DNA of 64,000 nucleotides from NCBI GenBank assembly GCA_020161575.1, contig JAIUNR010000008.1, positions 29,195 to 93,194 on the forward strand, given 5' to 3'. The notes beneath the pieces were generated by a model that did no database searches, was not told the origin of the DNA, and saw only the letters and a list, made by a program, of their open reading frames with translations. Position 1 is the stretch's first letter. Every line of letters starts with the position of its first letter. A program made the position numbers and the translations under genes. Origin of the DNA: Pseudomonadota bacterium (GTDB taxonomy: Bacteria > Pseudomonadota > Alphaproteobacteria > Rhizobiales > Beijerinckiaceae). Below are positions 1 through 64,000 of the stretch, in pieces.

Positions 1-523
1 TGGGCTGGCGCTGGAGCGCGTCTTTGTTGGTCTCAAGCCCGCGCGGCACGATGGCGATCGCGGCGAGCGTCGCGAGGAAGGGCGCGGAAGCCTCCTTCAT
101 CGTGACAACAACCGTGCCGGCATCCGGCGCCTCGGCCTTTTCCATCGCCGCGAGGCGGCTGGCATTGGGAGAAGCGATATCCTTCGAGAGGACGCGGTTG
201 AAGCTCGAGACCACATCCGCCGCCTCGACAGGCTTGCCGTCATGGAAGGTGGCGCCGGAGACGAGCTTGAACGTATAGGTCTTGCCATCGGGCGAGACAT
301 TCCAGCTCGCGGCGAGCGCGGGGGTGACGCGCAGATCCTTGTCGATCGCGGTCAGCCCTTCATACAGCGTGCCGTTGACGATCTGGAACGAGGTGAAGGC
401 GGTGACGATATGCGGATCAAGCCCGGCGGGTGATCCATCAACCGCGACCTGGAGGACCTGGGCCTGTGCGGCGCCGAGGCCGAGGGCCAGCACCATCGCG
501 GTGGAATTCAGAAAGCGTTTCAT
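1..523 (-). CDS. Family 5 (peptide/nickel-type) ABC substrate-binding protein, N-terminal part; runs off the left edge
   Basis: Manual translation from ATG at 523: MKRFLNSTAMVLALGLGAAQAQVLQVAVDGSPAGLDPHIV...LYEGLTAIDKDLRVTPALAASWNVSPDGKTYTFKL. Signal peptide plus the SBP_bac_5 N-terminal signature; AGGGAG RBS upstream. Not in the ORF track because it has no stop in the window. Confidence 0.88.
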   Translation of the reverse strand, partial: MKRFLNSTAMVLALGLGAAQAQVLQVAVDGSPAGLDPHIVTAFTSFQIVNGTLYEGLTAIDKDLRVTPALAASWNVSPDGKTYTFKLVSGATFHDGKPVEAADVVSSFNRVLSKDIASPNASRLAAMEKAEAPDAGTVVVTMKEASAPFLATLAAIAIVPRGLETNKDALQRQP

Positions 524-583
524 GGCGATACTCCCTGTCGGTCTGTTGGTGTCCTGCACGTGGGCGGGATGTGTTTCCCTCGG

Positions 584-612
584 TTGCCTCCCGAGTGGTC
601 TCAAACTATGCT
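584..612 (+). promoter_or_regulatory. Candidate sigma70 promoter for the anmK operon
   Basis: TTGCCT (584-589), 17-bp spacer, TATGCT (607-612), about 50 bp upstream of the anmK start. Confidence 0.45.
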
Positions 613-661
613 AGCCCTCTAAGATACCAATTGCAAGGCAGGGACAGGAGCGACCAGCAGC

Positions 662-1756
662 ATGACGCAAAGGTTTTATACCGCGCTCGGCGCGATCAGC
701 GGCACCTCGATGGATGGAATCGATATCGCGATCGTCGAGACGGACGGGCGCGAGCATGTGCGGACCGGCGCGGGAGCGACGATGCCCTATCCGCCTGATC
801 TGCGTGCTGATCTGCTCGCGCTGCTCGAAGACCCATCCATCGCCGAGCGCGATCCGCTTTACGCGCTTGAGCAGCGCGTCACCGATGCGTTCACACAGGC
901 GATCCGCGATTTTCTCGCGAAAGAGAAGATCGCGCCGGAGTCGCTCGACCTCATCGGCCTTCACGGGCAGACCGTCTATCATCGGCCCGAAAAGCGCTTC
1001 ACCCGCCAGCTCGGCCTCGGCGGCGTGATGGCGGGCGCGCTCGGCGTGCCGGTGGTTGACGGGTTCCGGCAGGCGGATGTCGCGAGCGGTGGGCATGGCG
1101 CGCCTTTCGCCCCGCTTTATCATGTGGCGCTGGCGAGCAAGCTTGAAAAGCCGCTCATGGTGCTCAACTGGGGCGGTGTCGGCAATGTCACCTATATCGG
1201 CGAAGACAGCGTGATCGCGTTCGATACCGGCCCGGCTTCCGCGATGATCGATGATCTCGTGTTGCGCAAGTTCGGCAAGCCTTATGATGTCGGCGGCGCG
1301 ATCGCCAAAAGCGGCAACGTGCATCGCGAGACTCTTGCGCGGCTGATGGACAACCCGTTCTTCGCGGTAAAACCGCCGAAATCGCTTGATCGGCAGGATT
1401 TCCATGCCCGCGCGAAAATCGTCGAATCCCTGCCCGATGCGGATGCCGTGGCGACGCTCGCTACTTTCACGATTGAGGCGACGGCGGCGGCGCTCGCGCA
1501 TGTGCCGCAGGCGCCGAAGCGCTGGCTGGTGACGGGCGGCGGGCGGCATAACGCCTTCTTCATGGAGGGGCTCGCCCGGCGGCTGGGCGCTACGGTCGAG
1601 CCGGTCGAGGCGGAAGGCTGGAACGGTGATCTCATCGAGGCGCAGTGCTTTGGCTATCTCGCCGTGCGCTCGCGCTTCGAGCTGCCGCTCAGCTTGCCCA
1701 CGACGACCGGCGTGCCCGCGCCCATGCCCGGCGGCATTTACTGGAAAGCCGCATGA
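662..1756 (+). CDS. anmK: Anhydro-N-acetylmuramic acid kinase
   Basis: GAISGTSMDGIDIAIV, IGLHGQTVYHRP, DGFRQADVASGGHGAPFAP, LNWGGVGNVT, FDTGPASAMID, VTGGGRHN, IEAQCFGYLA and PTTTG are AnmK-family motifs. Confidence 0.92.
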   Translation: MTQRFYTALGAISGTSMDGIDIAIVETDGREHVRTGAGATMPYPPDLRADLLALLEDPSIAERDPLYALEQRVTDAFTQAIRDFLAKEKIAPESLDLIGLHGQTVYHRPEKRFTRQLGLGGVMAGALGVPVVDGFRQADVASGGHGAPFAPLYHVALASKLEKPLMVLNWGGVGNVTYIGEDSVIAFDTGPASAMIDDLVLRKFGKPYDVGGAIAKSGNVHRETLARLMDNPFFAVKPPKSLDRQDFHARAKIVESLPDADAVATLATFTIEATAAALAHVPQAPKRWLVTGGGRHNAFFMEGLARRLGATVEPVEAEGWNGDLIEAQCFGYLAVRSRFELPLSLPTTTGVPAPMPGGIYWKAA

Positions 1757-2718
1757 ACGCGACCTCTTCCCCTGTCCTGACGGTCGAGAACCTTTCGCTT
1801 GCTGCGGGAGATCTCGTCCTTACCGAGGATGTCACCTTTTCCATCGCGCCCGGTGAAATGCTGGGGCTGGTGGGCGAATCAGGCTGCGGCAAGAGCGTCA
1901 CCGCGCTCTCGATCCTGCGTCTGCTGCCCGAACCGCCTCTGCGGATCGCCGCCGGGCGCATCCTGTTCGGCGGGCGCGATCTTGCCGCGCTCTCCCCCGG
2001 CGCGATGGGGCGAGTGCGCGGCGGCGAGATCGGCATGATCTTCCAGGAGCCGATGACCTCGCTCAACCCCGTTTTCACCATCGGCGACCAGATCGCCGAG
2101 CCGCTGATCATCCATCGCGGCATGAAGCGGGCTGCGGCGCTCACCCGCGCGGCAGAGCTGCTTGATCTCGTGGGCATCGCCGAGCCACGCGCGGCGCTTG
2201 CGCGTTATCCGCACCAGCTTTCCGGCGGGCAGCGTCAGCGGGCGATGATCGCGATCGCGATCGCCTGCACGCCCAAGCTGCTGATCGCGGACGAGCCGAC
2301 CACCGCGCTCGATGTCACGGTGCAGGCACAGGTGCTGGGCCTGATCGCGAAACTGCGCCGCGAGCTGGGGCTTGCCTGCCTTTTGATCACCCATGATCTC
2401 GGCGTCGTCTCGCAGGTCTGCGACCGTGCGATGGTCATGTATGCCGGCCGCATCATCGAGGAAGGGCCAGTGAAGACATTGTTCTCATCGCCGCGCCATC
2501 GCTACACGCGCGCGCTGGTCGATACGATTCCCGCCCGCAATCTGCCCGGCGCGCGTCTGCCGGCCATTCCCGGCCAGGTGCCCGCGCCCGGCGCGCGCGG
2601 CAAGGGCTGCGCCTTCGTCGAGCGCTGCAATGCGCCGCTCCAGCGCTGCGCCACCTCCATGCCCCCGTTCGCGCGTGATCCGATCCGCGCGCTGGCCTGC
2701 TGGAATCCGGTCCAATGA
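1753..2718 (+). CDS. Oligopeptide/dipeptide ABC transporter ATP-binding protein (OppD/DppD type)
   Basis: GESGCGKS Walker A, LSGGQRQR signature, [11 protein letters not shown] Walker B, C-terminal oligopeptide-ATPase Cys motif; ATGA overlap with the anmK stop. Confidence 0.93.
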
Positions 2719-3494
2719 ACGGCGAACAGAAAGCAAAGCCGCTGCTCGCGGTTGCGGGGCTGAGGAAGCGCTATACCGATAAATCCGGTCGGCGCGTCGA
2801 GGCGGTGAAGGGCGTGGATCTCGCGCTTGCCCCCGGCGAGGTGCTCGGCATTGTCGGGGAATCAGGCTGCGGCAAGACGACGCTCGGGCGCTGCATCATG
2901 CGGCTCATGGAGCCGGATTCCGGCACCATCCTGCTCGATGGCGAGGATTTTACCGCGAAATCGGGCACGGCGCTCAAAACCGCCCGCCGTGCGATGCAGA
3001 TGGTGTTCCAGGACCCTTTCGGCTCGCTCAATCCGCGCCACAAGGTCGGCGCGATCATCGGCGAGCCGCTGGTCGTGCATGGAATCGGCGGTGTCGAGGC
3101 GCGGGTGGCGGAATTGCTCGATCTCGTCGGCCTGCCCGCCTCGGCGCGGGCGCGTTATCCGCATGAATTTTCCGGCGGACAGCGTCAGCGTATCGCGATC
3201 GCGCGGGCATTGGCGCTGAAGCCGAAGCTCATCATCGCGGATGAGCCGGTTTCCGCGCTCGATGTCTCGATCCAGTCGCAGATCATCAACCTGATCGCGG
3301 ATCTCAAAGCCACGCTCGGCCTCTCGATGATCTTCATCAGCCACGATCTTTCCGTCATCCGCCATGTCTCGAACCGCGTCGCGGTGATGAAGGGCGGCGA
3401 GATCGTCGAGACGGGCGCGGCGGAGGCGATCTTCCGTGCGCCGGCGCATGATTATACCCGCAGCCTGATTGCGGCGATCCCCATGTTGCGGTGA
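2715..3494 (+). CDS. Oligopeptide/dipeptide ABC transporter ATP-binding protein (OppF/DppF type, short C-terminus)
   Basis: [27 protein letters not shown]; ATGA overlap with the previous gene. Confidence 0.92.
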
Positions 3495-3595
3495 GATAAG
3501 GCGGTAGCTGCGGCTTGACAGGTCAAGTGGCATTTGATTGGCATTATAATATAAAGACCACATTGGGATCATCGAATCCTGTGGCAGGTGGGCGG

Positions 3596-4471
3596 ATGAA
3601 GACAGGCATGACATTTGCCGTCCGGCAGATCGCCAGCGCGGCGAGCGGACACGTCAACGACGACGCATCCGGCATGCGCGCGAATGCGATCTGGGTGCTG
3701 GACGGCGCTACCGGCGCAAGCGATGTCGCCTGTACGCCCGGCCCAAGCGATGCCGCCTGGCTCGCCTGCCATGTCTCGGACTGGCTCGGCGCAAAAGCCG
3801 ATCCGGCCCTGCCGCTGCTGGGCCAATTGCCGCAACTCCAGGCGGGCGTGATCGAGACCTTCACGCGCGAGGGCTATGGCGCGGGTATCGCGCAGGAGGA
3901 TACGCCCTCCACCTGCCTCGGCCTTGTCGAATATGACGCGGCGCGCGCCAAGCTCGAGATCGGGATTATCGGCGATATCTCTGTCATCGTCGCGACGCCG
4001 GACGGCATCATCCGCCATTTCACCGATCCCTCGGTGGAGGCTTTCTCGGCGAAATCGCTCGTGCTCTGGCAGGAGGCGCGTCGGCGTGGCGCCTCGCTCG
4101 AGGAAGCGTGGCGCGTCGTCCGGCCCGCGATCCGCGAGAACCGCCGCATGGTGAACCGTGCCGACGGCTATTGGGTGATCAACCCTGTCATGCCCTGGCT
4201 CGACGGCGTGCGCCGCCATTCCGTGCCGGTTCCGGCGGGCGCGCGCGTGCTGCTCGCGAGCGACGGGTATTTCCGCCTTGTCGATGTGTTCGAACGATAC
4301 GATGCCGGCGCGCTGCTCGAGCGCAGCTTCGCGCATGGGCTCGATACCGTGATCGCCGAATTGCGCGGCATCGAGACCGGGGATTCCGATTGCCGCACCT
4401 ATCCGCGGATGAAGCTGCACGATGACGCCACAGCGATCATCGCGGAACTTGTTCCGCCTCTAACCTTCTGA
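3596..4471 (+). CDS. PP2C-like (PPM-family) phosphatase domain protein
   Basis: Metal-binding motifs VNDD, WVLDGATG, LLASDG and C-terminal HDDATAII. Start may be 3596 or 3608. Confidence 0.75.
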   Translation: MKTGMTFAVRQIASAASGHVNDDASGMRANAIWVLDGATGASDVACTPGPSDAAWLACHVSDWLGAKADPALPLLGQLPQLQAGVIETFTREGYGAGIAQEDTPSTCLGLVEYDAARAKLEIGIIGDISVIVATPDGIIRHFTDPSVEAFSAKSLVLWQEARRRGASLEEAWRVVRPAIRENRRMVNRADGYWVINPVMPWLDGVRRHSVPVPAGARVLLASDGYFRLVDVFERYDAGALLERSFAHGLDTVIAELRGIETGDSDCRTYPRMKLHDDATAIIAELVPPLTF

Positions 4472-4502
4472 AGCCACAGAAAAATCCCCAGGGAGGATGA
4501 CC

Positions 4503-5759
4503 ATGAAAATCAGAAACCTACTCTCCGCCGCCGGAATCGCGGCGATGGCGCTGTCCGCCGGACAGGCTTTCGCGCAGAGCGTCGAATTGTCGTTCTGGAG
4601 CTGGCGTGTCGAGGACAAGGCGTTTTACGACGATATCGCCAAGGACTACGCCGCGAAAACCGGCGTGAAGGTGACATTCACGCCCTACAAGAACACCGAA
4701 TACCCGACCGTTCTTTCCGCCGCTCTGGCGGGCGGCGGCGGGCCGGACATCATCCATGCCCGTGCCTATGGCGCGCTCGCGACCCTCGCGGATGCCGGCT
4801 ATTTCCTGCCGCTGACGAAGGAAAACGTGCCGAATATCGTCAATTTCTCGGATCAGCTCCTCGCCGGCGCCAAGGGGCGCACGCCGCCGCATAACGCGAA
4901 TATCTATGGCGTGCCCTTCGCGACGCAGGCGCTCGGCATCTATTACAACAAGAGCGTGCTCAAGAGCGCGGGCATCGAGACCCTTCCCAAGACGTGGGAC
5001 GAGTTCAAGGCCCTGTGTAAGACACTGAAGGACAAGAACATCGCCTGTCTGTCCAACGGGTCCAACGACGTGCCGGGGCTTGAGCAGATGTTCGGCGTCA
5101 TCGGCCCGAACTTCTACGGCGGCACCGCCTTCTTCAACGACGTGATCGCGGGGAAGAAGAAGTTCACCGATCCCGCTTTCGTGCAGGCTATCGCCGAGAC
5201 GGCGGCGATGAAGGATTTCCTGCCGCGCAACCATCAGGGCGTGGGCGAGAACGAGGCGCGCACGCTCTTCGCGAACGGGCTCGCTGCGTTCTACATGTCC
5301 GGGACGTGGAATATCGACACGATCCGCACCCTCAATGCCAAGGCGGATTTCGGCATCATGGCCGCCCCGCCGCTCAAGGCGGATGGCGCGGCCTATGTCT
5401 CGAATTTCGCCGACGGCAATTATGCCGTGAACGCGAAGACGAAGCACGCCAAGGCCGCGGCGGATTTCGTGAACTATCTCGCGAGCAAGGAATATGGCCG
5501 CCGCTTCACCGATACGCTCAAGCAGAGCTCGGCGATCACCGGCGTCGCCCCTTCCGAGCCGCTGCTGGTGGCTCTGGGCGAACAGGCCTCGAAGAACGGC
5601 ACGCCGTTCCTGATGCTCGTCGGCTTCCGCTACCAGAATCCGAACGGCTCGGTGATGCTGCGCGACGGGATCCAGAAGATCATCCAGGGCGGCACGACGC
5701 CGGAGGCGCTCGCGCAGGAAATCCAGACCGGCATCGCGACTTGGCACAAATTCCAGTGA
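4503..5759 (+). CDS. Carbohydrate (CUT1) ABC substrate-binding protein
   Basis: Signal peptide MKIRNLLSAAGIAAMALSAGQAFA; GGGPDII, IYGVPF, IYYNK, LPKTWDEF and FANGLAAFY motifs; GGAGG RBS suits the ATG at 4503. Confidence 0.9.
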   Translation: MKIRNLLSAAGIAAMALSAGQAFAQSVELSFWSWRVEDKAFYDDIAKDYAAKTGVKVTFTPYKNTEYPTVLSAALAGGGGPDIIHARAYGALATLADAGYFLPLTKENVPNIVNFSDQLLAGAKGRTPPHNANIYGVPFATQALGIYYNKSVLKSAGIETLPKTWDEFKALCKTLKDKNIACLSNGSNDVPGLEQMFGVIGPNFYGGTAFFNDVIAGKKKFTDPAFVQAIAETAAMKDFLPRNHQGVGENEARTLFANGLAAFYMSGTWNIDTIRTLNAKADFGIMAAPPLKADGAAYVSNFADGNYAVNAKTKHAKAAADFVNYLASKEYGRRFTDTLKQSSAITGVAPSEPLLVALGEQASKNGTPFLMLVGFRYQNPNGSVMLRDGIQKIIQGGTTPEALAQEIQTGIATWHKFQ

Positions 5760-5821
5760 TTTGGCATAAAATCCAGTGACTTCTCAGAAGCGTGCGTAAC
5801 GGCGCGCTTCCCTGAAACGAA

Positions 5822-5845
5822 CGGGCGGGACACGAGCCCCGCCCG
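5822..5845 (+). repeat. GC-rich hairpin between SBP and permease genes
   Basis: CGGGCGGG-N8-CCCGCCCG inverted repeat with no U-tract; typical position for an mRNA-stabilising hairpin. Confidence 0.4.
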
Positions 5846-5867
5846 GCCTCTTGCCGAAAGCCGCAGC

Positions 5868-6779
5868 ATGTCCTCCCCGCCCCTTTCCCGCACGCTCTGG
5901 ATCGCGTTTTTCGTGGCGCCCGCGCTCGCGCTGATGGCGATTTTCATGCTGGCGCCGGCGCTCGCGGCCTTCTCCTACGCGCTTTACGACTGGAAGGCGT
6001 TCTCGCGCGGGGATTTCGTGGGCTTCAAACATTTCATCCGCTTGGCGGAGCCGCCCTATCGCGGCATGTTCCTTGCCGCTTTGGGGCATAACGCGATTAC
6101 CTTTCTGGTGAAGCTCACCATCCAGAACGGCATCGCCCTGCTCATCGCCTATGCGCTGTACCAGCGGCCGATCGGCGCGCGGTTCTTCCGCGGCACGCTG
6201 TTCCTGCCGGTGATCCTCTCGCTGGTGATCGTCGGCTATCTCTGGCAGCTTTTCCTGCACCCGCTTTTCGGGCCGATCACGCTGTTCATGATGGATATTG
6301 TCGGGCTTGAGCAATTCGCGCCGCTCGGCGACAGCCGTTTCGCGCTCGCGACCACGATCCTGATGTCGATCTGGCGCAATGTCGGCTTTCCGACCATTGT
6401 TTTCCTCGCCGGGATGAACGCGATCCCGGACGAGATCATCAAGGCCGCGCGGATCGACGGCGCCAATGACTGGCAGATCTTCCGGCGGATTATCCTGCCC
6501 AATCTCGGGCCGGCCTTCACCATCATCGTCATTCTCACCTTCATCGGTGCCTTCGAGTGGTTCGACCTGCCCTTCGTGATCGGCGGGGCGACGGGCAATC
6601 CGGCCAATTCGCTCGACACCATGGCGCTGATGTTCTTCCGCCTTTCCTTCGGGGATACGTCCTCGCCGGTCACGGATGTCGGGCTTGGCGGCGCGGTGAG
6701 CGTTGTCCTGTTCGCGATCGTGCTCGCGGGCTCGAAATTCGGCGCGGATTACCTGCGCAAGCGCGAGGTCAAGGCATGA
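5868..6779 (+). CDS. Carbohydrate ABC permease (MalF/UgpA type)
   Basis: Hydrophobic segments, LFLPVILSLV and the EAA-loop equivalent IIKAARIDGANDWQIFRRIILP. Confidence 0.92.
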   Translation: MSSPPLSRTLWIAFFVAPALALMAIFMLAPALAAFSYALYDWKAFSRGDFVGFKHFIRLAEPPYRGMFLAALGHNAITFLVKLTIQNGIALLIAYALYQRPIGARFFRGTLFLPVILSLVIVGYLWQLFLHPLFGPITLFMMDIVGLEQFAPLGDSRFALATTILMSIWRNVGFPTIVFLAGMNAIPDEIIKAARIDGANDWQIFRRIILPNLGPAFTIIVILTFIGAFEWFDLPFVIGGATGNPANSLDTMALMFFRLSFGDTSSPVTDVGLGGAVSVVLFAIVLAGSKFGADYLRKREVKA

Positions 6780-7618
6780 TCACGCGCGCGCTGAAAGCCC
6801 ACACGCCCTTCTCCATGCTGCTGATGGGCCTGTTGATCCTCAACACGGTGGTGGTGCTCGCGCCGCTTGGCGTGGCCGTCATCTCGGCCTTCAAGACGAC
6901 GGGCGAGATCATGGCCTCGCCCTTCGCGCTGCCCTCGGCCTGGGCCTTCGACAATTTCGTGAAAGTGTGGAGCGCGGGGCGCTTCGATCGCTACATCCTC
7001 AATTCGATCATTGTCACGCTTGGCGCCGAGATCATCATTCTCGTGACCTCCGCCATGGCGGGTTACGCTCTGGGGCGGTTCAAATTCCGCTTCCATGGGG
7101 CGATCTACACTTTGATCCTGATGGGGCTGATGGTCCCGGCGAAGCTGCTGCTGGTGCCGCTTTTCATCCAGCTCAAGGCGATGGGCCTGCTCAACAGCCA
7201 GTTCGGGCTGATCCTGGTCTATGCCGCGGGCGGCATACCGGCCGGCGTTTTCATCATGACCGGCTTCTTCCGCGCCCTGCCGGATGCGCTCGAAGGCGCG
7301 GCGCGCATCGACGGCGCGGGCGAATGGACGATCTTCTCGCGCATCATGCTGCCGCTGGTGCGCCCGCAACTCGCCATCGTCGCGATCTACACCGCGATTC
7401 CGATCTGGAACGACTTCCTCTTCCCGATGGTGTTCCTTTCCAGCCCTGAGCTGAAGACCATTCCGCAGGGGCTTTCCGTCTTCTTCGGCGAGCATGCGGT
7501 CGATATGGGCGCGCTCTTTGCCGGGCTGACGCTGGCGGCGCTGCCGCTGGTGCTGGTCTATCTCCTGCTCTCCGAGCAATTCATCAAGGGCCTCACCGCC
7601 GGCGCGGTGAAGGGATAA
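6776..7618 (+). CDS. Carbohydrate ABC permease (MalG/UgpE type)
   Basis: GYALGRFKFRF, LEGAARIDGAGEWTIFSRIMLPL, WNDFLFP, GLTAGAVKG; ATGA overlap at 6776. Confidence 0.92.
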   Translation: MITRALKAHTPFSMLLMGLLILNTVVVLAPLGVAVISAFKTTGEIMASPFALPSAWAFDNFVKVWSAGRFDRYILNSIIVTLGAEIIILVTSAMAGYALGRFKFRFHGAIYTLILMGLMVPAKLLLVPLFIQLKAMGLLNSQFGLILVYAAGGIPAGVFIMTGFFRALPDALEGAARIDGAGEWTIFSRIMLPLVRPQLAIVAIYTAIPIWNDFLFPMVFLSSPELKTIPQGLSVFFGEHAVDMGALFAGLTLAALPLVLVYLLLSEQFIKGLTAGAVKG

Positions 7619-7620
7619 CC

Positions 7621-8718
7621 ATGACAACGCTTGAGATCCGCAACGTTTCCAAGACCTTCGGCGATGTCGAGGTGCTCAGGGATATCTCGTTGGCCATCGA
7701 GGATGGTGAGTTTCTGGTGCTGGTCGGCCCCTCGGGCTGCGGCAAGACAACCTTGCTGAACTGCCTCGCGGGGCTCGAAAACGTGACCTCCGGCGATATC
7801 CTTTTCAACGGACGCCGCGTCAACGATGTCGCGCCCAAGGATCGCGATATCGGCATGGTGTTCCAGAATTACGCGCTCTACCCCAACATGGATGTGCGCG
7901 GGAACATCGCCTTCGGGCTTGAGATGCGGAAGGTTCCGAAAGCGGTACAGGCGGAAAAGATCGCCGAAGTGGCGCGGATGCTCCAGATCGAGCCTCTCTT
8001 GGGGCGCCGGCCCGGCCAGCTTTCCGGCGGCCAGCGTCAGCGCGTCGCGATCGGCCGGGCGCTGGCGCGCGAGGCGGGGCTCTTCCTCTTCGACGAGCCG
8101 CTTTCCAACCTCGACGCGAAACTGCGCGTGGAAATGCGCGCCGAGATCAAGCTGCTCCATCAGCGCACCCGCACCACCTCGGTCTATGTCACGCATGATC
8201 AGGTCGAGGCGATGACGTTGGGCAGCCGCATCTGCATCATGAAGGATGCGCGCATCCAGCAATTCGGCACCCCGCGCGACCTTTACCAGAACCCGGCCAA
8301 CCTCTTCGTTGCGGGGTTCATCGGCTCGCCCGCGATGAATTTCATTCCCGTTTCGCCGCGCCGCGCGGGGCAGGAACTCGCTTTCTCGCTCAATGCAGCG
8401 GAAACGCAGACGATCACCCTGCCCGCGCCCCCCGGCGCCGCGACGGCGGATCTCGTGCTCGGTATCCGCCCCGAGGAAATTACGCTCGCACCCGCGCAAG
8501 GGGCGGGCGAAGCCGGCCTTGATTGCGAGATCCTCATGGTCGAGCCGACGGGGCCGGATACGCTGCTGAGCGTCATGATCAACGGCGCGAAAGTGCAGGC
8601 GCGCGTGCCGCCGCATGTCGATTTCCGCCCCGGAGAGCGTGTCCGGCTGGCGCTGTCGCCGGCGCGGATGATGCTGTTCGATCCCGGTACCGGCGCGCGG
8701 ATCTCGGCTGATCGCTGA
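7621..8718 (+). CDS. Carbohydrate ABC ATP-binding protein (MalK/UgpC type)
   Basis: [47 protein letters not shown] and a C-terminal TOBE-like region. Confidence 0.94.
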   Translation: MTTLEIRNVSKTFGDVEVLRDISLAIEDGEFLVLVGPSGCGKTTLLNCLAGLENVTSGDILFNGRRVNDVAPKDRDIGMVFQNYALYPNMDVRGNIAFGLEMRKVPKAVQAEKIAEVARMLQIEPLLGRRPGQLSGGQRQRVAIGRALAREAGLFLFDEPLSNLDAKLRVEMRAEIKLLHQRTRTTSVYVTHDQVEAMTLGSRICIMKDARIQQFGTPRDLYQNPANLFVAGFIGSPAMNFIPVSPRRAGQELAFSLNAAETQTITLPAPPGAATADLVLGIRPEEITLAPAQGAGEAGLDCEILMVEPTGPDTLLSVMINGAKVQARVPPHVDFRPGERVRLALSPARMMLFDPGTGARISADR

Positions 8719-8723
8719 AGGGC

Positions 8724-9599
8724 CTATTCCTGGAACGTCCAGAAGAGTTTCGTGCTCAGCGCCTTCAGCGCTGCGGCGGAACCGGGTTGTTGCTGGGCGA
8801 TGGCGGCGACGAGGGCATCCGCGATCGCGAAAAGCGCGGTGGGGGAATTGGGCAAATGGCCGCCATCGGAAGGGGCGAAAAGCGTGAGGTCGCACACGCG
8901 CGCGACGGGGGATGTGGCGCTGTCGGTGATCGCGAGCAGGTGCGCGGTGCGTTCACGCGCAAAATGCAGCAATTCGGCGGTGAATTTCGAATAGCGGCGG
9001 ACCGAAATCCCGATGACGAGGTCCTCGGGCGTGACCGAGCCCAGGAAATGCACGGCGCGATCGAGGCCCCCGCGCGATGTCACCAGCACGATCCGCGGGC
9101 CGAGATAGAGCGAGAGCGCGTCCTCGAGATAGCTCGCGACATGATAGCTCGCGCCGGAAGCGACGACGTAGACCTGCCGCGCCGTCATCATCATCTCGAT
9201 CGCCCTGGCGACCTTTTCCCCTTCCACGAGGGAGCGGGTTTCGCGCAGGTTCTCGATCTGCCGGTCGAGCGCGGCGCAGAACACCGATGCCGGCGTCTGT
9301 GAAGCCTGTTCCGTGGCTTGGCTCAGCGTTTCCACCGGCGCCATGGCGATGCGCAGCGCATCGCCGAGCGCGGCGCGGAAATCGCCGAAATGATCGTATC
9401 CCAGAGTGCGCACGAAGCGTGTCGCCGTTGCGACCGAGGTGTCGCAGGCCTTGGCCAGTGCCTCGATGGTCATGGTCGCCGCGTCGAGCGGGTGATGGAT
9501 CACGTGATCGGCAAGCTGCCGGTGCCCCTTGGACAGCGCGGGATAGGCGCTCGCGATACGTTGCGAAAGTTCGGTGGTAGGTCTGAGAGAATGTGTCAT
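8724..9599 (-). CDS. MurR/RpiR-family transcriptional regulator
   Basis: N-terminal HTH (MTIEALAKACDTSVATATRFVRTLGYDHFGDFR) followed by a SIS domain (IGISVRRYS, LAITDSATSPVA). Confidence 0.9.
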   Translation of the reverse strand: MTHSLRPTTELSQRIASAYPALSKGHRQLADHVIHHPLDAATMTIEALAKACDTSVATATRFVRTLGYDHFGDFRAALGDALRIAMAPVETLSQATEQASQTPASVFCAALDRQIENLRETRSLVEGEKVARAIEMMMTARQVYVVASGASYHVASYLEDALSLYLGPRIVLVTSRGGLDRAVHFLGSVTPEDLVIGISVRRYSKFTAELLHFARERTAHLLAITDSATSPVARVCDLTLFAPSDGGHLPNSPTALFAIADALVAAIAQQQPGSAAALKALSTKLFWTFQE

Positions 9600-9718
9600 G
9601 CCGGGTTCCACCATATTGACAGGTCCAGCCTTTCATGGTCGGTTGATAATGAAAATGAACCCATCAAAAATTCCTTGCCGGGGATTGCCTGTCAAGAAAA
9701 ACAGCCATGGAGGAGTAG

Positions 9719-11335
9719 ATGCCCATGTTTTCACCGAAAATCGTACTCGGGTTGACCGCGGCTTGTCTTTACGCGCTGCCGGCCGCTTCGCAAAACCTGC
9801 GTGTCGCGCTTTCTTCCGAGCCGACGGCGTTGGATCCCCATTATCACGATCTCTCGCCCAACAACGCGTTGGCGATGCATATCTTCGACTCCCTCGTCCT
9901 TCAGGACGAGAAGCAGTTTCCGCGGCCCGGCCTTGCCCTTTCCTGGACCAGCGATGGCCAGAAGACCTGGACCTTCAAGCTCCGCCAGGGCGTGAACTTC
10001 TCGAACGGCAAGCCGTTCACGGCGGATGACGTGATCTTCTCCTTCTGCCGCACGTTGAAGAACGAAACCGCGGTCGCCGGCTCTTATGCCGATATCACCG
10101 CGAATTTCGTCTCCGTCCGCGCGCCGGATCCGCATACGGTTGTGATCGAGACCAAGGAAGTCGATCCCTTCCTGCCGAACTATCTCGCCGGCGTCGCGAT
10201 GCTTTCCTCGTCGATCGTGACCCATGACAAGCTCACCTTCGACGTGCCCAACAATTGCGGCGTCAAAGGTGCCTGGCCGACCATCGCGAACTTCAACGAT
10301 GGATCGATGGCGATCGGCACTGGCCCCTACAAGCTCAAGAGCTACGTCAAGGGTGCGCATATCGAGCTGGAGCGCAATCCGCGCTACTGGGGCAATGCCG
10401 AGCCGTGGGAGAACGTGCGTTTCGTGCCGGTCACCAATGCCGGTCCGCGTCTCGCGGGTCTTCTGGCGGGCGATTACGACGTGATCGAAAACCCGGCCGC
10501 GCGCGATCTCGGTCGCATTCGCGATGACCAGCGCTTCGGCCATATCATCACGCCCTCGACGCGCGTGATCTACTTCCAGCTCGATGTGGGACGCGACGAT
10601 TCGCCCTTCGTGAAGGCCGAAAAGGGCGGCAATCCGCTTAAAGATGCGCGCGTGCGCAAGGCCATGCTGATGGCGATTGACCGCGAGGCGATCATCAAGC
10701 GGATCATGGACGGCGCGGCGGAGCAGGCGCATCAGTTCCTGCCGACCGGCATGTCGGGCACGTTGCCCGCGCCGCCGGTCACGAAATACGATCCGCGCGC
10801 GGCCAAGGCGCTGCTGGCCGAGGCCGGTTATCCCAACGGCTTCTCGCTCACGCTCTCCTCGACCAACGACCGTTACATCAATGACGGGCAGGTTACGCAG
10901 GCGGTTGCGCAGTATCTGACGCAGATCGGCATCAAGACCGAAGTCGATGCGATGTCGCGCGCGCTGTATTTCCCGCGCCGTGCGAAGAAGGAATTCTCCG
11001 TGGCGATCGGTGGCTGGTCTTCCGGCACCGGCGAAGCCTCGAGCTTCCTGAAGCAGTGGGGTGCGACCCCCAATGCCGCGAAGACGGTGGGTGGCTCGAA
11101 CTATGGCGGCTATTCCGACAAAGCCTTCGACGAAGTGATCAACAAGGCGATCACGACCATGGATGTCACCCAGCGCGAAGTGCTGCTGCGCAAGGCGGGT
11201 GCACATCTGATCGAGGCCGGTGTCTTCATGCCGCTGCATTTCGAGAGCACGATCTGGGCCTACAAGGGTAACCTCAAGATTACGGGCCGGTTCGACCAGT
11301 ACACCCTTGCCATGTCCGTGCGTCCGGCGAAATAA
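9719..11335 (+). CDS. Family 5 peptide ABC substrate-binding protein
   Basis: Signal peptide, PTALDPH, GLALSW, WTFKLRQGVNFSNGKPFTADDV, IGTGPYKL, AKALLAEAGYPNGF; GGAGGAG RBS. Confidence 0.93.
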   Translation: MPMFSPKIVLGLTAACLYALPAASQNLRVALSSEPTALDPHYHDLSPNNALAMHIFDSLVLQDEKQFPRPGLALSWTSDGQKTWTFKLRQGVNFSNGKPFTADDVIFSFCRTLKNETAVAGSYADITANFVSVRAPDPHTVVIETKEVDPFLPNYLAGVAMLSSSIVTHDKLTFDVPNNCGVKGAWPTIANFNDGSMAIGTGPYKLKSYVKGAHIELERNPRYWGNAEPWENVRFVPVTNAGPRLAGLLAGDYDVIENPAARDLGRIRDDQRFGHIITPSTRVIYFQLDVGRDDSPFVKAEKGGNPLKDARVRKAMLMAIDREAIIKRIMDGAAEQAHQFLPTGMSGTLPAPPVTKYDPRAAKALLAEAGYPNGFSLTLSSTNDRYINDGQVTQAVAQYLTQIGIKTEVDAMSRALYFPRRAKKEFSVAIGGWSSGTGEASSFLKQWGATPNAAKTVGGSNYGGYSDKAFDEVINKAITTMDVTQREVLLRKAGAHLIEAGVFMPLHFESTIWAYKGNLKITGRFDQYTLAMSVRPAK

Positions 11336-11374
11336 CGCCGGACCCAGGGACAAGATCATCGCGAGCAGATCGAT

Positions 11375-12352
11375 ATGGCCGCCTTTATTCTTCAGCGCCT
11401 GATACAGAGCGTCTTTGTTCTGCTCGCGGTGTCGCTTGCCGTTTTCCTTGCGGTTTACGGCATCGGCGATCCGATTGAATTGCTGGTCTCGCCGCAGGTC
11501 GGCGCGGCCGAACGTGAGGCGATGATCCGGCGGCTTGGCCTCGATCAGCCGGTGCATATCCAATACCTGACTTTCCTTCTCGGTGCTCTGAAGGGCGATC
11601 TCGGTCGCTCCTTCGTGCACGGAATTCCGGCTGTAGAGCTGATCATCAGCCGTTTCCCTGCGACTTTCGAACTCGTTCTGGTGGCGATGTTCCTTGCGAT
11701 GGCCATCGGCATTCCGCTTGGTCTCGTCGCGGGGCTCGCCCCGGAGAGCCGCGGCGCGCGCGTCATCATGGCGGGTACGGTGCTCGGCTATTCGCTGCCG
11801 AGCTTCTGGAAGGGCATGATGCTGATGCTGCTCTTCGCGGTGGTGCTGCGCTGGTTTCCCACGGCAGGCCGCGGGGAAACCGTGATGGTGCTCGGCATGA
11901 AGACCAGCCTCTTCACGGCGGAAGGCTGGCGGCATCTGGCCCTGCCCGCCCTCAATCTCTCGATTCCCAACATGGCGCTCCTCGCGCGGCTTGTCGCGGC
12001 GGGTGCGAGCGAGGCGGCGACGCAGGATTACGTGCGCTATGCGCGTGCGAAAGGTGTCCGCCCCCGCCGGATCGTTGGACGGCATATCCTGCGCAATATT
12101 CTCATTCCCGTGGTGACGGTCGTCGGGATCGAGTTCGGCAGCCTTGTTGCCTTCTCGACGATCACCGAGACGGTTTTCGCCTGGCCGGGCATGGGTAAAT
12201 TGCTGATCGACAGCATCTACCAGCTCGATCGCCCGGTGGTGGTGGCCTATGTCCTGCTGGCCACGGCGCTGTTCGTCACCGTCAATCTGGTGGTGGATAT
12301 CCTTTATGCCGCGCTCGACCCGCGCGTGAAACTCTCCGGACAAACCTCATGA
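11375..12352 (+). CDS. Peptide ABC permease (DppB/OppB type)
   Basis: GLDQP, GDLGRSF, FPATFEL, DYVRYARAKG, HILRN, ETVFAWPGMG, DPRV. Confidence 0.93.
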   Translation: MAAFILQRLIQSVFVLLAVSLAVFLAVYGIGDPIELLVSPQVGAAEREAMIRRLGLDQPVHIQYLTFLLGALKGDLGRSFVHGIPAVELIISRFPATFELVLVAMFLAMAIGIPLGLVAGLAPESRGARVIMAGTVLGYSLPSFWKGMMLMLLFAVVLRWFPTAGRGETVMVLGMKTSLFTAEGWRHLALPALNLSIPNMALLARLVAAGASEAATQDYVRYARAKGVRPRRIVGRHILRNILIPVVTVVGIEFGSLVAFSTITETVFAWPGMGKLLIDSIYQLDRPVVVAYVLLATALFVTVNLVVDILYAALDPRVKLSGQTS

Positions 12353-13260
12353 CTTCGCTCCCGCGTGATGGCGCCCCGCCGCTTGCCATCGACACGCCGA
12401 TCCGCCGGCGCGTGCTTCTGCTGGCCCGACGCCGCCCAACGACGCGCGGCTCCCTGCTGGCATTGCTGGCGCTGGCCCTTGCCGTGATGCTTGCGCCGCT
12501 GCTCGCGCCGCAAAACCCGTATGACCTGGCAAGCCTTTCCGTTATGGACAACCGCCTCGCGCCCGGCGAACAGGGCATGGGTGGCATCACCTATTGGCTG
12601 GGCACCGATTCGCAGGGGCGCGACATGCTCAGCGCCATTCTCCACGGCATGCGCACGAGCCTGATCGTCGGCGTGGCCTCCACCGCGATCGCGCTCGCCA
12701 TTGGCGTGGCGGCGGGGCTTGTCGCGGCGCAGTTCGGCGGGGCCATTGATTCCGCGATCATGCGGCTTGTCGATTTCATGCTGGGCTTCCCCTCCATCCT
12801 CGTGGCGCTGGTGCTGCTCTCGGCGATCGGGCGCGGCGTGGACAAGGTGATCCTCGCCATCGTCCTCGTGCAATGGGCGCAATACGCCCGCCTGATGCGC
12901 GCCGCCGCGATGGTGGAGCGGCGCAAGGAATATATCGAGGCGGCGGTGAATTTCGGGCTGCCGACGCGCCACATCATGCTTGCGCATCTGCTGCCCAACT
13001 CCATCGGCTCGGTCCTCGTGGTGGCCACGATCTCCATCGCCTCCGCGATCGCGCTCGAGGCGACCTTGTCCTTTCTCGGGGTCGGCGTCCCCGTGACACA
13101 GCCCTCGCTCGGATTGCTGATCGCGAACGGGTTCGAATTCCTGCTCTCCGGCGAATACTGGATCGCGGTTTTCCCCGGCCTCGCGCTTGTGGCGCTGATC
13201 ATGTCCATCAACCTTATCGGCGACCGGCTTCGCCGCAGCCTGAACCGGCGCGCATTATGA
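12349..13260 (+). CDS. Peptide ABC permease (DppC/OppC type)
   Basis: WLGTDSQGRDM, EYIEAA, HLLPN, LSFLGVG. Confidence 0.93.
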   Translation: MTSLPRDGAPPLAIDTPIRRRVLLLARRRPTTRGSLLALLALALAVMLAPLLAPQNPYDLASLSVMDNRLAPGEQGMGGITYWLGTDSQGRDMLSAILHGMRTSLIVGVASTAIALAIGVAAGLVAAQFGGAIDSAIMRLVDFMLGFPSILVALVLLSAIGRGVDKVILAIVLVQWAQYARLMRAAAMVERRKEYIEAAVNFGLPTRHIMLAHLLPNSIGSVLVVATISIASAIALEATLSFLGVGVPVTQPSLGLLIANGFEFLLSGEYWIAVFPGLALVALIMSINLIGDRLRRSLNRRAL

Positions 13261-14252
13261 GCACGAAGAAGCGCGATACCGCCCTGATCGAGGTCCGGGG
13301 TTTGACCACCGTGTTTCATGCCGAAAACGGTGCCTGGCCTGCGGTGCAGGATGTCAGCTTCGTGCTGCGCCCCGGCGAGGTGCTCGGCCTTGTCGGCGAA
13401 TCCGGCTCGGGGAAATCCGTCACCGGCTTCTCCTTGGTCGGGTTGATCGACCCGCCGGGCGAGATCGTCGCCGGCGAGATCCGCTATGGCGGCGAGGATC
13501 TGCGCACGCTGGCGCCCGAGCGCCTGCGCGCCCTGCGCGGCGATCGCATCGCGATGATCTTCCAGGATCCGCTGATGACGCTCAACCCGGTCCTGACCAT
13601 CGGCGAGCAGATGGCCGAGGCGATTCTCGAACATCACGACGAAAGCCGCTCCGGCGCGCTCGCGCGTGCGGCGCAGGCGCTGGCAAGGGTGGGGATTTCC
13701 TCTCCGGATGCGCGGCTGAAGCAATATCCGCACGAGCTTTCGGGCGGCATGCGCCAGCGCGTCGCCATCGCCATCGCCATGCTCAACGGGCCGGACCTCA
13801 TCATCGCCGACGAGCCGACCACCGCGCTTGATGTCACGATCCAGAACCAGATCCTGCATGAAGTGCAAAAGCTCGCGCGCGAAAGCGGCACCGCCCTGCT
13901 CTGGATCACGCATGATCTCGCGGTCATCGCCGAACTCGCTGACCGCATCGCGGTGATGTATAGCGGCTATATCGTCGAGACCGGCCCGGTCGATGCCATT
14001 ATCGACCGGCCGCGCCATCCCTATACCGCCGGATTGCTCGCCTCCGCTGCGACCCATGCGCAGCCGGGCGAGCGGCTGCGCCAGATCGACGGCATGGCGC
14101 CGCGCATCGATTCGCGTCCCTCGGGATGTCCGTTCCGCACCCGCTGTGATCGCGCTTCCCCGGCCTGCGCCGGAGCGATGCCGCCACCCCAAGGGGATGA
14201 GACCCATCTCTTCCGTTGCCACAATCCCCTGCCCGCCGGAGGGACGCCATGA
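13257..14252 (+). CDS. Peptide ABC ATP-binding protein (DppD type)
   Basis: [31 protein letters not shown] and GCPFRTRC; ATG at 13257 overlaps the upstream stop. Confidence 0.93.
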
Positions 14253-15259
14253 GCGCGCCGCTTCTTGAACTCAAAGGGATCACGCGGCATTTCTCCGCCA
14301 AGCGCAGCCTTGCCGAGCATATTCTCGGCGCGTTCGGGCATGCTTCCGCGCAGCCGAAGATCCTGCGCGCGGTGGAGGGCGTCGATCTCGAGATCCGCAA
14401 GGGCGAGGTGCTGGGCCTCGTGGGTGAATCCGGGTGCGGCAAATCGACCCTCGCGCGCGTCGCGACCGGGATCCTGCCGCCGACAGCCGGCTCCCTCGCC
14501 TATGCCGGACGCGATGTCGCGACGCTGAGCCGCGCGCAACGCCTTGAATATCTCCTCAAGGTGCAGATGGTGTTTCAGGACCCCTATGCCTCGCTCGATC
14601 CGCGCATGAATGTCGAGCGGATTGTCGGTGAGGCGCTGGCTGTCCATAAGCTCGCGCCGCGCGGTGATATCGCGGCACGGGTCGAGAAAGCTTTGACCGA
14701 GGTCGGGCTCGATCCGGCCTATGCGAAGCGCTATCCGCATCAATTCTCCGGGGGGCAGCGCCAGAGGATCGGCATCGCCCGTGCGCTTGCCGTCGAGCCC
14801 GATCTTCTGGTTTGCGACGAGCCGGTCTCGGCGCTCGATGTCTCGATCCAGGCGCAGATCGTCAATCTGTTCCTCGATATCCGCGCGAAACGCGCCATGA
14901 CCTATCTCTTCGTCAGCCATGACCTGGGGATCGTGCGCCATGTCAGCGACCGCGTGGCGATCATGTATCTCGGGCGTATCGTCGAGATCGGTCCGGCGCA
15001 GGAGGTTTTTTCCAGCCCGGCGCATCCTTATGCTGCGGCGCTGATCGGCGCGATTCCCTCCCTTTCGCGGCGTAAACGCAGTTTCGAGCCGATTCCGGGT
15101 GAAATGCCCTCCCCGCTCGCGCCGCCTTCCGGCTGCCCCTTCCATCCGCGTTGCGCGCATGCATTGCCGGTCTGTTCCGAGCGGCGACCCGTTCTCGCGC
15201 CCATCGCCCCCGGCAGACAGGCCGCATGTCATCTCCACGCAGCAGAGGCCGCCTCATGA
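14249..15259 (+). CDS. Peptide ABC ATP-binding protein (DppF type)
   Basis: [34 protein letters not shown]. Confidence 0.93.
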   Translation: MSAPLLELKGITRHFSAKRSLAEHILGAFGHASAQPKILRAVEGVDLEIRKGEVLGLVGESGCGKSTLARVATGILPPTAGSLAYAGRDVATLSRAQRLEYLLKVQMVFQDPYASLDPRMNVERIVGEALAVHKLAPRGDIAARVEKALTEVGLDPAYAKRYPHQFSGGQRQRIGIARALAVEPDLLVCDEPVSALDVSIQAQIVNLFLDIRAKRAMTYLFVSHDLGIVRHVSDRVAIMYLGRIVEIGPAQEVFSSPAHPYAAALIGAIPSLSRRKRSFEPIPGEMPSPLAPPSGCPFHPRCAHALPVCSERRPVLAPIAPGRQAACHLHAAEAAS

Positions 15260-16119
15260 CGATTTCCCTCCCCCCGGCAGGGCGCAGCGCTTTCGCCTTC
15301 GTCGATCCGAATAATCCCGACCTGCCGCTGGTGGTGAACGTGTTCCGCTCCGAGGGGTATCGCCCCGGCGGCAAGGTCGTGTTCGTCCAGCATGGCATGC
15401 TGCGCAATGGCGACGAATACCGCGATTTCTGGATCGAGGATGCCAAGCGGCATGACCTGCTGATCGTCGCGCCGACTTTCGACAATACCCGCTTTCCCGA
15501 TGCGCGGAACTACAATGACGGCATGGTTCGCGCCGAGAATGGCGCGATCAGCCCGGTTTCCCATTGGCTCTACCGCATTCCGGCGCTGATTCTGGCCGCT
15601 TTGCGCGCCGGCGGCGCCGTGGAGGGTGACGCGATCTACCTTTACGGGCATTCGGCCGGCGGACAATTCGCGCATCGCCTTGTCGCGACGCAAGGTTCCC
15701 TGCCCTTCCGCGCGGTCATCGCCGCCAATGCGGGCTGGTATACCCTGCCCCTGCTTGAAAGGCCTTTCCCTGAAGGGCTGGCCGATCTCGGTTTTGCGCG
15801 CGCGGATCTCGCCCGCTGGTTCGCGGCGCCGATGACGCTTCTCGCCGGCGACAGGGATACGGATACCGCCGATCCCAATCTTCCCGCTTTGGCCGAGGCG
15901 CTGGCGCAAGGCCCGCACCGCTTCGCGCGCGCCCATTTCATGTTCGATCTCGCGCGCGCCGAGGCGCAGCGTCTCGGCTTGCCGTTCAACTGGTCGCTTG
16001 TTCCGGTTTCGGGTATCGGCCATGACGGCGCCGCGATGTCGCGCGTTGCCGCCGCGCATTGGTTCGGCGCGCCGGGTGATGTCGCCGCGGCGCGTCCATC
16101 GGCGGGCGCCGTTCTCTGA
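15256..16119 (+). CDS. Alpha/beta-fold serine hydrolase
   Basis: GHSAGGQ nucleophile elbow, HG oxyanion motif (VQHGMLRN), candidate Asp (AGDRD) and His (GIGHDG); coupled to the ABC operon. Confidence 0.78.
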   Translation: MTISLPPAGRSAFAFVDPNNPDLPLVVNVFRSEGYRPGGKVVFVQHGMLRNGDEYRDFWIEDAKRHDLLIVAPTFDNTRFPDARNYNDGMVRAENGAISPVSHWLYRIPALILAALRAGGAVEGDAIYLYGHSAGGQFAHRLVATQGSLPFRAVIAANAGWYTLPLLERPFPEGLADLGFARADLARWFAAPMTLLAGDRDTDTADPNLPALAEALAQGPHRFARAHFMFDLARAEAQRLGLPFNWSLVPVSGIGHDGAAMSRVAAAHWFGAPGDVAAARPSAGAVL

Positions 16120-16141
16120 TCCTGGGCGAACAAGGCGCAGC

Positions 16142-17152
16142 ATGCCCCGTCCCTTCATCATCGGCGATCTGCCGGCCGGACCGCGCAACAGCCTCGCCGA
16201 TGTGCCCGGCCTGCGCGTCGGCCACCGCACGATCATCCGGGGTGACCTGCGCACGGGCGTGAGCGCGATCCTGCCGCATGATGGCGACCTTTTCCGCGAG
16301 AAGGTGCCGGGCGCGGTGCATGTGATCAACGGTTTCGGCAAGAGCGCGGGGTTGATGCAGCTCGATGAGCTGGGCCAGATCGAAACGCCGATCCTGCTCA
16401 CCAACACGCTTTCCGTCCCCGCCTGTTCCGAGGCGCTGATCCGCCGCGCCATCGCGGCGAACCCGGCCATCGGCCGCGCGACCGGCACGGTGAATGCGCT
16501 CGTCGGGGAATGCAATGACGGGTATCTGAGCGATATCCAGGCGCTGGCCGTGACGCCGGAGGATGCCGAGGCCGCCCTCGCCGCTGCTTCGGAGGATTTC
16601 GCACGCGGCGCGGTTGGTGCAGGCACCGGCATGAGCTGCTTCGGCTTCAAGGGCGGCATCGGCACCGCCTCCCGCCGGCTCGATCTCGACGGCGCGCCCT
16701 ATCATCTGGGTGTTCTCGTCCTGTCGAATTTCGGTCGCCCCGGCGATCTGCGCCTGCCCGACGGGCGGCGGATCGCCCCGCCTGAGGCGCCCGCCCCTCC
16801 CCCGTCCGAGCGCGGTTCGATCATCGTTGTCATGGGCACCGATATTCCGCTCGATCACCGCCAGCTTCAGCGCGTCATCCGGCGCGCCGGCGTCGGGCTC
16901 GCGCGGCTGGGCTCCTTCTGGGGGCATGGCAGCGGCGATGTCGCGATCGGGTTCACGACCGCCTGGCGCATCCGCCACGCGGAAAAGGCGGATCTGATCC
17001 CGATCCGCATGCTCAACGAGAACCGCATCGATCTTCTTTTCCGCGCCATGAGCGACGCGACCGAGGAGGCGATCCTCGATTCGATGCTCTGCGCCCCGGC
17101 CATGCATGGCCGCGACGGCCATTTCCGGCCCTCCCTGGCCGATTCCATCTGA
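16142..17152 (+). CDS. DmpA-like P1/S58 aminopeptidase (L-aminopeptidase/D-esterase family)
   Basis: NSLADVPGLRVGH, NGFGKSAGL, ILLTNT, VGECNDG, GAVGAGTGM, GFKGGIGTASR, NFG, ERGSIIVV (autoprocessing G-S), HGSGD. Confidence 0.88.
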   Translation: MPRPFIIGDLPAGPRNSLADVPGLRVGHRTIIRGDLRTGVSAILPHDGDLFREKVPGAVHVINGFGKSAGLMQLDELGQIETPILLTNTLSVPACSEALIRRAIAANPAIGRATGTVNALVGECNDGYLSDIQALAVTPEDAEAALAAASEDFARGAVGAGTGMSCFGFKGGIGTASRRLDLDGAPYHLGVLVLSNFGRPGDLRLPDGRRIAPPEAPAPPPSERGSIIVVMGTDIPLDHRQLQRVIRRAGVGLARLGSFWGHGSGDVAIGFTTAWRIRHAEKADLIPIRMLNENRIDLLFRAMSDATEEAILDSMLCAPAMHGRDGHFRPSLADSI

Positions 17153-17181
17153 ATCCTGCTGATTTCCGCGCGAACCGGCTT

Positions 17182-17195
17182 TTGACAGCTGTCAA
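17182..17195. promoter_or_regulatory. Candidate parS centromere (perfect 14-bp palindrome)
   Basis: TTGACAGCTGTCAA about 180 bp upstream of repA; fits the inner 14 positions of the recalled repABC parS consensus GTTNNCNGCNGNNAAC. Confidence 0.55.
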
Positions 17196-17373
17196 TTTGC
17201 CCGAGTTATCCCCGCTCCCGATGGCCATGCTAGCCTGGGCTTGACTCGACTCAGCGGCTGAACCTTTCTTGTCACGCCAGTTTCCCGCGCAGCCCGGTTT
17301 TCGCGCGGTAACGGTTTGTGAGCGTTTCGTGCCCATTCTCCGTTATAAAGGGATTCCAACGCAAAGTGATTCG

Positions 17374-18591
17374 ATGAACCTTTCCGAGAGCAAGCCACAG
17401 CCCAGCGCCATCGACGCCGTCATCTCCGCGGATGCCGAGGGGTTGTCGCGTCAGCTTCAGGCGCTGCGGGCGCGCTTTTTCCCGCCCGAGGCGCAGAAGA
17501 CCCTGCGGCGTTTCACCTCCGGCGAGGCCGCGCGGCTGATCGGCGTTTCGGACAGCTACCTGCGCCAGCTCAGCCTGGCGGGAGAGGGGCCCGATCCCGA
17601 ATTGGGCGCGGGCGGACGCCGGCTCTACACGCTCGAGCAGATCAATCTCCTGCGCGAGAAGCTGGCGGGGCAGGGCGGCGCCAAGGCGCTTGGCTATTGG
17701 CCGCGCCGGCGCGACGGCGAACATCTGCAGGTGCTCGCCGTCGCCAATTTCAAGGGCGGCTCCGGCAAGACGACGACCACCGCGCATCTCGCGCAATATT
17801 TCGCCCTGCGCGGCTACCGTGTGCTCGCGGTGGATCTCGATCCGCAAGCCTCGCTCTCGACGCTGTTCGGCGTGCAGCCGGAATTCGATCTTTCCCCCAA
17901 TGACACGCTCTATGGCGCGATCCGCTACGATGAGGAAAGGCGGCCCTTGCGCGAGATCATCAAGCGCACCTATTTCGCGGGGCTCGATCTCGTGCCCGGC
18001 AATCTCGAACTGCATGAATTCGAGCATACCACGCCCAAGATTCTCGCCCAGCAGAAGCCCGGGGAAACGCCCTTCTTCGCCCGTATCGCCACCGCGCTCG
18101 CGGAAGTGGAGGCGGATTACGACATCGTGGTGATCGATTGCCCGCCCCAGCTCGGCTTTCTCACCCTGGGCGCGCTCTGCGCCGCGACGGGGCTGATCGT
18201 CACCGTGCATCCGCAGATGCTCGATGTCGCCTCGATGAGCCAGTTCCTGTTCATGACCTCGGATCTGCTCGCCGTGGTGCGCGAGGCGGGGGGCGATCTG
18301 AGCTTTGATTTCCTGCGCTATCTCATCACCCGCCACGAGCCCAATGACGGCCCGCAGGCGCAGATCGCGGCATTCCTGCGCACGCAATTCGGCGAGCGCG
18401 TGCTCACCAACGCCATGCTCAAATCCACCGCGATCGCCGATGCCGGGCTCACCAAGCAGACAATTTACGAGGTCGGCAGGGAGAATTTCTCGCGCCAGAC
18501 CTACGAGCGCGTGCTCGAAAGCCTCGATTCGGTCAATGGCGAGATCGAGGCGCTTGTGCGCCGCGCCTGGGGCAGGGGAGGGGAGAAATGA
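17374..18591 (+). CDS. repA: Plasmid partitioning ATPase RepA (ParA family)
   Basis: N-terminal HTH (FTSGEAARLIGVSDSYLRQL), deviant Walker A NFKGGSGKTTT, DLDPQASL, VIDCPPQLG; first gene of a repABC triad. Confidence 0.95.
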   Translation: MNLSESKPQPSAIDAVISADAEGLSRQLQALRARFFPPEAQKTLRRFTSGEAARLIGVSDSYLRQLSLAGEGPDPELGAGGRRLYTLEQINLLREKLAGQGGAKALGYWPRRRDGEHLQVLAVANFKGGSGKTTTTAHLAQYFALRGYRVLAVDLDPQASLSTLFGVQPEFDLSPNDTLYGAIRYDEERRPLREIIKRTYFAGLDLVPGNLELHEFEHTTPKILAQQKPGETPFFARIATALAEVEADYDIVVIDCPPQLGFLTLGALCAATGLIVTVHPQMLDVASMSQFLFMTSDLLAVVREAGGDLSFDFLRYLITRHEPNDGPQAQIAAFLRTQFGERVLTNAMLKSTAIADAGLTKQTIYEVGRENFSRQTYERVLESLDSVNGEIEALVRRAWGRGGEK

Positions 18592-19658
18592 ACCGCCGCC
18601 GCGATGATCTGCGTGCCCTGCTGATCGGCTCCGCCCCTGCGCCGGCGGCGGAAGCACCCCCTGCGCCGGAGGCGACGCCGCGCGCGGCGTCGGGGGCCGT
18701 CAAGGCGATGGGGTTGTCGCTGAGCCAACGGGCGCGCGAGGCGGAGGAAACCGCCCGCACGTTGGAGGAGACGCAAGCAGCCCTGACGCGGCTTCAGGCG
18801 GATATCGCGGCCGGGGCGCGCGTCGTGGAGCTTGATCCGGGGCTGGTCGATCCCTCTTTCGCGGCCGACCGTTTCGAGCTCGAGCCCGCCGAAGGCGCCG
18901 CCGATCCCGCTTTCGCGGCCTTCATCGAGGATATGCGGGTGCATGGCCAGCAGGTGCCGGTTCTCGTGCGTCCCAATCCGGGCGCCGAGGGGCGCTTCCA
19001 GCTCGCCTACGGGCATCGCCGCTGGCGCGCCGCGCGGGCTTTGGGCCAGCGTCTGCGCGCGGTCGTCAAGCCGCTTTCGGATGCCGATCTCGTGGTGGCG
19101 CAGGGCCAGGAAAACGCCCAACGGCGGGATCTGAGCTTCATCGAGAAGGCATTCTTCGCGCTCTCGCTGGATGACAAGGGGTTTGATCGCGCCACGCTCT
19201 GCGCCGCGCTCGCCGTGCAAAGCGCCGAAATCAGCCGGCTTCTGGCCGTGGCGCGGGCGGTGCCGCCTCGCCTCGTCGCGGCGATCGGGGCCGCGCCGAA
19301 GGCAGGCCGCCCGCGCTGGCTGGCGCTGGTCGACGCGCTGGCACAGCCGCGCGCGCAGACGCGCATCGATCGGGTTCTCGCCGATTCCGCCTTCCGGCGG
19401 GCAGAGAGCGACACGCGCTTTTCCATGGTTTTCGAAGCTTTGAGCCAGCCCGCGCCAATCGAAGCGCCGCAGGTCGTGCTGCGTACGCCCGGCGGCGCCC
19501 CGCTCGCGCGTCTCGATACGCGCGGGCGTGAGGCGCGTCTTGTCATCGATACGGCGCGGGCCCCTGATTTCGCCGCCCTGATCGCCGAACGCCTGCCCGC
19601 GCTTTATGCGGAATGGGCGCAGGCGCGCGGGGCAGATCCGTCAACCCAGAAAACCTGA
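18588..19658 (+). CDS. repB: Plasmid partitioning protein RepB (ParB family)
   Basis: GQQVPVLVRP, AYGHRRWRAA (ParB GxRR), QGQENAQRRDLSFIEKA; ATGA-coupled to repA. Confidence 0.94.
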   Translation: MNRRRDDLRALLIGSAPAPAAEAPPAPEATPRAASGAVKAMGLSLSQRAREAEETARTLEETQAALTRLQADIAAGARVVELDPGLVDPSFAADRFELEPAEGAADPAFAAFIEDMRVHGQQVPVLVRPNPGAEGRFQLAYGHRRWRAARALGQRLRAVVKPLSDADLVVAQGQENAQRRDLSFIEKAFFALSLDDKGFDRATLCAALAVQSAEISRLLAVARAVPPRLVAAIGAAPKAGRPRWLALVDALAQPRAQTRIDRVLADSAFRRAESDTRFSMVFEALSQPAPIEAPQVVLRTPGGAPLARLDTRGREARLVIDTARAPDFAALIAERLPALYAEWAQARGADPSTQKT

Positions 19659-19679
19659 AACCCAGGAGACCTGACCGGC

Positions 19680-19729
19680 AAAAGAAAAGGCCCCCGACGT
19701 TTCCACCGGAAGCCCTCTCATTGTGTAGC
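19680..19729 (-). ncRNA. Antisense counter-transcribed RNA (ctRNA/incA type) of the repABC replicon
   Basis: Lies in the repB-repC spacer; the minus strand reads GGGCTTCCGGTGGAAACGTCGGGGGCCTTTTCTTT (hairpin plus U-tract) downstream of a TTGACA/GATTCT promoter. Ends are approximate. Confidence 0.75.
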
Positions 19730-19735
19730 AGCTTG

Positions 19736-19764
19736 AGAATCCCACTTCCGCGAATCGCTGTCAA
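19736..19764 (-). promoter_or_regulatory. ctRNA promoter
   Basis: Minus strand TTGACA-GCGATTCGCGGAAGTGG(17)-GATTCT, the characteristic repABC ctRNA promoter layout. Confidence 0.8.
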
Positions 19765-19835
19765 GAGTCCCGTAAGGGAAACTGCCATTTCGGCGGGCGC
19801 TGATCCTTTGCCTCCTTTGATGAGGTAAAAGAACC

Positions 19836-21155
19836 ATGACGCGAGCAATGGTGACGACGCCTTTCGGGCGGCGATCGATCTCGCTTGGCCTGATCGCGAC
19901 GCAGGCGCAGGCGCGGGCGATCGAACCGGAGAAGACCATCCACAAATGGAAGGTTTTCCAGGCGATCACGGAAGCGAAGGACAGGCTCGGCCTGCCGGAT
20001 CGGGCGATCGCGGTGCTCTCCGCGCTTCTCTCGTTCCATCAGGAGACGACGCTTTCGGCGGGCGATCCGCTGATCGTCTTCCCCTCGAACGAGAAGCTCT
20101 GCCAGCGCGCCCATGGCATCGCCCCGGCGACGCTGAGGCGTCATCTCGCGGCGTTGGTCGAGGCGGGTATCGTCATCCGCCGCGACAGCCCGAACGGCAA
20201 GCGTTATGCGCGCCGCGGGCAGGATGGTGAGGTGAGCCTCGCCTTCGGCTTCGAGCTGACGCCCCTCGTCGCGCGCGCTGAAGAGTTCGAGGCGCTGGCG
20301 GCGGAAGTCGCGGCGGAGCGCCGCGTCCTGCGCCTTGCGCGCGAGCGCGTGACCCTCGCGCGACGGGATATCACCAAGATGATCCTGCTCGGTATGGAGG
20401 AGGCGCTGCCGGGGGATTGGGAGGGCCTGCACGCGCAATATCTGGCGCTTGTCGGACCTCTTCGGCGCTCCTCGACGGGGACTCAGTTGCAAGAGATTGC
20501 TGACGGGCTCGAAGGTTTCGCGCGGGAAATCCTCAATCATCTGGAACTCTTCGCGAAATCACGAAATCCAAGCGCCAATGAGTCTCAATCTGAGCGTCAC
20601 AAACAGAATTCAAATACCGAACCATCAGAATCTGAACCTGCTTTCGAAAAAGACAGGGGTGCGGAGCACGAGGCAGATCCTCAGAGTTCGGCGGTCCTGA
20701 AAAGCAGGGAAGGTGCCGAAGATATTCCGGCCGCGGATCCAGCATCGCCGGCAGAGATCTCACGCTCCGGCCTCGGCACGCCGTTGCCGATGGTGCTCGA
20801 AGCCTGCCCGGATATTCTCGATTACATTCCGGGTCGCGAGGGGCAGGGCGGCGATCCCGCGGGCTCCCGCGCGCCTGTTTGGGGCGAATTCCTCAAGGCC
20901 GCGGAGCTGGTGCGGGCGATGCTCGGGATTTCGCCGGATGCCTGGCGCGATGCGGTGGAAACCATGGGGCAGGCGGATGCCGCGATCGTCGTCGCGGCTA
21001 TCTTGCAGAAAGGCGACGAGGTGCGCTTCCCCGGCGGCTATCTGCGGGCGCTGACCGAGAAGAAGCGCGAAGGTCAGTTCTCCGTCGGGCCCATCCTCAT
21101 GGCGCTGATCGGCACAAGGCTCAAGGCGATGCGCGGCGGGCGGGGGCAGCCGTGA
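19836..21155 (+). CDS. repC: Replication initiator RepC; oriV expected in its internal AT-richer segment (~20520-20660)
   Basis: TTPFGRR N-terminus, LSALLSFH, VFPSNEKL, LRRHLAALVEAG, RRDSPNGKRYARR, NESQSERHKQNSN, LGISPDAW, GGYLRAL. Confidence 0.95.
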   Translation: MTRAMVTTPFGRRSISLGLIATQAQARAIEPEKTIHKWKVFQAITEAKDRLGLPDRAIAVLSALLSFHQETTLSAGDPLIVFPSNEKLCQRAHGIAPATLRRHLAALVEAGIVIRRDSPNGKRYARRGQDGEVSLAFGFELTPLVARAEEFEALAAEVAAERRVLRLARERVTLARRDITKMILLGMEEALPGDWEGLHAQYLALVGPLRRSSTGTQLQEIADGLEGFAREILNHLELFAKSRNPSANESQSERHKQNSNTEPSESEPAFEKDRGAEHEADPQSSAVLKSREGAEDIPAADPASPAEISRSGLGTPLPMVLEACPDILDYIPGREGQGGDPAGSRAPVWGEFLKAAELVRAMLGISPDAWRDAVETMGQADAAIVVAAILQKGDEVRFPGGYLRALTEKKREGQFSVGPILMALIGTRLKAMRGGRGQP

Positions 21156-21196
21156 GGAGCGTGGTCAGGCTGAAAGCGGGGCGCCTTGCAACAGGA

Positions 21197-21225
21197 TTGT
21201 CGCCGAACCGTCATCGAGCTGTTGC
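21197..21225 (+). promoter_or_regulatory. Candidate degenerate Pho box upstream of phnC
   Basis: TTGTCGC-CGAA-CCGTCAT-CGAG-CTGTTGC: three heptamers at 11-bp periodicity resembling CTGTCAT. Confidence 0.5.
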
Positions 21226-21272
21226 GCAGGCATCCTAACGAGAGGTCAACGATAGATGGACCGAGGCCTGCC

Positions 21273-22076
21273 ATGCTCGAAATACGGAACCTCACGCGGC
21301 GATTTGGCGACAAGAACGCCGTGGATGACGTATCCCTGACGGTGGAAAGGGGCAGTTTCGTTGGCGTGATCGGGCGCTCGGGCGCAGGCAAGTCGACCCT
21401 CCTGCGCATGGTCAACCGGCTGCAGGAACCTTCCTCGGGGGAGATCCATTGGAACGGCTTGCCGGTCACCGCGCTTTCGGGGCGGGCGCTTCGCCGCTGG
21501 CGGACCTCCTGCGCCATGATCTTCCAGCAATTCAACATCGTGGGGCGGCTTGATGTCCTCACCAATGTGCTGATGGGGCGCCTGCACGCCACCTCCATGA
21601 CGCGCTCGATGCTGAAACTCTGGGCGGAAGATGACCGCGCCCTCGCGATCTCGGCGCTCGAGCAGTTCGATATCGCGAGCCTCGCGAGCCAGCGGGTGGA
21701 AACGCTGTCCGGCGGTCAGCAGCAGCGCGTGGCAATTGCCCGCGCGCTGGTGCAGGAGCCGGAACTGGTGCTCGCGGATGAGCCGATCGCTTCGCTCGAC
21801 CCGCGCAACACCCGCATCGTGATGGATGCGTTGCAGCGGCTGAACAAGCATTTCGGCATCACGGTGATCTGCAACCTGCATGATCTCGATATCGCCAGGG
21901 ATTATTGCGACCGCCTCGTGGGCATGGCGCAGGGGCGCATCGTGTTCGATGGCGCGCCGGAAACCCTGACCGAAGCGACCGCGCGCGAACTTTATGGCCT
22001 TGAGGCCGAGGACGCGATGAACGTGCTCCCACCCCCCGTGCCGGTTCGCCTCCCGGAACTGGCAGCCGTCGCCTGA
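21273..22076 (+). CDS. phnC: Phosphonate ABC transporter ATP-binding protein
   Basis: [61 protein letters not shown]. Confidence 0.93.
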
Positions 22077-22105
22077 CCATACCCTTATCAGAAAAGGATC
22101 TGACC

Positions 22106-23014
22106 ATGACGCTTCCCCGTCGTGCGGTGCTTGCCGCCGCCATTCTCAGCCTTGCCGTCCCCGCTTTCGCGCAGGATTGGAAGGCGAAATACCCGGAACT
22201 CGTCTACGCCACTGTGCCATCCGAGAACGCTTCGGGTGTGACCGAGCGTTTCGGCCCGTGGATGGAATATCTGTCGCGTGAACTCGGGGTGAAGGTGACC
22301 CTGCGCATCGCCGCGGATTATGCCGCGGTGATCGAGGGCCAGCGCGCCGGCACGATTCATATCGGCGATTACGGCCCCTCTTCCTATGTGCGTGCCCATA
22401 CGGTCTCGAATGGCGGCGTCGACGCTTTCGCCACGATGCGCGCCTCGGACGGTTCGACCGGCTATTTCTCGGTCGCCTATACCCGCAAGGACGCGGCAGG
22501 CGCCAAGCTTGAGGATTTCAAGGGCAAGAACCTCTGTCTTGTCGATCCCAACTCGACCTCCGGCTTCAATGTGCCGATGTTCGCGATGAACAAGGCCAAT
22601 ATCGACCCCGCGAAATTCTTCGGCAAGGTCGTGAATGCCGGCAGCCATGAGAATGCGCTGATGGCGGTGCTGCAGGGAACCTGCGATGTCGCGTTCAACT
22701 GGTGGAACTCGGACGACGATTCCAACCTCACCCGCATGGCCAACAAGGGCATGGTGAAGAAGGAAGACTTCAAGATCGTCTTCCGTTCGGAGAAGATCCC
22801 CGGCTCGCCCTATGCCGTTCTGACCAGCCTTCCGGCTGACCTCAAGGCTGCCATCGCGAAAGCCTTCTTCGATGCGCCGGGCAAGGCGCCGGAGGCCTTC
22901 AAGCGCCTTTCGGACGGCAAGTCGGCGGGGTTCGCGCCGGTGAAGCACTCCGATTACAAGGTCACGGAAGACCTTCAGAAATTCGTCGATTCGCTGCGCA
23001 AGAAGGGCTCATGA
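22106..23014 (+). CDS. phnD: Phosphonate ABC transporter substrate-binding protein
   Basis: Signal peptide, DYAAVIEG, DPNSTSG, GSHENA; located between phnC and phnE. Confidence 0.92.
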   Translation: MTLPRRAVLAAAILSLAVPAFAQDWKAKYPELVYATVPSENASGVTERFGPWMEYLSRELGVKVTLRIAADYAAVIEGQRAGTIHIGDYGPSSYVRAHTVSNGGVDAFATMRASDGSTGYFSVAYTRKDAAGAKLEDFKGKNLCLVDPNSTSGFNVPMFAMNKANIDPAKFFGKVVNAGSHENALMAVLQGTCDVAFNWWNSDDDSNLTRMANKGMVKKEDFKIVFRSEKIPGSPYAVLTSLPADLKAAIAKAFFDAPGKAPEAFKRLSDGKSAGFAPVKHSDYKVTEDLQKFVDSLRKKGS

Positions 23015-23037
23015 CGCGCCGCATTGAGCCGCTAGAT

Positions 23038-23062
23038 GCCGGGGTTCGCCCCCGGCCTTTTT
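23038..23062 (+). terminator. Intrinsic terminator/attenuator-like hairpin after phnD
   Basis: GCCGGGG-TTCG-CCCCCGGC followed by CTTTTT. Confidence 0.6.
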
Positions 23063-23099
23063 CATGAGCTGCCGATTCCCGACCTTCGCGAGCACATCC

Positions 23100-23984
23100 A
23101 TGGCCACGGCTGTCACCCGCCTACCCGATCACCAGATCGCGCCGTATCTCGCCGCCTATGATCGCGAGCAGGCCGCGAAAAGCCGCGCCGGCCTGTTCGG
23201 GCTCGCCCTATTGCTTGTGCTTATCCTTGTCGCGAGCCATGTCGCGGAGGTCGAGCCGGCAAAATTCGCGGCGAATATCCATCAATTCACGAGCTACATC
23301 GCTCGCATTTTCTACCTCGATAACGGGCAGTTTGTACTCACCGACCCGGCCGAATGGTTCTGGGGTTGGAGGAAATGGCTCGTCCATATCGGCGATACGC
23401 TGCTCATCGCTTATCTTGGCACATTGCTGGGGGCTATCGCGGCGTTTCTCGTCTGTTTCGCCGCCTCCTCGAATCTCGCGCGCAATCCGGCGAGCCGCTT
23501 CGTGGCCCGCCGCCTGCTCGAATTCTGCCGCACCGTGCCGGAACTGGTTTTCGCGCTTGTTTTCGTTGTCGCCTTCGGGCTCGGGCCCATGCCCGGCGTT
23601 CTGGCCATCGCGATCCATACCTTCGGCGCCTTGGGCAAGCTTTTTGCGGAAGTCGTCGAGAACATCGACATGAAGCCGGTGGATGGCGCCATCGCGACCG
23701 GCGCGGGCCGCTGGCAGGTGATCCGCTATGCCGTGGTGCCGCAGGTGCTCTCGAATTTCGCGAGCTACAGCCTTCTGCGCTTTGAGATCAACGTGCGCGG
23801 CGCCTCGGTGATGGGGTTTGTCGGGGCTGGCGGCATCGGCCAGGAGCTGATCGAGGCCGTGCGTAAATTCTACTATTCGGATGTCTCCGCGATCCTCCTG
23901 CTCATCATCGCCACCGTGATGGTGATCGACCTCGTGACGGAGCGCATCCGCCATCGCCTGATTGCCGGGGAGGCGCGCCGATGA
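23100..23984 (+). CDS. phnE: Phosphonate ABC permease (first copy)
   Basis: RTVPELVFAL, GLGPMPGVLAIAIHT, LGKLFAEVVE, RFEINVRGASVMGFVGAGGIG. Confidence 0.93.
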   Translation: MATAVTRLPDHQIAPYLAAYDREQAAKSRAGLFGLALLLVLILVASHVAEVEPAKFAANIHQFTSYIARIFYLDNGQFVLTDPAEWFWGWRKWLVHIGDTLLIAYLGTLLGAIAAFLVCFAASSNLARNPASRFVARRLLEFCRTVPELVFALVFVVAFGLGPMPGVLAIAIHTFGALGKLFAEVVENIDMKPVDGAIATGAGRWQVIRYAVVPQVLSNFASYSLLRFEINVRGASVMGFVGAGGIGQELIEAVRKFYYSDVSAILLLIIATVMVIDLVTERIRHRLIAGEARR

Positions 23985-24835
23985 ACCCGAAAGCCTCGCT
24001 TCTGGACCGCGACAGCGCAAGGCGGAACCATCCCGGCCTGATCCGGCCCTCGCCGAAGACCCGCATCGTCACAACCCTTGTTCTCGCCGCGATGCTCGCG
24101 CTTGCCCTTTTCGCGCTGGCGCGGCTTGAGTTTTCCTTCGCCCGCATCGGCAATGGGCTGGGTCAGCTCGCGACCTTTCTGGGCCTGATGCTGCCACCCT
24201 CGGCGGGCGGACATGCCGGCCTGTTCCTGAAATCGCTGGGTGAAACGGTCGCGATCGCCTTTCTCGGCACCTTGCTGGCGGCAACCATCGCGCTGCCCCT
24301 GGGTTTCATGGCGGCGCAGGGCATGATCGGCGGCCGGGCGACGCGTTTCCTCACGCGGCGCTTCTCGGATACGATCCGGGGCGTCGATACGCTCATCTGG
24401 GCGCTGATCTGGATCAATGTGGTGGGGCTCGGGCCCTTCGCTGGGGTGCTGGCGATCATGACCAGCGATATCGGCTCCTTCACGAAGCTCTTCTCCGAGG
24501 CCGTGGAGGCGATTGATCGCAAGCCGGCGGAAGGCGTGACCTCCACGGGCGGCAACCGCCTGCATGTGATGCGTTTTGGGGTACTGCCGCAGGTAATGCC
24601 GGTGCTGATCAGCCAGACGCTCTATTATTTCGAATCCAATACCCGCTCCGCCACCATCATCGGCATTGTCGGGGCAGGGGGGATCGGGCTGCATCTCGCG
24701 GAGATGATCCGCACCTTCGAATGGGATCGCGTGGCCTTCATCATCCTGCTGATTCTCGCGGCCGTGGCCGTGATCGATTTCGTCTCGTCGCGCCTGCGCA
24801 TCCGCCTCATCGGCGCGCGGCGTGTGGAAGCCTGA
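23981..24835 (+). CDS. phnE: Phosphonate ABC permease (second copy)
   Basis: RGVDTLIWAL, GLGPFAGVLA, KLFSEAVE, FESNTRSATIIGIVGAGGIG. Confidence 0.93.
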   Translation: MNPKASLLDRDSARRNHPGLIRPSPKTRIVTTLVLAAMLALALFALARLEFSFARIGNGLGQLATFLGLMLPPSAGGHAGLFLKSLGETVAIAFLGTLLAATIALPLGFMAAQGMIGGRATRFLTRRFSDTIRGVDTLIWALIWINVVGLGPFAGVLAIMTSDIGSFTKLFSEAVEAIDRKPAEGVTSTGGNRLHVMRFGVLPQVMPVLISQTLYYFESNTRSATIIGIVGAGGIGLHLAEMIRTFEWDRVAFIILLILAAVAVIDFVSSRLRIRLIGARRVEA

Positions 24836-24839
24836 GACT

Positions 24840-24857
24840 CTGTCATCCAAGTGTCAC
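24840..24857 (+). promoter_or_regulatory. Pho box upstream of phnG
   Basis: CTGTCAT-CCAA-GTGTCAC, a near-consensus PhoB site starting 5 bp after the phnE stop and about 60 bp before phnG. Confidence 0.72.
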
Positions 24858-24915
24858 CGGAGCATCATCCGGGCGTCATCGCCAGGGTGGAAGAGACGGC
24901 ATCCTGAATGAGCGG

Positions 24916-25392
24916 ATGACAGACATGCCCGATACCGAGGCCGCGAGGCCTAATCTTGATTGCCGTGCCGTGACGATGGCGCTTCTGGCCCGCGCGGAGT
25001 GTGAAGAACTCTCCCGCCCCCTCGAGGTATTCTGGCCGGATCTCGCCTTCACGATGGTTCGCGCCCCGGAAACCGGCCTCGTGATGCTCCGCGGGCGGAT
25101 GGGCGGCGACGGCGCGCCCTTCAATCTCGGCGAAGCGACCGTGACCCGCGCCGTGGTGGAACTTCAAACCGGCGAACGCGGCTACGCCCAGCGCCTTGGC
25201 CGCGATATTTCCGGCGTGAAAAAGGCTGCGATCATCGAGGCGCTGGCGCAGCGGGACGCGGATCGCCCGCTTGTGGAACGCAACGTGCTGGTGCCGATCC
25301 GGCAGCGTCTGGCGGAGGAGGCAAGCCGGAAACGCGCCGAAACCGCTGCCACGCGCGTCGATTTCTTCACACTCGTGCGCGCGGAGGGCTGA
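24916..25392 (+). CDS. phnG: C-P lyase subunit PhnG
   Basis: PETGLVMLRGRMGGDGAPFNLGEATVTRA and TAATRVDFFTLVRAEG. Start 24916 or 24925. Confidence 0.93.
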   Translation: MTDMPDTEAARPNLDCRAVTMALLARAECEELSRPLEVFWPDLAFTMVRAPETGLVMLRGRMGGDGAPFNLGEATVTRAVVELQTGERGYAQRLGRDISGVKKAAIIEALAQRDADRPLVERNVLVPIRQRLAEEASRKRAETAATRVDFFTLVRAEG

Positions 25393-25393
25393 G

Positions 25394-25978
25394 ATGAGCC
25401 TCGCTGGTCTTCAAAATCCCGTTCTTGACCAGCAGGCGACCTTCCGCGCCGTGATGCAGGCGCTCGCCGAACCCGGCCACGCCGTGCCTGCCGGGGCTGT
25501 TGCGGGGGAAGCCTCCCCGCTTGGCCCGGTCGCCCGCGCCATCGCGCTGAGCCTGCTCGATTTCGAGGTGCAATTCCATTTGTCCCCGAGCCTCGCATCG
25601 GCTGAAGGCGACCTCACCTTCCATACCGGCTCGCGGCGCGCTGCCCGGCCTGATGAGGCGGAATTCGCCTTTCTCGATCTTCGCCACGATGCGCTGGATC
25701 TCGCCTCCTTCGCGCAGGGCACCCCGGAATACCCGGATCGATCGACCACGCTGGTCTTGCGTGTTGAGAGCTTCGCGGAGGGAAACCCGCTGACCCTCGC
25801 CGGGCCGGGGATTCCCGGTTCGCGCAAGTGCCGGATCGCCGGCCTGCCGGTTGATTTCGCCGCGCAATGGGGCGCGAACGCAGCCCGCTCGCCGCTGGGC
25901 GTCGATCTCATCTTCACGACCAGCGAGGCCGTTCTCGGCCTGCCGCGCTCCACGCGGATCATCGAGGAGGCGCGCTGA
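25394..25978 (+). CDS. phnH: C-P lyase subunit PhnH
   Basis: QQATFRAVMQALAEPG, FAQGTPEYPDRSTTL, LAGPGI, PLGVDLIF, GLPRSTRI. Confidence 0.93.
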   Translation: MSLAGLQNPVLDQQATFRAVMQALAEPGHAVPAGAVAGEASPLGPVARAIALSLLDFEVQFHLSPSLASAEGDLTFHTGSRRAARPDEAEFAFLDLRHDALDLASFAQGTPEYPDRSTTLVLRVESFAEGNPLTLAGPGIPGSRKCRIAGLPVDFAAQWGANAARSPLGVDLIFTTSEAVLGLPRSTRIIEEAR

Positions 25979-27078
25979 TGTATGTTGCTGTGAAAGGTGG
26001 CGAGCGCGCCATCGCCAATGCCCATCGCCTGCTCGAACACGAACGGCGCGGTGATCGGAGCGTGCCGGAAATCGGCACGGCGCAGATCGAGCAGCAGCTC
26101 AGCCTCGCGGTTGACCGCGTGATGAGCGAGGGCTCGCTTTACGATCGCGCCCTCGCTGCGCTTGCGATCAAGCAGGCGCGCGGAGACCTCATCGAGGCGA
26201 TTTTCCTCATCCGAGCCTATCGCACCACCCTGCCGCGCTTCGGCTTCTCCGTGCCGCTGGATACGGCGGCGATGGCCATCCGCCGGCGCATCTCCTCGAC
26301 CTACAAGGATCTGCCGGGCGGGCAGGTTCTGGGGCCGACCTTCGACTACACCCATCGCCTGCTTGATTTCGCGCTGGCGGCGGAAGGGGAGCCGGAGGCG
26401 CCTGCCACGGCGCCGGTGGATACGGAGCTGCGTTTTCCGCGCGTCACGGATCTCATCGCCGAGGATGATCTCATCGAGCGCAACCCGCCGGCTGATCCGG
26501 CTGGGCCCGTGGGCGATCTCACCCGCGAACCGCTGGCGTTTCCGGCGGAGCGCGACCTCAGGCTCCAGAACCTCGCGCGCGGCGACGAGGGGTTCCTGCT
26601 CGCCCTCGGCTATTCGACCCAGCGCGGCTATGGCCGCAACCACCCTTTCGTGGGGGAAATCCGCATGGGCGAGGTGGAGGTCGAGTTCGAGATCCCGGAA
26701 CTGGGCATCACCGTGTCGCTCGGCGCGGTGACGCTGACCGAATGCCAGATGGTGAACCAGTTCAAGGGCTCGCTCACCGAGCCCGCGAAGTTCACGCGCG
26801 GCTATGGCCTTTCCTTCGGCCATTGCGAGCGTCGGGCCATGTCGATGTCGCTGGTCGATCGCGCCCTGCGCGCGGACGAGCTGGGCGAGGAGCGCACCAG
26901 CCCCGCGCAGGACGAGGAATTCGTCCTCTCGCATTCCGACAACATCCAGGCGACCGGCTTTGTCGAGCACCTGAAGCTGCCGCATTACGTCGATTTCCAG
27001 GCCGAACTCGCCTTGCTCCGGCAGATGCGCCGCGAACACGAAGCACGTCAGAACACCTACCCGGAGGCCGCGGAATGA
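25978..27078 (+). CDS. phnI: C-P lyase subunit PhnI
   Basis: MYVAVKGGERAIANAH, KQARGD, LGPTFDYTHRLL, GYGRNHPF, GFVEHLKLPHYVDFQ. Confidence 0.96.
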   Translation: MYVAVKGGERAIANAHRLLEHERRGDRSVPEIGTAQIEQQLSLAVDRVMSEGSLYDRALAALAIKQARGDLIEAIFLIRAYRTTLPRFGFSVPLDTAAMAIRRRISSTYKDLPGGQVLGPTFDYTHRLLDFALAAEGEPEAPATAPVDTELRFPRVTDLIAEDDLIERNPPADPAGPVGDLTREPLAFPAERDLRLQNLARGDEGFLLALGYSTQRGYGRNHPFVGEIRMGEVEVEFEIPELGITVSLGAVTLTECQMVNQFKGSLTEPAKFTRGYGLSFGHCERRAMSMSLVDRALRADELGEERTSPAQDEEFVLSHSDNIQATGFVEHLKLPHYVDFQAELALLRQMRREHEARQNTYPEAAE

Positions 27079-27968
27079 GCCGGACAGCGGAAAACTATCG
27101 CGGATACAACTTCGCCTATCTCGACGAGCAGACGAAACGGATGATCCGCCGCGCGATCCTGAAAGCGATCGCCATACCCGGCTATCAGGTGCCCTTCGCC
27201 AGCCGCGAAATGCCCATGCCCTATGGCTGGGGCACGGGCGGCGTGCAGGTGACGGCGGCGATCCTCGGCCCCTCCGATGTACTCAAGGTGATAGACCAGG
27301 GCGCGGATGACACCACCAACGCGGTTTCGATCCGCCAGTTCTTCGAGAAGACGGCCGGCGTGGAAACCACTACCGAAACCGGGAAGGCGAGCGTCATCCA
27401 GACGCGTCACCGTATTCCCGAGGCGAAGCTTCAGGCCAACCAGGTGCTCGTCTATCAGGTGCCGATCCCCGAGCCCCTGCGCTTCCTGGAGCCGCGCGAA
27501 ACCGAGACCCGCACCCTCCATGCCCTCGCCGAATATGGCCTGATGCATGTGCGTCTCTACGAGGATATCGCCCAGCACGGCCATATCGCGAAGACCTATG
27601 CCTATCCGGTGCTGGTGGCGGATCGCTACGTGATGGACCCTTCGCCCATCCCGAAATTCGACAATCCGAAGATGCATGAAAGCGCGGCGCTTCAGCTTTT
27701 CGGCGCCGGCCGGGAGAAGCGGATCTACGCCGTTCCGCCACATACCAAGGTCGTGAGCCTCGATTTCGAGGACCACCCCTTCGAGGCGACGAAATTCGAG
27801 CAGCCCTGCGCGCTTTGCGGCGCGAAGGACAGCTATCTCGACGAGGTGATCACCGATGATCGCGGCGGACGGATGTTCGTCTGCTCCGACACCCATCATT
27901 GCGAAACCCGCCGCTGCGAGGGCCATCTCGGCCCGCTCGGCATGCCCGTGACGGAGGCTGCGGAATGA
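27075..27968 (+). CDS. phnJ: Radical-SAM C-P lyase PhnJ
   Basis: GYNFAYLDEQTKRMIRRAILKA, MPMPYGWGTGG, KVIDQGADDTTNA, CALC...FVCSDT Fe-S cysteines. Confidence 0.97.
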   Translation: MSRTAENYRGYNFAYLDEQTKRMIRRAILKAIAIPGYQVPFASREMPMPYGWGTGGVQVTAAILGPSDVLKVIDQGADDTTNAVSIRQFFEKTAGVETTTETGKASVIQTRHRIPEAKLQANQVLVYQVPIPEPLRFLEPRETETRTLHALAEYGLMHVRLYEDIAQHGHIAKTYAYPVLVADRYVMDPSPIPKFDNPKMHESAALQLFGAGREKRIYAVPPHTKVVSLDFEDHPFEATKFEQPCALCGAKDSYLDEVITDDRGGRMFVCSDTHHCETRRCEGHLGPLGMPVTEAAE

Positions 27969-28735
27969 ACCCGCTTCTCGTGGCCGAAGGCCTTTCGAAA
28001 TTCTATGGCGCGCGTATCGGCTGCCGCGATGTGCGCTTCGCGCTCGAACCCGGCGAGGTGCTCGCCATCGTGGGCGAATCCGGTTCGGGCAAGACAACGC
28101 TGCTCAACCTGCTTTCGGGCCAGCTCGCGCCCGATTCCGGCGCGGTGCGCTATCGCCTGCGCGACGGGCGGACGAAGAACCTGCTCGATCTCAGCGAGGC
28201 CGAAAGGCGGCTTCTCGCGCGCACCGATTGGGGTTTCGTGCATCAGGATGCGCGCAACGGCCTGAGGATGGGCGTATCCGCCGGCGGCAATATCGGCGAG
28301 CGCCTGATGGGCGTGGGCGACCGGCATTACGGGCGCATCCGCGAGAACGCGATGGCATGGCTTGGCCGTGTCGAGATCGATACGGGCCGCATCGACGACA
28401 AGCCGACGCAATTCTCCGGCGGCATGCGCCAGCGCTTGCAGATCGCCCGCAATCTCGTGACGCATCCGCGTCTCGTTTTCATGGACGAGCCGACCGGCGG
28501 TCTTGATGTCTCGGTTCAGGCGCGCCTGCTCGATCTCATCCGCGGTCTCGTGGCCGATCTCGGCCTCGCGGTGGTGCTGGTCACGCATGACCTCGCCGTC
28601 GCGCGCCTTCTCTCGCATCGCATCCTCGTCATGAAGGACGGCCATGTGATCGAGGCGGGGCTGACGGACCGCGTACTCGACGATCCGCAGGAAGCCTACA
28701 CGCAGCTGCTCGTTTCGTCCGTTCTCGCGGCATGA
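27965..28735 (+). CDS. phnK: C-P lyase ABC-type ATPase PhnK
   Basis: GESGSGKTT, RTDWGFVHQ, AGGNIGERL, FSGGMRQRLQIARNL, MDEPTGGLDVSVQARLLD. Confidence 0.95.
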   Translation: MNPLLVAEGLSKFYGARIGCRDVRFALEPGEVLAIVGESGSGKTTLLNLLSGQLAPDSGAVRYRLRDGRTKNLLDLSEAERRLLARTDWGFVHQDARNGLRMGVSAGGNIGERLMGVGDRHYGRIRENAMAWLGRVEIDTGRIDDKPTQFSGGMRQRLQIARNLVTHPRLVFMDEPTGGLDVSVQARLLDLIRGLVADLGLAVVLVTHDLAVARLLSHRILVMKDGHVIEAGLTDRVLDDPQEAYTQLLVSSVLAA

Positions 28736-29454
28736 GGCCTAAGATGAACCCCGTTTTGCAAGTCTCCGGCCTTTCCAAGGCCTTTCATCTCCACCTTCAT
28801 GGCGGCACGCGCCTGCCGGTGGTTGAGGGCGTTGATTTCGTTGTCCATCAAGGCGAATGCGTGGTGCTCGGCGGGCCTTCCGGCGCGGGAAAATCCTCGA
28901 TCCTCAAGGCGATCTACGGCAATTATCTCGCCAGTTCCGGCGCGATCATCCTCGATGACGGCGAAGCGCCGGTCGATGTGGTGACGGCTTCGCCCGGCGC
29001 TATCATCGCCTTGCGCCGGCACATGATGGGCTATGTCAGCCAGTTCCTGCGCGTCATTCCACGGGTGCCGGCGATCGAGATCGTCGCCGAAGCCGCCCGC
29101 GCCTCGGGGTTTTCGCCGGATGAAGCGGGCGGGCGCGCGGGTCGGCTTCTCGCGCATCTCAACCTTCCCGAACGGCTCTGGAACCTGCCGCCCGCGACCT
29201 TCTCGGGCGGCGAGCAGCAGCGCGTGAATATCGCGCGTGGTTTTGCGGGCGACCACCGTTTCCTGATCCTCGATGAGCCCACGGCCTCGCTGGATGCGGC
29301 CAACCGCGAGGCGGTGATCGCGCTCATCGCTGAAAGGAAGGCGGTCGGCACGGCCTTCCTCGGCATTTTCCACGATGCGGAGGTGCGCGAGCGCGTGGCG
29401 GACCGCACCATCGACGTCACCCGGTTCTCCCCGGTTCGGGAGATTGCCGCATGA
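28732..29454 (+). CDS. phnL: C-P lyase ABC-type ATPase PhnL
   Basis: [45 protein letters not shown]. Start 28732 or 28744. Confidence 0.95.
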
Positions 29455-30110
29455 GCGCCGAGATCCAGCCCATCCGCAAGACGAAACTCTCCGAGACGCC
29501 GCTCGTCCATCCGAGCGCGGAGATCCGTAACACGGTCCTCGGCCGCTATACCGAGATTTACGAGCGCTGCACGATCAGCGACAGCGCGATCGGCGATTAT
29601 TCGTATGTCGTGCGCGATGGCGAGATCTGGTGCGCCACGATCGGCAAGTTCGTGAACATCGCCTCGCATGCGCGCATCAACGCCCCGAACCACCCGACCT
29701 GGCGCGCGACACTCCACCACTTCACCTATCGCGCCGAGAATTACTGGCCGGATGCCGAAGCCGAGGCGGATTTCTTCGATTGGCGGCGTCAGCACGCCGT
29801 GACCATCGGCCACGATGTCTGGCTCGGCCACGGCGTCACGATCCTGCCGGGCGTGACCATCGGCAACGGGGCGGTGATCGGCGCCGGCGCGGTCGTGAGC
29901 CGGGATGTCGAGGCCTACACCATCGTGGCCGGCGTGCCGGCGAAACCCGTCCGCCGCCGCTTCCCCGAGGAGATTGCCGCCCGTCTCGAGGCGCTGGCCT
30001 GGTGGGACTGGAGCCATGCCCGCCTGCGCGCCGCGCTCGAGGATTTCCGCACGCTTTCGGTCGAGACCTTTCTCGATCGCCACGAAAACCAACCCCGCGA
30101 GGTTCCATGA
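29451..30110 (+). CDS. Hexapeptide-repeat acyltransferase (phosphonate-cluster associated, CAT/LbetaH-like)
   Basis: [59 protein letters not shown]. Confidence 0.88.
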
Positions 30111-31252
30111 TGAGCGAAACGCTCGTTCTTTCGAATGCCGAGATCGTCACGGCGGATCAGCAGTTCCGCGGTTATGTCGTGGTGCAGGATGGCCGCATCG
30201 CGGAGATCGGCGAAGGCCGCCCGCCCGAAAAGGGCATCGACCTTGACGGCGACTTCCTGCTGCCGGGGCTTGTGGAACTGCACACGGACCATCTCGAAGT
30301 GCATTTCATGCCACGCCCGAAGGTGGAATGGCCGGCCATTTCCGCCGTGCTCGCGCATGATGCGCAGGTGATCGGTTCCGGCATCACCACCGTTTTCGAC
30401 GCCCTGCGCGTCGGCAATGATTACGACGACGAGAAATTCGGCGCGCGCATGAAGAAGCTCGCCGAGGCCATCGCCGCCGCGAAGGGGCAGGGGCTCACCC
30501 GCGCCGAGCATTTCGTGCATCTGCGCTGCGAGATTTCCTGCGCGGATGCCGTCGAGGAGATGCAGCCTTTCCTGACCGATCCGCAGCTCAAGCTCGTCTC
30601 GGTGATGGATCATACGCCCGGCCAGCGGCAATTCACCGATGTTTCCAAGTGGAAAACCTATTACGCGGGAAAGCGCGGCGCGAGCGAGGCGGAAATGAAC
30701 GAACGCATTGTTCGCCGCCGCGCCATCCACGAACAATATGCCGAGATCAACCGCCGCGAAATCGTCCGCCTTTGCCGGAGCCATGGCGTCACGCTCGCGA
30801 GCCATGACGATGCGACCGTGGGTCATGTGCAGGAGGCCGTGGCGGATGGCATGCATATCGCCGAGTTTCCGACCACGCTCGAAGCCGCGCAGGCCTCGCA
30901 CGAGGCCGGACTCAAGGTGCTGATGGGCGCGCCGAATGTGGTGCGCGGGGGCTCGCATTCCGGCAATGTCAGTGCACGCACGCTGGCCGAGAACGGCGTG
31001 CTCGATGTCCTCTCCTCCGATTACGTGCCCACAAGCCTGCTGATGGGCGCCTTCGCGCTGGGGCATGTTCCGGGCATCGGCGGCTTGCCGGGCGCCATCC
31101 GTCTCGTGAGCAAGAACCCGGCCGAGGCATCCGGCCTTGCCGATCGCGGCGAGATCGCCTCGGGGAAGCGCGCGGATCTCATCCGGGTTGATGCGGCCTC
31201 CGGCCAGCCGGTTCTGCGCGCGGCCTGGCGCGAGGGATCGCGCGTCTCATGA
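30107..31252 (+). CDS. phnM: Alpha-D-ribose 1-methylphosphonate 5-triphosphate diphosphatase
   Basis: [68 protein letters not shown]. Confidence 0.96.
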
Positions 31253-31818
31253 GCGCGCCGGGGTTTTTCGTCGCCGTGGTCGGTCCGAGCGGCGCCGGCA
31301 AGGATAGCATCCTCGCGCGGCTTGAAACGGTGCTGCCGCCGGCACGATTTGCCTTTCCCCGGCGCATCATTTCGCGCATCGCGGATGGCAGCGAGGCCAG
31401 CACCTTTCTCGCGGCGAGCGCATTTCCTGCTGCGCGCGCGCGCGGCGATTTCCTCATCGACTGGGAAGCCCATGGCCTGTGCTATGCGATTCCGGCGAGC
31501 ACGCGCGGTGAACTCGATGAGGGGCGGCATGTCATCGCCAATCTCTCGCGTTCCGTGCTTCCGGTGCTGCGGATGAAGGGAATTCGTGTGTTTGTGGTGC
31601 ATGTCACGGCGCGGGCGGAGGTGCTGGAGCAGCGCCTGCGTCTGCGCGGCAGGGAGTTCGACGCGGATCAGCGCGCCCGGCTCGCCCGCGGCGAAGCACT
31701 GGACCGGGAGGTTGAAGCCGATCTGCGCATCGAGAATAACGGCTCGCTCGACAGTGCCGTGAGTGCCCTGGTTGCGGCGCTGGCGCCGCTTGTGGCGCAG
31801 GAGCGCCGATCCGCATGA
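31249..31818 (+). CDS. phnN: Ribose 1,5-bisphosphokinase
   Basis: VVGPSGAGKDS, RRIISR, WEAHGLCYAIP, NLSR, RGRE. Confidence 0.9.
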   Translation: MSAPGFFVAVVGPSGAGKDSILARLETVLPPARFAFPRRIISRIADGSEASTFLAASAFPAARARGDFLIDWEAHGLCYAIPASTRGELDEGRHVIANLSRSVLPVLRMKGIRVFVVHVTARAEVLEQRLRLRGREFDADQRARLARGEALDREVEADLRIENNGSLDSAVSALVAALAPLVAQERRSA

Positions 31819-32537
31819 ACCCCGAGCCGCGCTATGCAATCTATCTCGCGCCGGAGCCGCAGGAGAAGCTCTGGCAATTCGGCTCGGCATGGCTGGGGTA
31901 TGATGCCGCCTCGCGGGCGGATGTGAAGCAGCCGGCACTTCAGGGCATTCCGTCGGATGTTCTTCGCGAAGCGACGGCGCATCCCCGCCTCTACGGGCTG
32001 CATGTCACGCTGAAGGCGCCGTTCAGGCTTGCCGAAGGCATCGGGGTGGATGCGCTGGAACGGGCGGTGGCGGAACTTGCGCGCCGGCACGCGCCGATTG
32101 GCCCCTTCTCGCTCGCGCTTGAAGCGCGACAGGCGGGCGAAGACGCGGTTTTCCTTTGCCTCGTGCCCGCGCCGATGCAGCCGACTTTGCACCGGCTTGA
32201 GGCGGAAGCGGTGATCACGCTCGACCCTTTGCGCGCGCCTCTCACACCCGGTGAAATCGCCCGGCGTAGGCCGGATCGCCTCACGCGCAGGGAGCGCGCC
32301 CATCTCGAGCGCTATGGATATCCGTATGTGCTCGATTGCTTTCGCCCGCATCTCTCGCTCACCGGCCCCATCGCGGCGGATTCGCCGTTGCGCCCGGCTC
32401 TGGCCGATTATCTGACGGCGGAGCCGGCCATGATGCAGCTTTCCGTTCTGTCCTTGCTGCTTTTCGAGCAACCCGAGGCGGGTGCGCGGTTTCACATCCG
32501 CCAGCGATATCGCCTTGGCGGCGAGGCGGATGAATAG
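31815..32537 (+). CDS. DUF1045-family protein (2H phosphoesterase-like)
   Basis: RYAIYLAP, GSAWLGYD, two H-x-T/S motifs (YGLHVTLKAPF, FRPHLSLTG), YGYPYV; last gene of the phn operon. Confidence 0.85.
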   Translation: MNPEPRYAIYLAPEPQEKLWQFGSAWLGYDAASRADVKQPALQGIPSDVLREATAHPRLYGLHVTLKAPFRLAEGIGVDALERAVAELARRHAPIGPFSLALEARQAGEDAVFLCLVPAPMQPTLHRLEAEAVITLDPLRAPLTPGEIARRRPDRLTRRERAHLERYGYPYVLDCFRPHLSLTGPIAADSPLRPALADYLTAEPAMMQLSVLSLLLFEQPEAGARFHIRQRYRLGGEADE

Positions 32538-32554
32538 GCTGAGCAAGAAGGAAG

Positions 32555-33013
32555 CTATATCCCTTTCTGCATGTAGACGCGCCGGAAATTGTTTTCGGTT
32601 GCCCGGTATATTTCCTTGTACCCAAGCTTCTCATAGAGCGTGATGTTTTCCGTCATCGCTTCGTTTGTGTAGAGCTTGATGGCGTTTACGCCCATTTCGC
32701 GCGCCTTTTCTTCCAAGAAAGTCATGAGCCGGCGACCAAAACCACGGTGCTGATGGGCGGGGCTGACGGCAATGTTATCGAGAAGAAGCACATCCTGCTC
32801 CCGAACAAGAACGAGGAGCCCGGCAACCTGTCCTTGAGCTTCGAGCACATGCACCAAATGCCGCGCGATCAAGGCTTCGTAATTATCGAGCATGGGGCCG
32901 GGCGCCCGGCCTATTCGTGAAATATAAGGCGTGTAGGCCGCTTCCACGATTGTCGTGATCGCCTCGATATCTTCAGGGGTTGCGGGCCGGATGGGGAATT
33001 CGTCTGGCGACAT
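32555..33013 (-). CDS. GNAT-family N-acetyltransferase
   Basis: LLLDNIAVSPAHQHRGFGRRLM acetyl-CoA motif A and NITLYEKLGY motif B. Confidence 0.9.
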   Translation of the reverse strand: MSPDEFPIRPATPEDIEAITTIVEAAYTPYISRIGRAPGPMLDNYEALIARHLVHVLEAQGQVAGLLVLVREQDVLLLDNIAVSPAHQHRGFGRRLMTFLEEKAREMGVNAIKLYTNEAMTENITLYEKLGYKEIYRATENNFRRVYMQKGI

Positions 33014-33169
33014 GATTTCGCGACCTTTCAGATGCGCGCTGCAAAGACGTTTCCTTCGACCTGGTTCTTAAACTATTTGACCAAGATCGATCGGCATGTG
33101 TCAAATACCAGTCATGAGAAGATCGGGCGCTTGCGTGGCGGCTGCGCCCGTTGCCGGACAGGGTTTTCG

Positions 33170-33583
33170 ATGCTTTCGACCCGTTTGCGACAGATCGCCG
33201 ACGCGCTGCCGCTGCGGCGCGGAATGCGCGTGCTGGAAATCGGCTGCGGTCCCGGCGCTCTGGCGCGGGCGATCGCGGCGCGCCTTGGAGATGGCTATGT
33301 GCTGGGGATCGACCGATCCGAAGCCGCGATCTCGAAAGCAGGCGCCCTGGTGGCTGGTGCGGGCGCCCGCCTCGAATTTCAATGCATCGCCATCGAGGAT
33401 TTTCGATTGAGGGATAACGCGCCTCCTTTTGATCTCGCCATCGCCATTCGCGTCGGCGCTTTCGACGGAAGGCAACCGCGCGTCGCGGGTGAAGCACGGT
33501 TGCGTGTCTTCACGGCGCTGGCGCCGGGCGGGCGCTTCTTCATCGATGGCGGAGATCCGCTCAAGGAAGTGCCAAGGCCATGA
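33170..33583 (+). CDS. Small class I SAM-dependent methyltransferase
   Basis: RVLEIGCGPG motif I, LGIDRS motif II, FDLAIAIRVG, LAPGGRFFI. Start inferred at MLSTRL. Confidence 0.82.
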   Translation: MLSTRLRQIADALPLRRGMRVLEIGCGPGALARAIAARLGDGYVLGIDRSEAAISKAGALVAGAGARLEFQCIAIEDFRLRDNAPPFDLAIAIRVGAFDGRQPRVAGEARLRVFTALAPGGRFFIDGGDPLKEVPRP

Positions 33584-34689
33584 ACGGTGCAAGCATGCAA
33601 ATCCCGCAGCAGAGAGAGACACTATCAATCGGCGTTCTCGCGCCGTTGCGCAGTCCGGGCTGGGCGGAGGCCGGGCGCAATCTTCTGGCGGGGTTGCGTC
33701 TGGCGGCCGAAGACATCAACACGGCCGGCGGGCTCGCGGGGCGACGACTGGAACTGCTGGTCCGGGATACGGCGGCTGACCCTGCGCTTGCCGTCGCCGC
33801 CGTCGACGAACTTGACGATCTGGGCGTGTGTGCCCTGGCAGGCGAGTATCTCAGCGTTGTCGCTGGCGCCGTGGCGGCGCGCGCGCATGCCCGCCATATC
33901 CCCTTTGTATGCTCCTCGGCGGTGATGGACGCGCTGACGGAGGAAACAACCGATTGGGTCGCGCGCATCGCGCCGGTGCAATCCCGGGGATGGCGTTTTT
34001 TCGCGCAATATCTCGTGGATGCGGGACATCGGCGGGTCGCCCTGCTGGCGCAGGAGAGCCGTTACTGGTTGGCGGGCGCGAAAATCCTTGAAGAATCGCT
34101 CCGCGCTTATGGTGGCGAAGTCTTCATGCTCGATGCCTCGCGCGATGCAGGGGATTTGGCGGAGGCCCTGGCCGCGACCGGCGCGCGCTGCGCGCTCCTG
34201 CTCGCCGGGTTCCCGGACCCGGTAATCGACCTCGTTCATGCGCTGCGCGGTGATCCGCGCTTCGAGAAAATGCTTCTCGGCGCGCCCGCGGGGCAGCCGG
34301 AACTGGCGAGCTGGCTGGAGCGGCTTGGCGCGCAAGGCACGGGCGTTCCGTTTCTTCGCTACATGCCGCCCGCGCTGACGCAAACGGGCATCCGGGCCCA
34401 TCGGCGGCTTTCGGCGCAAATGCAGGGTGATCTGTCGTTTGTCGCGCTTGAGGGTTACGACACCCTGCTCGTGCTTTCGGAGATCATCCGCCGATGCGGG
34501 GCGGATCGTGCGGCTATCGCCGCGGGCTTCGGGAGATGTGAAGTCACGGGGACGCGGGGGAAGATCTCTTTCTCGCGCGTGCCCGGCGTGCCGGTCTGGC
34601 AATGGGCGTGGCCGGATATCCAGGTTGTCGCGCGCGCCGCCGACGATCCTGAAAGCTTCCTCGTGCTCGCGGAGCTTTCCGGGTCTTGA
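33580..34689 (+). CDS. Type 1 periplasmic-binding-fold protein (LivJ/K-like) with no evident signal peptide
   Basis: IGVLAPL, LAAEDINTAGGLAGRRLELLVRDT, ALAGEYLS, VALEGYD, GTRGKISF; the N-terminus is polar with no hydrophobic h-region. Confidence 0.75.
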   Translation: MNGASMQIPQQRETLSIGVLAPLRSPGWAEAGRNLLAGLRLAAEDINTAGGLAGRRLELLVRDTAADPALAVAAVDELDDLGVCALAGEYLSVVAGAVAARAHARHIPFVCSSAVMDALTEETTDWVARIAPVQSRGWRFFAQYLVDAGHRRVALLAQESRYWLAGAKILEESLRAYGGEVFMLDASRDAGDLAEALAATGARCALLLAGFPDPVIDLVHALRGDPRFEKMLLGAPAGQPELASWLERLGAQGTGVPFLRYMPPALTQTGIRAHRRLSAQMQGDLSFVALEGYDTLLVLSEIIRRCGADRAAIAAGFGRCEVTGTRGKISFSRVPGVPVWQWAWPDIQVVARAADDPESFLVLAELSGS

Positions 34690-34895
34690 AGCAGGATATT
34701 CCGGCACGACGGCCATGCCCGGAATTCCGGCCCAATGGCGAGGCCTTCATGACCGCCGACATCACCATGCAGAAGGAGGGAGGCGGAACGCGCTATCGCG
34801 CGCCGGTGCGCCACAAATCCGATGCGGATCGCAGCAAGCACGAGGAAATGGGCTTCCATGGAGGCTGGGGGACCTGGCTCGCCCGCCGCCTGTGA
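34686..34895 (+). pseudogene. C-terminal remnant of an SRPBCC/AHSA1-family gene
   Basis: FMTADITMQKEGGGTRYRAPVRHKSDADRSKHEEMGFHGGWGT matches the C-terminal strand/helix pattern of SRPBCC proteins (T-x-Y...H...H-E-E-M-G-F-H-x-G-W-G); the N-terminal two thirds are absent. Confidence 0.6.
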
Positions 34896-34902
34896 TCCGG
34901 CC

Positions 34903-35946
34903 TCACAACCCCGCCGCCTTGGTGAGGTTGACGCGGAAGCGTTCGCGCCGGCGCTGATAGCGGCGGGTCATTTCGGCGGAGGCATGGCCGAGCTGGCGTT
35001 GCGCATCGGCTTCATCGACCTCGGCGGATGAAGCAAGGCCGGCGCGCAGGGAATGTCCGCCAAACAGGGCGGCACGATCCTTCTCCGGCAGATCGGAACG
35101 GATGCCCGCCGCCAGCGCGGCCTGCTTGACAAGGCGGGCGATGTGCTTGTCATCGAGCCGCTCCGCTCCCACGCCGCCGTTCTTCTCCCGCACGCGGCGA
35201 AACACCGGCCCGTGCATGATGCGCGCGAGTTTCAGCCAGGTCTCCAGCGCATGAACGGGGCAGGAGCGCTCCGAGGAGCCGCGCCCGATCTCGATCTGCC
35301 GCCAGCCTGTCTTGCCGCGAATGCTCAGCAGGACGCCCTCCGCGACGATCTCGATCCAGCCGCCGGAATCGCCTGTCTGCTCCGGTCCGCAATCGAGGCC
35401 GGTGATTTCCGAACGCCTCAGGCCGCCCGCGAAGCCGATGAGCAGGATCGCGCGATCGCGATACCCCCGGAGGTTCTGCGGCAGGGTCGCGATCATCGCG
35501 AGAATATCCTCGGCGAGGAGCGCTTCCTTCTGGCGTGGCGGGCGGGCATGCTGGCGGCGGATGCCGGCCATGACATCGGCGATATGCCGGTCCTGCCGGG
35601 GCAGGGGCGTGCCGGCGGAAGCATAGGTGGTGGTGATCGCCGCGAGGCGTCGCTCGATGGTGGAAACGGCTGCCTTGGGCATGCCGTCGCCGGAGGCCGA
35701 GGCGGCGAGGAACAAGCCGACAATTTCCGGGCGCGGATCGTGGCTGTCGAAGCCTTTCCGGCGGCACCAGCGCGCGAATTGCGCCCAATCGGACGCATAG
35801 GCCTTGCGGGTATTGTCGCTTGAGCGCGCGGCGGCGTAATCACGCGCGGTCTGCGCGAGGCGAGCGAGGGCGGAGAGGGGAGCTGTTCCAGCAGGGTTGG
35901 GGAGGAGGGATGTACCCGCCGCCCGCTCGGTCTCGTCGGCGCTCAT
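34903..35946 (-). CDS. Tyrosine recombinase (site-specific integrase/resolvase)
   Basis: SAM-like N-terminus (NTRKAYASDWAQFARWC), RDRAILLIGFAGGLRRSEI (Arg I), GKT (Lys), GHSLRAG (H-x-x-R), QLGHAS, MTRRY (Tyr). Confidence 0.93.
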   Translation of the reverse strand: MSADETERAAGTSLLPNPAGTAPLSALARLAQTARDYAAARSSDNTRKAYASDWAQFARWCRRKGFDSHDPRPEIVGLFLAASASGDGMPKAAVSTIERRLAAITTTYASAGTPLPRQDRHIADVMAGIRRQHARPPRQKEALLAEDILAMIATLPQNLRGYRDRAILLIGFAGGLRRSEITGLDCGPEQTGDSGGWIEIVAEGVLLSIRGKTGWRQIEIGRGSSERSCPVHALETWLKLARIMHGPVFRRVREKNGGVGAERLDDKHIARLVKQAALAAGIRSDLPEKDRAALFGGHSLRAGLASSAEVDEADAQRQLGHASAEMTRRYQRRRERFRVNLTKAAGL

Positions 35947-35982
35947 GTTTCAAACTCCGTCGGCTTCTGGTACAACAAGCTT

Positions 35983-36279
35983 ATGAACCGGGACATCGCC
36001 ATCGCCGAGATCGCCGCCCACGCCCATGCGCTCCGAGCACGTGGCGTGACCGCCGCGTATCTCTTCGGCTCGACGGCGCGCGGCGAGGCGCGGGCCGACA
36101 GCGATCTCGATGTGTTCATTGACATCGCCCCCGACGCCAAATTCTCGCTGCTCGATCTGGCGGGTGTGCATCGAGTCCTCAACGAGGAGATCGGTCGTAG
36201 GGTTGATGTGATGACGCGGGAGAGCCTCCACCCCAAGCTCAGGGCCGCCATCGAGCGTGAAGCCGTGCGCGTGTTCTGA
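35983..36279 (+). CDS. Minimal nucleotidyltransferase (MntA-type antitoxin)
   Basis: YLFGSTARGEARADSDLDVFID = G-S-X10-D-X-D; 98 aa; overlaps the downstream HEPN gene by one base. Confidence 0.9.
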   Translation: MNRDIAIAEIAAHAHALRARGVTAAYLFGSTARGEARADSDLDVFIDIAPDAKFSLLDLAGVHRVLNEEIGRRVDVMTRESLHPKLRAAIEREAVRVF

Positions 36280-36623
36280 TGGGCCGCCGCCACGACGTTG
36301 TTCTGGAAGAGATCCTGCGGACGATTGATCTGGCGCAAAATGCAGTCTCCGGCATCGACAAGGCGGCGTTTGACAAGGATCTGTTCCGGCAGCTCGGTAT
36401 CGAGCGAACACTGGAAATCATTTCTGAAGCCGTGCGCCACCTGCCGGACGAGATGCTGGCGATGCACCCCGATATCTGCTGGGCGGATGTGCGTGCGATC
36501 GGCAATGTCATCCGGCACGAATACTGGCGTATCGACCCAACCATCGTCTGGCGTATCGTCCTGGATGATCTGCCTGCCCTGCGCGCTGCCGTCGACGCGA
36601 TGCTGAAGCGCGCGGGGACATGA
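36279..36623 (+). CDS. HEPN/DUF86 toxin (HepT type)
   Basis: IERTLEIISEAVRHLP, HPDICWADVRAIGNVIRHEYWRIDPTIVWRIV; 114 aa, paired with MNT. Confidence 0.88.
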   Translation: MGRRHDVVLEEILRTIDLAQNAVSGIDKAAFDKDLFRQLGIERTLEIISEAVRHLPDEMLAMHPDICWADVRAIGNVIRHEYWRIDPTIVWRIVLDDLPALRAAVDAMLKRAGT

Positions 36624-36807
36624 GCCCTTCTTGGTGGATTGGGCGCAACCCGGCGAACCGGCTTGCCTCAGCGCGATCATTGTAACCCAGGCGATGGAGG
36701 TGCTCGTTCAGAGCTTGGTGGATGGCCGCCGTCTTGCTGACACCTTGGCGGCGCGCGAGTTCATCGGCGAGGACGACGGTGGCCGGATTTTTGATGTTGA
36801 GAGACAC
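36624..36807 (-). pseudogene. VapB-like (Rv0623-type RHH) antitoxin remnant with no cognate toxin
   Basis: From GTG at 36807: MSLNIKNPATVVLADELARRQGVSKTAAIHQALNEHL. The frame continues antisense into the HEPN gene (stop at 36508) and no PIN toxin follows. Confidence 0.62.
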
Positions 36808-36869
36808 GAGAGGCCCCAAAAATCTACCATTTCCCCAAGATCTACCCCAAAAATCCGCCGCGTGTCAAA

Positions 36870-36898
36870 ATGTCCGATAAGGCAAACTTATTGGACAT
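36870..36898. repeat. Inverted repeat resembling a tyrosine-recombinase core site
   Basis: ATGTCCGATAA-GGCAAAC-TTATTGGACAT: 11-bp arms (one mismatch) ending TAA/TTA around a 7-bp asymmetric spacer. Confidence 0.65.
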
Positions 36899-36936
36899 AA
36901 ATTGCAAGATACGGATACGGCGTTTATTCATCGAAA

Positions 36937-36964
36937 GAGTAGCATAACCGCCGTTATGGTGTAG
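36937..36964. repeat. dif/Xer-like core site
   Basis: GAGTAGCATAA-CCGCCG-TTATGGTGTAG: GCATAA-N6-TTATG matches the inner core of dif sites; the outer arms diverge. Confidence 0.45.
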
Positions 36965-36973
36965 GCTGAATCC

Positions 36974-37960
36974 ATGGATTCGTCGGCACAACCCCTTTCC
37001 CCTGAACCGGAACGCGCCGTCGCACGTGCCTCCGGAGCGCGGCGGAAGCCGCGGCAAGGTAAAGGGCGTGACGCTGGTGATAACGCCTTGATGTTCCAGC
37101 CGCTTCCGCGCTGGGTGAATGCAGGCGATCATCGGGTGGCGGGGAGTTCCAGCCGGTCGAAAACGGCGGTCGGAGGCATCACCGGGCACGACGCCATCTC
37201 GGCCGGTGCCGCCCTTTTCGCGCTCGACCAGATTATCCGCGCCGAGCCTCCGTTTCTGGGGGCGTGGCGCATGCGGATCGCGCTTCAAGCCGCGGTTTCG
37301 GCTTCGCGCTTGCTGCGCGCCCGGGCCGATGAGGCTGAATTGCGCGACACCCTGCACCTCACCCGCGACGGCGACGAGCCGGGCCCGGCAGGGCGCGCGC
37401 ATCTTCTGCTCAGGCGCCTTGCTCACAATCCGGTGCGGCTGGCCTTGGCGCAGCTGGAAGCGCTGGGAGCGCTGAGCAAGGGTGATGGCGTGGCTGAGTT
37501 GCTGGCGCTGCTCCGGGAGGATATCGCGCTTGCCGAATGGCTGGGATGGCATCGCCCCCTGCCGCTGCATCTGATGGCGGCCTATGATCCGGCAATCCGA
37601 GGCGATGCGGAGGGGCGGCGCATCCGCGTCGGCGCGCCAGGATGGGAGCAGATCCGCCATGCGGTTGCCGCGCGGGCCGCGATCGCGGCGCATCAGATGG
37701 CGGTAACGCTCGCCGGGCGTGCGGAAAAGCTGATCGCCGCCGCCGAGACCTTGCGTACGCGCGATGGCGAGGCGGGCCTTGCATTGATCCTTGGCGATGA
37801 TTGCGTCGCGCCCTGGCGGATGGCGGGGGGGGAGGCCCGTGCCGCTTCCACCGGCATGGGCTCCGATCGCGCGGCGCGTCGCTTCTGCGAGAGCCTGCAC
37901 GCGAAGGGCGCGTTGCGGCTCCTTACCCCGCGCCCGACCTTCCGACTCTATGGGCTTTGA
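36974..37960 (+). CDS. DUF1403-family protein
   Basis: AGAALFALD, GAWRMRIALQAA, EAELRD...GDEPGPAG and the C-terminal RAARR...GALRLLTPRPTFRLYGL are recognisable DUF1403 features; typical integrase/ScpB neighbourhood. Confidence 0.78.
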   Translation: MDSSAQPLSPEPERAVARASGARRKPRQGKGRDAGDNALMFQPLPRWVNAGDHRVAGSSSRSKTAVGGITGHDAISAGAALFALDQIIRAEPPFLGAWRMRIALQAAVSASRLLRARADEAELRDTLHLTRDGDEPGPAGRAHLLLRRLAHNPVRLALAQLEALGALSKGDGVAELLALLREDIALAEWLGWHRPLPLHLMAAYDPAIRGDAEGRRIRVGAPGWEQIRHAVAARAAIAAHQMAVTLAGRAEKLIAAAETLRTRDGEAGLALILGDDCVAPWRMAGGEARAASTGMGSDRAARRFCESLHAKGALRLLTPRPTFRLYGL

Positions 37961-38018
37961 TGGAAGGCGCGGAGATGATATTCTTACGAATAGGTCATCG
38001 ATCTAGATGGAGAAAGAT

Positions 38019-38231
38019 ATGAGCGCCAAGGCAAAGCTCTCCGCGAAGTTCCAGATCAGCATTCCCAAGGAAGTGCGCGAGGCGCAAGCCTGGAAGGCGG
38101 GCCAGGAGTTCGTGTTCATCCCCAAGGGCAAGGGGGTGATGGTCATGCCTGTGCCGGAATTGGCTGAACTCGCCGGCCTCGCGCGTGGTGCCGCTCAGAC
38201 CGGCTACCGCGACCGCAATGACCGCTTCTGA
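38019..38231 (+). CDS. AbrB/MazE/SpoVT-family antitoxin
   Basis: AKLSAKFQISIPKEVREAQAWKAGQEFVF swapped-hairpin motif; GGAG RBS favours ATG 38019; coupled to the PIN gene. Confidence 0.9.
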   Translation: MSAKAKLSAKFQISIPKEVREAQAWKAGQEFVFIPKGKGVMVMPVPELAELAGLARGAAQTGYRDRNDRF

Positions 38232-38611
38232 TGCGCGTCGTCGACACCTCTGCCTGGATCGAGTGGCTGCTCGACAATCCGCTCAAGGCCGAGTTGGCCT
38301 TGCATTGGCCATCACGGGAGGCGACGCTGGTGCCGACCCTTGTGCAGCATGAACTCACAAAATGGCTCTGCCGTGAGGCTTCAGAGGCGGCGGCCGATCA
38401 GGCCATCGCCTACACGATGCGGTGTCATGTCGTGGCGCTGGACACGCGGATCGCGCTTCGTGCAGCCGAACTCGCCGGGGCGCACAAGCTCGCGACCGCC
38501 GACGCGATCATCTATGCGACGGCTTTGGAGCATGGTGCCGGGCTTCTAACCTGCGACGCGCATTTTGAAGGGCTGCCGGGGGTTGAGTTCATCCGTAAGC
38601 CGGCAGGGTAA
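38231..38611 (+). CDS. vapC: VapC PIN-domain toxin
   Basis: MRVVDTSAWIE, VQHEL, LATADAIIYATA, LLTCDAHF acidic PIN residues. Confidence 0.9.
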   Translation: MRVVDTSAWIEWLLDNPLKAELALHWPSREATLVPTLVQHELTKWLCREASEAAADQAIAYTMRCHVVALDTRIALRAAELAGAHKLATADAIIYATALEHGAGLLTCDAHFEGLPGVEFIRKPAG

Positions 38612-38617
38612 ATCGCC

Positions 38618-39226
38618 ATGGCGCGCGGCTCCAACCCGGAAACCCTCTCGCCGCTCGATACCGAACTTGGCGATCTGCCGCCCGAGCTGCGCTGGCGCGA
38701 ATGGATGGGGCGTGTGGAGGCGGCGATCTTCGCCAGTGCCGTCCCCGTGTCGCGCGCGGCCTTGGCGCGGCTGGTGGGCGAGGCATGTGTGCTTGACGAT
38801 CTGATCGCCGATATCCGCGACGAGTTGAAGACGCGGCCCTATGACCTCGTGGCCATCGCGGGCGGCTGGCAGCACCGCACCCGGCCGCGCTTCGTCGAGG
38901 CGATCCGCTCGGCGAGCCAATTGCCTGAACAGAAGCAGGTCGATCTCTCGAAGGCTGAAATGGAAGTGCTGGCGCTGATCGCCTATCGCCAACCCGTCAG
39001 TCGCGAGCGGCTCTGCGATCTCGCGGGCCGCAATGTCAGCCGCGATACCCTCGCCTGGCTCAAGCAGCAGGGCCTGATCGCCACCGGCCCGCGCCTCGCT
39101 CAACCCGGCGCGCCGGCAACCTATGTGACGACGGAGGCCTTCCTCGAGCGGTTCGGATTGAACACGATCGCGGATTTGCCGGAGGCAGGCGGAGAGGAGC
39201 GGACGGCCGGCGAAGCTCCGGCATGA
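38618..39226 (+). CDS. scpB: ScpB-like protein (SMC-Scp complex subunit B family), orphan
   Basis: RVEAAIFASAVPVS, IAGGWQHRTRP, LSKAEMEVLALIAYRQPVSR, GLIATGPR, YVTTEAFLERFGLNTIADLP tandem winged-helix signature. Confidence 0.9.
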   Translation: MARGSNPETLSPLDTELGDLPPELRWREWMGRVEAAIFASAVPVSRAALARLVGEACVLDDLIADIRDELKTRPYDLVAIAGGWQHRTRPRFVEAIRSASQLPEQKQVDLSKAEMEVLALIAYRQPVSRERLCDLAGRNVSRDTLAWLKQQGLIATGPRLAQPGAPATYVTTEAFLERFGLNTIADLPEAGGEERTAGEAPA

Positions 39227-39259
39227 ATTCGCGCCGTTTCGCCGCGCCCTGAAGCGGAG

Positions 39260-39285
39260 CCCTGCCCGCGCGAGGCCGGGCAGGG
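39260..39285. terminator. Hairpin between convergent scpB and DUF1428 genes
   Basis: CCCTGCCCG-N8-CGGGCAGGG inverted repeat. Confidence 0.5.
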
Positions 39286-39313
39286 GGTTGTCGTGATGCC
39301 ATGGCTTTCTGGC

Positions 39314-39667
39314 TCAGCTTTCCAGGGCGACCTCGAACCCGCCATAGATCATGCGCTTGCCGTCGAAAGGCATGGTGTGGGCGCCGGGTTGCATTCGAGG
39401 GTCCTGCATCATCCGCGCCCAGCCTTCATCCCGCACCGCCTTGGACGGCCATACGAGCCAGGCGAACACCACCGTTTCATCGGCTTCTTTCTTCACCGCC
39501 ATCGGGAAAGAGGTGAGCTTGCCGTCCGGCACATCGTCTCCCCAGCATTCCACGGATTTGAGCGCGCCGAATTCCTTCATGATCACGGCCATTTCGGCGG
39601 CGTGTTTGAGATAGGCTTCACGATTGGCTGTCGGCACGGCGGCAACGAATCCATCAATATAGGTCAT
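39314..39667 (-). CDS. DUF1428-family (YbaA-like) protein
   Basis: YIDGFVAAVP, ECWGDDVPDGKLTSFPMAVK, ETVVFAWLVWPSK, MPFDGKRMIYGGF. Confidence 0.9.
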   Translation of the reverse strand: MTYIDGFVAAVPTANREAYLKHAAEMAVIMKEFGALKSVECWGDDVPDGKLTSFPMAVKKEADETVVFAWLVWPSKAVRDEGWARMMQDPRMQPGAHTMPFDGKRMIYGGFEVALES

Positions 39668-39691
39668 GGTCTTTCTCCTCGGTGTGAAAGG

Positions 39692-40162
39692 TCAGGCGAT
39701 CGCCCGCTCGATGGCGGCGATGTCGATGCGCTTCATCTGCTTCATGGCCGTGAAGGCCCGGTTGGCGCGTGCTGGATCAGGGAGGGAGATCGCGCGCAGC
39801 AGCTGCCTCGGCACGATCTGCCAGGAAAGGCCGAAACGATCCTTCACCCAGCCGCATTGCTCGGCCTCGGGAACGGCCGACAGGGCATCGGAGAGCCGCT
39901 CGACCTCTGCCTGCGTCTCCACAGGGATCATGAGGGAAATGGCCTCGTTGAACTTGAAATGCGGACCGCCGTTCAGGCCGAGAAACGGGCGGCCCATCAG
40001 GGTGAACTCAACGGTGAAGACCTGGCCGGACTTGCCGGAGGGGTAATCGCCGGGCGCCAGGTGGACGCTATCCACGCGGCTATCGGGGATGACCGAGGCA
40101 TAGAAACGCGCGGCTTCCTCGGCATTGTCGTCAAACCACAGGCAGGGGGTGAGTGTTTGCAT
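39692..40162 (-). CDS. VOC-family protein (PhnB / 3-demethylubiquinone methyltransferase-like)
   Basis: MQTLTPCLWFDDNAEEAARFY, LNGGPHFKFNEAISL, CGWVKDRFGLSWQIVP, MKRIDIA. Confidence 0.9.
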   Translation of the reverse strand: MQTLTPCLWFDDNAEEAARFYASVIPDSRVDSVHLAPGDYPSGKSGQVFTVEFTLMGRPFLGLNGGPHFKFNEAISLMIPVETQAEVERLSDALSAVPEAEQCGWVKDRFGLSWQIVPRQLLRAISLPDPARANRAFTAMKQMKRIDIAAIERAIA

Positions 40163-40179
40163 GAATTGATCTCCGCGAG

Positions 40180-40623
40180 TTACTCGTTGATTTCGGGCAA
40201 GACGAGTTTTTCGAGCTTTTGCAGCGAGTCCTGCCACCCAAGGTAACAGGACTCGGGCGGGAACCTGTCAGGAATGCCGCTCTGCTCGATGGCGAGCTCG
40301 GTTCCCACGCAAACCGTCTTCAGCGTGACCGCGACTTTCATCTCGCCCGCCAGTTCCGGATCGTCGAACCGCTCCGTGTAGACGAGCCGCTCTCCGGGCA
40401 CGAGCTCGAGATAGGTCCCTTCGAAGGAATGGATCTGACCCGTGGTGAAGTTGCGGAACGACATGCGGTGAGTTCCGCCCGTTTTCGCCTCCAACGCATG
40501 GACCGTGCACAGAAACCCGTAAGGAGGAAGCCAGCTTGCAATGGCATCGGGCTCCAGAAACGCGCGGTAGATCTTCTCCGGCCGCGTCGCGAAGACGCGA
40601 TGTAAACGCACGATTCCCGGCAT
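40180..40623 (-). CDS. SRPBCC/AHSA1-family protein
   Basis: VRLHRVFATRPEKIYRAFL, GGTHRMSF, YLELVPGERLVYT, CYLGWQDSLQKL. Confidence 0.88.
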   Translation of the reverse strand: MPGIVRLHRVFATRPEKIYRAFLEPDAIASWLPPYGFLCTVHALEAKTGGTHRMSFRNFTTGQIHSFEGTYLELVPGERLVYTERFDDPELAGEMKVAVTLKTVCVGTELAIEQSGIPDRFPPESCYLGWQDSLQKLEKLVLPEINE

Positions 40624-40650
40624 GGCTTCCCCCATCGGTTAGTTCTGACT

Positions 40651-41283
40651 CTATGCCGCAGGCTCCGCCGGCGGCGCGCCGAACAGCATCCGGATGTAGC
40701 GGCTCAGATGATCGACGCTTTCCTCGGCGATGGCAGGCCCGCCGGAGCATTTGGCGAGAATGAAGGCGCCCTGCAGCACGGCCTGGGTGTGAAGCGCGAG
40801 GCTCGCTGCGCTCCAGCCCGTCATCGAGCCGTCCGGCGTCCATCCGCGCTTGCGCATCGCCTCGGCGATATCAGGCTCCAAGGTCGTGGCATGACCGGAG
40901 ATCGAGGCATTGCAGGCCGCGCCGATCGCGGGGTGCTCGGCATAGACCTCCTGCACCATTGTTCCGACCAGGCAGGTGAACTCGGCCAGTTCGCCGCGCA
41001 GAATGTCGCGGCGGAACTGGATATAGGCGAGCAATCTCTCCATCGGGTCGTCAACACGATGATAGGGCGCTGCCGCGAAGAAGGCGCTCGTCGTCGCCGA
41101 CCAATGCTCGGCCGCGGCGACGCCGAGGGCTTCCTTGCTGGCGAAATGGTGAAAGAAGGCGCCCTTGGTCACGCCCGCCGCCGTGCATAGGTCGTCCACC
41201 GTCGTGGCCGTGAATCCCTTTTCCCGGACCAGCTTCAGGGTGGCTGCCAATATCTTTTCTCGGGCTGTTCCGGTGCGGGCCAT
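40651..41283 (-). CDS. TetR/AcrR-family regulator (NemR-like)
   Basis: REKILAATLKLVREKGFTATTVDDLCTAAGVTKGAFFHHFASKE HTH; CLVGTMVQE; QGAFILAK. Confidence 0.93.
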   Translation of the reverse strand: MARTGTAREKILAATLKLVREKGFTATTVDDLCTAAGVTKGAFFHHFASKEALGVAAAEHWSATTSAFFAAAPYHRVDDPMERLLAYIQFRRDILRGELAEFTCLVGTMVQEVYAEHPAIGAACNASISGHATTLEPDIAEAMRKRGWTPDGSMTGWSAASLALHTQAVLQGAFILAKCSGGPAIAEESVDHLSRYIRMLFGAPPAEPAA

Positions 41284-41310
41284 GACGATGATTCTCTGTT
41301 GCGATCATCA

Positions 41311-41328
41311 ATACCAACTGGTCGGTAT
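41311..41328. promoter_or_regulatory. Candidate TetR operator overlapping the minus-strand promoter
   Basis: ATACCAACTGGTCGGTAT imperfect palindrome sitting between minus-strand TTGACA (41332-41337) and TATTGA (41308-41313), about 30 bp upstream of the tetR start. Confidence 0.7.
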
Positions 41329-41497
41329 GTATGTCAATCGAAACTTCGCAACCGCCCACGATCCGCCAAGCGCTGGGCCCCAAGCGCTGGGCCCATGCCC
41401 TGATCCGCCGAGCCGGCGCCATGCTGCCTCGCGAACCGCCGGTGGGTCTGGGCGCGTTTCAGCATTGCGCGCTGTGCCGGTGCTTCCCGCCCCGCCA

Positions 41498-41701
41498 CTA
41501 CGCCCGTTTCTGCTTCTTCGGCCCGATGGTGGTGGGTTGAAGCACGCTGACGGTGTCGCTCGCGGGGAAAGTCTCCTTCAACGCCTTTTCGAGCTTGCTT
41601 TTCAGCGCGGCCTGTTCGGGGTCGGGCACGACATGCTTCTCGGGGTGCGTGTCCTTGAGGTCGAAGACCGATTCGACACCTTTGAGGGGTTTGCGTTTCA
41701 T
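41498..41701 (-). CDS. Small protein with ETFPASD motif (67 aa)
   Basis: MKRKPLKGVES...LEKALKETFPASDTVSVLQP; the L-x-E-T-F-P-A-S-D motif recurs in small alphaproteobacterial hypothetical proteins; GAGAG RBS. Confidence 0.6.
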   Translation of the reverse strand: MKRKPLKGVESVFDLKDTHPEKHVVPDPEQAALKSKLEKALKETFPASDTVSVLQPTTIGPKKQKRA

Positions 41702-41818
41702 GATGCTCTCCCGGCACTGAACACTGTCTCGCCGACAGCGTTGGAGACAAACGAGCGTGTGATTGTTTGGTTCCGAAAAAGCTTCGCCATGCACCGCCTT
41801 CATGAATCCCGAGGTGGT

Positions 41819-42961
41819 TCAGCCTGGCCTGAAACCATGGGTCATGCTGCGCCATAGCCATTCGAACGGGCCGAATGCGTGCCGCCTTAGCCAGAGAAGG
41901 CTGGCGACGGCGAAGAGCGCGTAGATGCCTGATCCAATCAGGATTCCCGTGCTTGTACTGATCCTGCCCATCAGACCGAGGCCATAGCCATAGAACAGGA
42001 ATCCGAGGACGAGCGAATAGAGCAGGTAGTTCGTGAAAGCCATGCGCCCGACCGCGCTGGACCAGCCAAGGAAAGGCCGCACGTGGTGCTGCCGGGCAAG
42101 CCAGGCGAAGAGCGCCGCATAGCCCAGCGCCACCAGCATGGAGCCGAGCGTGGCGTTGGCGAGCGCGCCGATTTTGCCGGGAAGAAGACAAAGCGCAAAA
42201 CCGGCGGCTGTCAGAAGCAATCCCGCCAGCGCCACGCGTCGATCGGGGTGCGTGAAGAGGCGCGCCGCGCCCAGACGCCAGAGCACGGCGCCGAGCAGCA
42301 GGGTCGCGAGCGTGCGCGGAAGCTGGTAAAGGTGGAGCGGACCGAAGCGCAGGATTTCATCGATCCTGAACGACAGAACCGTGAGGTAATCGCCTCGGCC
42401 ATATGCCGCCGCGGCCGCGTCGACATGGGCGGAAAGCGCGTCAAGGGGCGGCAGCCGGAAGGGCCGGAAAACCATCGGCAGCAGGATATAGAGCGCCAGG
42501 CAGGCGCATAGCGCGACGATCAGACCTCGCAGGCGCAGATGCAGCATTGGAACGAAAAGCAGGCCCGCAAGCGCGTATTCCGTCAGGATGTCGCCGTTCC
42601 AGAGCAGGAACAGGTGAACAAGCCCGAAAACGAGCAGGGCGAGCATGCGGCGATAGAGCATGCCGGTCCCCCTGCCGCGGGCGGCGAGGGAGTCGAACTG
42701 CATGGCCAGGCCGAAGCCGAGCAGCATGGTGAAAAGCATCAGGGTCTTGATGTGGATCGCGCCGAACAGCACCATACGGATGGCTTGATCCAGCCCCGAT
42801 CCCGCGCCCGGCCTTATCCAATGCTCGAAGGCGGGAACGCGGAACATCATTTCCAGATTGGCCAGCAGGACACCGAACAGGGCTGCGCCACGCAGCATGT
42901 CGAGCGTCTCGATGCGCGTTCGGGTGCCCGAAGCGGAAACGGGGGCGGTGCGATCTGTCAT
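41819..42961 (-). CDS. DUF418 (YeiB-like) integral membrane protein
   Basis: RIETLDMLRGAALFGVLLAN, LFTMLLGFG, RRMLALLVFGLVHL...WNGDIL, VGRMAFTNYL, GPFEWLWRSMT. Confidence 0.88.
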   Translation of the reverse strand: MTDRTAPVSASGTRTRIETLDMLRGAALFGVLLANLEMMFRVPAFEHWIRPGAGSGLDQAIRMVLFGAIHIKTLMLFTMLLGFGLAMQFDSLAARGRGTGMLYRRMLALLVFGLVHLFLLWNGDILTEYALAGLLFVPMLHLRLRGLIVALCACLALYILLPMVFRPFRLPPLDALSAHVDAAAAAYGRGDYLTVLSFRIDEILRFGPLHLYQLPRTLATLLLGAVLWRLGAARLFTHPDRRVALAGLLLTAAGFALCLLPGKIGALANATLGSMLVALGYAALFAWLARQHHVRPFLGWSSAVGRMAFTNYLLYSLVLGFLFYGYGLGLMGRISTSTGILIGSGIYALFAVASLLWLRRHAFGPFEWLWRSMTHGFRPG

Positions 42962-43100
42962 CGTCGGTCCTTGGCTGTGCCCGGGATCAGTGCCAGGCTC
43001 CCGAATGGCGCGCGGCGCCGGCCAGCCTTTCCACCGGAAGGTGGCGCCGCGTCGGCGCCCGCGCCATTACGACACATGGGCTAGTACGCGGGCAGGCACG

Positions 43101-45266
43101 TTACCGGCCGGACGCTGCTCCCGGCGCGGATGCCGAAGTTGCGCGGAATCCTGCGGAATTCGCTGGCTGCAACCGAATGACGCGATCGGTCGCGGCCAGC
43201 GTCGAGGTGCGATGCGCGATCACGATCCGCGTCATGGGCAGGGCACGCACGGCCCTGTTGATCATGGCCTCGTTCTCGGGATCGAGATGACTGGTCGCCT
43301 CGTCGAGCAGCAGGATCGCGGGGCGGCGGTAGAGCGCGCGCGCGAGCACGATGCGCTGGCGCTGGCCACCCGAAAGAGAGCTGCCCATATCGCCCACCAG
43401 GGTTTCGTATCCCATCGGCATCGTGAGGATTTCGTCGTGAATCGCGGCGAGGCGGGCACAGCCGGTGAGATGTTCGATATCCGGCTCAGGATCGAAGGCG
43501 CAGATATTATCGGCGATCGAGCCGGCGAACAGACGGTCATCCTGCAGGACGCAGCCGATCCGGCGACGGTAAGCCGACATGGTCAGGGAGGAGACCGGGA
43601 CATTGTCGACCAGAACCTGTCCCTCGCTCGGCTGGGCGAGACCCGCGAGGATCTTGAGCAAGGTCGTCTTGCCTGCTCCTGACGGGCCGGCAATGCCGAC
43701 GCATTCGCCCGGCCTCACGTCAAAACTGAGATTGCTCAGGATATCGGGCTCGTTATCCGCATAACGGAAGCGGATGGCCCGCACGGAGAGGCTGGCAGCG
43801 CCACCGGATTTCCAGCCGGCGATGGGATTGTCCTGGCCTCCTTCGCTCCCTTCTGGCTCGGCAAGCGCGATATCGGCAATACGCTCGCCATGGAGGGAGA
43901 GCATCATGAATTGCTGCGCGGCATCGACGAGGCTGTTCATGCGCTGCGCGAACTGATCCTTGTAGGCCAGGAAGGCGATGAAGACGCCGACGGAGAAATC
44001 GGCTGCCACGACGCCGCGAATACCGAGATAGATGAGCAGGATCCGGTCGAGCCCGAAAATGACCTGTCCGGCGGCGTCGATGCCGGCATCGAGCTTGCCG
44101 ACCCGCATCTGCGCATTGATGTGCTCGACCAGATGATTGATCCATGCGCCGCGGCGGCGCTCCTCAAGGTTGAGCACCTTGACGCTCGCGATGCCGCGCG
44201 CGGTTTCCATGAAATGGGTTTGCTGAAGCGCGGCGTGGACGATCGCATCCTCGGATTTCGCGCGATACAGCAGATGTGTCGCAACGCGAATGCCGATGAA
44301 CAGCGAAACGCTGACAAGCGGGATGATGACCAGCCACCCCCCATAAAACGCCATCATGCCGAGGAGGGCGATGGACATGACGCCATCGAGCAGCGCGCTG
44401 ATCGTGCTCGAGGTCAGGGTCTGCCTTGCGGTATCGAGCGAGCCGAACCGGGATACGACATCACCGACATGCCGCCTTTCGAAAAAGCCCATCGGCAGGC
44501 GGAGCAGATGATCGAACAGCGCGACTTTCCATTGCAGGACCAGGCTGCTGCCGAATTTGAGGGTGGCCCAGCTTCGCACAAGCGTCGCGGCGACCTGAAG
44601 AAAGAGAAGCACGGCGAGGCTGAGCGCGATCAGGGTCAGCAGATCGAGATCCGCGGCGACCACGACCTCGTCGAGCGCGATCTGGAACCCGATCGGCATG
44701 GCGATGATCGCAAGCTCGATCAGCAGGGAAATCGCGAGCACCTGAACGAGCGTGGGGGTGATGCCGCGCGTGCGGCGAATGAGATCGAAAAAGCCGATCC
44801 CGGTCCGCTCATCCTTCTGCTCGAAGGTGCTGGTGGGCCAGGCTTCAAGCGCGACGCCGGTGAAGCGGCGCGACACCTCGTCGAGCTTCACCACTTTCCG
44901 GCCCACGGCAGGATCATGGATCACGACCTCGCGCGCGCGTACTTCCGTGAGGACGACGAAATGATTGTGATTCCAGTGCAGGATGCACGGAAGGCGGAGC
45001 CCCGCGAGATCGCCGATATCAAGGCGCACGGCGCGTGTCGCGAGTTTCAGCTCCGCGCCCAGCCGGACGAGATCGCGCAGGGTCATGCCCTTGAGCGAGG
45101 CGTTGAAGCGCCGCCTGAGGCCGGGCAGATCCAGCGCATGGCCGTGACGTCCCGCGATCATCGCGAGGCAGGCGAGGCCGCATTCCGCGGCTTCGCTCTG
45201 GCGTATGACCGGCGTATCGGCGAAAAGGCCGCCGGTAATGCGCCGGGCGAGATCAGCGCCGGTCAC
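43101..45266 (-). CDS. Peptidase-containing ABC transporter (C39 PCAT; CvaB/RaxB-like)
   Basis: QSEAAECGLACL (catalytic Cys), LPCILHWNHNHFVVL (His), TM domain, [26 protein letters not shown]; GTG start with GGAG RBS. Confidence 0.95.
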   Translation of the reverse strand: MTGADLARRITGGLFADTPVIRQSEAAECGLACLAMIAGRHGHALDLPGLRRRFNASLKGMTLRDLVRLGAELKLATRAVRLDIGDLAGLRLPCILHWNHNHFVVLTEVRAREVVIHDPAVGRKVVKLDEVSRRFTGVALEAWPTSTFEQKDERTGIGFFDLIRRTRGITPTLVQVLAISLLIELAIIAMPIGFQIALDEVVVAADLDLLTLIALSLAVLLFLQVAATLVRSWATLKFGSSLVLQWKVALFDHLLRLPMGFFERRHVGDVVSRFGSLDTARQTLTSSTISALLDGVMSIALLGMMAFYGGWLVIIPLVSVSLFIGIRVATHLLYRAKSEDAIVHAALQQTHFMETARGIASVKVLNLEERRRGAWINHLVEHINAQMRVGKLDAGIDAAGQVIFGLDRILLIYLGIRGVVAADFSVGVFIAFLAYKDQFAQRMNSLVDAAQQFMMLSLHGERIADIALAEPEGSEGGQDNPIAGWKSGGAASLSVRAIRFRYADNEPDILSNLSFDVRPGECVGIAGPSGAGKTTLLKILAGLAQPSEGQVLVDNVPVSSLTMSAYRRRIGCVLQDDRLFAGSIADNICAFDPEPDIEHLTGCARLAAIHDEILTMPMGYETLVGDMGSSLSGGQRQRIVLARALYRRPAILLLDEATSHLDPENEAMINRAVRALPMTRIVIAHRTSTLAATDRVIRLQPANSAGFRATSASAPGAASGR

Positions 45267-46554
45267 GCGCGGCTCCTTCCGAGTTCGAGACGGATTCCTT
45301 CAGGCTGTAGAGCGGTTCGAAGATCCATTGATAGAGGGGGCGTGTCTCCGCCAGGATATGGGCTTCCGCGAGCATGCCGCTTTGCAGCGCTTCGGGCCGG
45401 CCATAGGCGGTGACGAAGGGCTGATCAGGCTGGACCGTGATGCGGTAGAGGGATGCGCCGCGCGCGCCTTCCGCCATGGCCACGTTGAGCTGGGTCACCT
45501 CTTCCGGGAGCAGGGTGGCGCGCGAGATCAGCGTGACACTCCCCGGATACTGGCCGAATTTCTGATAGGGAAAGGCCTGATAGCGCAGCAGGACGCGGGC
45601 CTCTTCGCGCACGAACCCGATCGCGGTGCTCGGCGCGAGCAATTGCACGACAAGCGGGCGATCCGCAGGGACGATGGTGAGCAGCGGTTTGCCCACGGTG
45701 ACCGTCTGCCCGACCAGCGTCGAGATGCTCGTGATCCGCCCGTCGCGCGGCGCGACGATGCGCAGCTCGCGGCGCGCTTCGTTTTCGGAAATCTGCTGCT
45801 GGATATCGAGGATCTGGCGTCGGACTTCGGCGCGGCGCGTATCGGCTTGAAGATCGAAGCTCGCGAGCTGATTGCGCGCTTCCGCGAGCCGCATTTCCAC
45901 CTGGATGCGCTCGCGCCGCAGGGCTTCGAGCTGGACACGGTAGCTGGTGAGGGTTTCCTGCCGCGTCTCGTGGTCGCGGGCGGTGGCCATGCCACGCTCG
46001 GCCAGATTGCGGATACGCTCGGTGGTGATTTCCATCTGCGCGGTGGTGCGCTCGGAAAGCTGGATCTGCGCATCGGCCTGGGCCAGTTCCCGCGTGCCGC
46101 GGGCGATCCTGTCCTGCAGCGCCAGCTTGTCGGTACGGTCGAGGTTGGCCTGGCGCTCGAGACCCAATTCCAGCTCTTCGCCCTTCCGCCTGAGAAGGGC
46201 GGTTACCGCGCTTTGCGTGTTGCCGAGCGATGTCGTGCTGTCCACGGAGAGGACATAGAGAATGTCACCCCGCTTCACGAGATCGCCGTCGCGGACGCGC
46301 AGCTCGGAGATCCAGCCGCTCTGGGGGGCGGAAAGCCGCGCCAACCCCTCCGCGGGCAGGACGACGCCCGTGACACGCACGCGCCGGGTGTAGTTCCCGA
46401 ACACGAGCAGCAGGACAATCACCACGACAAAGAATAGCGACGCGATGGCAAAAGCCCTTCGCGATGGCGAGGCGTCGATCGACGGTTGACCGATCCAGGC
46501 GGTGCGCGCCGCTTCCATCGATTCGGGCCGGAACAGGGGCGGTCTGGTCGTCAT
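45253..46554 (-). CDS. HlyD-family membrane fusion protein (CvaA/RaxA-like)
   Basis: PPLFRPE N-terminus, single TM, YTRRVRVTG, coiled coil, IVAPRDG, LRYQAFPYQKFG, PLYQWIFEPL; overlaps the PCAT start. Confidence 0.94.
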   Translation of the reverse strand: MTTRPPLFRPESMEAARTAWIGQPSIDASPSRRAFAIASLFFVVVIVLLLVFGNYTRRVRVTGVVLPAEGLARLSAPQSGWISELRVRDGDLVKRGDILYVLSVDSTTSLGNTQSAVTALLRRKGEELELGLERQANLDRTDKLALQDRIARGTRELAQADAQIQLSERTTAQMEITTERIRNLAERGMATARDHETRQETLTSYRVQLEALRRERIQVEMRLAEARNQLASFDLQADTRRAEVRRQILDIQQQISENEARRELRIVAPRDGRITSISTLVGQTVTVGKPLLTIVPADRPLVVQLLAPSTAIGFVREEARVLLRYQAFPYQKFGQYPGSVTLISRATLLPEEVTQLNVAMAEGARGASLYRITVQPDQPFVTAYGRPEALQSGMLAEAHILAETRPLYQWIFEPLYSLKESVSNSEGAARDRR

Positions 46555-46651
46555 CCCGTCAACTCAAGCACTAAAAGCGGCGCATGGCGCGCCGCTTTCA
46601 TAGGAAGGACGCCGCGGGGTGGCAGCGGTCCTTTCACGCTCGCCTCGTGGA

Positions 46652-46849
46652 TCAGAGGCTGATTCCGTTGCGGTAGTCCCAGCGGACAATCGAAGCGCCC
46701 TGCGAATTGGTGCAGCGGGTGACGGTCACATTCGGCTTCACGGTCACGGTGCAGGTCCAGGTCTGGCCGGCGCCGCCAGCCACCAGGTCCAGCGCGTTCA
46801 TATCCAGTTCCTGGATCGCGCCGTCGGCGAAAGAGGTGTTGTTGGTCAT
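46652..46849 (-). CDS. Double-glycine leader precursor peptide B (26-aa leader + 39-aa core, 2 Cys)
   Basis: ELDMNALDLVAGG|AGQTWTCTVTVKPNVTVTRCTNSQGASIVRWDYRNGISL; L(-12), L(-7), V(-4), GG; GGAG RBS; directly upstream of the HlyD/PCAT genes. Confidence 0.85.
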   Translation of the reverse strand: MTNNTSFADGAIQELDMNALDLVAGGAGQTWTCTVTVKPNVTVTRCTNSQGASIVRWDYRNGISL

Positions 46850-46992
46850 TTCGTTTTCTCCAGTTTTTGGGGGGCTGTGCAGGTCTCGCCGCCCGGCCCG
46901 GAGACAACGCCTCCTGCGATCGCGGCAAGTTCAGCCTCCGTCAGGAGGTAAACGCCCAGGCTCTCGGCCTTGTCGTTGGGATGATCGGTCAA
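46846..46992 (-). CDS. Double-glycine leader precursor peptide A (probable TTG start; 28-aa leader + 20-aa core)
   Basis: GGAG RBS 7 nt before TTG; LLTEAELAAIAGG|VVSGPGGETCTAPQKLEKTK; its stop overlaps the ATG of peptide B. Confidence 0.7.
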   Translation of the reverse strand: MTDHPNDKAESLGVYLLTEAELAAIAGGVVSGPGGETCTAPQKLEKTK

Positions 46993-47351
46993 TGCTCTTC
47001 TCCATTCCGGGCGCCGGTTCTCCGGCACCATGCGGCAACCAGCGAATCCGAAATGGCCCGCTGGAGCACACGATTCCCCGGTAGAGAAAAGCGTTCCCCG
47101 GAGGAACTAGTGCAAATCGACTAGTGCGCCGCCGGAGGAGGAAAGCTCCCTGAATTCAAAGGGGTTTACGAAGCAACTAAGTCATCTGTACTAGCCGAGG
47201 CGGGTAATGAACCAGCCACGACCTGCGATCGCTCACCTGTGCTAATCGATCCCGGGGGCAGAGTTTCTTATGAATCGGGACGGATCTGCCCTCCGTTGGT
47301 CATTTTTCTCGGAGGATTGGGTTCCTGAATAACAAGAATGGGAGAGAAAAA

Positions 47352-47579
47352 ATGAAACATTCCAACATCATCGCGCTGACCGAGAACGACCTTGATGCCG
47401 TCAGCGGCGGCACGCTGACCTTCGGCAATGGCACCACTGGAGGGTATGGCTCCAACGGCGCTTTCGCGCGCGGCTCCGCGAGCTGGACGAACAGCAGCGG
47501 CTCGTTCTCCACCAGCGTATCGTTCAACTTCGATGGTGGCAGCGGCTTCAACAAGGTCTCCTTTACCTGGAGGTTCTGA
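47352..47579 (+). CDS. Double-glycine leader precursor peptide C (20-aa leader + 55-aa Gly/Ser/Phe-rich core)
   Basis: MKHSNIIALTENDLDAVSGG|TLTFGNGTTGGYGSNGAFARGSASWTNSSGSFSTSVSFNFDGGSGFNKVSFTWRF; GGAGAG RBS; own terminator. Confidence 0.87.
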   Translation: MKHSNIIALTENDLDAVSGGTLTFGNGTTGGYGSNGAFARGSASWTNSSGSFSTSVSFNFDGGSGFNKVSFTWRF

Positions 47580-47623
47580 TTTTAGCAGGGCTTCCCGCCC
47601 CGCGATTCCTGCCTTTGCCTGCG

Positions 47624-47658
47624 AACCACGCATCCCATGCGATGCGTGGTTTTTTCTT
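47624..47658 (+). terminator. Intrinsic terminator of peptide C
   Basis: AACCACGCATC-CCATGC-GATGCGTGGTT, a perfect 11-bp stem followed by TTTTCTT. Confidence 0.82.
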
Positions 47659-47976
47659 GCGGGGACCTTGCCGGCCGCGCGCTGTGGCGTTCTGATGATG
47701 GCGGAACCTTTTTCTTTGCGTTCCCGCTCAGCAGAGACAAGGATAGTTTGTAGCAAAACTAATCGTAAATCCTGGCGGCACGCACCCGGAACAAGGTATC
47801 TATTCTGATTCCGTACTTGCATCGGGAAGAGCGTTGGAGGAAAGGTAGCGCCGTAAACAGGCTCGCCTTTCCTGCCTTCTCCCGCATTTCGACACCGGAT
47901 GCTTCAGGGCATGGTCGCAGAAGGCCTGAAGACGAACAACCGGCCTTCCGGTCGGTAATCCGGCAGGGGAACCGAG

Positions 47977-49194
47977 ATGAATTTCCACACACAAAAAGAC
48001 CAGACAAACTCCAGGATCATCTCCAGCTTCGGCGATATCGAAGCCCTGCCGGACCGTGACATGCCGGTGGTGACGATGTTCAGCGGCGGGCTGGACAGCA
48101 CCTATCTCCTTCTGCGCCTCCAACAGGCAGGCTTCCGCAATGTCGAGGCTGTCGCGGTCAATATGGGCGAGCCGATCGACGCGGCCGCGATGAGCGGGAC
48201 CGCCGCGCGTTTCGGCGCGCGCTTCACCTATCTCGAAGCGCGCGATCTCTTCATCGAGAAGGCCGTCAAGCCCGCGATCCGCGCGCAGGCGAAGTATCAT
48301 GGCATGTATCCGCTCAGCAGTTCGCTGAGCCGCCCGGTGATCGCGGAAACCGTTGTCCGCCATGCCTCGGCGCTCGGCTCCACCCTGCTGCTGCATACCG
48401 CCAATCTCTCGCAGAACAGCCTGCCGCGCCTCAACAACAGCATTGTCCGCTTCGGCTTCAAGGGCGCTTTCGGCAGCCCCTACGTCTATTCCGCGCTCTC
48501 GCGCGAGCGCAAGGCGGAAGCTCTCGCCGGAGCCGGCCTGAGCTTCATCGCCGATCGCCGGCTGAGTGGTGACGAAAACCTCTGGTGCCGCGAATTCGAA
48601 TCCGGCCCGCTCGATGACCCCGAGGATTTCGTGATTCCCGAGGACAGTTTCCGCTGGACCCGCAAGGGCGAGCCTCCCGCGCCTGAAGAACTGGCGCTTC
48701 GCTTCGAAGATGGCGCGCTGGTCGCGGTCGATGGCAAGCCGGTCGCGCTCATCGACGCAATCGCCGCGCTCAACACGCGGGTCGGCAGGTTCGGTTTCGG
48801 TCGTTATGTCGGGCTCGAACATATCGCGAGCGGCGAGAAGGTGCTGGAGGTGCGCGAGGCGCCTGCCGCGATGATCATCATGGACGCCCTGCGCTTGCTC
48901 GAATGCGCCTCGCTGAGCGCCGAGGCGATCGCGCTCAAGCAGAAGCTGGAGCAGGATTGGGTGCAGGAAGCCATTGCCGGGCGTTGGGGCGGCAAGGTCC
49001 ATGCCATGTGCGAGGCCGCGATCGCCTCGGCCCTCGAAGGTGTGGGCGGCTCCGTCACCTATATGCTCGATGCGCAGCGCTTCATGCCTCGCGCCATCGT
49101 CGCCGATCGGCCGGTCTATATCCGCGACCGCGATCTATGGGAGTACCAGAAGGCGAAATCCGGCTGCGCGGGCGCCATGACCGGCGGTGCCTGA
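47977..49194 (+). CDS. Argininosuccinate-synthase-like (PP-loop) enzyme, divergent paralog
   Basis: [11 protein letters not shown]-loop; [53 protein letters not shown] are collinear with ArgG, but [13 protein letters not shown] replaces HGATGKGNDQVRF. Confidence 0.85.
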
Positions 49195-49212
49195 ATGACC
49201 GGCGGCGCCTGA
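49177..49212 (+). repeat. 18-bp tandem duplication at the ArgG-like stop
   Basis: ATGACCGGCGGTGCCTGA (49177-49194) followed immediately by ATGACCGGCGGCGCCTGA (49195-49212); one mismatch. Confidence 0.85.
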
Positions 49213-49232
49213 GCCGCCGCACCGCCCGTTAA

Positions 49233-50609
49233 TCACGGGGCGCGCCAGCTTTCCGGCCCCGACCAATCCAGCAGACGCTCGAAGCGGCGGGCATGGGCGA
49301 GCAGGCGTGCCTCCTCGCCGCGCCGCCCGACAAGCTGGACGCCAACGGGCAGGGAGTCGAACATTCCAACCGGCACGACGGCGACAGGGTGCCCCGTGAG
49401 CGAGAACGGGGCCGTGAGCCCGATCGTCGCCAGCGCATAGGGCACGCGCCGCCCCTCGATATCGATCATGCGCGCCCGCCCCCATTTCGGCGTGTCGAGA
49501 TGCGGGTAGGCCGCCGTGGCCGAGACCGGCAGCACAAGCGTGTGATGGCTTTCCAGCAGGCGGTCGAGCGCCGCGCCCAGCGCCTCACGCTCTGCCAGCG
49601 CATCGGCGAGCAGCCGCGGCGAGCCCCAGAGACCACGCGCGATATCGCGCTGGATGGGCTTGGTGGCCGAACGGATCACGCCATAAGCCGCCATGGCCTT
49701 GCCGAGCCAGACGGGGATGGTCGCCGCGCCTTCGCTGCCGAGAATGCGCCCGTAAGCCCGCCAGGCGGCGCGGAAATCCCACGCCTCCGGCTGAATGGGG
49801 GCGATCGGCCAGCCCGCGCCTTCCAGCCGGGCGCGCAGATGGGCGAGCGCGGCTTTGGTGCGATGGCACAAGGGAAGACCGGGAAAATCCGTCCAGAGCG
49901 CGATGCGCAGATCCGCGCCTTCTTCCGGCAGGGGCGCGGCGCGCGGCGCGCCTTCGAGTGCCGCCAGCCCCGCGGCAAGGCAGGTAGTCGAGCGCCCGAT
50001 CAGGCCGATACTCTGGAAGCGCGAGAGCGGATGGCCGGAGCCGGGAAGCGGCGGGATATGTCCGTCGAGCGGGAAGCGTCCCGCCGTGCATTTGAGCGCG
50101 GGAACGCCGCAGAAATGTGCAGGAATGCGTGTGGAGCCCGCGAGATCGCTCGCGAGGTCGATGTCCGAGAATCCCAGCGCGACCGCCGCGCCCCCGCCCC
50201 CGCTGCTGCCGCCGCTGGTGCGGCTCTCGTCCCAGGGATTGCTGGTGACGCCGAAAATCGGGCTTCGGCATTGCACATCACCCGCGAGCGGCGATGTGTT
50301 GGTCTTGCCGATGAGGATGCCGCCCGCGGCCCGGATGCGCGCGACCGCGGCGGCATCCTTCTCCGGCACGTGATCCTTGAGCGGCGGATAGCTCGCGGTG
50401 GAGCGCAGGCCGGCGGTCTCGAACGTATCCTTCACGCTGACGATCAGGCCGGAGAGCGGGCCTGATGCCGGTGTTTCGGCCATGGCCAGGGCCTCGGCGC
50501 GGTTCTCCGTCACGATGGCGTTGCAGCGCGGGTTGAAACGGTCGATCCGTGCGAAGGCTGTTTCGAGACGCTGGCGGATGGCCGGTTCGGGAACGGGGAA
50601 ATCGGTCAT
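49233..50609 (-). CDS. Amidase-signature family enzyme
   Basis: GPLSGLIVSVKD (Lys), GKTNT, NPWD...GGSSGGGGAAVA (cis-Ser), SDLAGSTRIPAHFCG (nucleophilic Ser), PVGVQLVG. Confidence 0.92.
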   Translation of the reverse strand: MTDFPVPEPAIRQRLETAFARIDRFNPRCNAIVTENRAEALAMAETPASGPLSGLIVSVKDTFETAGLRSTASYPPLKDHVPEKDAAAVARIRAAGGILIGKTNTSPLAGDVQCRSPIFGVTSNPWDESRTSGGSSGGGGAAVALGFSDIDLASDLAGSTRIPAHFCGVPALKCTAGRFPLDGHIPPLPGSGHPLSRFQSIGLIGRSTTCLAAGLAALEGAPRAAPLPEEGADLRIALWTDFPGLPLCHRTKAALAHLRARLEGAGWPIAPIQPEAWDFRAAWRAYGRILGSEGAATIPVWLGKAMAAYGVIRSATKPIQRDIARGLWGSPRLLADALAEREALGAALDRLLESHHTLVLPVSATAAYPHLDTPKWGRARMIDIEGRRVPYALATIGLTAPFSLTGHPVAVVPVGMFDSLPVGVQLVGRRGEEARLLAHARRFERLLDWSGPESWRAP

Positions 50610-50621
50610 GCTGCCTCCGTT

Positions 50622-51362
50622 TCAGGCTGGTCGGAGAAGGTCGCGCAGACGCGCGGCCACCGCCTCGGGCTGCGTATCGAGGAAGAAATGGTCGCCCTCG
50701 AACCAGTGGATCCCGCCGGGTCGCTCCGTCTCGGCGAGCCAGGGCGCGACCCGATCGGGCGGGACGATCGGATCGTTTGTGCCGGCAAAAACGTCTATCG
50801 GCTGGTCGAGCCGGATGCCCGCCCGGTAGGCATAGGTTTCCACGATGGCGAAATCGGCGCGGATCGCCGGCAGCACCAGCGCCATCAGCTCGGCATGGGC
50901 GAGAATGGCGGCGGGCGTGCCGTTATAGCGCCGGAGCTCCTCGATCAGCTCGGCATCCGGCAGGGTATGGAGCTGTTCGCGTGCCTGCCGGACGCTCGGC
51001 GCCTGACAGCCCGAGACGATGAGCCTTTCCGGCACCCTCAGGTGCATGAGCTTGCTAAAGCGCGCGAGTTCGAACGCCACCAGTGCGCCGAGGCTATGGC
51101 CGAAAAACGCGGCGGGCAGATCGCCCTCCCCCGCGATGACTTCCGCAAGCTGGCGCACGAGCGGGGCGAGGCGATCGATCGCCGGCTCGCCCATGCGCGT
51201 GCCGCGGCCGGGCAGCTGGATCGCGCAGACCTCGATTTCAGGCCCGAGCATCGGCTGCCAGTTGAGATAGGCGGCCGCGTTGCCGCCGGCATAGGGGAAA
51301 CAGAAAAGGCGCAGCCGCGCCTTGGCCGTGGGACGGCGCAGGAGCCAGTTGCCCGTTCTCAT
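50622..51362 (-). CDS. Type II (editing) thioesterase
   Basis: RLFCFPYAGG, IQLPGRGTR, FFGHSLGA, LPAIRADF, FEGDHFF. Confidence 0.94.
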   Translation of the reverse strand: MRTGNWLLRRPTAKARLRLFCFPYAGGNAAAYLNWQPMLGPEIEVCAIQLPGRGTRMGEPAIDRLAPLVRQLAEVIAGEGDLPAAFFGHSLGALVAFELARFSKLMHLRVPERLIVSGCQAPSVRQAREQLHTLPDAELIEELRRYNGTPAAILAHAELMALVLPAIRADFAIVETYAYRAGIRLDQPIDVFAGTNDPIVPPDRVAPWLAETERPGGIHWFEGDHFFLDTQPEAVAARLRDLLRPA

Positions 51363-52981
51363 GCCGGGCCGCTCCCGCAGGCGAGCTTTCCATCCACGAG
51401 TTTGACGATGCGGTCCGCCATGGCGAAATAGGCTTCGTCATGCGTGATCGCGATCACGGTCTTGCCGCGTGCCTTGAGTTCGGGAAGCAAGGTCTCGTAG
51501 AAGACGCGGCGGAAGGCGGGGTCCTGATCCGCCGCCCATTCGTCGAAGAGATAGATATCGCGATCCTCGAGATAGGCGGAAACCAGCGCGAGGCGCTTGC
51601 GCTGGCCCGTGGAAAGATCGAGCGTGGAGAAGGCGCCGTCGCGGATCGTGACCTTGTGATCCATTTTCAGCGCGGCGAGATAGCCGGCCGCGCGCGCCGC
51701 CGTGGCATCGTCTCCGGCATCCATGACCTGCTCGAACAGGTGGAAATCCGAGAAGACGGCCGAGAAATGCTGGCGATAGGCGTCGCGGTTGGCCTCCGTC
51801 ACCTCGACGCCACGAAAGCGGATCGTGCCCGCCTCGGGCGTGAAAAGGCCGAGCAGGATCATCGCGAAGGTGGATTTGCCGCTGCCATTGCCGCCCACGA
51901 GGAACAGCGTCTCGCCCGGCGCGATCTCGAGATCGAGCGGGCCGAGCACGAAGCCCGGCTCGTCGCCCCCGCCGGAATAGCGGTGCCGGATGCCGGAAAA
52001 AGCAAGGATCGGCGCTCCGCTGGCCGGGAATAGCGCTTTGGCCGGTACCTCGGGCTCGATGCGCGCGAGATCGCCGCTGATCTGCTCGATGCGTCCGAGC
52101 GCGATCCCCGCCTGCCTTACGACGGGGAGAATGATGATCAGCTCCGTCACCGGGCGGATGAGGTAGAGCAGGATCAGCGTCACGGCGACGATTTCGCTGC
52201 TGGGGATCGCGAGCAGGCGCGGCAGGCCGAAGACAAAGGCGCCGATCACGACATAGAACAGGATATTCGCCGTGTTTGTCACCCGGATATAGGTGCGCAT
52301 GCTCGCGACGAAATCGGTTTTCACGCCCTCCGTCACGGGGGCGATGACCTTTTCGAGAAAGCGCTCCGAACGCGCGCGGTTGAGCTGAAGCTCGCGGCTG
52401 CCTTCGATCAGTGCGCGGAAATGGGTGTAGAGCGTGTCGATCTGCTGGCGGACGGCGGCGAGGCGCGAGAGCGGCCGGCGCTCCGCCAGCCGGAACAGCG
52501 TGACCCCGGCGACGAGGATCGCGATGAAGACCAGGAACAGCTTCGGCGAAAGGCCGAGAAGATAGGCGAAACACGCGATCAGGATGACAAGATTGCCGAT
52601 CATGATCGGCATGAACTGGAAGGCTGTCGTGAACGAATCCACGTCGCGCGTCAGGATGTTGAGGAGCGGCTGCCTGCCGAGCACCTGAAGCTTCGCCTGC
52701 GGGGTCGCGAGGATACGCCGGCTCAGCGTCATCCTCAGATGCGCGATCGAGAGCTGGTTGAGCTCAAGAAGCCGCGTTTCCGAATAGATCTTCGCCACGA
52801 GATGGATAAGACAGCAGGCGAAGAACAGCAGACCAAGCAACGCCTCGGGTTTTTCCGCCGCCAGCGCCCGGCTGATGAGAACCGCGATTCCCGCTGCCGA
52901 AAGGCCGCTGACCAGCCCCGCCAGCGTCGCCACCAGCACGCGCAGCCGGAACTGGCGGAAGAGATAGAGGAACAGGTTCAT
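51359..52981 (-). CDS. Cyclic-peptide export ABC transporter (SyrD/PvdE/YojI family)
   Basis: TM domain plus GGNGSGKST, FSAVFSDFHLF, LSTGQRKRLAL, FDEWAADQDP. Confidence 0.93.
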   Translation of the reverse strand: MNLFLYLFRQFRLRVLVATLAGLVSGLSAAGIAVLISRALAAEKPEALLGLLFFACCLIHLVAKIYSETRLLELNQLSIAHLRMTLSRRILATPQAKLQVLGRQPLLNILTRDVDSFTTAFQFMPIMIGNLVILIACFAYLLGLSPKLFLVFIAILVAGVTLFRLAERRPLSRLAAVRQQIDTLYTHFRALIEGSRELQLNRARSERFLEKVIAPVTEGVKTDFVASMRTYIRVTNTANILFYVVIGAFVFGLPRLLAIPSSEIVAVTLILLYLIRPVTELIIILPVVRQAGIALGRIEQISGDLARIEPEVPAKALFPASGAPILAFSGIRHRYSGGGDEPGFVLGPLDLEIAPGETLFLVGGNGSGKSTFAMILLGLFTPEAGTIRFRGVEVTEANRDAYRQHFSAVFSDFHLFEQVMDAGDDATAARAAGYLAALKMDHKVTIRDGAFSTLDLSTGQRKRLALVSAYLEDRDIYLFDEWAADQDPAFRRVFYETLLPELKARGKTVIAITHDEAYFAMADRIVKLVDGKLACGSGPA

Positions 52982-52999
52982 GGGCGCATCTTCCGGGTT

Positions 53000-54310
53000 T
53001 CAGGCCATCTGCCCCGCCGCGCCGCGCGCGACGAGATAGGGATAGGCGGGCGTCGTCAGCAGCACGCGCAGGCGGTTGAGGGCGGGATCGCCCGGATCGC
53101 GCCCGTAACCGCCCGCGCCCGAGGCGAGGATATCGGCCATGCGCGTCCGTCCGTCGCAGGCGGCGAAGACTTCCCTCACGCGCGGATCTGCCGGCTGCGG
53201 CGGCATGGGCAGGCGGGTCGGGCGGCTCGCCTCCTGATAGCGCGATTGCGGGTTGAGCACGAAATTCGTGGAGCTGCCTTGCGCGGGCATGAAGACCGTA
53301 TCCAGGAACTGCGCCACGATCTCGCGCTGCGTCTTGCGCGGATGGCGTGAATCCCGCCGCTGCACATAGAACCAGAGCATCGGCGATTTCTCGACCAGCA
53401 GCAGGTTGCTTACCTGCCAGCGATCGAGATCACCCAGCGTTTCGTAGCGTGCCCGCGCTGCGCCTTGCGGCAGGTCGATTTCCCACTCGATCTGCCCGGA
53501 AAGCTTGTCGAACTGGTTGATGCAGGGCTGGAGCAGTTGCAGCCCGGCGCCATGGCAAAGATCGCGCAGGGTCTCGACCGTGTAGCTGAATTCCACGGGC
53601 TGGAGCAGCGAATCCGCGACGGCCGCCTCGGGCAGGTCGCGTTGATGCACGAGGAAGTCGCGCATCGAGTTCTGCACTTCGAATCCCGCGACCAGCTCCA
53701 TGGTGATGGGCAGTTCGACATCCACCGCCGGCTTGCCATCCTGCCCGCCGAGGAGGCGGATCGCCTTCTGATACGCGGTGGTATGGGTGCGATGATAGTA
53801 ATTATAGACCATCAATTCGAGGATGCCGTCCGGTTTCAGCCCGCGCGCGAGGGCGTTGAGCGGCACCGCCGGATCGGCGTTGTGATGGATGACGCCGGTG
53901 CAGATGACGTGATCGAAGCGCGCCTCGTGGCGCACTTCGTTGAGGCTCGCCTCCTCAAGCGTCAGGTTGGTGATGCCGAGCTGGGCGGCGATATCGCTGC
54001 ACACTTCGAGCGAACGCGTCGAGACATCGGTGCCGAGCACGCGCGCCTGGGGGTATTTCAGCGCGGTCAGCACCGCCTGGTTGGTGCCGCAGCCGGCGAC
54101 CCAGATCTCGCATTCGGGCGCCAGCCGCGCATGGGTGAAATCGCCGATCTCCTGATTGACGAAAGCCGGCCAGAAGGCGCCATCGCCCGCCTTCGGCAGC
54201 AGCAGCGGCAGCCATGGATAGTTGAACCGGCTGTAGAAATCACGGTTGAGGGCATCGACATCGCGCGCCGAGGTCGCCGCGCCGATGTTGAAGGAAACGG
54301 AATCACGCAT
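53000..54310 (-). CDS. Class I SAM-dependent methyltransferase with extended C-terminus
   Basis: IWVAGCGTNQA motif I variant, GTDVS, FDHVICTGVIHH, LKPDGILELMVY; its start overlaps the NRPS-PKS stop. Confidence 0.85.
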   Translation of the reverse strand: MRDSVSFNIGAATSARDVDALNRDFYSRFNYPWLPLLLPKAGDGAFWPAFVNQEIGDFTHARLAPECEIWVAGCGTNQAVLTALKYPQARVLGTDVSTRSLEVCSDIAAQLGITNLTLEEASLNEVRHEARFDHVICTGVIHHNADPAVPLNALARGLKPDGILELMVYNYYHRTHTTAYQKAIRLLGGQDGKPAVDVELPITMELVAGFEVQNSMRDFLVHQRDLPEAAVADSLLQPVEFSYTVETLRDLCHGAGLQLLQPCINQFDKLSGQIEWEIDLPQGAARARYETLGDLDRWQVSNLLLVEKSPMLWFYVQRRDSRHPRKTQREIVAQFLDTVFMPAQGSSTNFVLNPQSRYQEASRPTRLPMPPQPADPRVREVFAACDGRTRMADILASGAGGYGRDPGDPALNRLRVLLTTPAYPYLVARGAAGQMA

Positions 54311-57300
54311 GGGTGGCTTGCCTGCTGTCGTGGTTTGTCCGGTTGAGCGCCTCGGCGATGCGGGCGGCATGGACCGGTTCGAGGATGGAATAATGATCCG
54401 CCCGCAAGGTCGCGGCGTGGAAGGCGCCGGCCGCGACCTGACGCCATGTCCTCACCATCTCCTCGCGGATCGCGGCGGGGCGTTCGCGCCCGTCCGGCTC
54501 CTGCCCGGCCACGAAGAGCACGCTCTGCGCGACAAGGCGCTGGCGCGGCCGATAGCCCACGAGACTCCGGGAATTGCGCGCGCAGAGCGCGAGGATCTTG
54601 CGGATATAGGGGTGCGCGCCCGGATCCGGCCCTTCCGCGAGTTTCGGATCGAGCCTGCGACGCAGCTGCATTTCCGCGAGGAAGCTTTGCTTGAGCGCTT
54701 CGTCATCCTCGCGCAGCCGGTCGTCGAAGACGGGCGGATCGATCAGCACCAGCCGCGCGACGGTCGGCGATTCGCCGGTCAGAAGCCGGGCGATCTCATA
54801 GGCGATGGCGGCGCCGTAGGACCACCCCGCGAGGCGGATGTTCCCGGTGCGGGCGATATCGCGGATCCCCGCGAGATAGGCGCGCGCCGCCGCTTCGATC
54901 GTCCGGGGCGCGGCTGCGCCGCTCTCCAGATCCGGGTCCTCGATGCCATAGACCGCGCTGGCGGGATCGATCGCGCGCACGAGATCACGGTAGCATAGTA
55001 GATCCCCGCCCACGGGGTGGATGAGGAAGACGGGTTCTCCGCCGGCCCCCGCGCGTAGCAGGCGCACGCAATGGCCCGACGCGGCGCTTTCCTTCGATGC
55101 CCCGCCCGCCGCCGCCTCAAGCAGGTCGGCGAGCGAGAAATCCACCGGCAGCGCCGGCAGGGCGAGCCGGAGATCGAGGGCGGTATTGAGCGCATCGACA
55201 AGATCGAGCGCGGCGAGGGAATCGCCGCCAAGATCGTAGAAGGAGATGTCGCGCGCCGGGTCCGCCGTTCCGGTGAAGCGGGCGTAGATTTCGGCGATCA
55301 CGGCCTCGGGCGCACGTCCTTGCGAGGCGGACGCAGCCTCCGTGATATGGCGCTCCGACAGGAGCTTGCCGATTTCCTCGGGTGGCAGCGGCGAGACGAC
55401 GAGACGCGGCAGGCCGAGCGTGAGCGCGGTCTCGAGGATTTCCCAGCCTTCCTCCGTCGAGATCGCGTTGAGATCGGCGCGCGTGGCGAGATCGGCGAGT
55501 GCATTGCGCTGGCCGCCCAGCGCGGCGGACATGCCGATGCCCCGCCAGGCGGGCCAGTTGATGCTGATGACATCCGGCCCGCCCTCGCCCTTCGCCAGCG
55601 CGAGCGCGTCGAGGAAGGCATTCGCGGCGCTATAGCCATATTGTCCCGCGACCGGAATCAACGCCGAGAGCGAGGAGCACAGAATGATCGCGTCCTTGGT
55701 CAGCGGCGCGAGATGACGCATCAGCAGCCGCGCGCCCGTCACCTTCGCCGCCAGCGCCGCCTGGAGCATCGCCGGATTCTTGAGCGCGATCAGCCCGCCG
55801 CCGGCATCGCCCGCGGCATGGATGATGCCCGCGAGGGAGCCGAATTCCGCGCGGATCCGTTCGGCCAAGGCCGCTACGGCGGCCGGATCGGCGATGTCGC
55901 CGTCGATGCGGATGACGCGCGGATCGAGATCAGCCATACCCGCCCGGCGGGAAAAGGCGATGACCCGCCGCCCCGGCGCCTCAAGCAGACGGGTGATGAT
56001 CGCGCGGCCGATTCCGCCTCCGCCGCCGGTGACGAGATAGACGCCATCCGGTCGCAGCCGCGAGGGCAGCGTCGCGGGAATTTCCACCCGCTGGAGCCCA
56101 TGCTGCCAGATATGGCCGGCACGCAGGGCGAGTGGGCCTTCCGCCTCGAAGCCCTCTCTGCCTGCGAGGCAGGCCAGCATGGCGTCGTCCGGCGCTTCGG
56201 GCAGATCAATCAGGCGGAGACGGATCCGGGGATATTCGACGCGGATCGCGCGCATCGGCGCCGCGAGCATCTCCGCCCAGGCGCCCTCGCCCCGTTCGAA
56301 GGCGCCGTGCGTGAGCAATGTGAGATCAAGCGAACGCTTGCCGAAGGCCATCTCCCAGCCCTGAACCAGCACCATCAGCGTGGTGAAAAGCGCTTCGGCC
56401 CCTTCGCCATCCGGCTCGGGCAAGGGCAGGGTCTGCACGAGATGCATGTCTCCTTCGGCCGGGCAGTGGCGGCGCAAGAGATCCCCAACGGCTTGGGGAT
56501 TGGCCGGTGGCGCGTCCGGGAGGCGGAATGTCCTGATACCGGGCGCGCGCAGGGCCGCCTCGATCGGGGCGATGGCGCCGTTCTCGCCGCCGCGCGGAAT
56601 GCGCCGCAGGCGCGCCCAACCCGGCTGATGGAACCACGCGGCGCGTTCCTGCCGTGCGATGGCGGGCTTTCCGGCGCCTTGTCCGGCCTCGAGCCTGAAT
56701 GGCGCGAGATCGAACGGATATTCCGGCATGTCCCAGGGAATCGGGGCATGGGGCGCTTTCGGCAGCAGATGGGCCGATCCCCCCTGAAGCCAGAAGGCGG
56801 CGATCTGCATCGGCGTACCGCCCGGCGGCTGCGCGCCTGCTTCCGCCGGGGCGCAGGCGGTGGGGGCCAGCCCCTGAAGCAGGGCGATGGCCTCGTCGGC
56901 GCTGGAAACGACAAGCGCGCCGCGCCAGGAATCATCCGAGGCATTGCGCAGGCACCAGGCGGCGACGCCCGCGAGATGATGCGGATTGTCCTCGAGATAG
57001 CCGGCAAGATGCTGTGCGAGCGCGCGGAGCGCGCTTTCGCTGCGCGCGCCGAGCAGCAGGCAATGATGCGCGTGGCGGATGGTGGCTGGCGCCGCCGGAG
57101 GGGCCTGCCCGAGAATGACATGGGCATTGGTACCGCCCATGCCGAAGCTGCTCACGCCGGCATAGGGGCGCGTGCGCGGCCATTCGAGGGCGCGGGTCGC
57201 GACCTTGAACGGCGTCGCGGCGAAGTCGATGCCCGGATTGGGCGCGTCATAGCCGAGGCTGGGCGGAATCACGCCGTGATAGCGCGCCAAAGCCGCGCGG

Positions 57301-60300
57301 ATCAGCCCGGCGAGCCCCGCAGCGCTGCCCAGATGCCCGATCTGGCTCTTGAGCGCGCTGATCGCGCAGCTTCCGGGTTCGGTATGGGGGGCGAAAGCCT
57401 GCGTGAGCGCGGCGATCTCGATGGGATCGCCGAGGGCGGTCGCGGTGCCGTGGGTCTCGACATAGCCGATCTCGGCCGGCGAGATCGCGGCCCTCTCCAT
57501 CGCCGCCGCGACGACCGCCGCCTGTCCGGCGACGGCGGGAGCGGTGAACGCTACCTTGGCGCGCCCGTCATTGTTGATGGCGCTGCCCTTGATGACGGCG
57601 AGAACGCGGTCCGAATCCGCCAGGGCGGCGGCGAGCGGTTTGAGCACGACCAGCGCGTAGCCATTGGCGGGAACGGTGCCGCCGGCCTTGTCCGAGAAGG
57701 GCCGGCAATGCCCGTCCTTCGAGAAGATATGGCCGGGCTGGTAGGCATAGCCTTCGAGCACGTCGGCGTTGATGGTCGCGCCGCCGACCACGCACAGATC
57801 CGCCTCGCCCGCGCGCAGTTGCGCCAGGGCGAGATGAACCCCCACGAGCGAGCTTGAACAGCCGGTCTGGACCGTGAAGGCCGGGCCGCGCAGATCGAGC
57901 AGATGGGCGATGCGCGTAGCGAGAAAGTCCTTCTCGTGCATCAGCGAGAGGTTGAACGGCGTCGTGCCCGGCGGACGGGCATAGCCACCGTCGAGCAGGT
58001 GATGGTGGTGGCTGTTCTCGCTGCTCGAAAGGATCAATCCCACGCGCGCATGGCTGCGGTCTCGCCAGTAGCCCGCATTTTGCAGCGCATGGACCGTTCC
58101 CATCAGCAAATGGCGCTGCTGCGGGTCCATCACCAGCGCGTCGGCGGCGCTGATCCCGAAATAGCTGGGGTCGAAATCGAAGACGCCTTCAAGGCTCGCG
58201 CTTGCCTTGACCCAGCCCTCACGATCGGCGTCGCCGACCGTGATCCCTGGCTCGCCCCTGCGCGTCCTATCCCAGAATTCGGCGGGTGAGTTGGCGCCCG
58301 GAAACCGCAAGGTCATGCCGACAAGCGCGACATCGCCCTCGGCGTTGCCGGCGGCGCCGGCCTCGCGCGCTGCCGGCAGCGCAACCGGGGCCTGCCCCGC
58401 GATGAAGGCGGCGAGATCGTCCAGCGTGGGATGCGCGAAGAAGTCGACAAGGTTGAGCCCTTCGAAACGCTGCTTCAGCCCGGCATGGATCTTCATCAGC
58501 GCGAGCGAACCGGCGCCGGCCTCGAAAAAATGCTGATCGTTCTCGATGGGATAGCCGAGAACCGCCTCGAAGGCGCGGCCGAGTTCGGCGGCGATCGCCT
58601 CGGCCTGCGTTTCCGCCGCCGGGACGGCGGCAGGGCGGACCGGCGAGAGGTCCGGCGTGTCGTCGAGACGTCGGCGCAGGGCGGCACGATCGACCTTGCC
58701 GTTCTCGTTGAGCGGCAGCGTATCAAGAACGCGGATGCGGCGCGGGACCATGAAATCAGGCAGGCGCGCGGCGAGATGCGCCCGCAGCATCGCTTCGAGC
58801 GCGCTCGCCTCCCCGGAGGCGGCGGGGAGCACGAATCCCGCCAGCGCCTGGCCGCCGCCCGCCTCCTCGCTCACCAGCACCGCCGCGCCGTGCACGCCTT
58901 CATGCGCCGCGAGCGCGGCTTCGACCTCGCCCAGCTCGATGCGATAGCCGTTGACTTTGACCTGATCGTCGAAGCGGCCGAGGAAAACCAATTCGCCATC
59001 CGCCCGGCGCATCACCTTGTCGCCCGTACGGTAGAGCCTTCCGGCGCCTCCCGCGAAGGGATCGGCGACGAAACGCGCGGCGGTAAGGTTCGGCCGGGCG
59101 AGATAGCCGTCGGCCAGCCCCGCGCCGCCGATATACAATTCGCCGGCTTCGTCCGTCGCGCAGGGTTCCATCTCCTCGTCGAGGATGTGGAGGGTAGTGT
59201 TGCGGATGGGGCGGCCGATCGGCACCGCCTCTTCCGGCGCAATCGCATCCGCCGCCGTGAAGAAGAAGGTCGAACAGCCGACCGTGGTTTCCGTCGGCCC
59301 GTATTCGTTGACGAAGGTGGCTTCCGGCAGCAGCGCGGCCCAGCGCGCCGCGAGCGCGCCAGCCCATTGCTCGCCGCCCACGACCAGCACATGCGGTGTC
59401 TGGCTTGGCGCGCGGCTTTCGGCATAGGCGATGGCGCTGGCGAGATGCGCGGGAGTGAGCTTGAAAAGGCGCGGTTCCGCCTCGAAAAGGGCGGCGACGA
59501 TCGCCTCGATATCGTTGCCGTCCGGGCTGGGAAGATCCACCCGCCTGCCGGTGATGAGCGGCGCGACAAGGCTCGTGACCGTCGCGTCGAAATTGAGCGA
59601 GGTCGTCACCAATGCGGCGCGGATCGCGGGGAGGAAATAGGCGTCGCGCGCGTGGCACAGGTAATTGACCACCGCGCGATGGGGCAGCACCGTGCCTTTG
59701 GGCTGCCCGGTGGAACCGGATGTATAGATGACATAGGCCTCCCCCTTCGCTTTCATGGCATGCGGGAAGGGGCTGGCGGGCGCAGCGGCGAGGTCGGCCT
59801 CGGTTTCCGGCGTATCGATCAGCAATACCGGGCAAGGTGGCCGGGAGAGCGCGCCGCTCAGGCCAACACGCGAGACGATGAGCCGGAGCCCGGAATCGCG
59901 GATCATGAAATCGAGCCGTGCGGCGGGATAGGCGGGGTCGAGCGGGACATAGGCCGCGCCGGCTTTGAGGATCGCCAAAAGCGTGATGACCATTTCCGGC
60001 GAGCGGTCGAGCGCGATGCCGATGCGACCGCCCGGCCCGCCGGCGCGGGCCGCGATGAGATGGGCAAGCCTGTCGGAGGCTTCATCGAGCGCGCGATAGC
60101 TCAGGAGGCGGTCTCCGGCCTGCAGCGCGGGCGCGTCCGGCGTCCGGCGCGCCTGTTCGCGGAACAGGGTTTCGATGCGCGCATCCTCGGGAAAGGGCAT
60201 GGCGGTCGCGTTGCGCTCCCGCATCACCGCCTCGCGCGCCTCGGCGAGGCAGGTGGCGAGCGTTTGGGCGAGCGGCGCCTCTGGCGTGCTTGAGGCCCGC

Positions 60301-63300
60301 GCGATCAGGTCGGCATAGGCGCGCGCGAGACAGGCGATTGTTTCAGCGCTGAAAAGCGAGCTGTCATATTCCACGAGGCCGGCGAGACGCGCGCCTTCGG
60401 CATGGAGGAAGAAGGTCAGCGGGAATTTGGCGTCGCAGCGCGTCACCCAGCGGAAACGGGTGTCGAGCCCTTCAAGGTGCAAACGGGTGTGATCGGTGTT
60501 CTCGAGCACGAACATCGCCTCGAAAAGCGGGCCCGTGACGCCCGCCTGCCGCTGGTCGTCGGAGATGTGATCATAGCCGACGAGGTGGTTTGCGCGCAGC
60601 GTTTGCGCGCTCTCTTCCGCCTTCTCCATCCATTGCGCGAGGCTCATGCCGGGGGAAGGCGCGTAACGCGCGACGAGCGTATTGACGAACATGCCCGCCG
60701 CCCGGTCGAAATCGCGATGCGGCCGGGTTCCGAAGGGCACGCCGAGGGCGATCCCGGGCTTGCCGGCGTGATGCGCGAGCAGCGCCGCGAAAAGCCCCGA
60801 GAGCAGCGAGAACGGCGAAATCGACCGCGCCGCGCAGGTGCGCTCGAAAGCCGAGGCAACCGCAGGAGGAAGATCGAAGGCGTGATAGCGCCCGCTCATG
60901 GCATGTGGGAGATAGGCCGTGCCCGCCCCGCGCGGAAGGTCGGCGAGGCTTTCGCGCCAGAAAGCGCGTTGGCGGATGTAATCGGGTGTCCCGGTCAATG
61001 CGCGCTGCCACTCGGCATAGGCGCCGTAGCCGTGCGCCGGCAGGGATTCGGGGAGGCTCGCGCCTGATTTCAGCGCGGCGTAATCTCGGCTGATCTCCTC
61101 GAGCAGGATATTGAGCGACCAGCCATCGACCGCGATATGATGGAGGCACAGCAGCAGGGTGACCTTGCCCGCGGCGCCCGCGACAAGGGCGCCGCGCATC
61201 AGTGGCGCCTCGGCGAGATCGAAGGGCCGGGCGAAGAAATCCTGCTCGAAGCGCTGCCGCGCGACGGGAGCGAGATCGCGGCGCAGATCGAGCCCCAGCG
61301 GGGCGGCGGGCATTTCCTCCGCCCAAACCGTACCTTCCGCCTCGCGATAGCGCGTGCGCAGCGCGCCGTGGCGTTTCACGAGCGCCTTAAGGGCACCCTC
61401 CAGCGCCGGGATATCCGGCATGGCATCAAGATCGAAGACGAGCGGGATCGAATAGGCGGTCGAGCCGGGCTGCATGGCCTGCGCAAGCCACAGGCGGCGC
61501 TGTTCGCCCGAGACTTCGTAACGCGTGGGCGAAACCGCCGGCAAGGCGGGGAGCGCCTGCGCCTCCCCCCCTTCCTTTTGCGCCTTGAGGCTGGCGGCGA
61601 GATCGGAAAGGCTGGCCGCCTCGATCACCGCCTTGAGCGGGACCGCGATCCCGAGCCGCGCCGAAAGCGTGTTGGCGAGCTGGCTCGCTTTCAGCGAATC
61701 GCCGCCGAGCGCGATGAACCCCGCCGAGGGGTCGAGCGCGGCGCGACCGAGGATCGTGGCGCAATCCGCAAGGATCGCGCCGGTGAAAGCGTTGAGCGCT
61801 GCCGGGCTCGCCTGCCCTTCCCCGCCTGGTAGCTCCATGCCGGAACCCGCGAGCGCGGCGCGATCCACCTTGCCATTGGCGTTGATCGGCAGGGAATCGA
61901 GCTGAAGGAAACGATGCGGAATCATCGCCGCCGGCAGGGTTTCGGCCAGATGCGCGCGCAGGGCCGCCTGCGTCGTTGCCGCCTTGAGGACGAGATAGGC
62001 GCAAAGATCGCCCGCCACCAGCGCGAGCGCCGCGTGACGGATGGCGGGATGCGCGAGCAGCGCCTGCTCGATCTCGCCGAGTTCGATGCGAAAGCCGCGC
62101 AGCTTGATCTGGTCGTCGATGCGCCCGGCATGATGGAGATTGCCGGTCTCGTCGAACCATCCGAGATCGCCGGTGCGGTAATAGAGCCGCGCGGTGCCGT
62201 CCGCTTCCCGAAGCGTGACGAATTTCTCCGCGGTAAGGTCGGGCCGGCCGATATAGCCGCCGACAACCCCGCTGCCGCCGATGAGGATCTCGCCGGTGCC
62301 GTTTTCGCCTTCGCCGAGCCGGATGGGCGTATCACGCAGAGGGCGGCCGATCGGCAGCGATGGAACGCCCGCCTGCGCACGCAGCGCCGCCTGGTCAATT
62401 TCGTGGAAGGTCGCGAAGGTCGTCGCTTCCGTGGGGCCATATATGTTGACGAGGCGGCACCTCGCTTCGGGATGCGCGGCAAGGAAGGCGCGCACCAGGG
62501 CGCCGTTCGCGCTCTCGCCGCCGAACAGCACCTCGCGCATGGCGAGGATGATGTCGGGCCGCTCGACAAGGAGGAGGTTGAACAGACCTGTCGTGATGAA
62601 GGCGACATCGACCGGCGTTTCCGCCAGACTTTCGGCGAGACGCGGCAGATCGAGCATTTCTTCCTGCGGGATCGAGACAAGCGCGGCGCCGTTGAGCAGC
62701 GCGCCCCAGATCTCGAAGCTCAGAGCATCGAAGGCCGGATTCGAGAAATGGGCGACGCGGTCGCCGGGCGAGATCGTCACGTAATCGGGCCGCAAAGCCA
62801 TGCGGATCAACCCGGCCTGCCCCACGCGCATGCCCTTGGGCGTGCCTGTCGTGCCCGAGGTATGGAAGATGCAGGCGGGTCTTGCGGCATCGACCGGCGG
62901 CAGCACGCCGCTATCGGGAACGAGCGCCGCGAATTCGGCGGGCGCCAGCACGCGGCAGGGCGCAAGTGGCGCCTTCCGCGCCGAGATGAGAAGCGTGGCC
63001 TCGCAGATCGCGAGGATATCCGCGAGGCGCTTTTCGGGCATCCGCGTGCCGAGCGGCAGGAAGATTCCGCCTGCCTTGAGCACGCCGAGCACGAGGGTCA
63101 GTAGCGCCCAGGAGCGCTCGCGTTCGAGCGCCACGACATCGCCGGGGCGGATGCCCGCCGCGATCAGCCGGCGGGCGCAAAGCTCGGATTCGCGCGCCAG
63201 ATCGGCATAGGTGAAGCGCGCCGCCCCTTCGATGAAGGCGATGCGTCCGGGCGCCGCCGCGACCTGCGCGGCGAAGAGGCCGAGCAGCGATTGCTGGTTC

Positions 63301-63308
63301 CGGGTCAT
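54303..63308 (-). CDS. Hybrid NRPS-PKS megasynthase, A-T-C-A-T-KS-KR-T-TE (about 3001 aa, no AT domain)
   Basis: A1 (HTSGTTGTPKG, YGPTE, YRTGD), T1 (LGGDSL), C (HHIAVDG), A2 (YTSGSTGQPKG, YRTGD), T2 (AGAGSL), KS (QTGCSSSL, ETHGTAT, KSQIGH), KR (VTGGGGGIG, YSAAN), ACP (LGGDSL), TE (GWSYG, ADHY). Start MTRNQ at 63308 overlaps the upstream stop. Confidence 0.95.
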   Translation of the reverse strand: MTRNQQSLLGLFAAQVAAAPGRIAFIEGAARFTYADLARESELCARRLIAAGIRPGDVVALERERSWALLTLVLGVLKAGGIFLPLGTRMPEKRLADILAICEATLLISARKAPLAPCRVLAPAEFAALVPDSGVLPPVDAARPACIFHTSGTTGTPKGMRVGQAGLIRMALRPDYVTISPGDRVAHFSNPAFDALSFEIWGALLNGAALVSIPQEEMLDLPRLAESLAETPVDVAFITTGLFNLLLVERPDIILAMREVLFGGESANGALVRAFLAAHPEARCRLVNIYGPTEATTFATFHEIDQAALRAQAGVPSLPIGRPLRDTPIRLGEGENGTGEILIGGSGVVGGYIGRPDLTAEKFVTLREADGTARLYYRTGDLGWFDETGNLHHAGRIDDQIKLRGFRIELGEIEQALLAHPAIRHAALALVAGDLCAYLVLKAATTQAALRAHLAETLPAAMIPHRFLQLDSLPINANGKVDRAALAGSGMELPGGEGQASPAALNAFTGAILADCATILGRAALDPSAGFIALGGDSLKASQLANTLSARLGIAVPLKAVIEAASLSDLAASLKAQKEGGEAQALPALPAVSPTRYEVSGEQRRLWLAQAMQPGSTAYSIPLVFDLDAMPDIPALEGALKALVKRHGALRTRYREAEGTVWAEEMPAAPLGLDLRRDLAPVARQRFEQDFFARPFDLAEAPLMRGALVAGAAGKVTLLLCLHHIAVDGWSLNILLEEISRDYAALKSGASLPESLPAHGYGAYAEWQRALTGTPDYIRQRAFWRESLADLPRGAGTAYLPHAMSGRYHAFDLPPAVASAFERTCAARSISPFSLLSGLFAALLAHHAGKPGIALGVPFGTRPHRDFDRAAGMFVNTLVARYAPSPGMSLAQWMEKAEESAQTLRANHLVGYDHISDDQRQAGVTGPLFEAMFVLENTDHTRLHLEGLDTRFRWVTRCDAKFPLTFFLHAEGARLAGLVEYDSSLFSAETIACLARAYADLIARASSTPEAPLAQTLATCLAEAREAVMRERNATAMPFPEDARIETLFREQARRTPDAPALQAGDRLLSYRALDEASDRLAHLIAARAGGPGGRIGIALDRSPEMVITLLAILKAGAAYVPLDPAYPAARLDFMIRDSGLRLIVSRVGLSGALSRPPCPVLLIDTPETEADLAAAPASPFPHAMKAKGEAYVIYTSGSTGQPKGTVLPHRAVVNYLCHARDAYFLPAIRAALVTTSLNFDATVTSLVAPLITGRRVDLPSPDGNDIEAIVAALFEAEPRLFKLTPAHLASAIAYAESRAPSQTPHVLVVGGEQWAGALAARWAALLPEATFVNEYGPTETTVGCSTFFFTAADAIAPEEAVPIGRPIRNTTLHILDEEMEPCATDEAGELYIGGAGLADGYLARPNLTAARFVADPFAGGAGRLYRTGDKVMRRADGELVFLGRFDDQVKVNGYRIELGEVEAALAAHEGVHGAAVLVSEEAGGGQALAGFVLPAASGEASALEAMLRAHLAARLPDFMVPRRIRVLDTLPLNENGKVDRAALRRRLDDTPDLSPVRPAAVPAAETQAEAIAAELGRAFEAVLGYPIENDQHFFEAGAGSLALMKIHAGLKQRFEGLNLVDFFAHPTLDDLAAFIAGQAPVALPAAREAGAAGNAEGDVALVGMTLRFPGANSPAEFWDRTRRGEPGITVGDADREGWVKASASLEGVFDFDPSYFGISAADALVMDPQQRHLLMGTVHALQNAGYWRDRSHARVGLILSSSENSHHHHLLDGGYARPPGTTPFNLSLMHEKDFLATRIAHLLDLRGPAFTVQTGCSSSLVGVHLALAQLRAGEADLCVVGGATINADVLEGYAYQPGHIFSKDGHCRPFSDKAGGTVPANGYALVVLKPLAAALADSDRVLAVIKGSAINNDGRAKVAFTAPAVAGQAAVVAAAMERAAISPAEIGYVETHGTATALGDPIEIAALTQAFAPHTEPGSCAISALKSQIGHLGSAAGLAGLIRAALARYHGVIPPSLGYDAPNPGIDFAATPFKVATRALEWPRTRPYAGVSSFGMGGTNAHVILGQAPPAAPATIRHAHHCLLLGARSESALRALAQHLAGYLEDNPHHLAGVAAWCLRNASDDSWRGALVVSSADEAIALLQGLAPTACAPAEAGAQPPGGTPMQIAAFWLQGGSAHLLPKAPHAPIPWDMPEYPFDLAPFRLEAGQGAGKPAIARQERAAWFHQPGWARLRRIPRGGENGAIAPIEAALRAPGIRTFRLPDAPPANPQAVGDLLRRHCPAEGDMHLVQTLPLPEPDGEGAEALFTTLMVLVQGWEMAFGKRSLDLTLLTHGAFERGEGAWAEMLAAPMRAIRVEYPRIRLRLIDLPEAPDDAMLACLAGREGFEAEGPLALRAGHIWQHGLQRVEIPATLPSRLRPDGVYLVTGGGGGIGRAIITRLLEAPGRRVIAFSRRAGMADLDPRVIRIDGDIADPAAVAALAERIRAEFGSLAGIIHAAGDAGGGLIALKNPAMLQAALAAKVTGARLLMRHLAPLTKDAIILCSSLSALIPVAGQYGYSAANAFLDALALAKGEGGPDVISINWPAWRGIGMSAALGGQRNALADLATRADLNAISTEEGWEILETALTLGLPRLVVSPLPPEEIGKLLSERHITEAASASQGRAPEAVIAEIYARFTGTADPARDISFYDLGGDSLAALDLVDALNTALDLRLALPALPVDFSLADLLEAAAGGASKESAASGHCVRLLRAGAGGEPVFLIHPVGGDLLCYRDLVRAIDPASAVYGIEDPDLESGAAAPRTIEAAARAYLAGIRDIARTGNIRLAGWSYGAAIAYEIARLLTGESPTVARLVLIDPPVFDDRLREDDEALKQSFLAEMQLRRRLDPKLAEGPDPGAHPYIRKILALCARNSRSLVGYRPRQRLVAQSVLFVAGQEPDGRERPAAIREEMVRTWRQVAAGAFHAATLRADHYSILEPVHAARIAEALNRTNHDSRQATHA

Positions 63309-64000
63309 GCGCTTCTCCCGCGGGTGAGGATCGGGCTCGGCGCGTTGAGCACCTGTTCGATGATGGCGCCGACACGCCGGACATCCGCGCCTTCGAGGAT
63401 GGTCGCGTGGTCGCCTTCGGTGCATTTCACCCACATGCCGCCCTGGGCGCGCTGGCGCCAGAAATGCCGGAGGTAATGCAGCTGATACTTGTTGCGGCCC
63501 TTCATCGCCTGCACGAGCACGAAAGGCGCCGGGCTCGGCTGGCAATCATAGGTGCGCGTGCACAGCGTGTTGTGGTTGTAGAGGCGGTGATATTGCTCGA
63601 TCTGGGCATTGTCGATGCCCGGATACATGCCGTTGTACTTCACCAGTTTCTCGCGGAATTCCTCCAGATTGGTGGTGGATTTGTCGTTGCGGATGGCGGG
63701 ATCGTCCATGCCCATGCTGTCGAGCAGCACCGCGACGGAGTTGCGGTTCCCCGCCATGTGCAGCCGCCGCGACATCTCATAGGAGACGAAGCCGCCGAAG
63801 GAGGCGCCGGTGAAGACGCAGGGGCGGTCGAGCAGCGGCTCGACCAGCTTGAGATAGTAATCCGCCATGGCGCCGACATCGGGCAGGAACTCCTCGCCCG
63901 GCAGCACGCCGACCGATTGCACCCCGTAGACCCCGAATGCCTCCGGCAGCTCCTTCGCCAGCGAGAGATAGCAGAAGGCCGTGCCGCCCGCCGGATGGAT
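63305..64000 (-). CDS. Type I thioesterase domain, C-terminal part of a gene starting beyond the right edge (probably another NRPS/PKS)
   Basis: The frame is open to the window edge: IHPAGGTAFCY...FTGASFGG (G-x-S-x-G)...LLDS...EGDHATIL. Confidence 0.85.
   Translation of the reverse strand: MHPAGGTAFCYLSLAKELPEAFGVYGVQSVGVLPGEEFLPDVGAMADYYLKLVEPLLDRPCVFTGASFGGFVSYEMSRRLHMAGNRNSVAVLLDSMGMDDPAIRNDKSTTNLEEFREKLVKYNGMYPGIDNAQIEQYHRLYNHNTLCTRTYDCQPSPAPFVLVQAMKGRNKYQLHYLRHFWRQRAQGGMWVKCTEGDHATILEGADVRRVGAIIEQVLNAPSPILTRGRSA

Follow-up and report, generated by a model that had tools for sequence, protein, structure and literature searches.

The window analyzed here, a 64,000-nucleotide stretch of a plasmid-like contig, contains a hybrid NRPS–PKS gene on its minus strand that begins with an ATG at 63308, downstream of a GGAGA Shine–Dalgarno sequence, and ends with a TGA at 54305–54303. 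Pfam identified A, T, C, A, T, KS, KR, T, and TE domains in the encoded protein with E-values of 1e-130 to 1e-24, the KS being matched as N- and C-terminal halves plus KAsynt_C_assoc, whereas no match to Acyl_transf_1 (PF00698) was found in the protein. The order A-T-C-A-T-KS-KR-T-TE given in a preliminary description of this DNA was borne out by these matches and by the catalytic motifs, all of which are present and invariant across eight homologs (Table 1). Inspection of the translation by eye revealed neither an LDD motif nor the diagnostic Trp in the KR. As no C or docking domain precedes A1, we assigned it as the loading module. The linker between KS and KR is the counterpart of the AT-docking region found in detoxin/rimosamide-like (DRL) enzymes (PMC12828459).

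Table 1. Features of the hybrid gene and of neighboring genes in the window
Feature	Position	Strand	Details
Upstream gene, TubC_N-C-A-T-TE	63305..64000	-	1366 aa; 3' end (TE, GASFG) in window
Hybrid NRPS–PKS gene	54303..63308	-	3001 aa; A(Val/Ile)-T-C-A(Asn)-T-KS-[AT-less linker]-KR-T-TE (substrates predicted)
A1 adenylation domain	61809..63251	-	code DAFFLGITFK; predicts Val/Ile
T1 carrier domain	61593..61775	-	GGDSL, Ser538
Condensation domain	60258..61523	-	HHIAVDG (HHxxxDG, H723–G729)
A2 adenylation domain	58686..60164	-	code DATKVGEVGK (Asn type)
T2 carrier domain, feeds KS	58419..58616	-	AGAGSL, Ser1601
Ketosynthase	57249..58334	-	intact Cys-His-His triad (C1817/H1953/H1992); D-type KS clade
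KS-to-KR linker, without acyltransferase	56049..57242	-	~400 aa; contains KAsynt_C_assoc
Ketoreductase	55542..56045	-	glycine-rich loop TGGGGGIG, Tyr2559
T3 (ACP)	55119..55316	-	Ser2697
C-terminal thioesterase	54342..55034	-	GWSYG; triad S2830/D2857/H2972; D-type TE clade
Class I SAM methyltransferase	53000..54310	-	about 436 aa; ATG at 54310 overlaps stop of hybrid gene (ATGCGTGA)
Cyclic-peptide export ABC transporter, SyrD type	51359..52981	-	TIGR01194, 434 bits
Type II thioesterase	50622..51362	-	
Amidase-signature enzyme	49233..50609	-	last gene of the operon

Within a translationally coupled NRPS operon of ~45 kb, the hybrid gene occupies the fourth position. Its start codon overlaps the stop codon of the C-A-T-TE gene in an ATGA sequence, and the latter gene, which extends past the window to C8:96600, closes a FAAL-primed line of approximately nine NRPS modules (FAAL-T plus C-A-T modules), one of which is N-methylating. 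This line runs beyond the window and across the ends of the plasmid-like contig. Because the operon is broken over contig ends (C8 start, C17, C15, C8 end), its intactness in this strain was taken from tblastn collinearity with G. denitrificans. The system had been called compact, a term that does not suit a gene placed fourth in such an operon with a second TE immediately upstream.

The methyltransferase gene lies directly downstream of the hybrid gene in all six Asn-type clusters (see below); this synteny and its translational coupling uphold its proposed membership in the system. Its best solved relative is Rv2067c of M. tuberculosis, a lysine N-methyltransferase. The SyrD-type exporter likewise keeps the place proposed for it, as shown by its TIGR01194 match and its synteny in four Rhodobacterales clusters; an MFS gene occupies this position in the Kiloniella cluster. 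The amidase was found in four of the six Asn-type clusters, in Frigidibacter as a fusion with MbtH, but not in the clusters of G. denitrificans or Kiloniella. A cluster-borne PPTase is present in the five foreign Asn-type clusters examined and was not found here. The tailoring role previously suggested for the ArgG-like enzyme found no support: its gene lies on the opposite strand as a separate unit and has no counterpart in any of the five foreign homologous clusters examined.

The Stachelhaus codes of both A domains were derived anew in two ways, from an alignment to GrsA and by motif anchoring. In one automatic alignment, either position 278 or position 331 was off by a residue; motif anchoring favored the codes reported earlier, which were reproduced exactly. 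A1 is thus predicted to select Val/Ile, and A2 to select Asn. MbpD has exactly this code at A1, P. entomophila PipC has a near-identical one (DAFFLGVTFK), and the pattern DAFF[LV]GxTFK occurred in A1 of all 28 full-length D-type proteins surveyed; a 29th protein (P0309), a fragment without A1, lies outside this count. At A2, the characterized DRL members carry DVQ[FY][IV]AHVVK (Pro), whereas the Asn-type code was found in 14 D-type proteins, the present one included.

Statine-forming modules, such as those for isostatine in didemnin and statine in pepstatin, combine an aminoacyl unit, a malonyl unit, and a KR to yield a gamma-amino-beta-hydroxy acid, and they sit inside one single line. The preliminary description had predicted such a statine-like unit here from Val/Ile, Asn, and one KR-reduced malonate, and this prediction gains support from characterized homologs, which perform the same chemistry with Pro. 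To our knowledge, no characterized product contains an Asn-derived statine-type unit, and the searchable literature offers no description of a product from any Asn-type cluster.

DRL pathways are recognized by a C-A-T-TE gene that precedes an AT-less gene of the order A-T-C-A-T-KS-KR-T-TE (PipC, PppD, MbpD, RmoI); the hybrid enzyme makes Ile/Val-Pro-C2(β-OH) with malonate supplied by FabD, the upstream TE esterifies its own peptide onto the β-hydroxyl, and the TE of the hybrid hydrolyses (PMC12828459). In the pip system, the ester is made by PipB-TE, and the full-length product is lost when its Ser is changed to Ala; PipC-TE hydrolyses, and the PipC ACP is acylated by FabD, as demonstrated with the E. 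coli and P. entomophila enzymes; an AT is missing from all PipC homologs (PMC12828459). DRL products are depsipeptides with anti-blasticidin S ('anti-antibiotic') activity (PMC12828459; PMC12911931). The TEs of FrsA (FR900359) and salinamide, which have been named as analogues of the ester-forming TE (PMC12828459), also transfer a chain onto a hydroxyl of another line's product, a likeness that is functional only.

Our locus shares with these pathways the signature trimodule, the AT-less PKS module, a Val/Ile-type A1, and a DRL-type KS, and it has a directly upstream NRPS gene with a TE of apparently ester-forming type, giving two TEs per cluster. Judged by its domain content, the hybrid gene is a signature trimodule of the PipC/PppD/MbpD/RmoI type. 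The only acyltransferases in the genome are FabD (C6) and one cis-AT PKS (C11), and by analogy with the pip system we infer that FabD serves the AT-less module in trans. On the other hand, A2 is not of the Pro type that leads to a detoxinine/ivprolide-type unit. The Fe/alpha-KG dioxygenase (PipE/PppK/RmoL) has been reported in all DRL clusters; here, no PF02668 match occurred in the whole genome, and tblastn with the Streptomyces TauD gave no match. PipDFG (a GSCFA-domain protein and two hypothetical proteins) were also not found, with no PF08885 match in the genome and no tblastn matches to the Streptomyces proteins; the pip clusters of P. viridiflava and P. syringae are also without pipDFG (PMC12828459). 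The gene set had initially not been recognized as a characterized cluster, yet its architecture, missing AT, and preceding C-A-T-TE gene are the published DRL signature. A close match of the same architecture had been named as one finding that would refute the preliminary description; the architecture does recur in a known system, but the match is not close, as identity is 33–36% and the second substrate and the accessory genes differ.

To place the locus within this family, KS and TE sequences were compared in trees. The KSs of DRL hybrids formed a single clade (D-type; support 100/100) apart from cis-AT hybrid KSs, relative to a small outgroup sample of eight hybrid KSs and one unrelated PKS; outgroup sampling was also small in the TE tree. 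Within this clade, a Pro-type subclade (95/93) and an Asn-type subclade that includes our KS (94/93) were resolved, the latter being sister to the characterized enzymes. The upstream TE shares 47–54% identity with TEs of the C-A-T-TE genes of S. rimosus, Streptomyces, and Microbulbifer and groups with them (support 99), compared with 24–27% identity to generic NRPS TEs; by sequence, it belongs to the ester-forming type. The TE of the hybrid also belongs to the D-type TE clade, where its branch is long. The trees place the KS and both TEs inside the DRL family, in a sister clade shared with Gemmobacter, Frigidibacter, Oceaniglobus, and Kiloniella. Members of this clade have the Asn code and a conserved gene for a 425-aa methyltransferase directly downstream, and are without dioxygenase and PipDFG genes. 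The order NRPS, C-A-T-TE, hybrid, methyltransferase is kept in Oceaniglobus, two Gemmobacter species, Frigidibacter, and Kiloniella, while the exporter, type II TE, and amidase vary among Asn-type clusters.

Pfam gave the same AT-less architecture for MbpD and for two further genes, one of detoxin type from Streptomyces and one on a Serratia plasmid. Our protein aligns collinearly with the Serratia protein from end to end (33% identity), and MbpD and the Streptomyces protein are collinear at 34–36% identity. A C-A-T-TE gene lies immediately upstream of the hybrid in every homologous cluster examined. No ortholog was detected in 22 genomes of the same genus with a shortened query. When the region from KS to T3 was searched against representative proteins, the best 150 matches were all giant multi-KS polyketide synthases and were therefore of no help in delimiting the family. 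Most of 80 loci retrieved with back-translated patterns (VNEYGPTE and similar) were unrelated NRPSs, these patterns being generic NRPS motifs, and apparent full-length matches in Dyella, Thermomonas, Herpetosiphonaceae, Gemmatimonadota, and Pannonibacter had other architectures.

Among the named systems, PipC (P. entomophila, pseudotetraivprolide; PMC12828459) has the same domain order without AT, a closely similar A1 code, and, ahead of it, an NRPS gene with a terminal TE; there is ~30% identity over the KS-to-TE part (P0298/P0303). However, its A2 is specific for Pro rather than Asn, its upstream peptide is a thiazole tetrapeptide rather than the product of about nine FAAL-primed modules, and the pip cluster contains the dioxygenase PipE, PipDFG, and PipH, none of which occur here. 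PppD (pseudovibriamide B in Pseudovibrio) and MbpD (mbp cluster on Microbulbifer plasmid CP128431.1) resemble our enzyme in being plasmid-borne and AT-less, with the same gene order and an identical A1 code; the mbp genes encode a C-A-T-TE protein of 1372 aa followed by a hybrid of 2992 aa. MbpD shares 34% and 27% identity with our protein over two segments. PppD contributes Val/Ile/Leu, Pro, and one acetate unit, and the carbinol of the resulting ketide carries the heptapeptide as an ester. The two differ from our system in the Pro-type A2, the ureido/thiazole heptapeptide made upstream, and the accessory genes pppG–K, and the mbp locus has no counterpart of the methyltransferase. In RmoI and the Streptomyces detoxin-type clusters (rimosamides, detoxins, miramides), the upstream TE of S. 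rimosus is 54% identical to the one described here; unlike here, the code is that for Pro, genes for a TauD dioxygenase and GSCFA/hypothetical proteins lie beside the hybrid, and the upstream line is short (one or two modules).

With the domains and motifs, operon coupling, synteny, and KS and TE placements observed here, we consider it probable (roughly 0.7) that the gene encodes the signature trimodule of a DRL two-thioesterase depsipeptide pathway, from an uncharacterized Asn-type branch. The identity of only 33–36% to characterized enzymes and the missing Pro code, dioxygenase, and PipDFG count against this reading, as do the lack of a cluster-borne PPTase and the division of the operon over contig ends. 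The chemical steps, including trans-acting FabD, ester coupling, and hydrolytic release, are modeled on the characterized homologs. A1 would load Val or Ile on T1 and A2 Asn on T2, and the C domain would form Val/Ile-Asn-S-T2. Housekeeping FabD would load malonate onto T3, the KS would extend the dipeptide by two carbons, and the KR would reduce the beta-keto group to give Val/Ile-Asn-psi[CH(OH)CH2]CO-S-T3. The TE of the upstream C-A-T-TE protein may then transfer the chain of the upstream line to the beta-hydroxyl as an ester, after which the TE of the hybrid would release the product by hydrolysis. The conserved methyltransferase may tailor this product, possibly by N-methylation, with the type II TE proofreading and the ABC pump serving in export.

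With a loading A-T and a TE of its own, the hybrid could instead be a self-contained small synthetase that yields a free Val/Ile-Asn-derived 4-amino-3-hydroxy acid, possibly methylated, unrelated to the upstream peptide. In the DRL case, a free trimodule product, 'ivprolide', is indeed hydrolysed off and can be detected on expression of just the hybrid gene (PMC12828459). However, the start codon of the gene overlaps the stop codon of a TE-bearing upstream gene, the two-gene cassette is kept in every homologous cluster examined, and the upstream TE falls in the ester-forming clade, which makes independence unlikely. Cyclizing release by the C-terminal TE, giving an N-acyl-hydroxypyrrolidinone, or a macrolactone or macrolactam closed through the Val/Ile amine or through one of the residues of the upstream peptide, draws on the frequent cyclization by TEs of NRPS–PKS lines, the long branch of this TE, and the Val/Ile amine, which should be free given the lack of a C domain ahead of A1. 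The known routes to pyrrolinones and tetramates retain the beta-keto group, with no KR and with Dieckmann or amide-N cyclizing release, but here the KR is intact and the protein contains no Dieckmann-type or reductive release domain. Moreover, the characterized relative PipC-TE hydrolyses (PMC12828459). We regard such cyclization as very unlikely; the pyrrolidinone or lactam release proposed in the preliminary description found no support, the precedent in the family being hydrolysis after esterification of the beta-hydroxyl.

A role of the amidase in joining two TE-released fragments by an amide bond, as ClbL joins the two colibactin halves, was also considered. It matches ClbL over the full length (E 1e-40), and its MbtH fusion in Frigidibacter ties it to NRPS machinery. 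Nevertheless, its scores with urethanases and generic amidases are as high or higher, and the amidase is missing in two Asn-type clusters, whereas the ester-forming-type TE is always present; such coupling seems highly improbable. An N-acyl-D-Asn prodrug logic (colibactin, amicoumacin) was rejected, as the Asn would be internal, after a free Val/Ile loading module, and a ClbP-type peptidase is absent. A siderophore role found no support among the features analyzed here.

The DRL family is widespread, its compounds show unusual activities ('anti-antibiotic' and motility-modulating), and its biosynthesis (FabD acting in trans, ester-forming TE) was worked out only recently. What is added here is a sister branch with Asn for Pro and a dedicated methyltransferase, without the dioxygenase and PipDFG, and coupled to a long lipopeptide line. 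It is an even bet that the branch, on this plasmid and in Gemmobacter, Frigidibacter, Oceaniglobus, and Kiloniella, makes a structurally new lipodepsipeptide class, a fatty-acyl, partly N-methylated nonapeptide esterified onto an Asn-derived gamma-amino-beta-hydroxy acid. Hydroxylation/acetylation tailoring as in classical detoxin-like compounds would give way to the action of the methyltransferase and, in some strains, of the amidase, and the activity could differ from the blasticidin-antidote effect of Pro-type members. The branch changes no general principle; it is a defined, testable genome-mining target and could reveal how an ester-forming TE handles a different acceptor. In a separate comparison of the window DNA with plasmids by megablast, only phn genes were matched, at ~75% identity, in Rhizobiales and Paracoccus plasmids.

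The gene at window positions 54303-63308 is a single ORF of 3001 codons on the minus strand. Its longest frame opens with a TTG at 63545, and its true start is the ATG at 63308, just before which lies GGAGA. Pfam analysis gave the domain order AMP-binding, PP-binding, Condensation, AMP-binding, PP-binding, ketoacyl-synt N and C, KAsynt_C_assoc, KR, PP-binding, and Thioesterase (E-values from 1e-130 to 1e-24), with no acyltransferase (AT) domain in the ~400 residues between the KS and KR. An alignment with seven full-length homologs showed that all catalytic motifs are invariant: HHxxxDG, the KS Cys-His-His, the KR glycine loop and Tyr, the TE Ser-Asp-His, and the three carrier serines. The Stachelhaus codes were re-derived both by alignment to the A domain of GrsA and with the FDxS and YGPTE motifs as anchors, giving DAFFLGITFK for A1 and DATKVGEVGK for A2; the GrsA sequence returned its own code (DAWTIAAICK). 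The A-T-C-A-T-KS-KR-T-TE architecture and both codes agree with the preliminary description.

That description had proposed a compact system. However, the ATG of the hybrid overlaps the TGA of a same-strand upstream gene (ATGA), whose last 231 codons, the portion inside the window, form a thioesterase domain. Extended past the window, this gene encodes a 1366-aa TubC_N-C-A-T-TE protein, which is overlapped in turn by another gene (1620 aa or more, ...A-T-C-A-T) that extends past the end of contig C8, the contig that carries the window (C8:29195-93194). The source genome comprises 3.19 Mb in 17 contigs. When the complete genes of Gemmobacter denitrificans were used as tblastn queries, the remaining NRPS line was located at the other end of C8 (FAAL-T-C-A-T-C-A..., 53% identity), with further pieces on C17 and C15, both of them small contigs of high GC content. 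The operon therefore runs through C8:1-7990, C17, C15, and C8:96599-101458, all outside the window, and two of the NRPS fragments open with the identical peptide ILKAGGAYLPLD. C8 thus behaves as a circular replicon broken in NRPS repeats and is probably a circular plasmid of ~114 kb. G. denitrificans has the entire line: gene 1 (4862 aa, FAAL-T-(C-A-T)x4), gene 2 (4631 aa, (C-A-T)x4 plus a single N-methyltransferase insert), gene 3 (C-A-T-TE), and then the hybrid. Divergently upstream of NRPS gene 1 lies the only MbtH gene of the genome. After it come genes for a solute-binding protein, a HAMP histidine kinase, and a sigma-54-dependent response regulator, and these may regulate the NRPS operon. 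Primer sites for 16S rRNA (27F, 515F, 806R, and 1492R; up to 2 mismatches) were found in no contig, indicating that the assembly lacks the rRNA operons.

Coordinates of the cluster and other features discussed in the text
Feature	Position	Strand	Remark
Start of NRPS line	C8:7990 to 1
MbtH gene	C8:8437-8646	+
Solute-binding protein, kinase, response regulator	C8:8949-13604	+	after MbtH
C39-peptidase ABC transporter	window 43101-45266
HlyD adaptor	window 45253-46554
Terminator	window 47623-47652		strong
ArgG-related gene	window 47977-49194	+	single-gene unit
Amidase-signature enzyme		-	downstream of hybrid, in window
Type II thioesterase		-	downstream of hybrid, in window
ABC exporter, cyclic-peptide (TIGR01194)		-	downstream of methyltransferase
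Methyltransferase	ATG at window 54310	-	directly downstream of hybrid, overlapping its stop (ATGCGTGA)
Hybrid	window 54303-63308	-	3001 aa
PKS on C11	~12000-19500	-	2481 aa, cis-AT type I
Amidase-MbtH fusion, Frigidibacter sp. SD6-1	L108 21938-23524		528 aa

The gene set had also been considered wholly unrecognised. Tblastn of plasmids revealed collinear matches at 33-36% identity on Streptomyces and Serratia plasmids and on a plasmid of Microbulbifer sp. MKSA007; the Microbulbifer match is MbpD, which belongs to the pseudobulbiferamide (mbp) cluster and corresponds to PppD of the pseudovibriamide cluster (PMC10616845). All three are A-T-C-A-T-KS-KR-T-TE proteins without an AT, with a C-A-T-TE gene ahead of each. 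The 2025 study of pseudotetraivprolide describes the hybrid, PipC, as a signature shared by all detoxin/rimosamide-like (DRL) clusters, and shows that no PipC homolog has an AT (PMC12828459). In a maximum-likelihood KS tree of 12 hybrids of the PipC/PppD/MbpD/RmoI kind (D-type), 8 KS domains from seven cis-AT NRPS-PKS hybrids, and the other PKS of the genome, the D-type enzymes formed a single clade (support 100/100), within which Serratia, MbpD, S. rimosus, and Streptomyces (Pro-type; 95/93) separated from the focal protein and Rhodobacterales (Asn-type; 94/93). The TE encoded by the upstream gene shares 47-54% identity with the C-A-T-TE TEs of S. rimosus, Streptomyces, and Microbulbifer, with which it forms a clade (support 99), and only 24-27% with generic NRPS TEs; a second, distinct clade (support 99) unites the terminal TEs of all D-type proteins. 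The two-gene cassette is therefore homologous as a whole, beyond domain order alone.

We then compared the A domains of 29 D-type proteins. A1 was DAFF[LV]GxTFK in all 28 full-length proteins, the 29th being a fragment without A1. A2 was Pro-type in Pseudomonas (including P. entomophila PipC), Streptomyces, Microbulbifer, and Serratia, and Asn-type in the focal protein, Gemmobacter, Frigidibacter, Oceaniglobus, Kiloniella, and several further sequences. A third type, DIT[QA][IL]G[IL]VYK, occurred in P0301 (3253 aa, DITQIGIVYK) and P0358 (3011 aa, DITALGLVYK), so the signature enzyme family has at least three substrate classes. Unlike known DRL members, whose A2 code is that for Pro, the focal cluster carries an Asn code, lacks both the dioxygenase that has been reported for every DRL cluster and the PipDFG trio, and has an upstream line of FAAL plus about nine modules rather than one to seven; its 425-aa methyltransferase is a feature specific to Asn-type clusters. 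PF02668 and PF08885 had no match anywhere in the source genome. We concluded that the cluster represents a known, recently well-studied pathway type in an uncharacterised Asn-type form. It is a useful genome-mining lead; no product of this branch is reported in the searchable literature.

RmoI and PppD use Val/Ile, Pro, and malonate, and in pseudovibriamide B the ketide carbinol carries the heptapeptide carboxylate as an ester (bioRxiv 10.1101/2020.12.15.422899). In the P. entomophila pseudotetraivprolide cluster (pip), the upstream TE forms the ester, its Ser-to-Ala mutant yielding no full-length product; the PipC TE is hydrolysing, and the PipC carrier is malonylated by FabD (PMC12828459). 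The only acyltransferases in the source genome are FabD and the cis-AT PKS on contig C11, which fits FabD acting in trans. By analogy with these characterised homologs, at 33-36% identity, the hybrid would build Val/Ile-Asn and extend it with malonate delivered by FabD, and the KR would reduce it to a β-hydroxy thioester. The upstream TE would esterify the lipononapeptide onto the β-hydroxyl, and the terminal TE would release the product by hydrolysis, after which the methyltransferase would tailor it and the ABC pump export it. The statine-like unit of the preliminary description is thus kept as a predicted building block and corresponds to ivprolide, the free trimodule product of DRL hybrids; it may also be released free but is unlikely to be the final compound. 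Nothing in the evidence supports the pyrrolidinone proposed alongside it. The observation was therefore confirmed, and its interpretation supported only in part.

Gemmobacter species, Oceaniglobus roseus, and Frigidibacter encode full-length collinear hybrids at 42-46% identity, and Kiloniella laminariae encodes one of lower identity. The homologous neighbourhoods have the core order NRPS, C-A-T-TE, hybrid, and methyltransferase, the last directly following the hybrid in six of six clusters including the window. After the core, the five foreign clusters carry a PPTase (5/5), an ABC or MFS exporter (5/5), a type II TE (4/5), and an amidase (3/5; 4/6 with the window). The only substantial solved relative of the methyltransferase, the M. 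tuberculosis lysine N-methyltransferase Rv2067c (8HKR, E 3e-25), weakly suggests N-methylation, perhaps on the free Val/Ile amine. For the amidase, matches to urethanases, to ClbL, and to other amidase-signature enzymes are of about the same quality; in Frigidibacter sp. SD6-1, it is fused with an MbtH-like protein, physically tying it to the NRPS machinery.

The ArgG-related gene (NCBIfam NF038212, 538 bits), previously considered a tailoring enzyme, is convergent with the amidase, lies downstream of a terminator, and is missing from all five foreign clusters examined; it is therefore probably unrelated to the NRPS operon. It adjoins a double-glycine peptide/PCAT region. Beside the operon, window 41819-47658 also encodes a DUF418 protein and small peptides, and we treated these genes, with the C39-peptidase transporter and HlyD adaptor, as a separate bacteriocin-type system.

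No ortholog of the hybrid was present in 22 same-genus genomes, which makes it probable that the cluster came in together with the plasmid. The C11 PKS, which is unrelated to the plasmid cluster, is kept in most genomes of the genus, with frames of ~2460-2500 aa in 16 of the 22.
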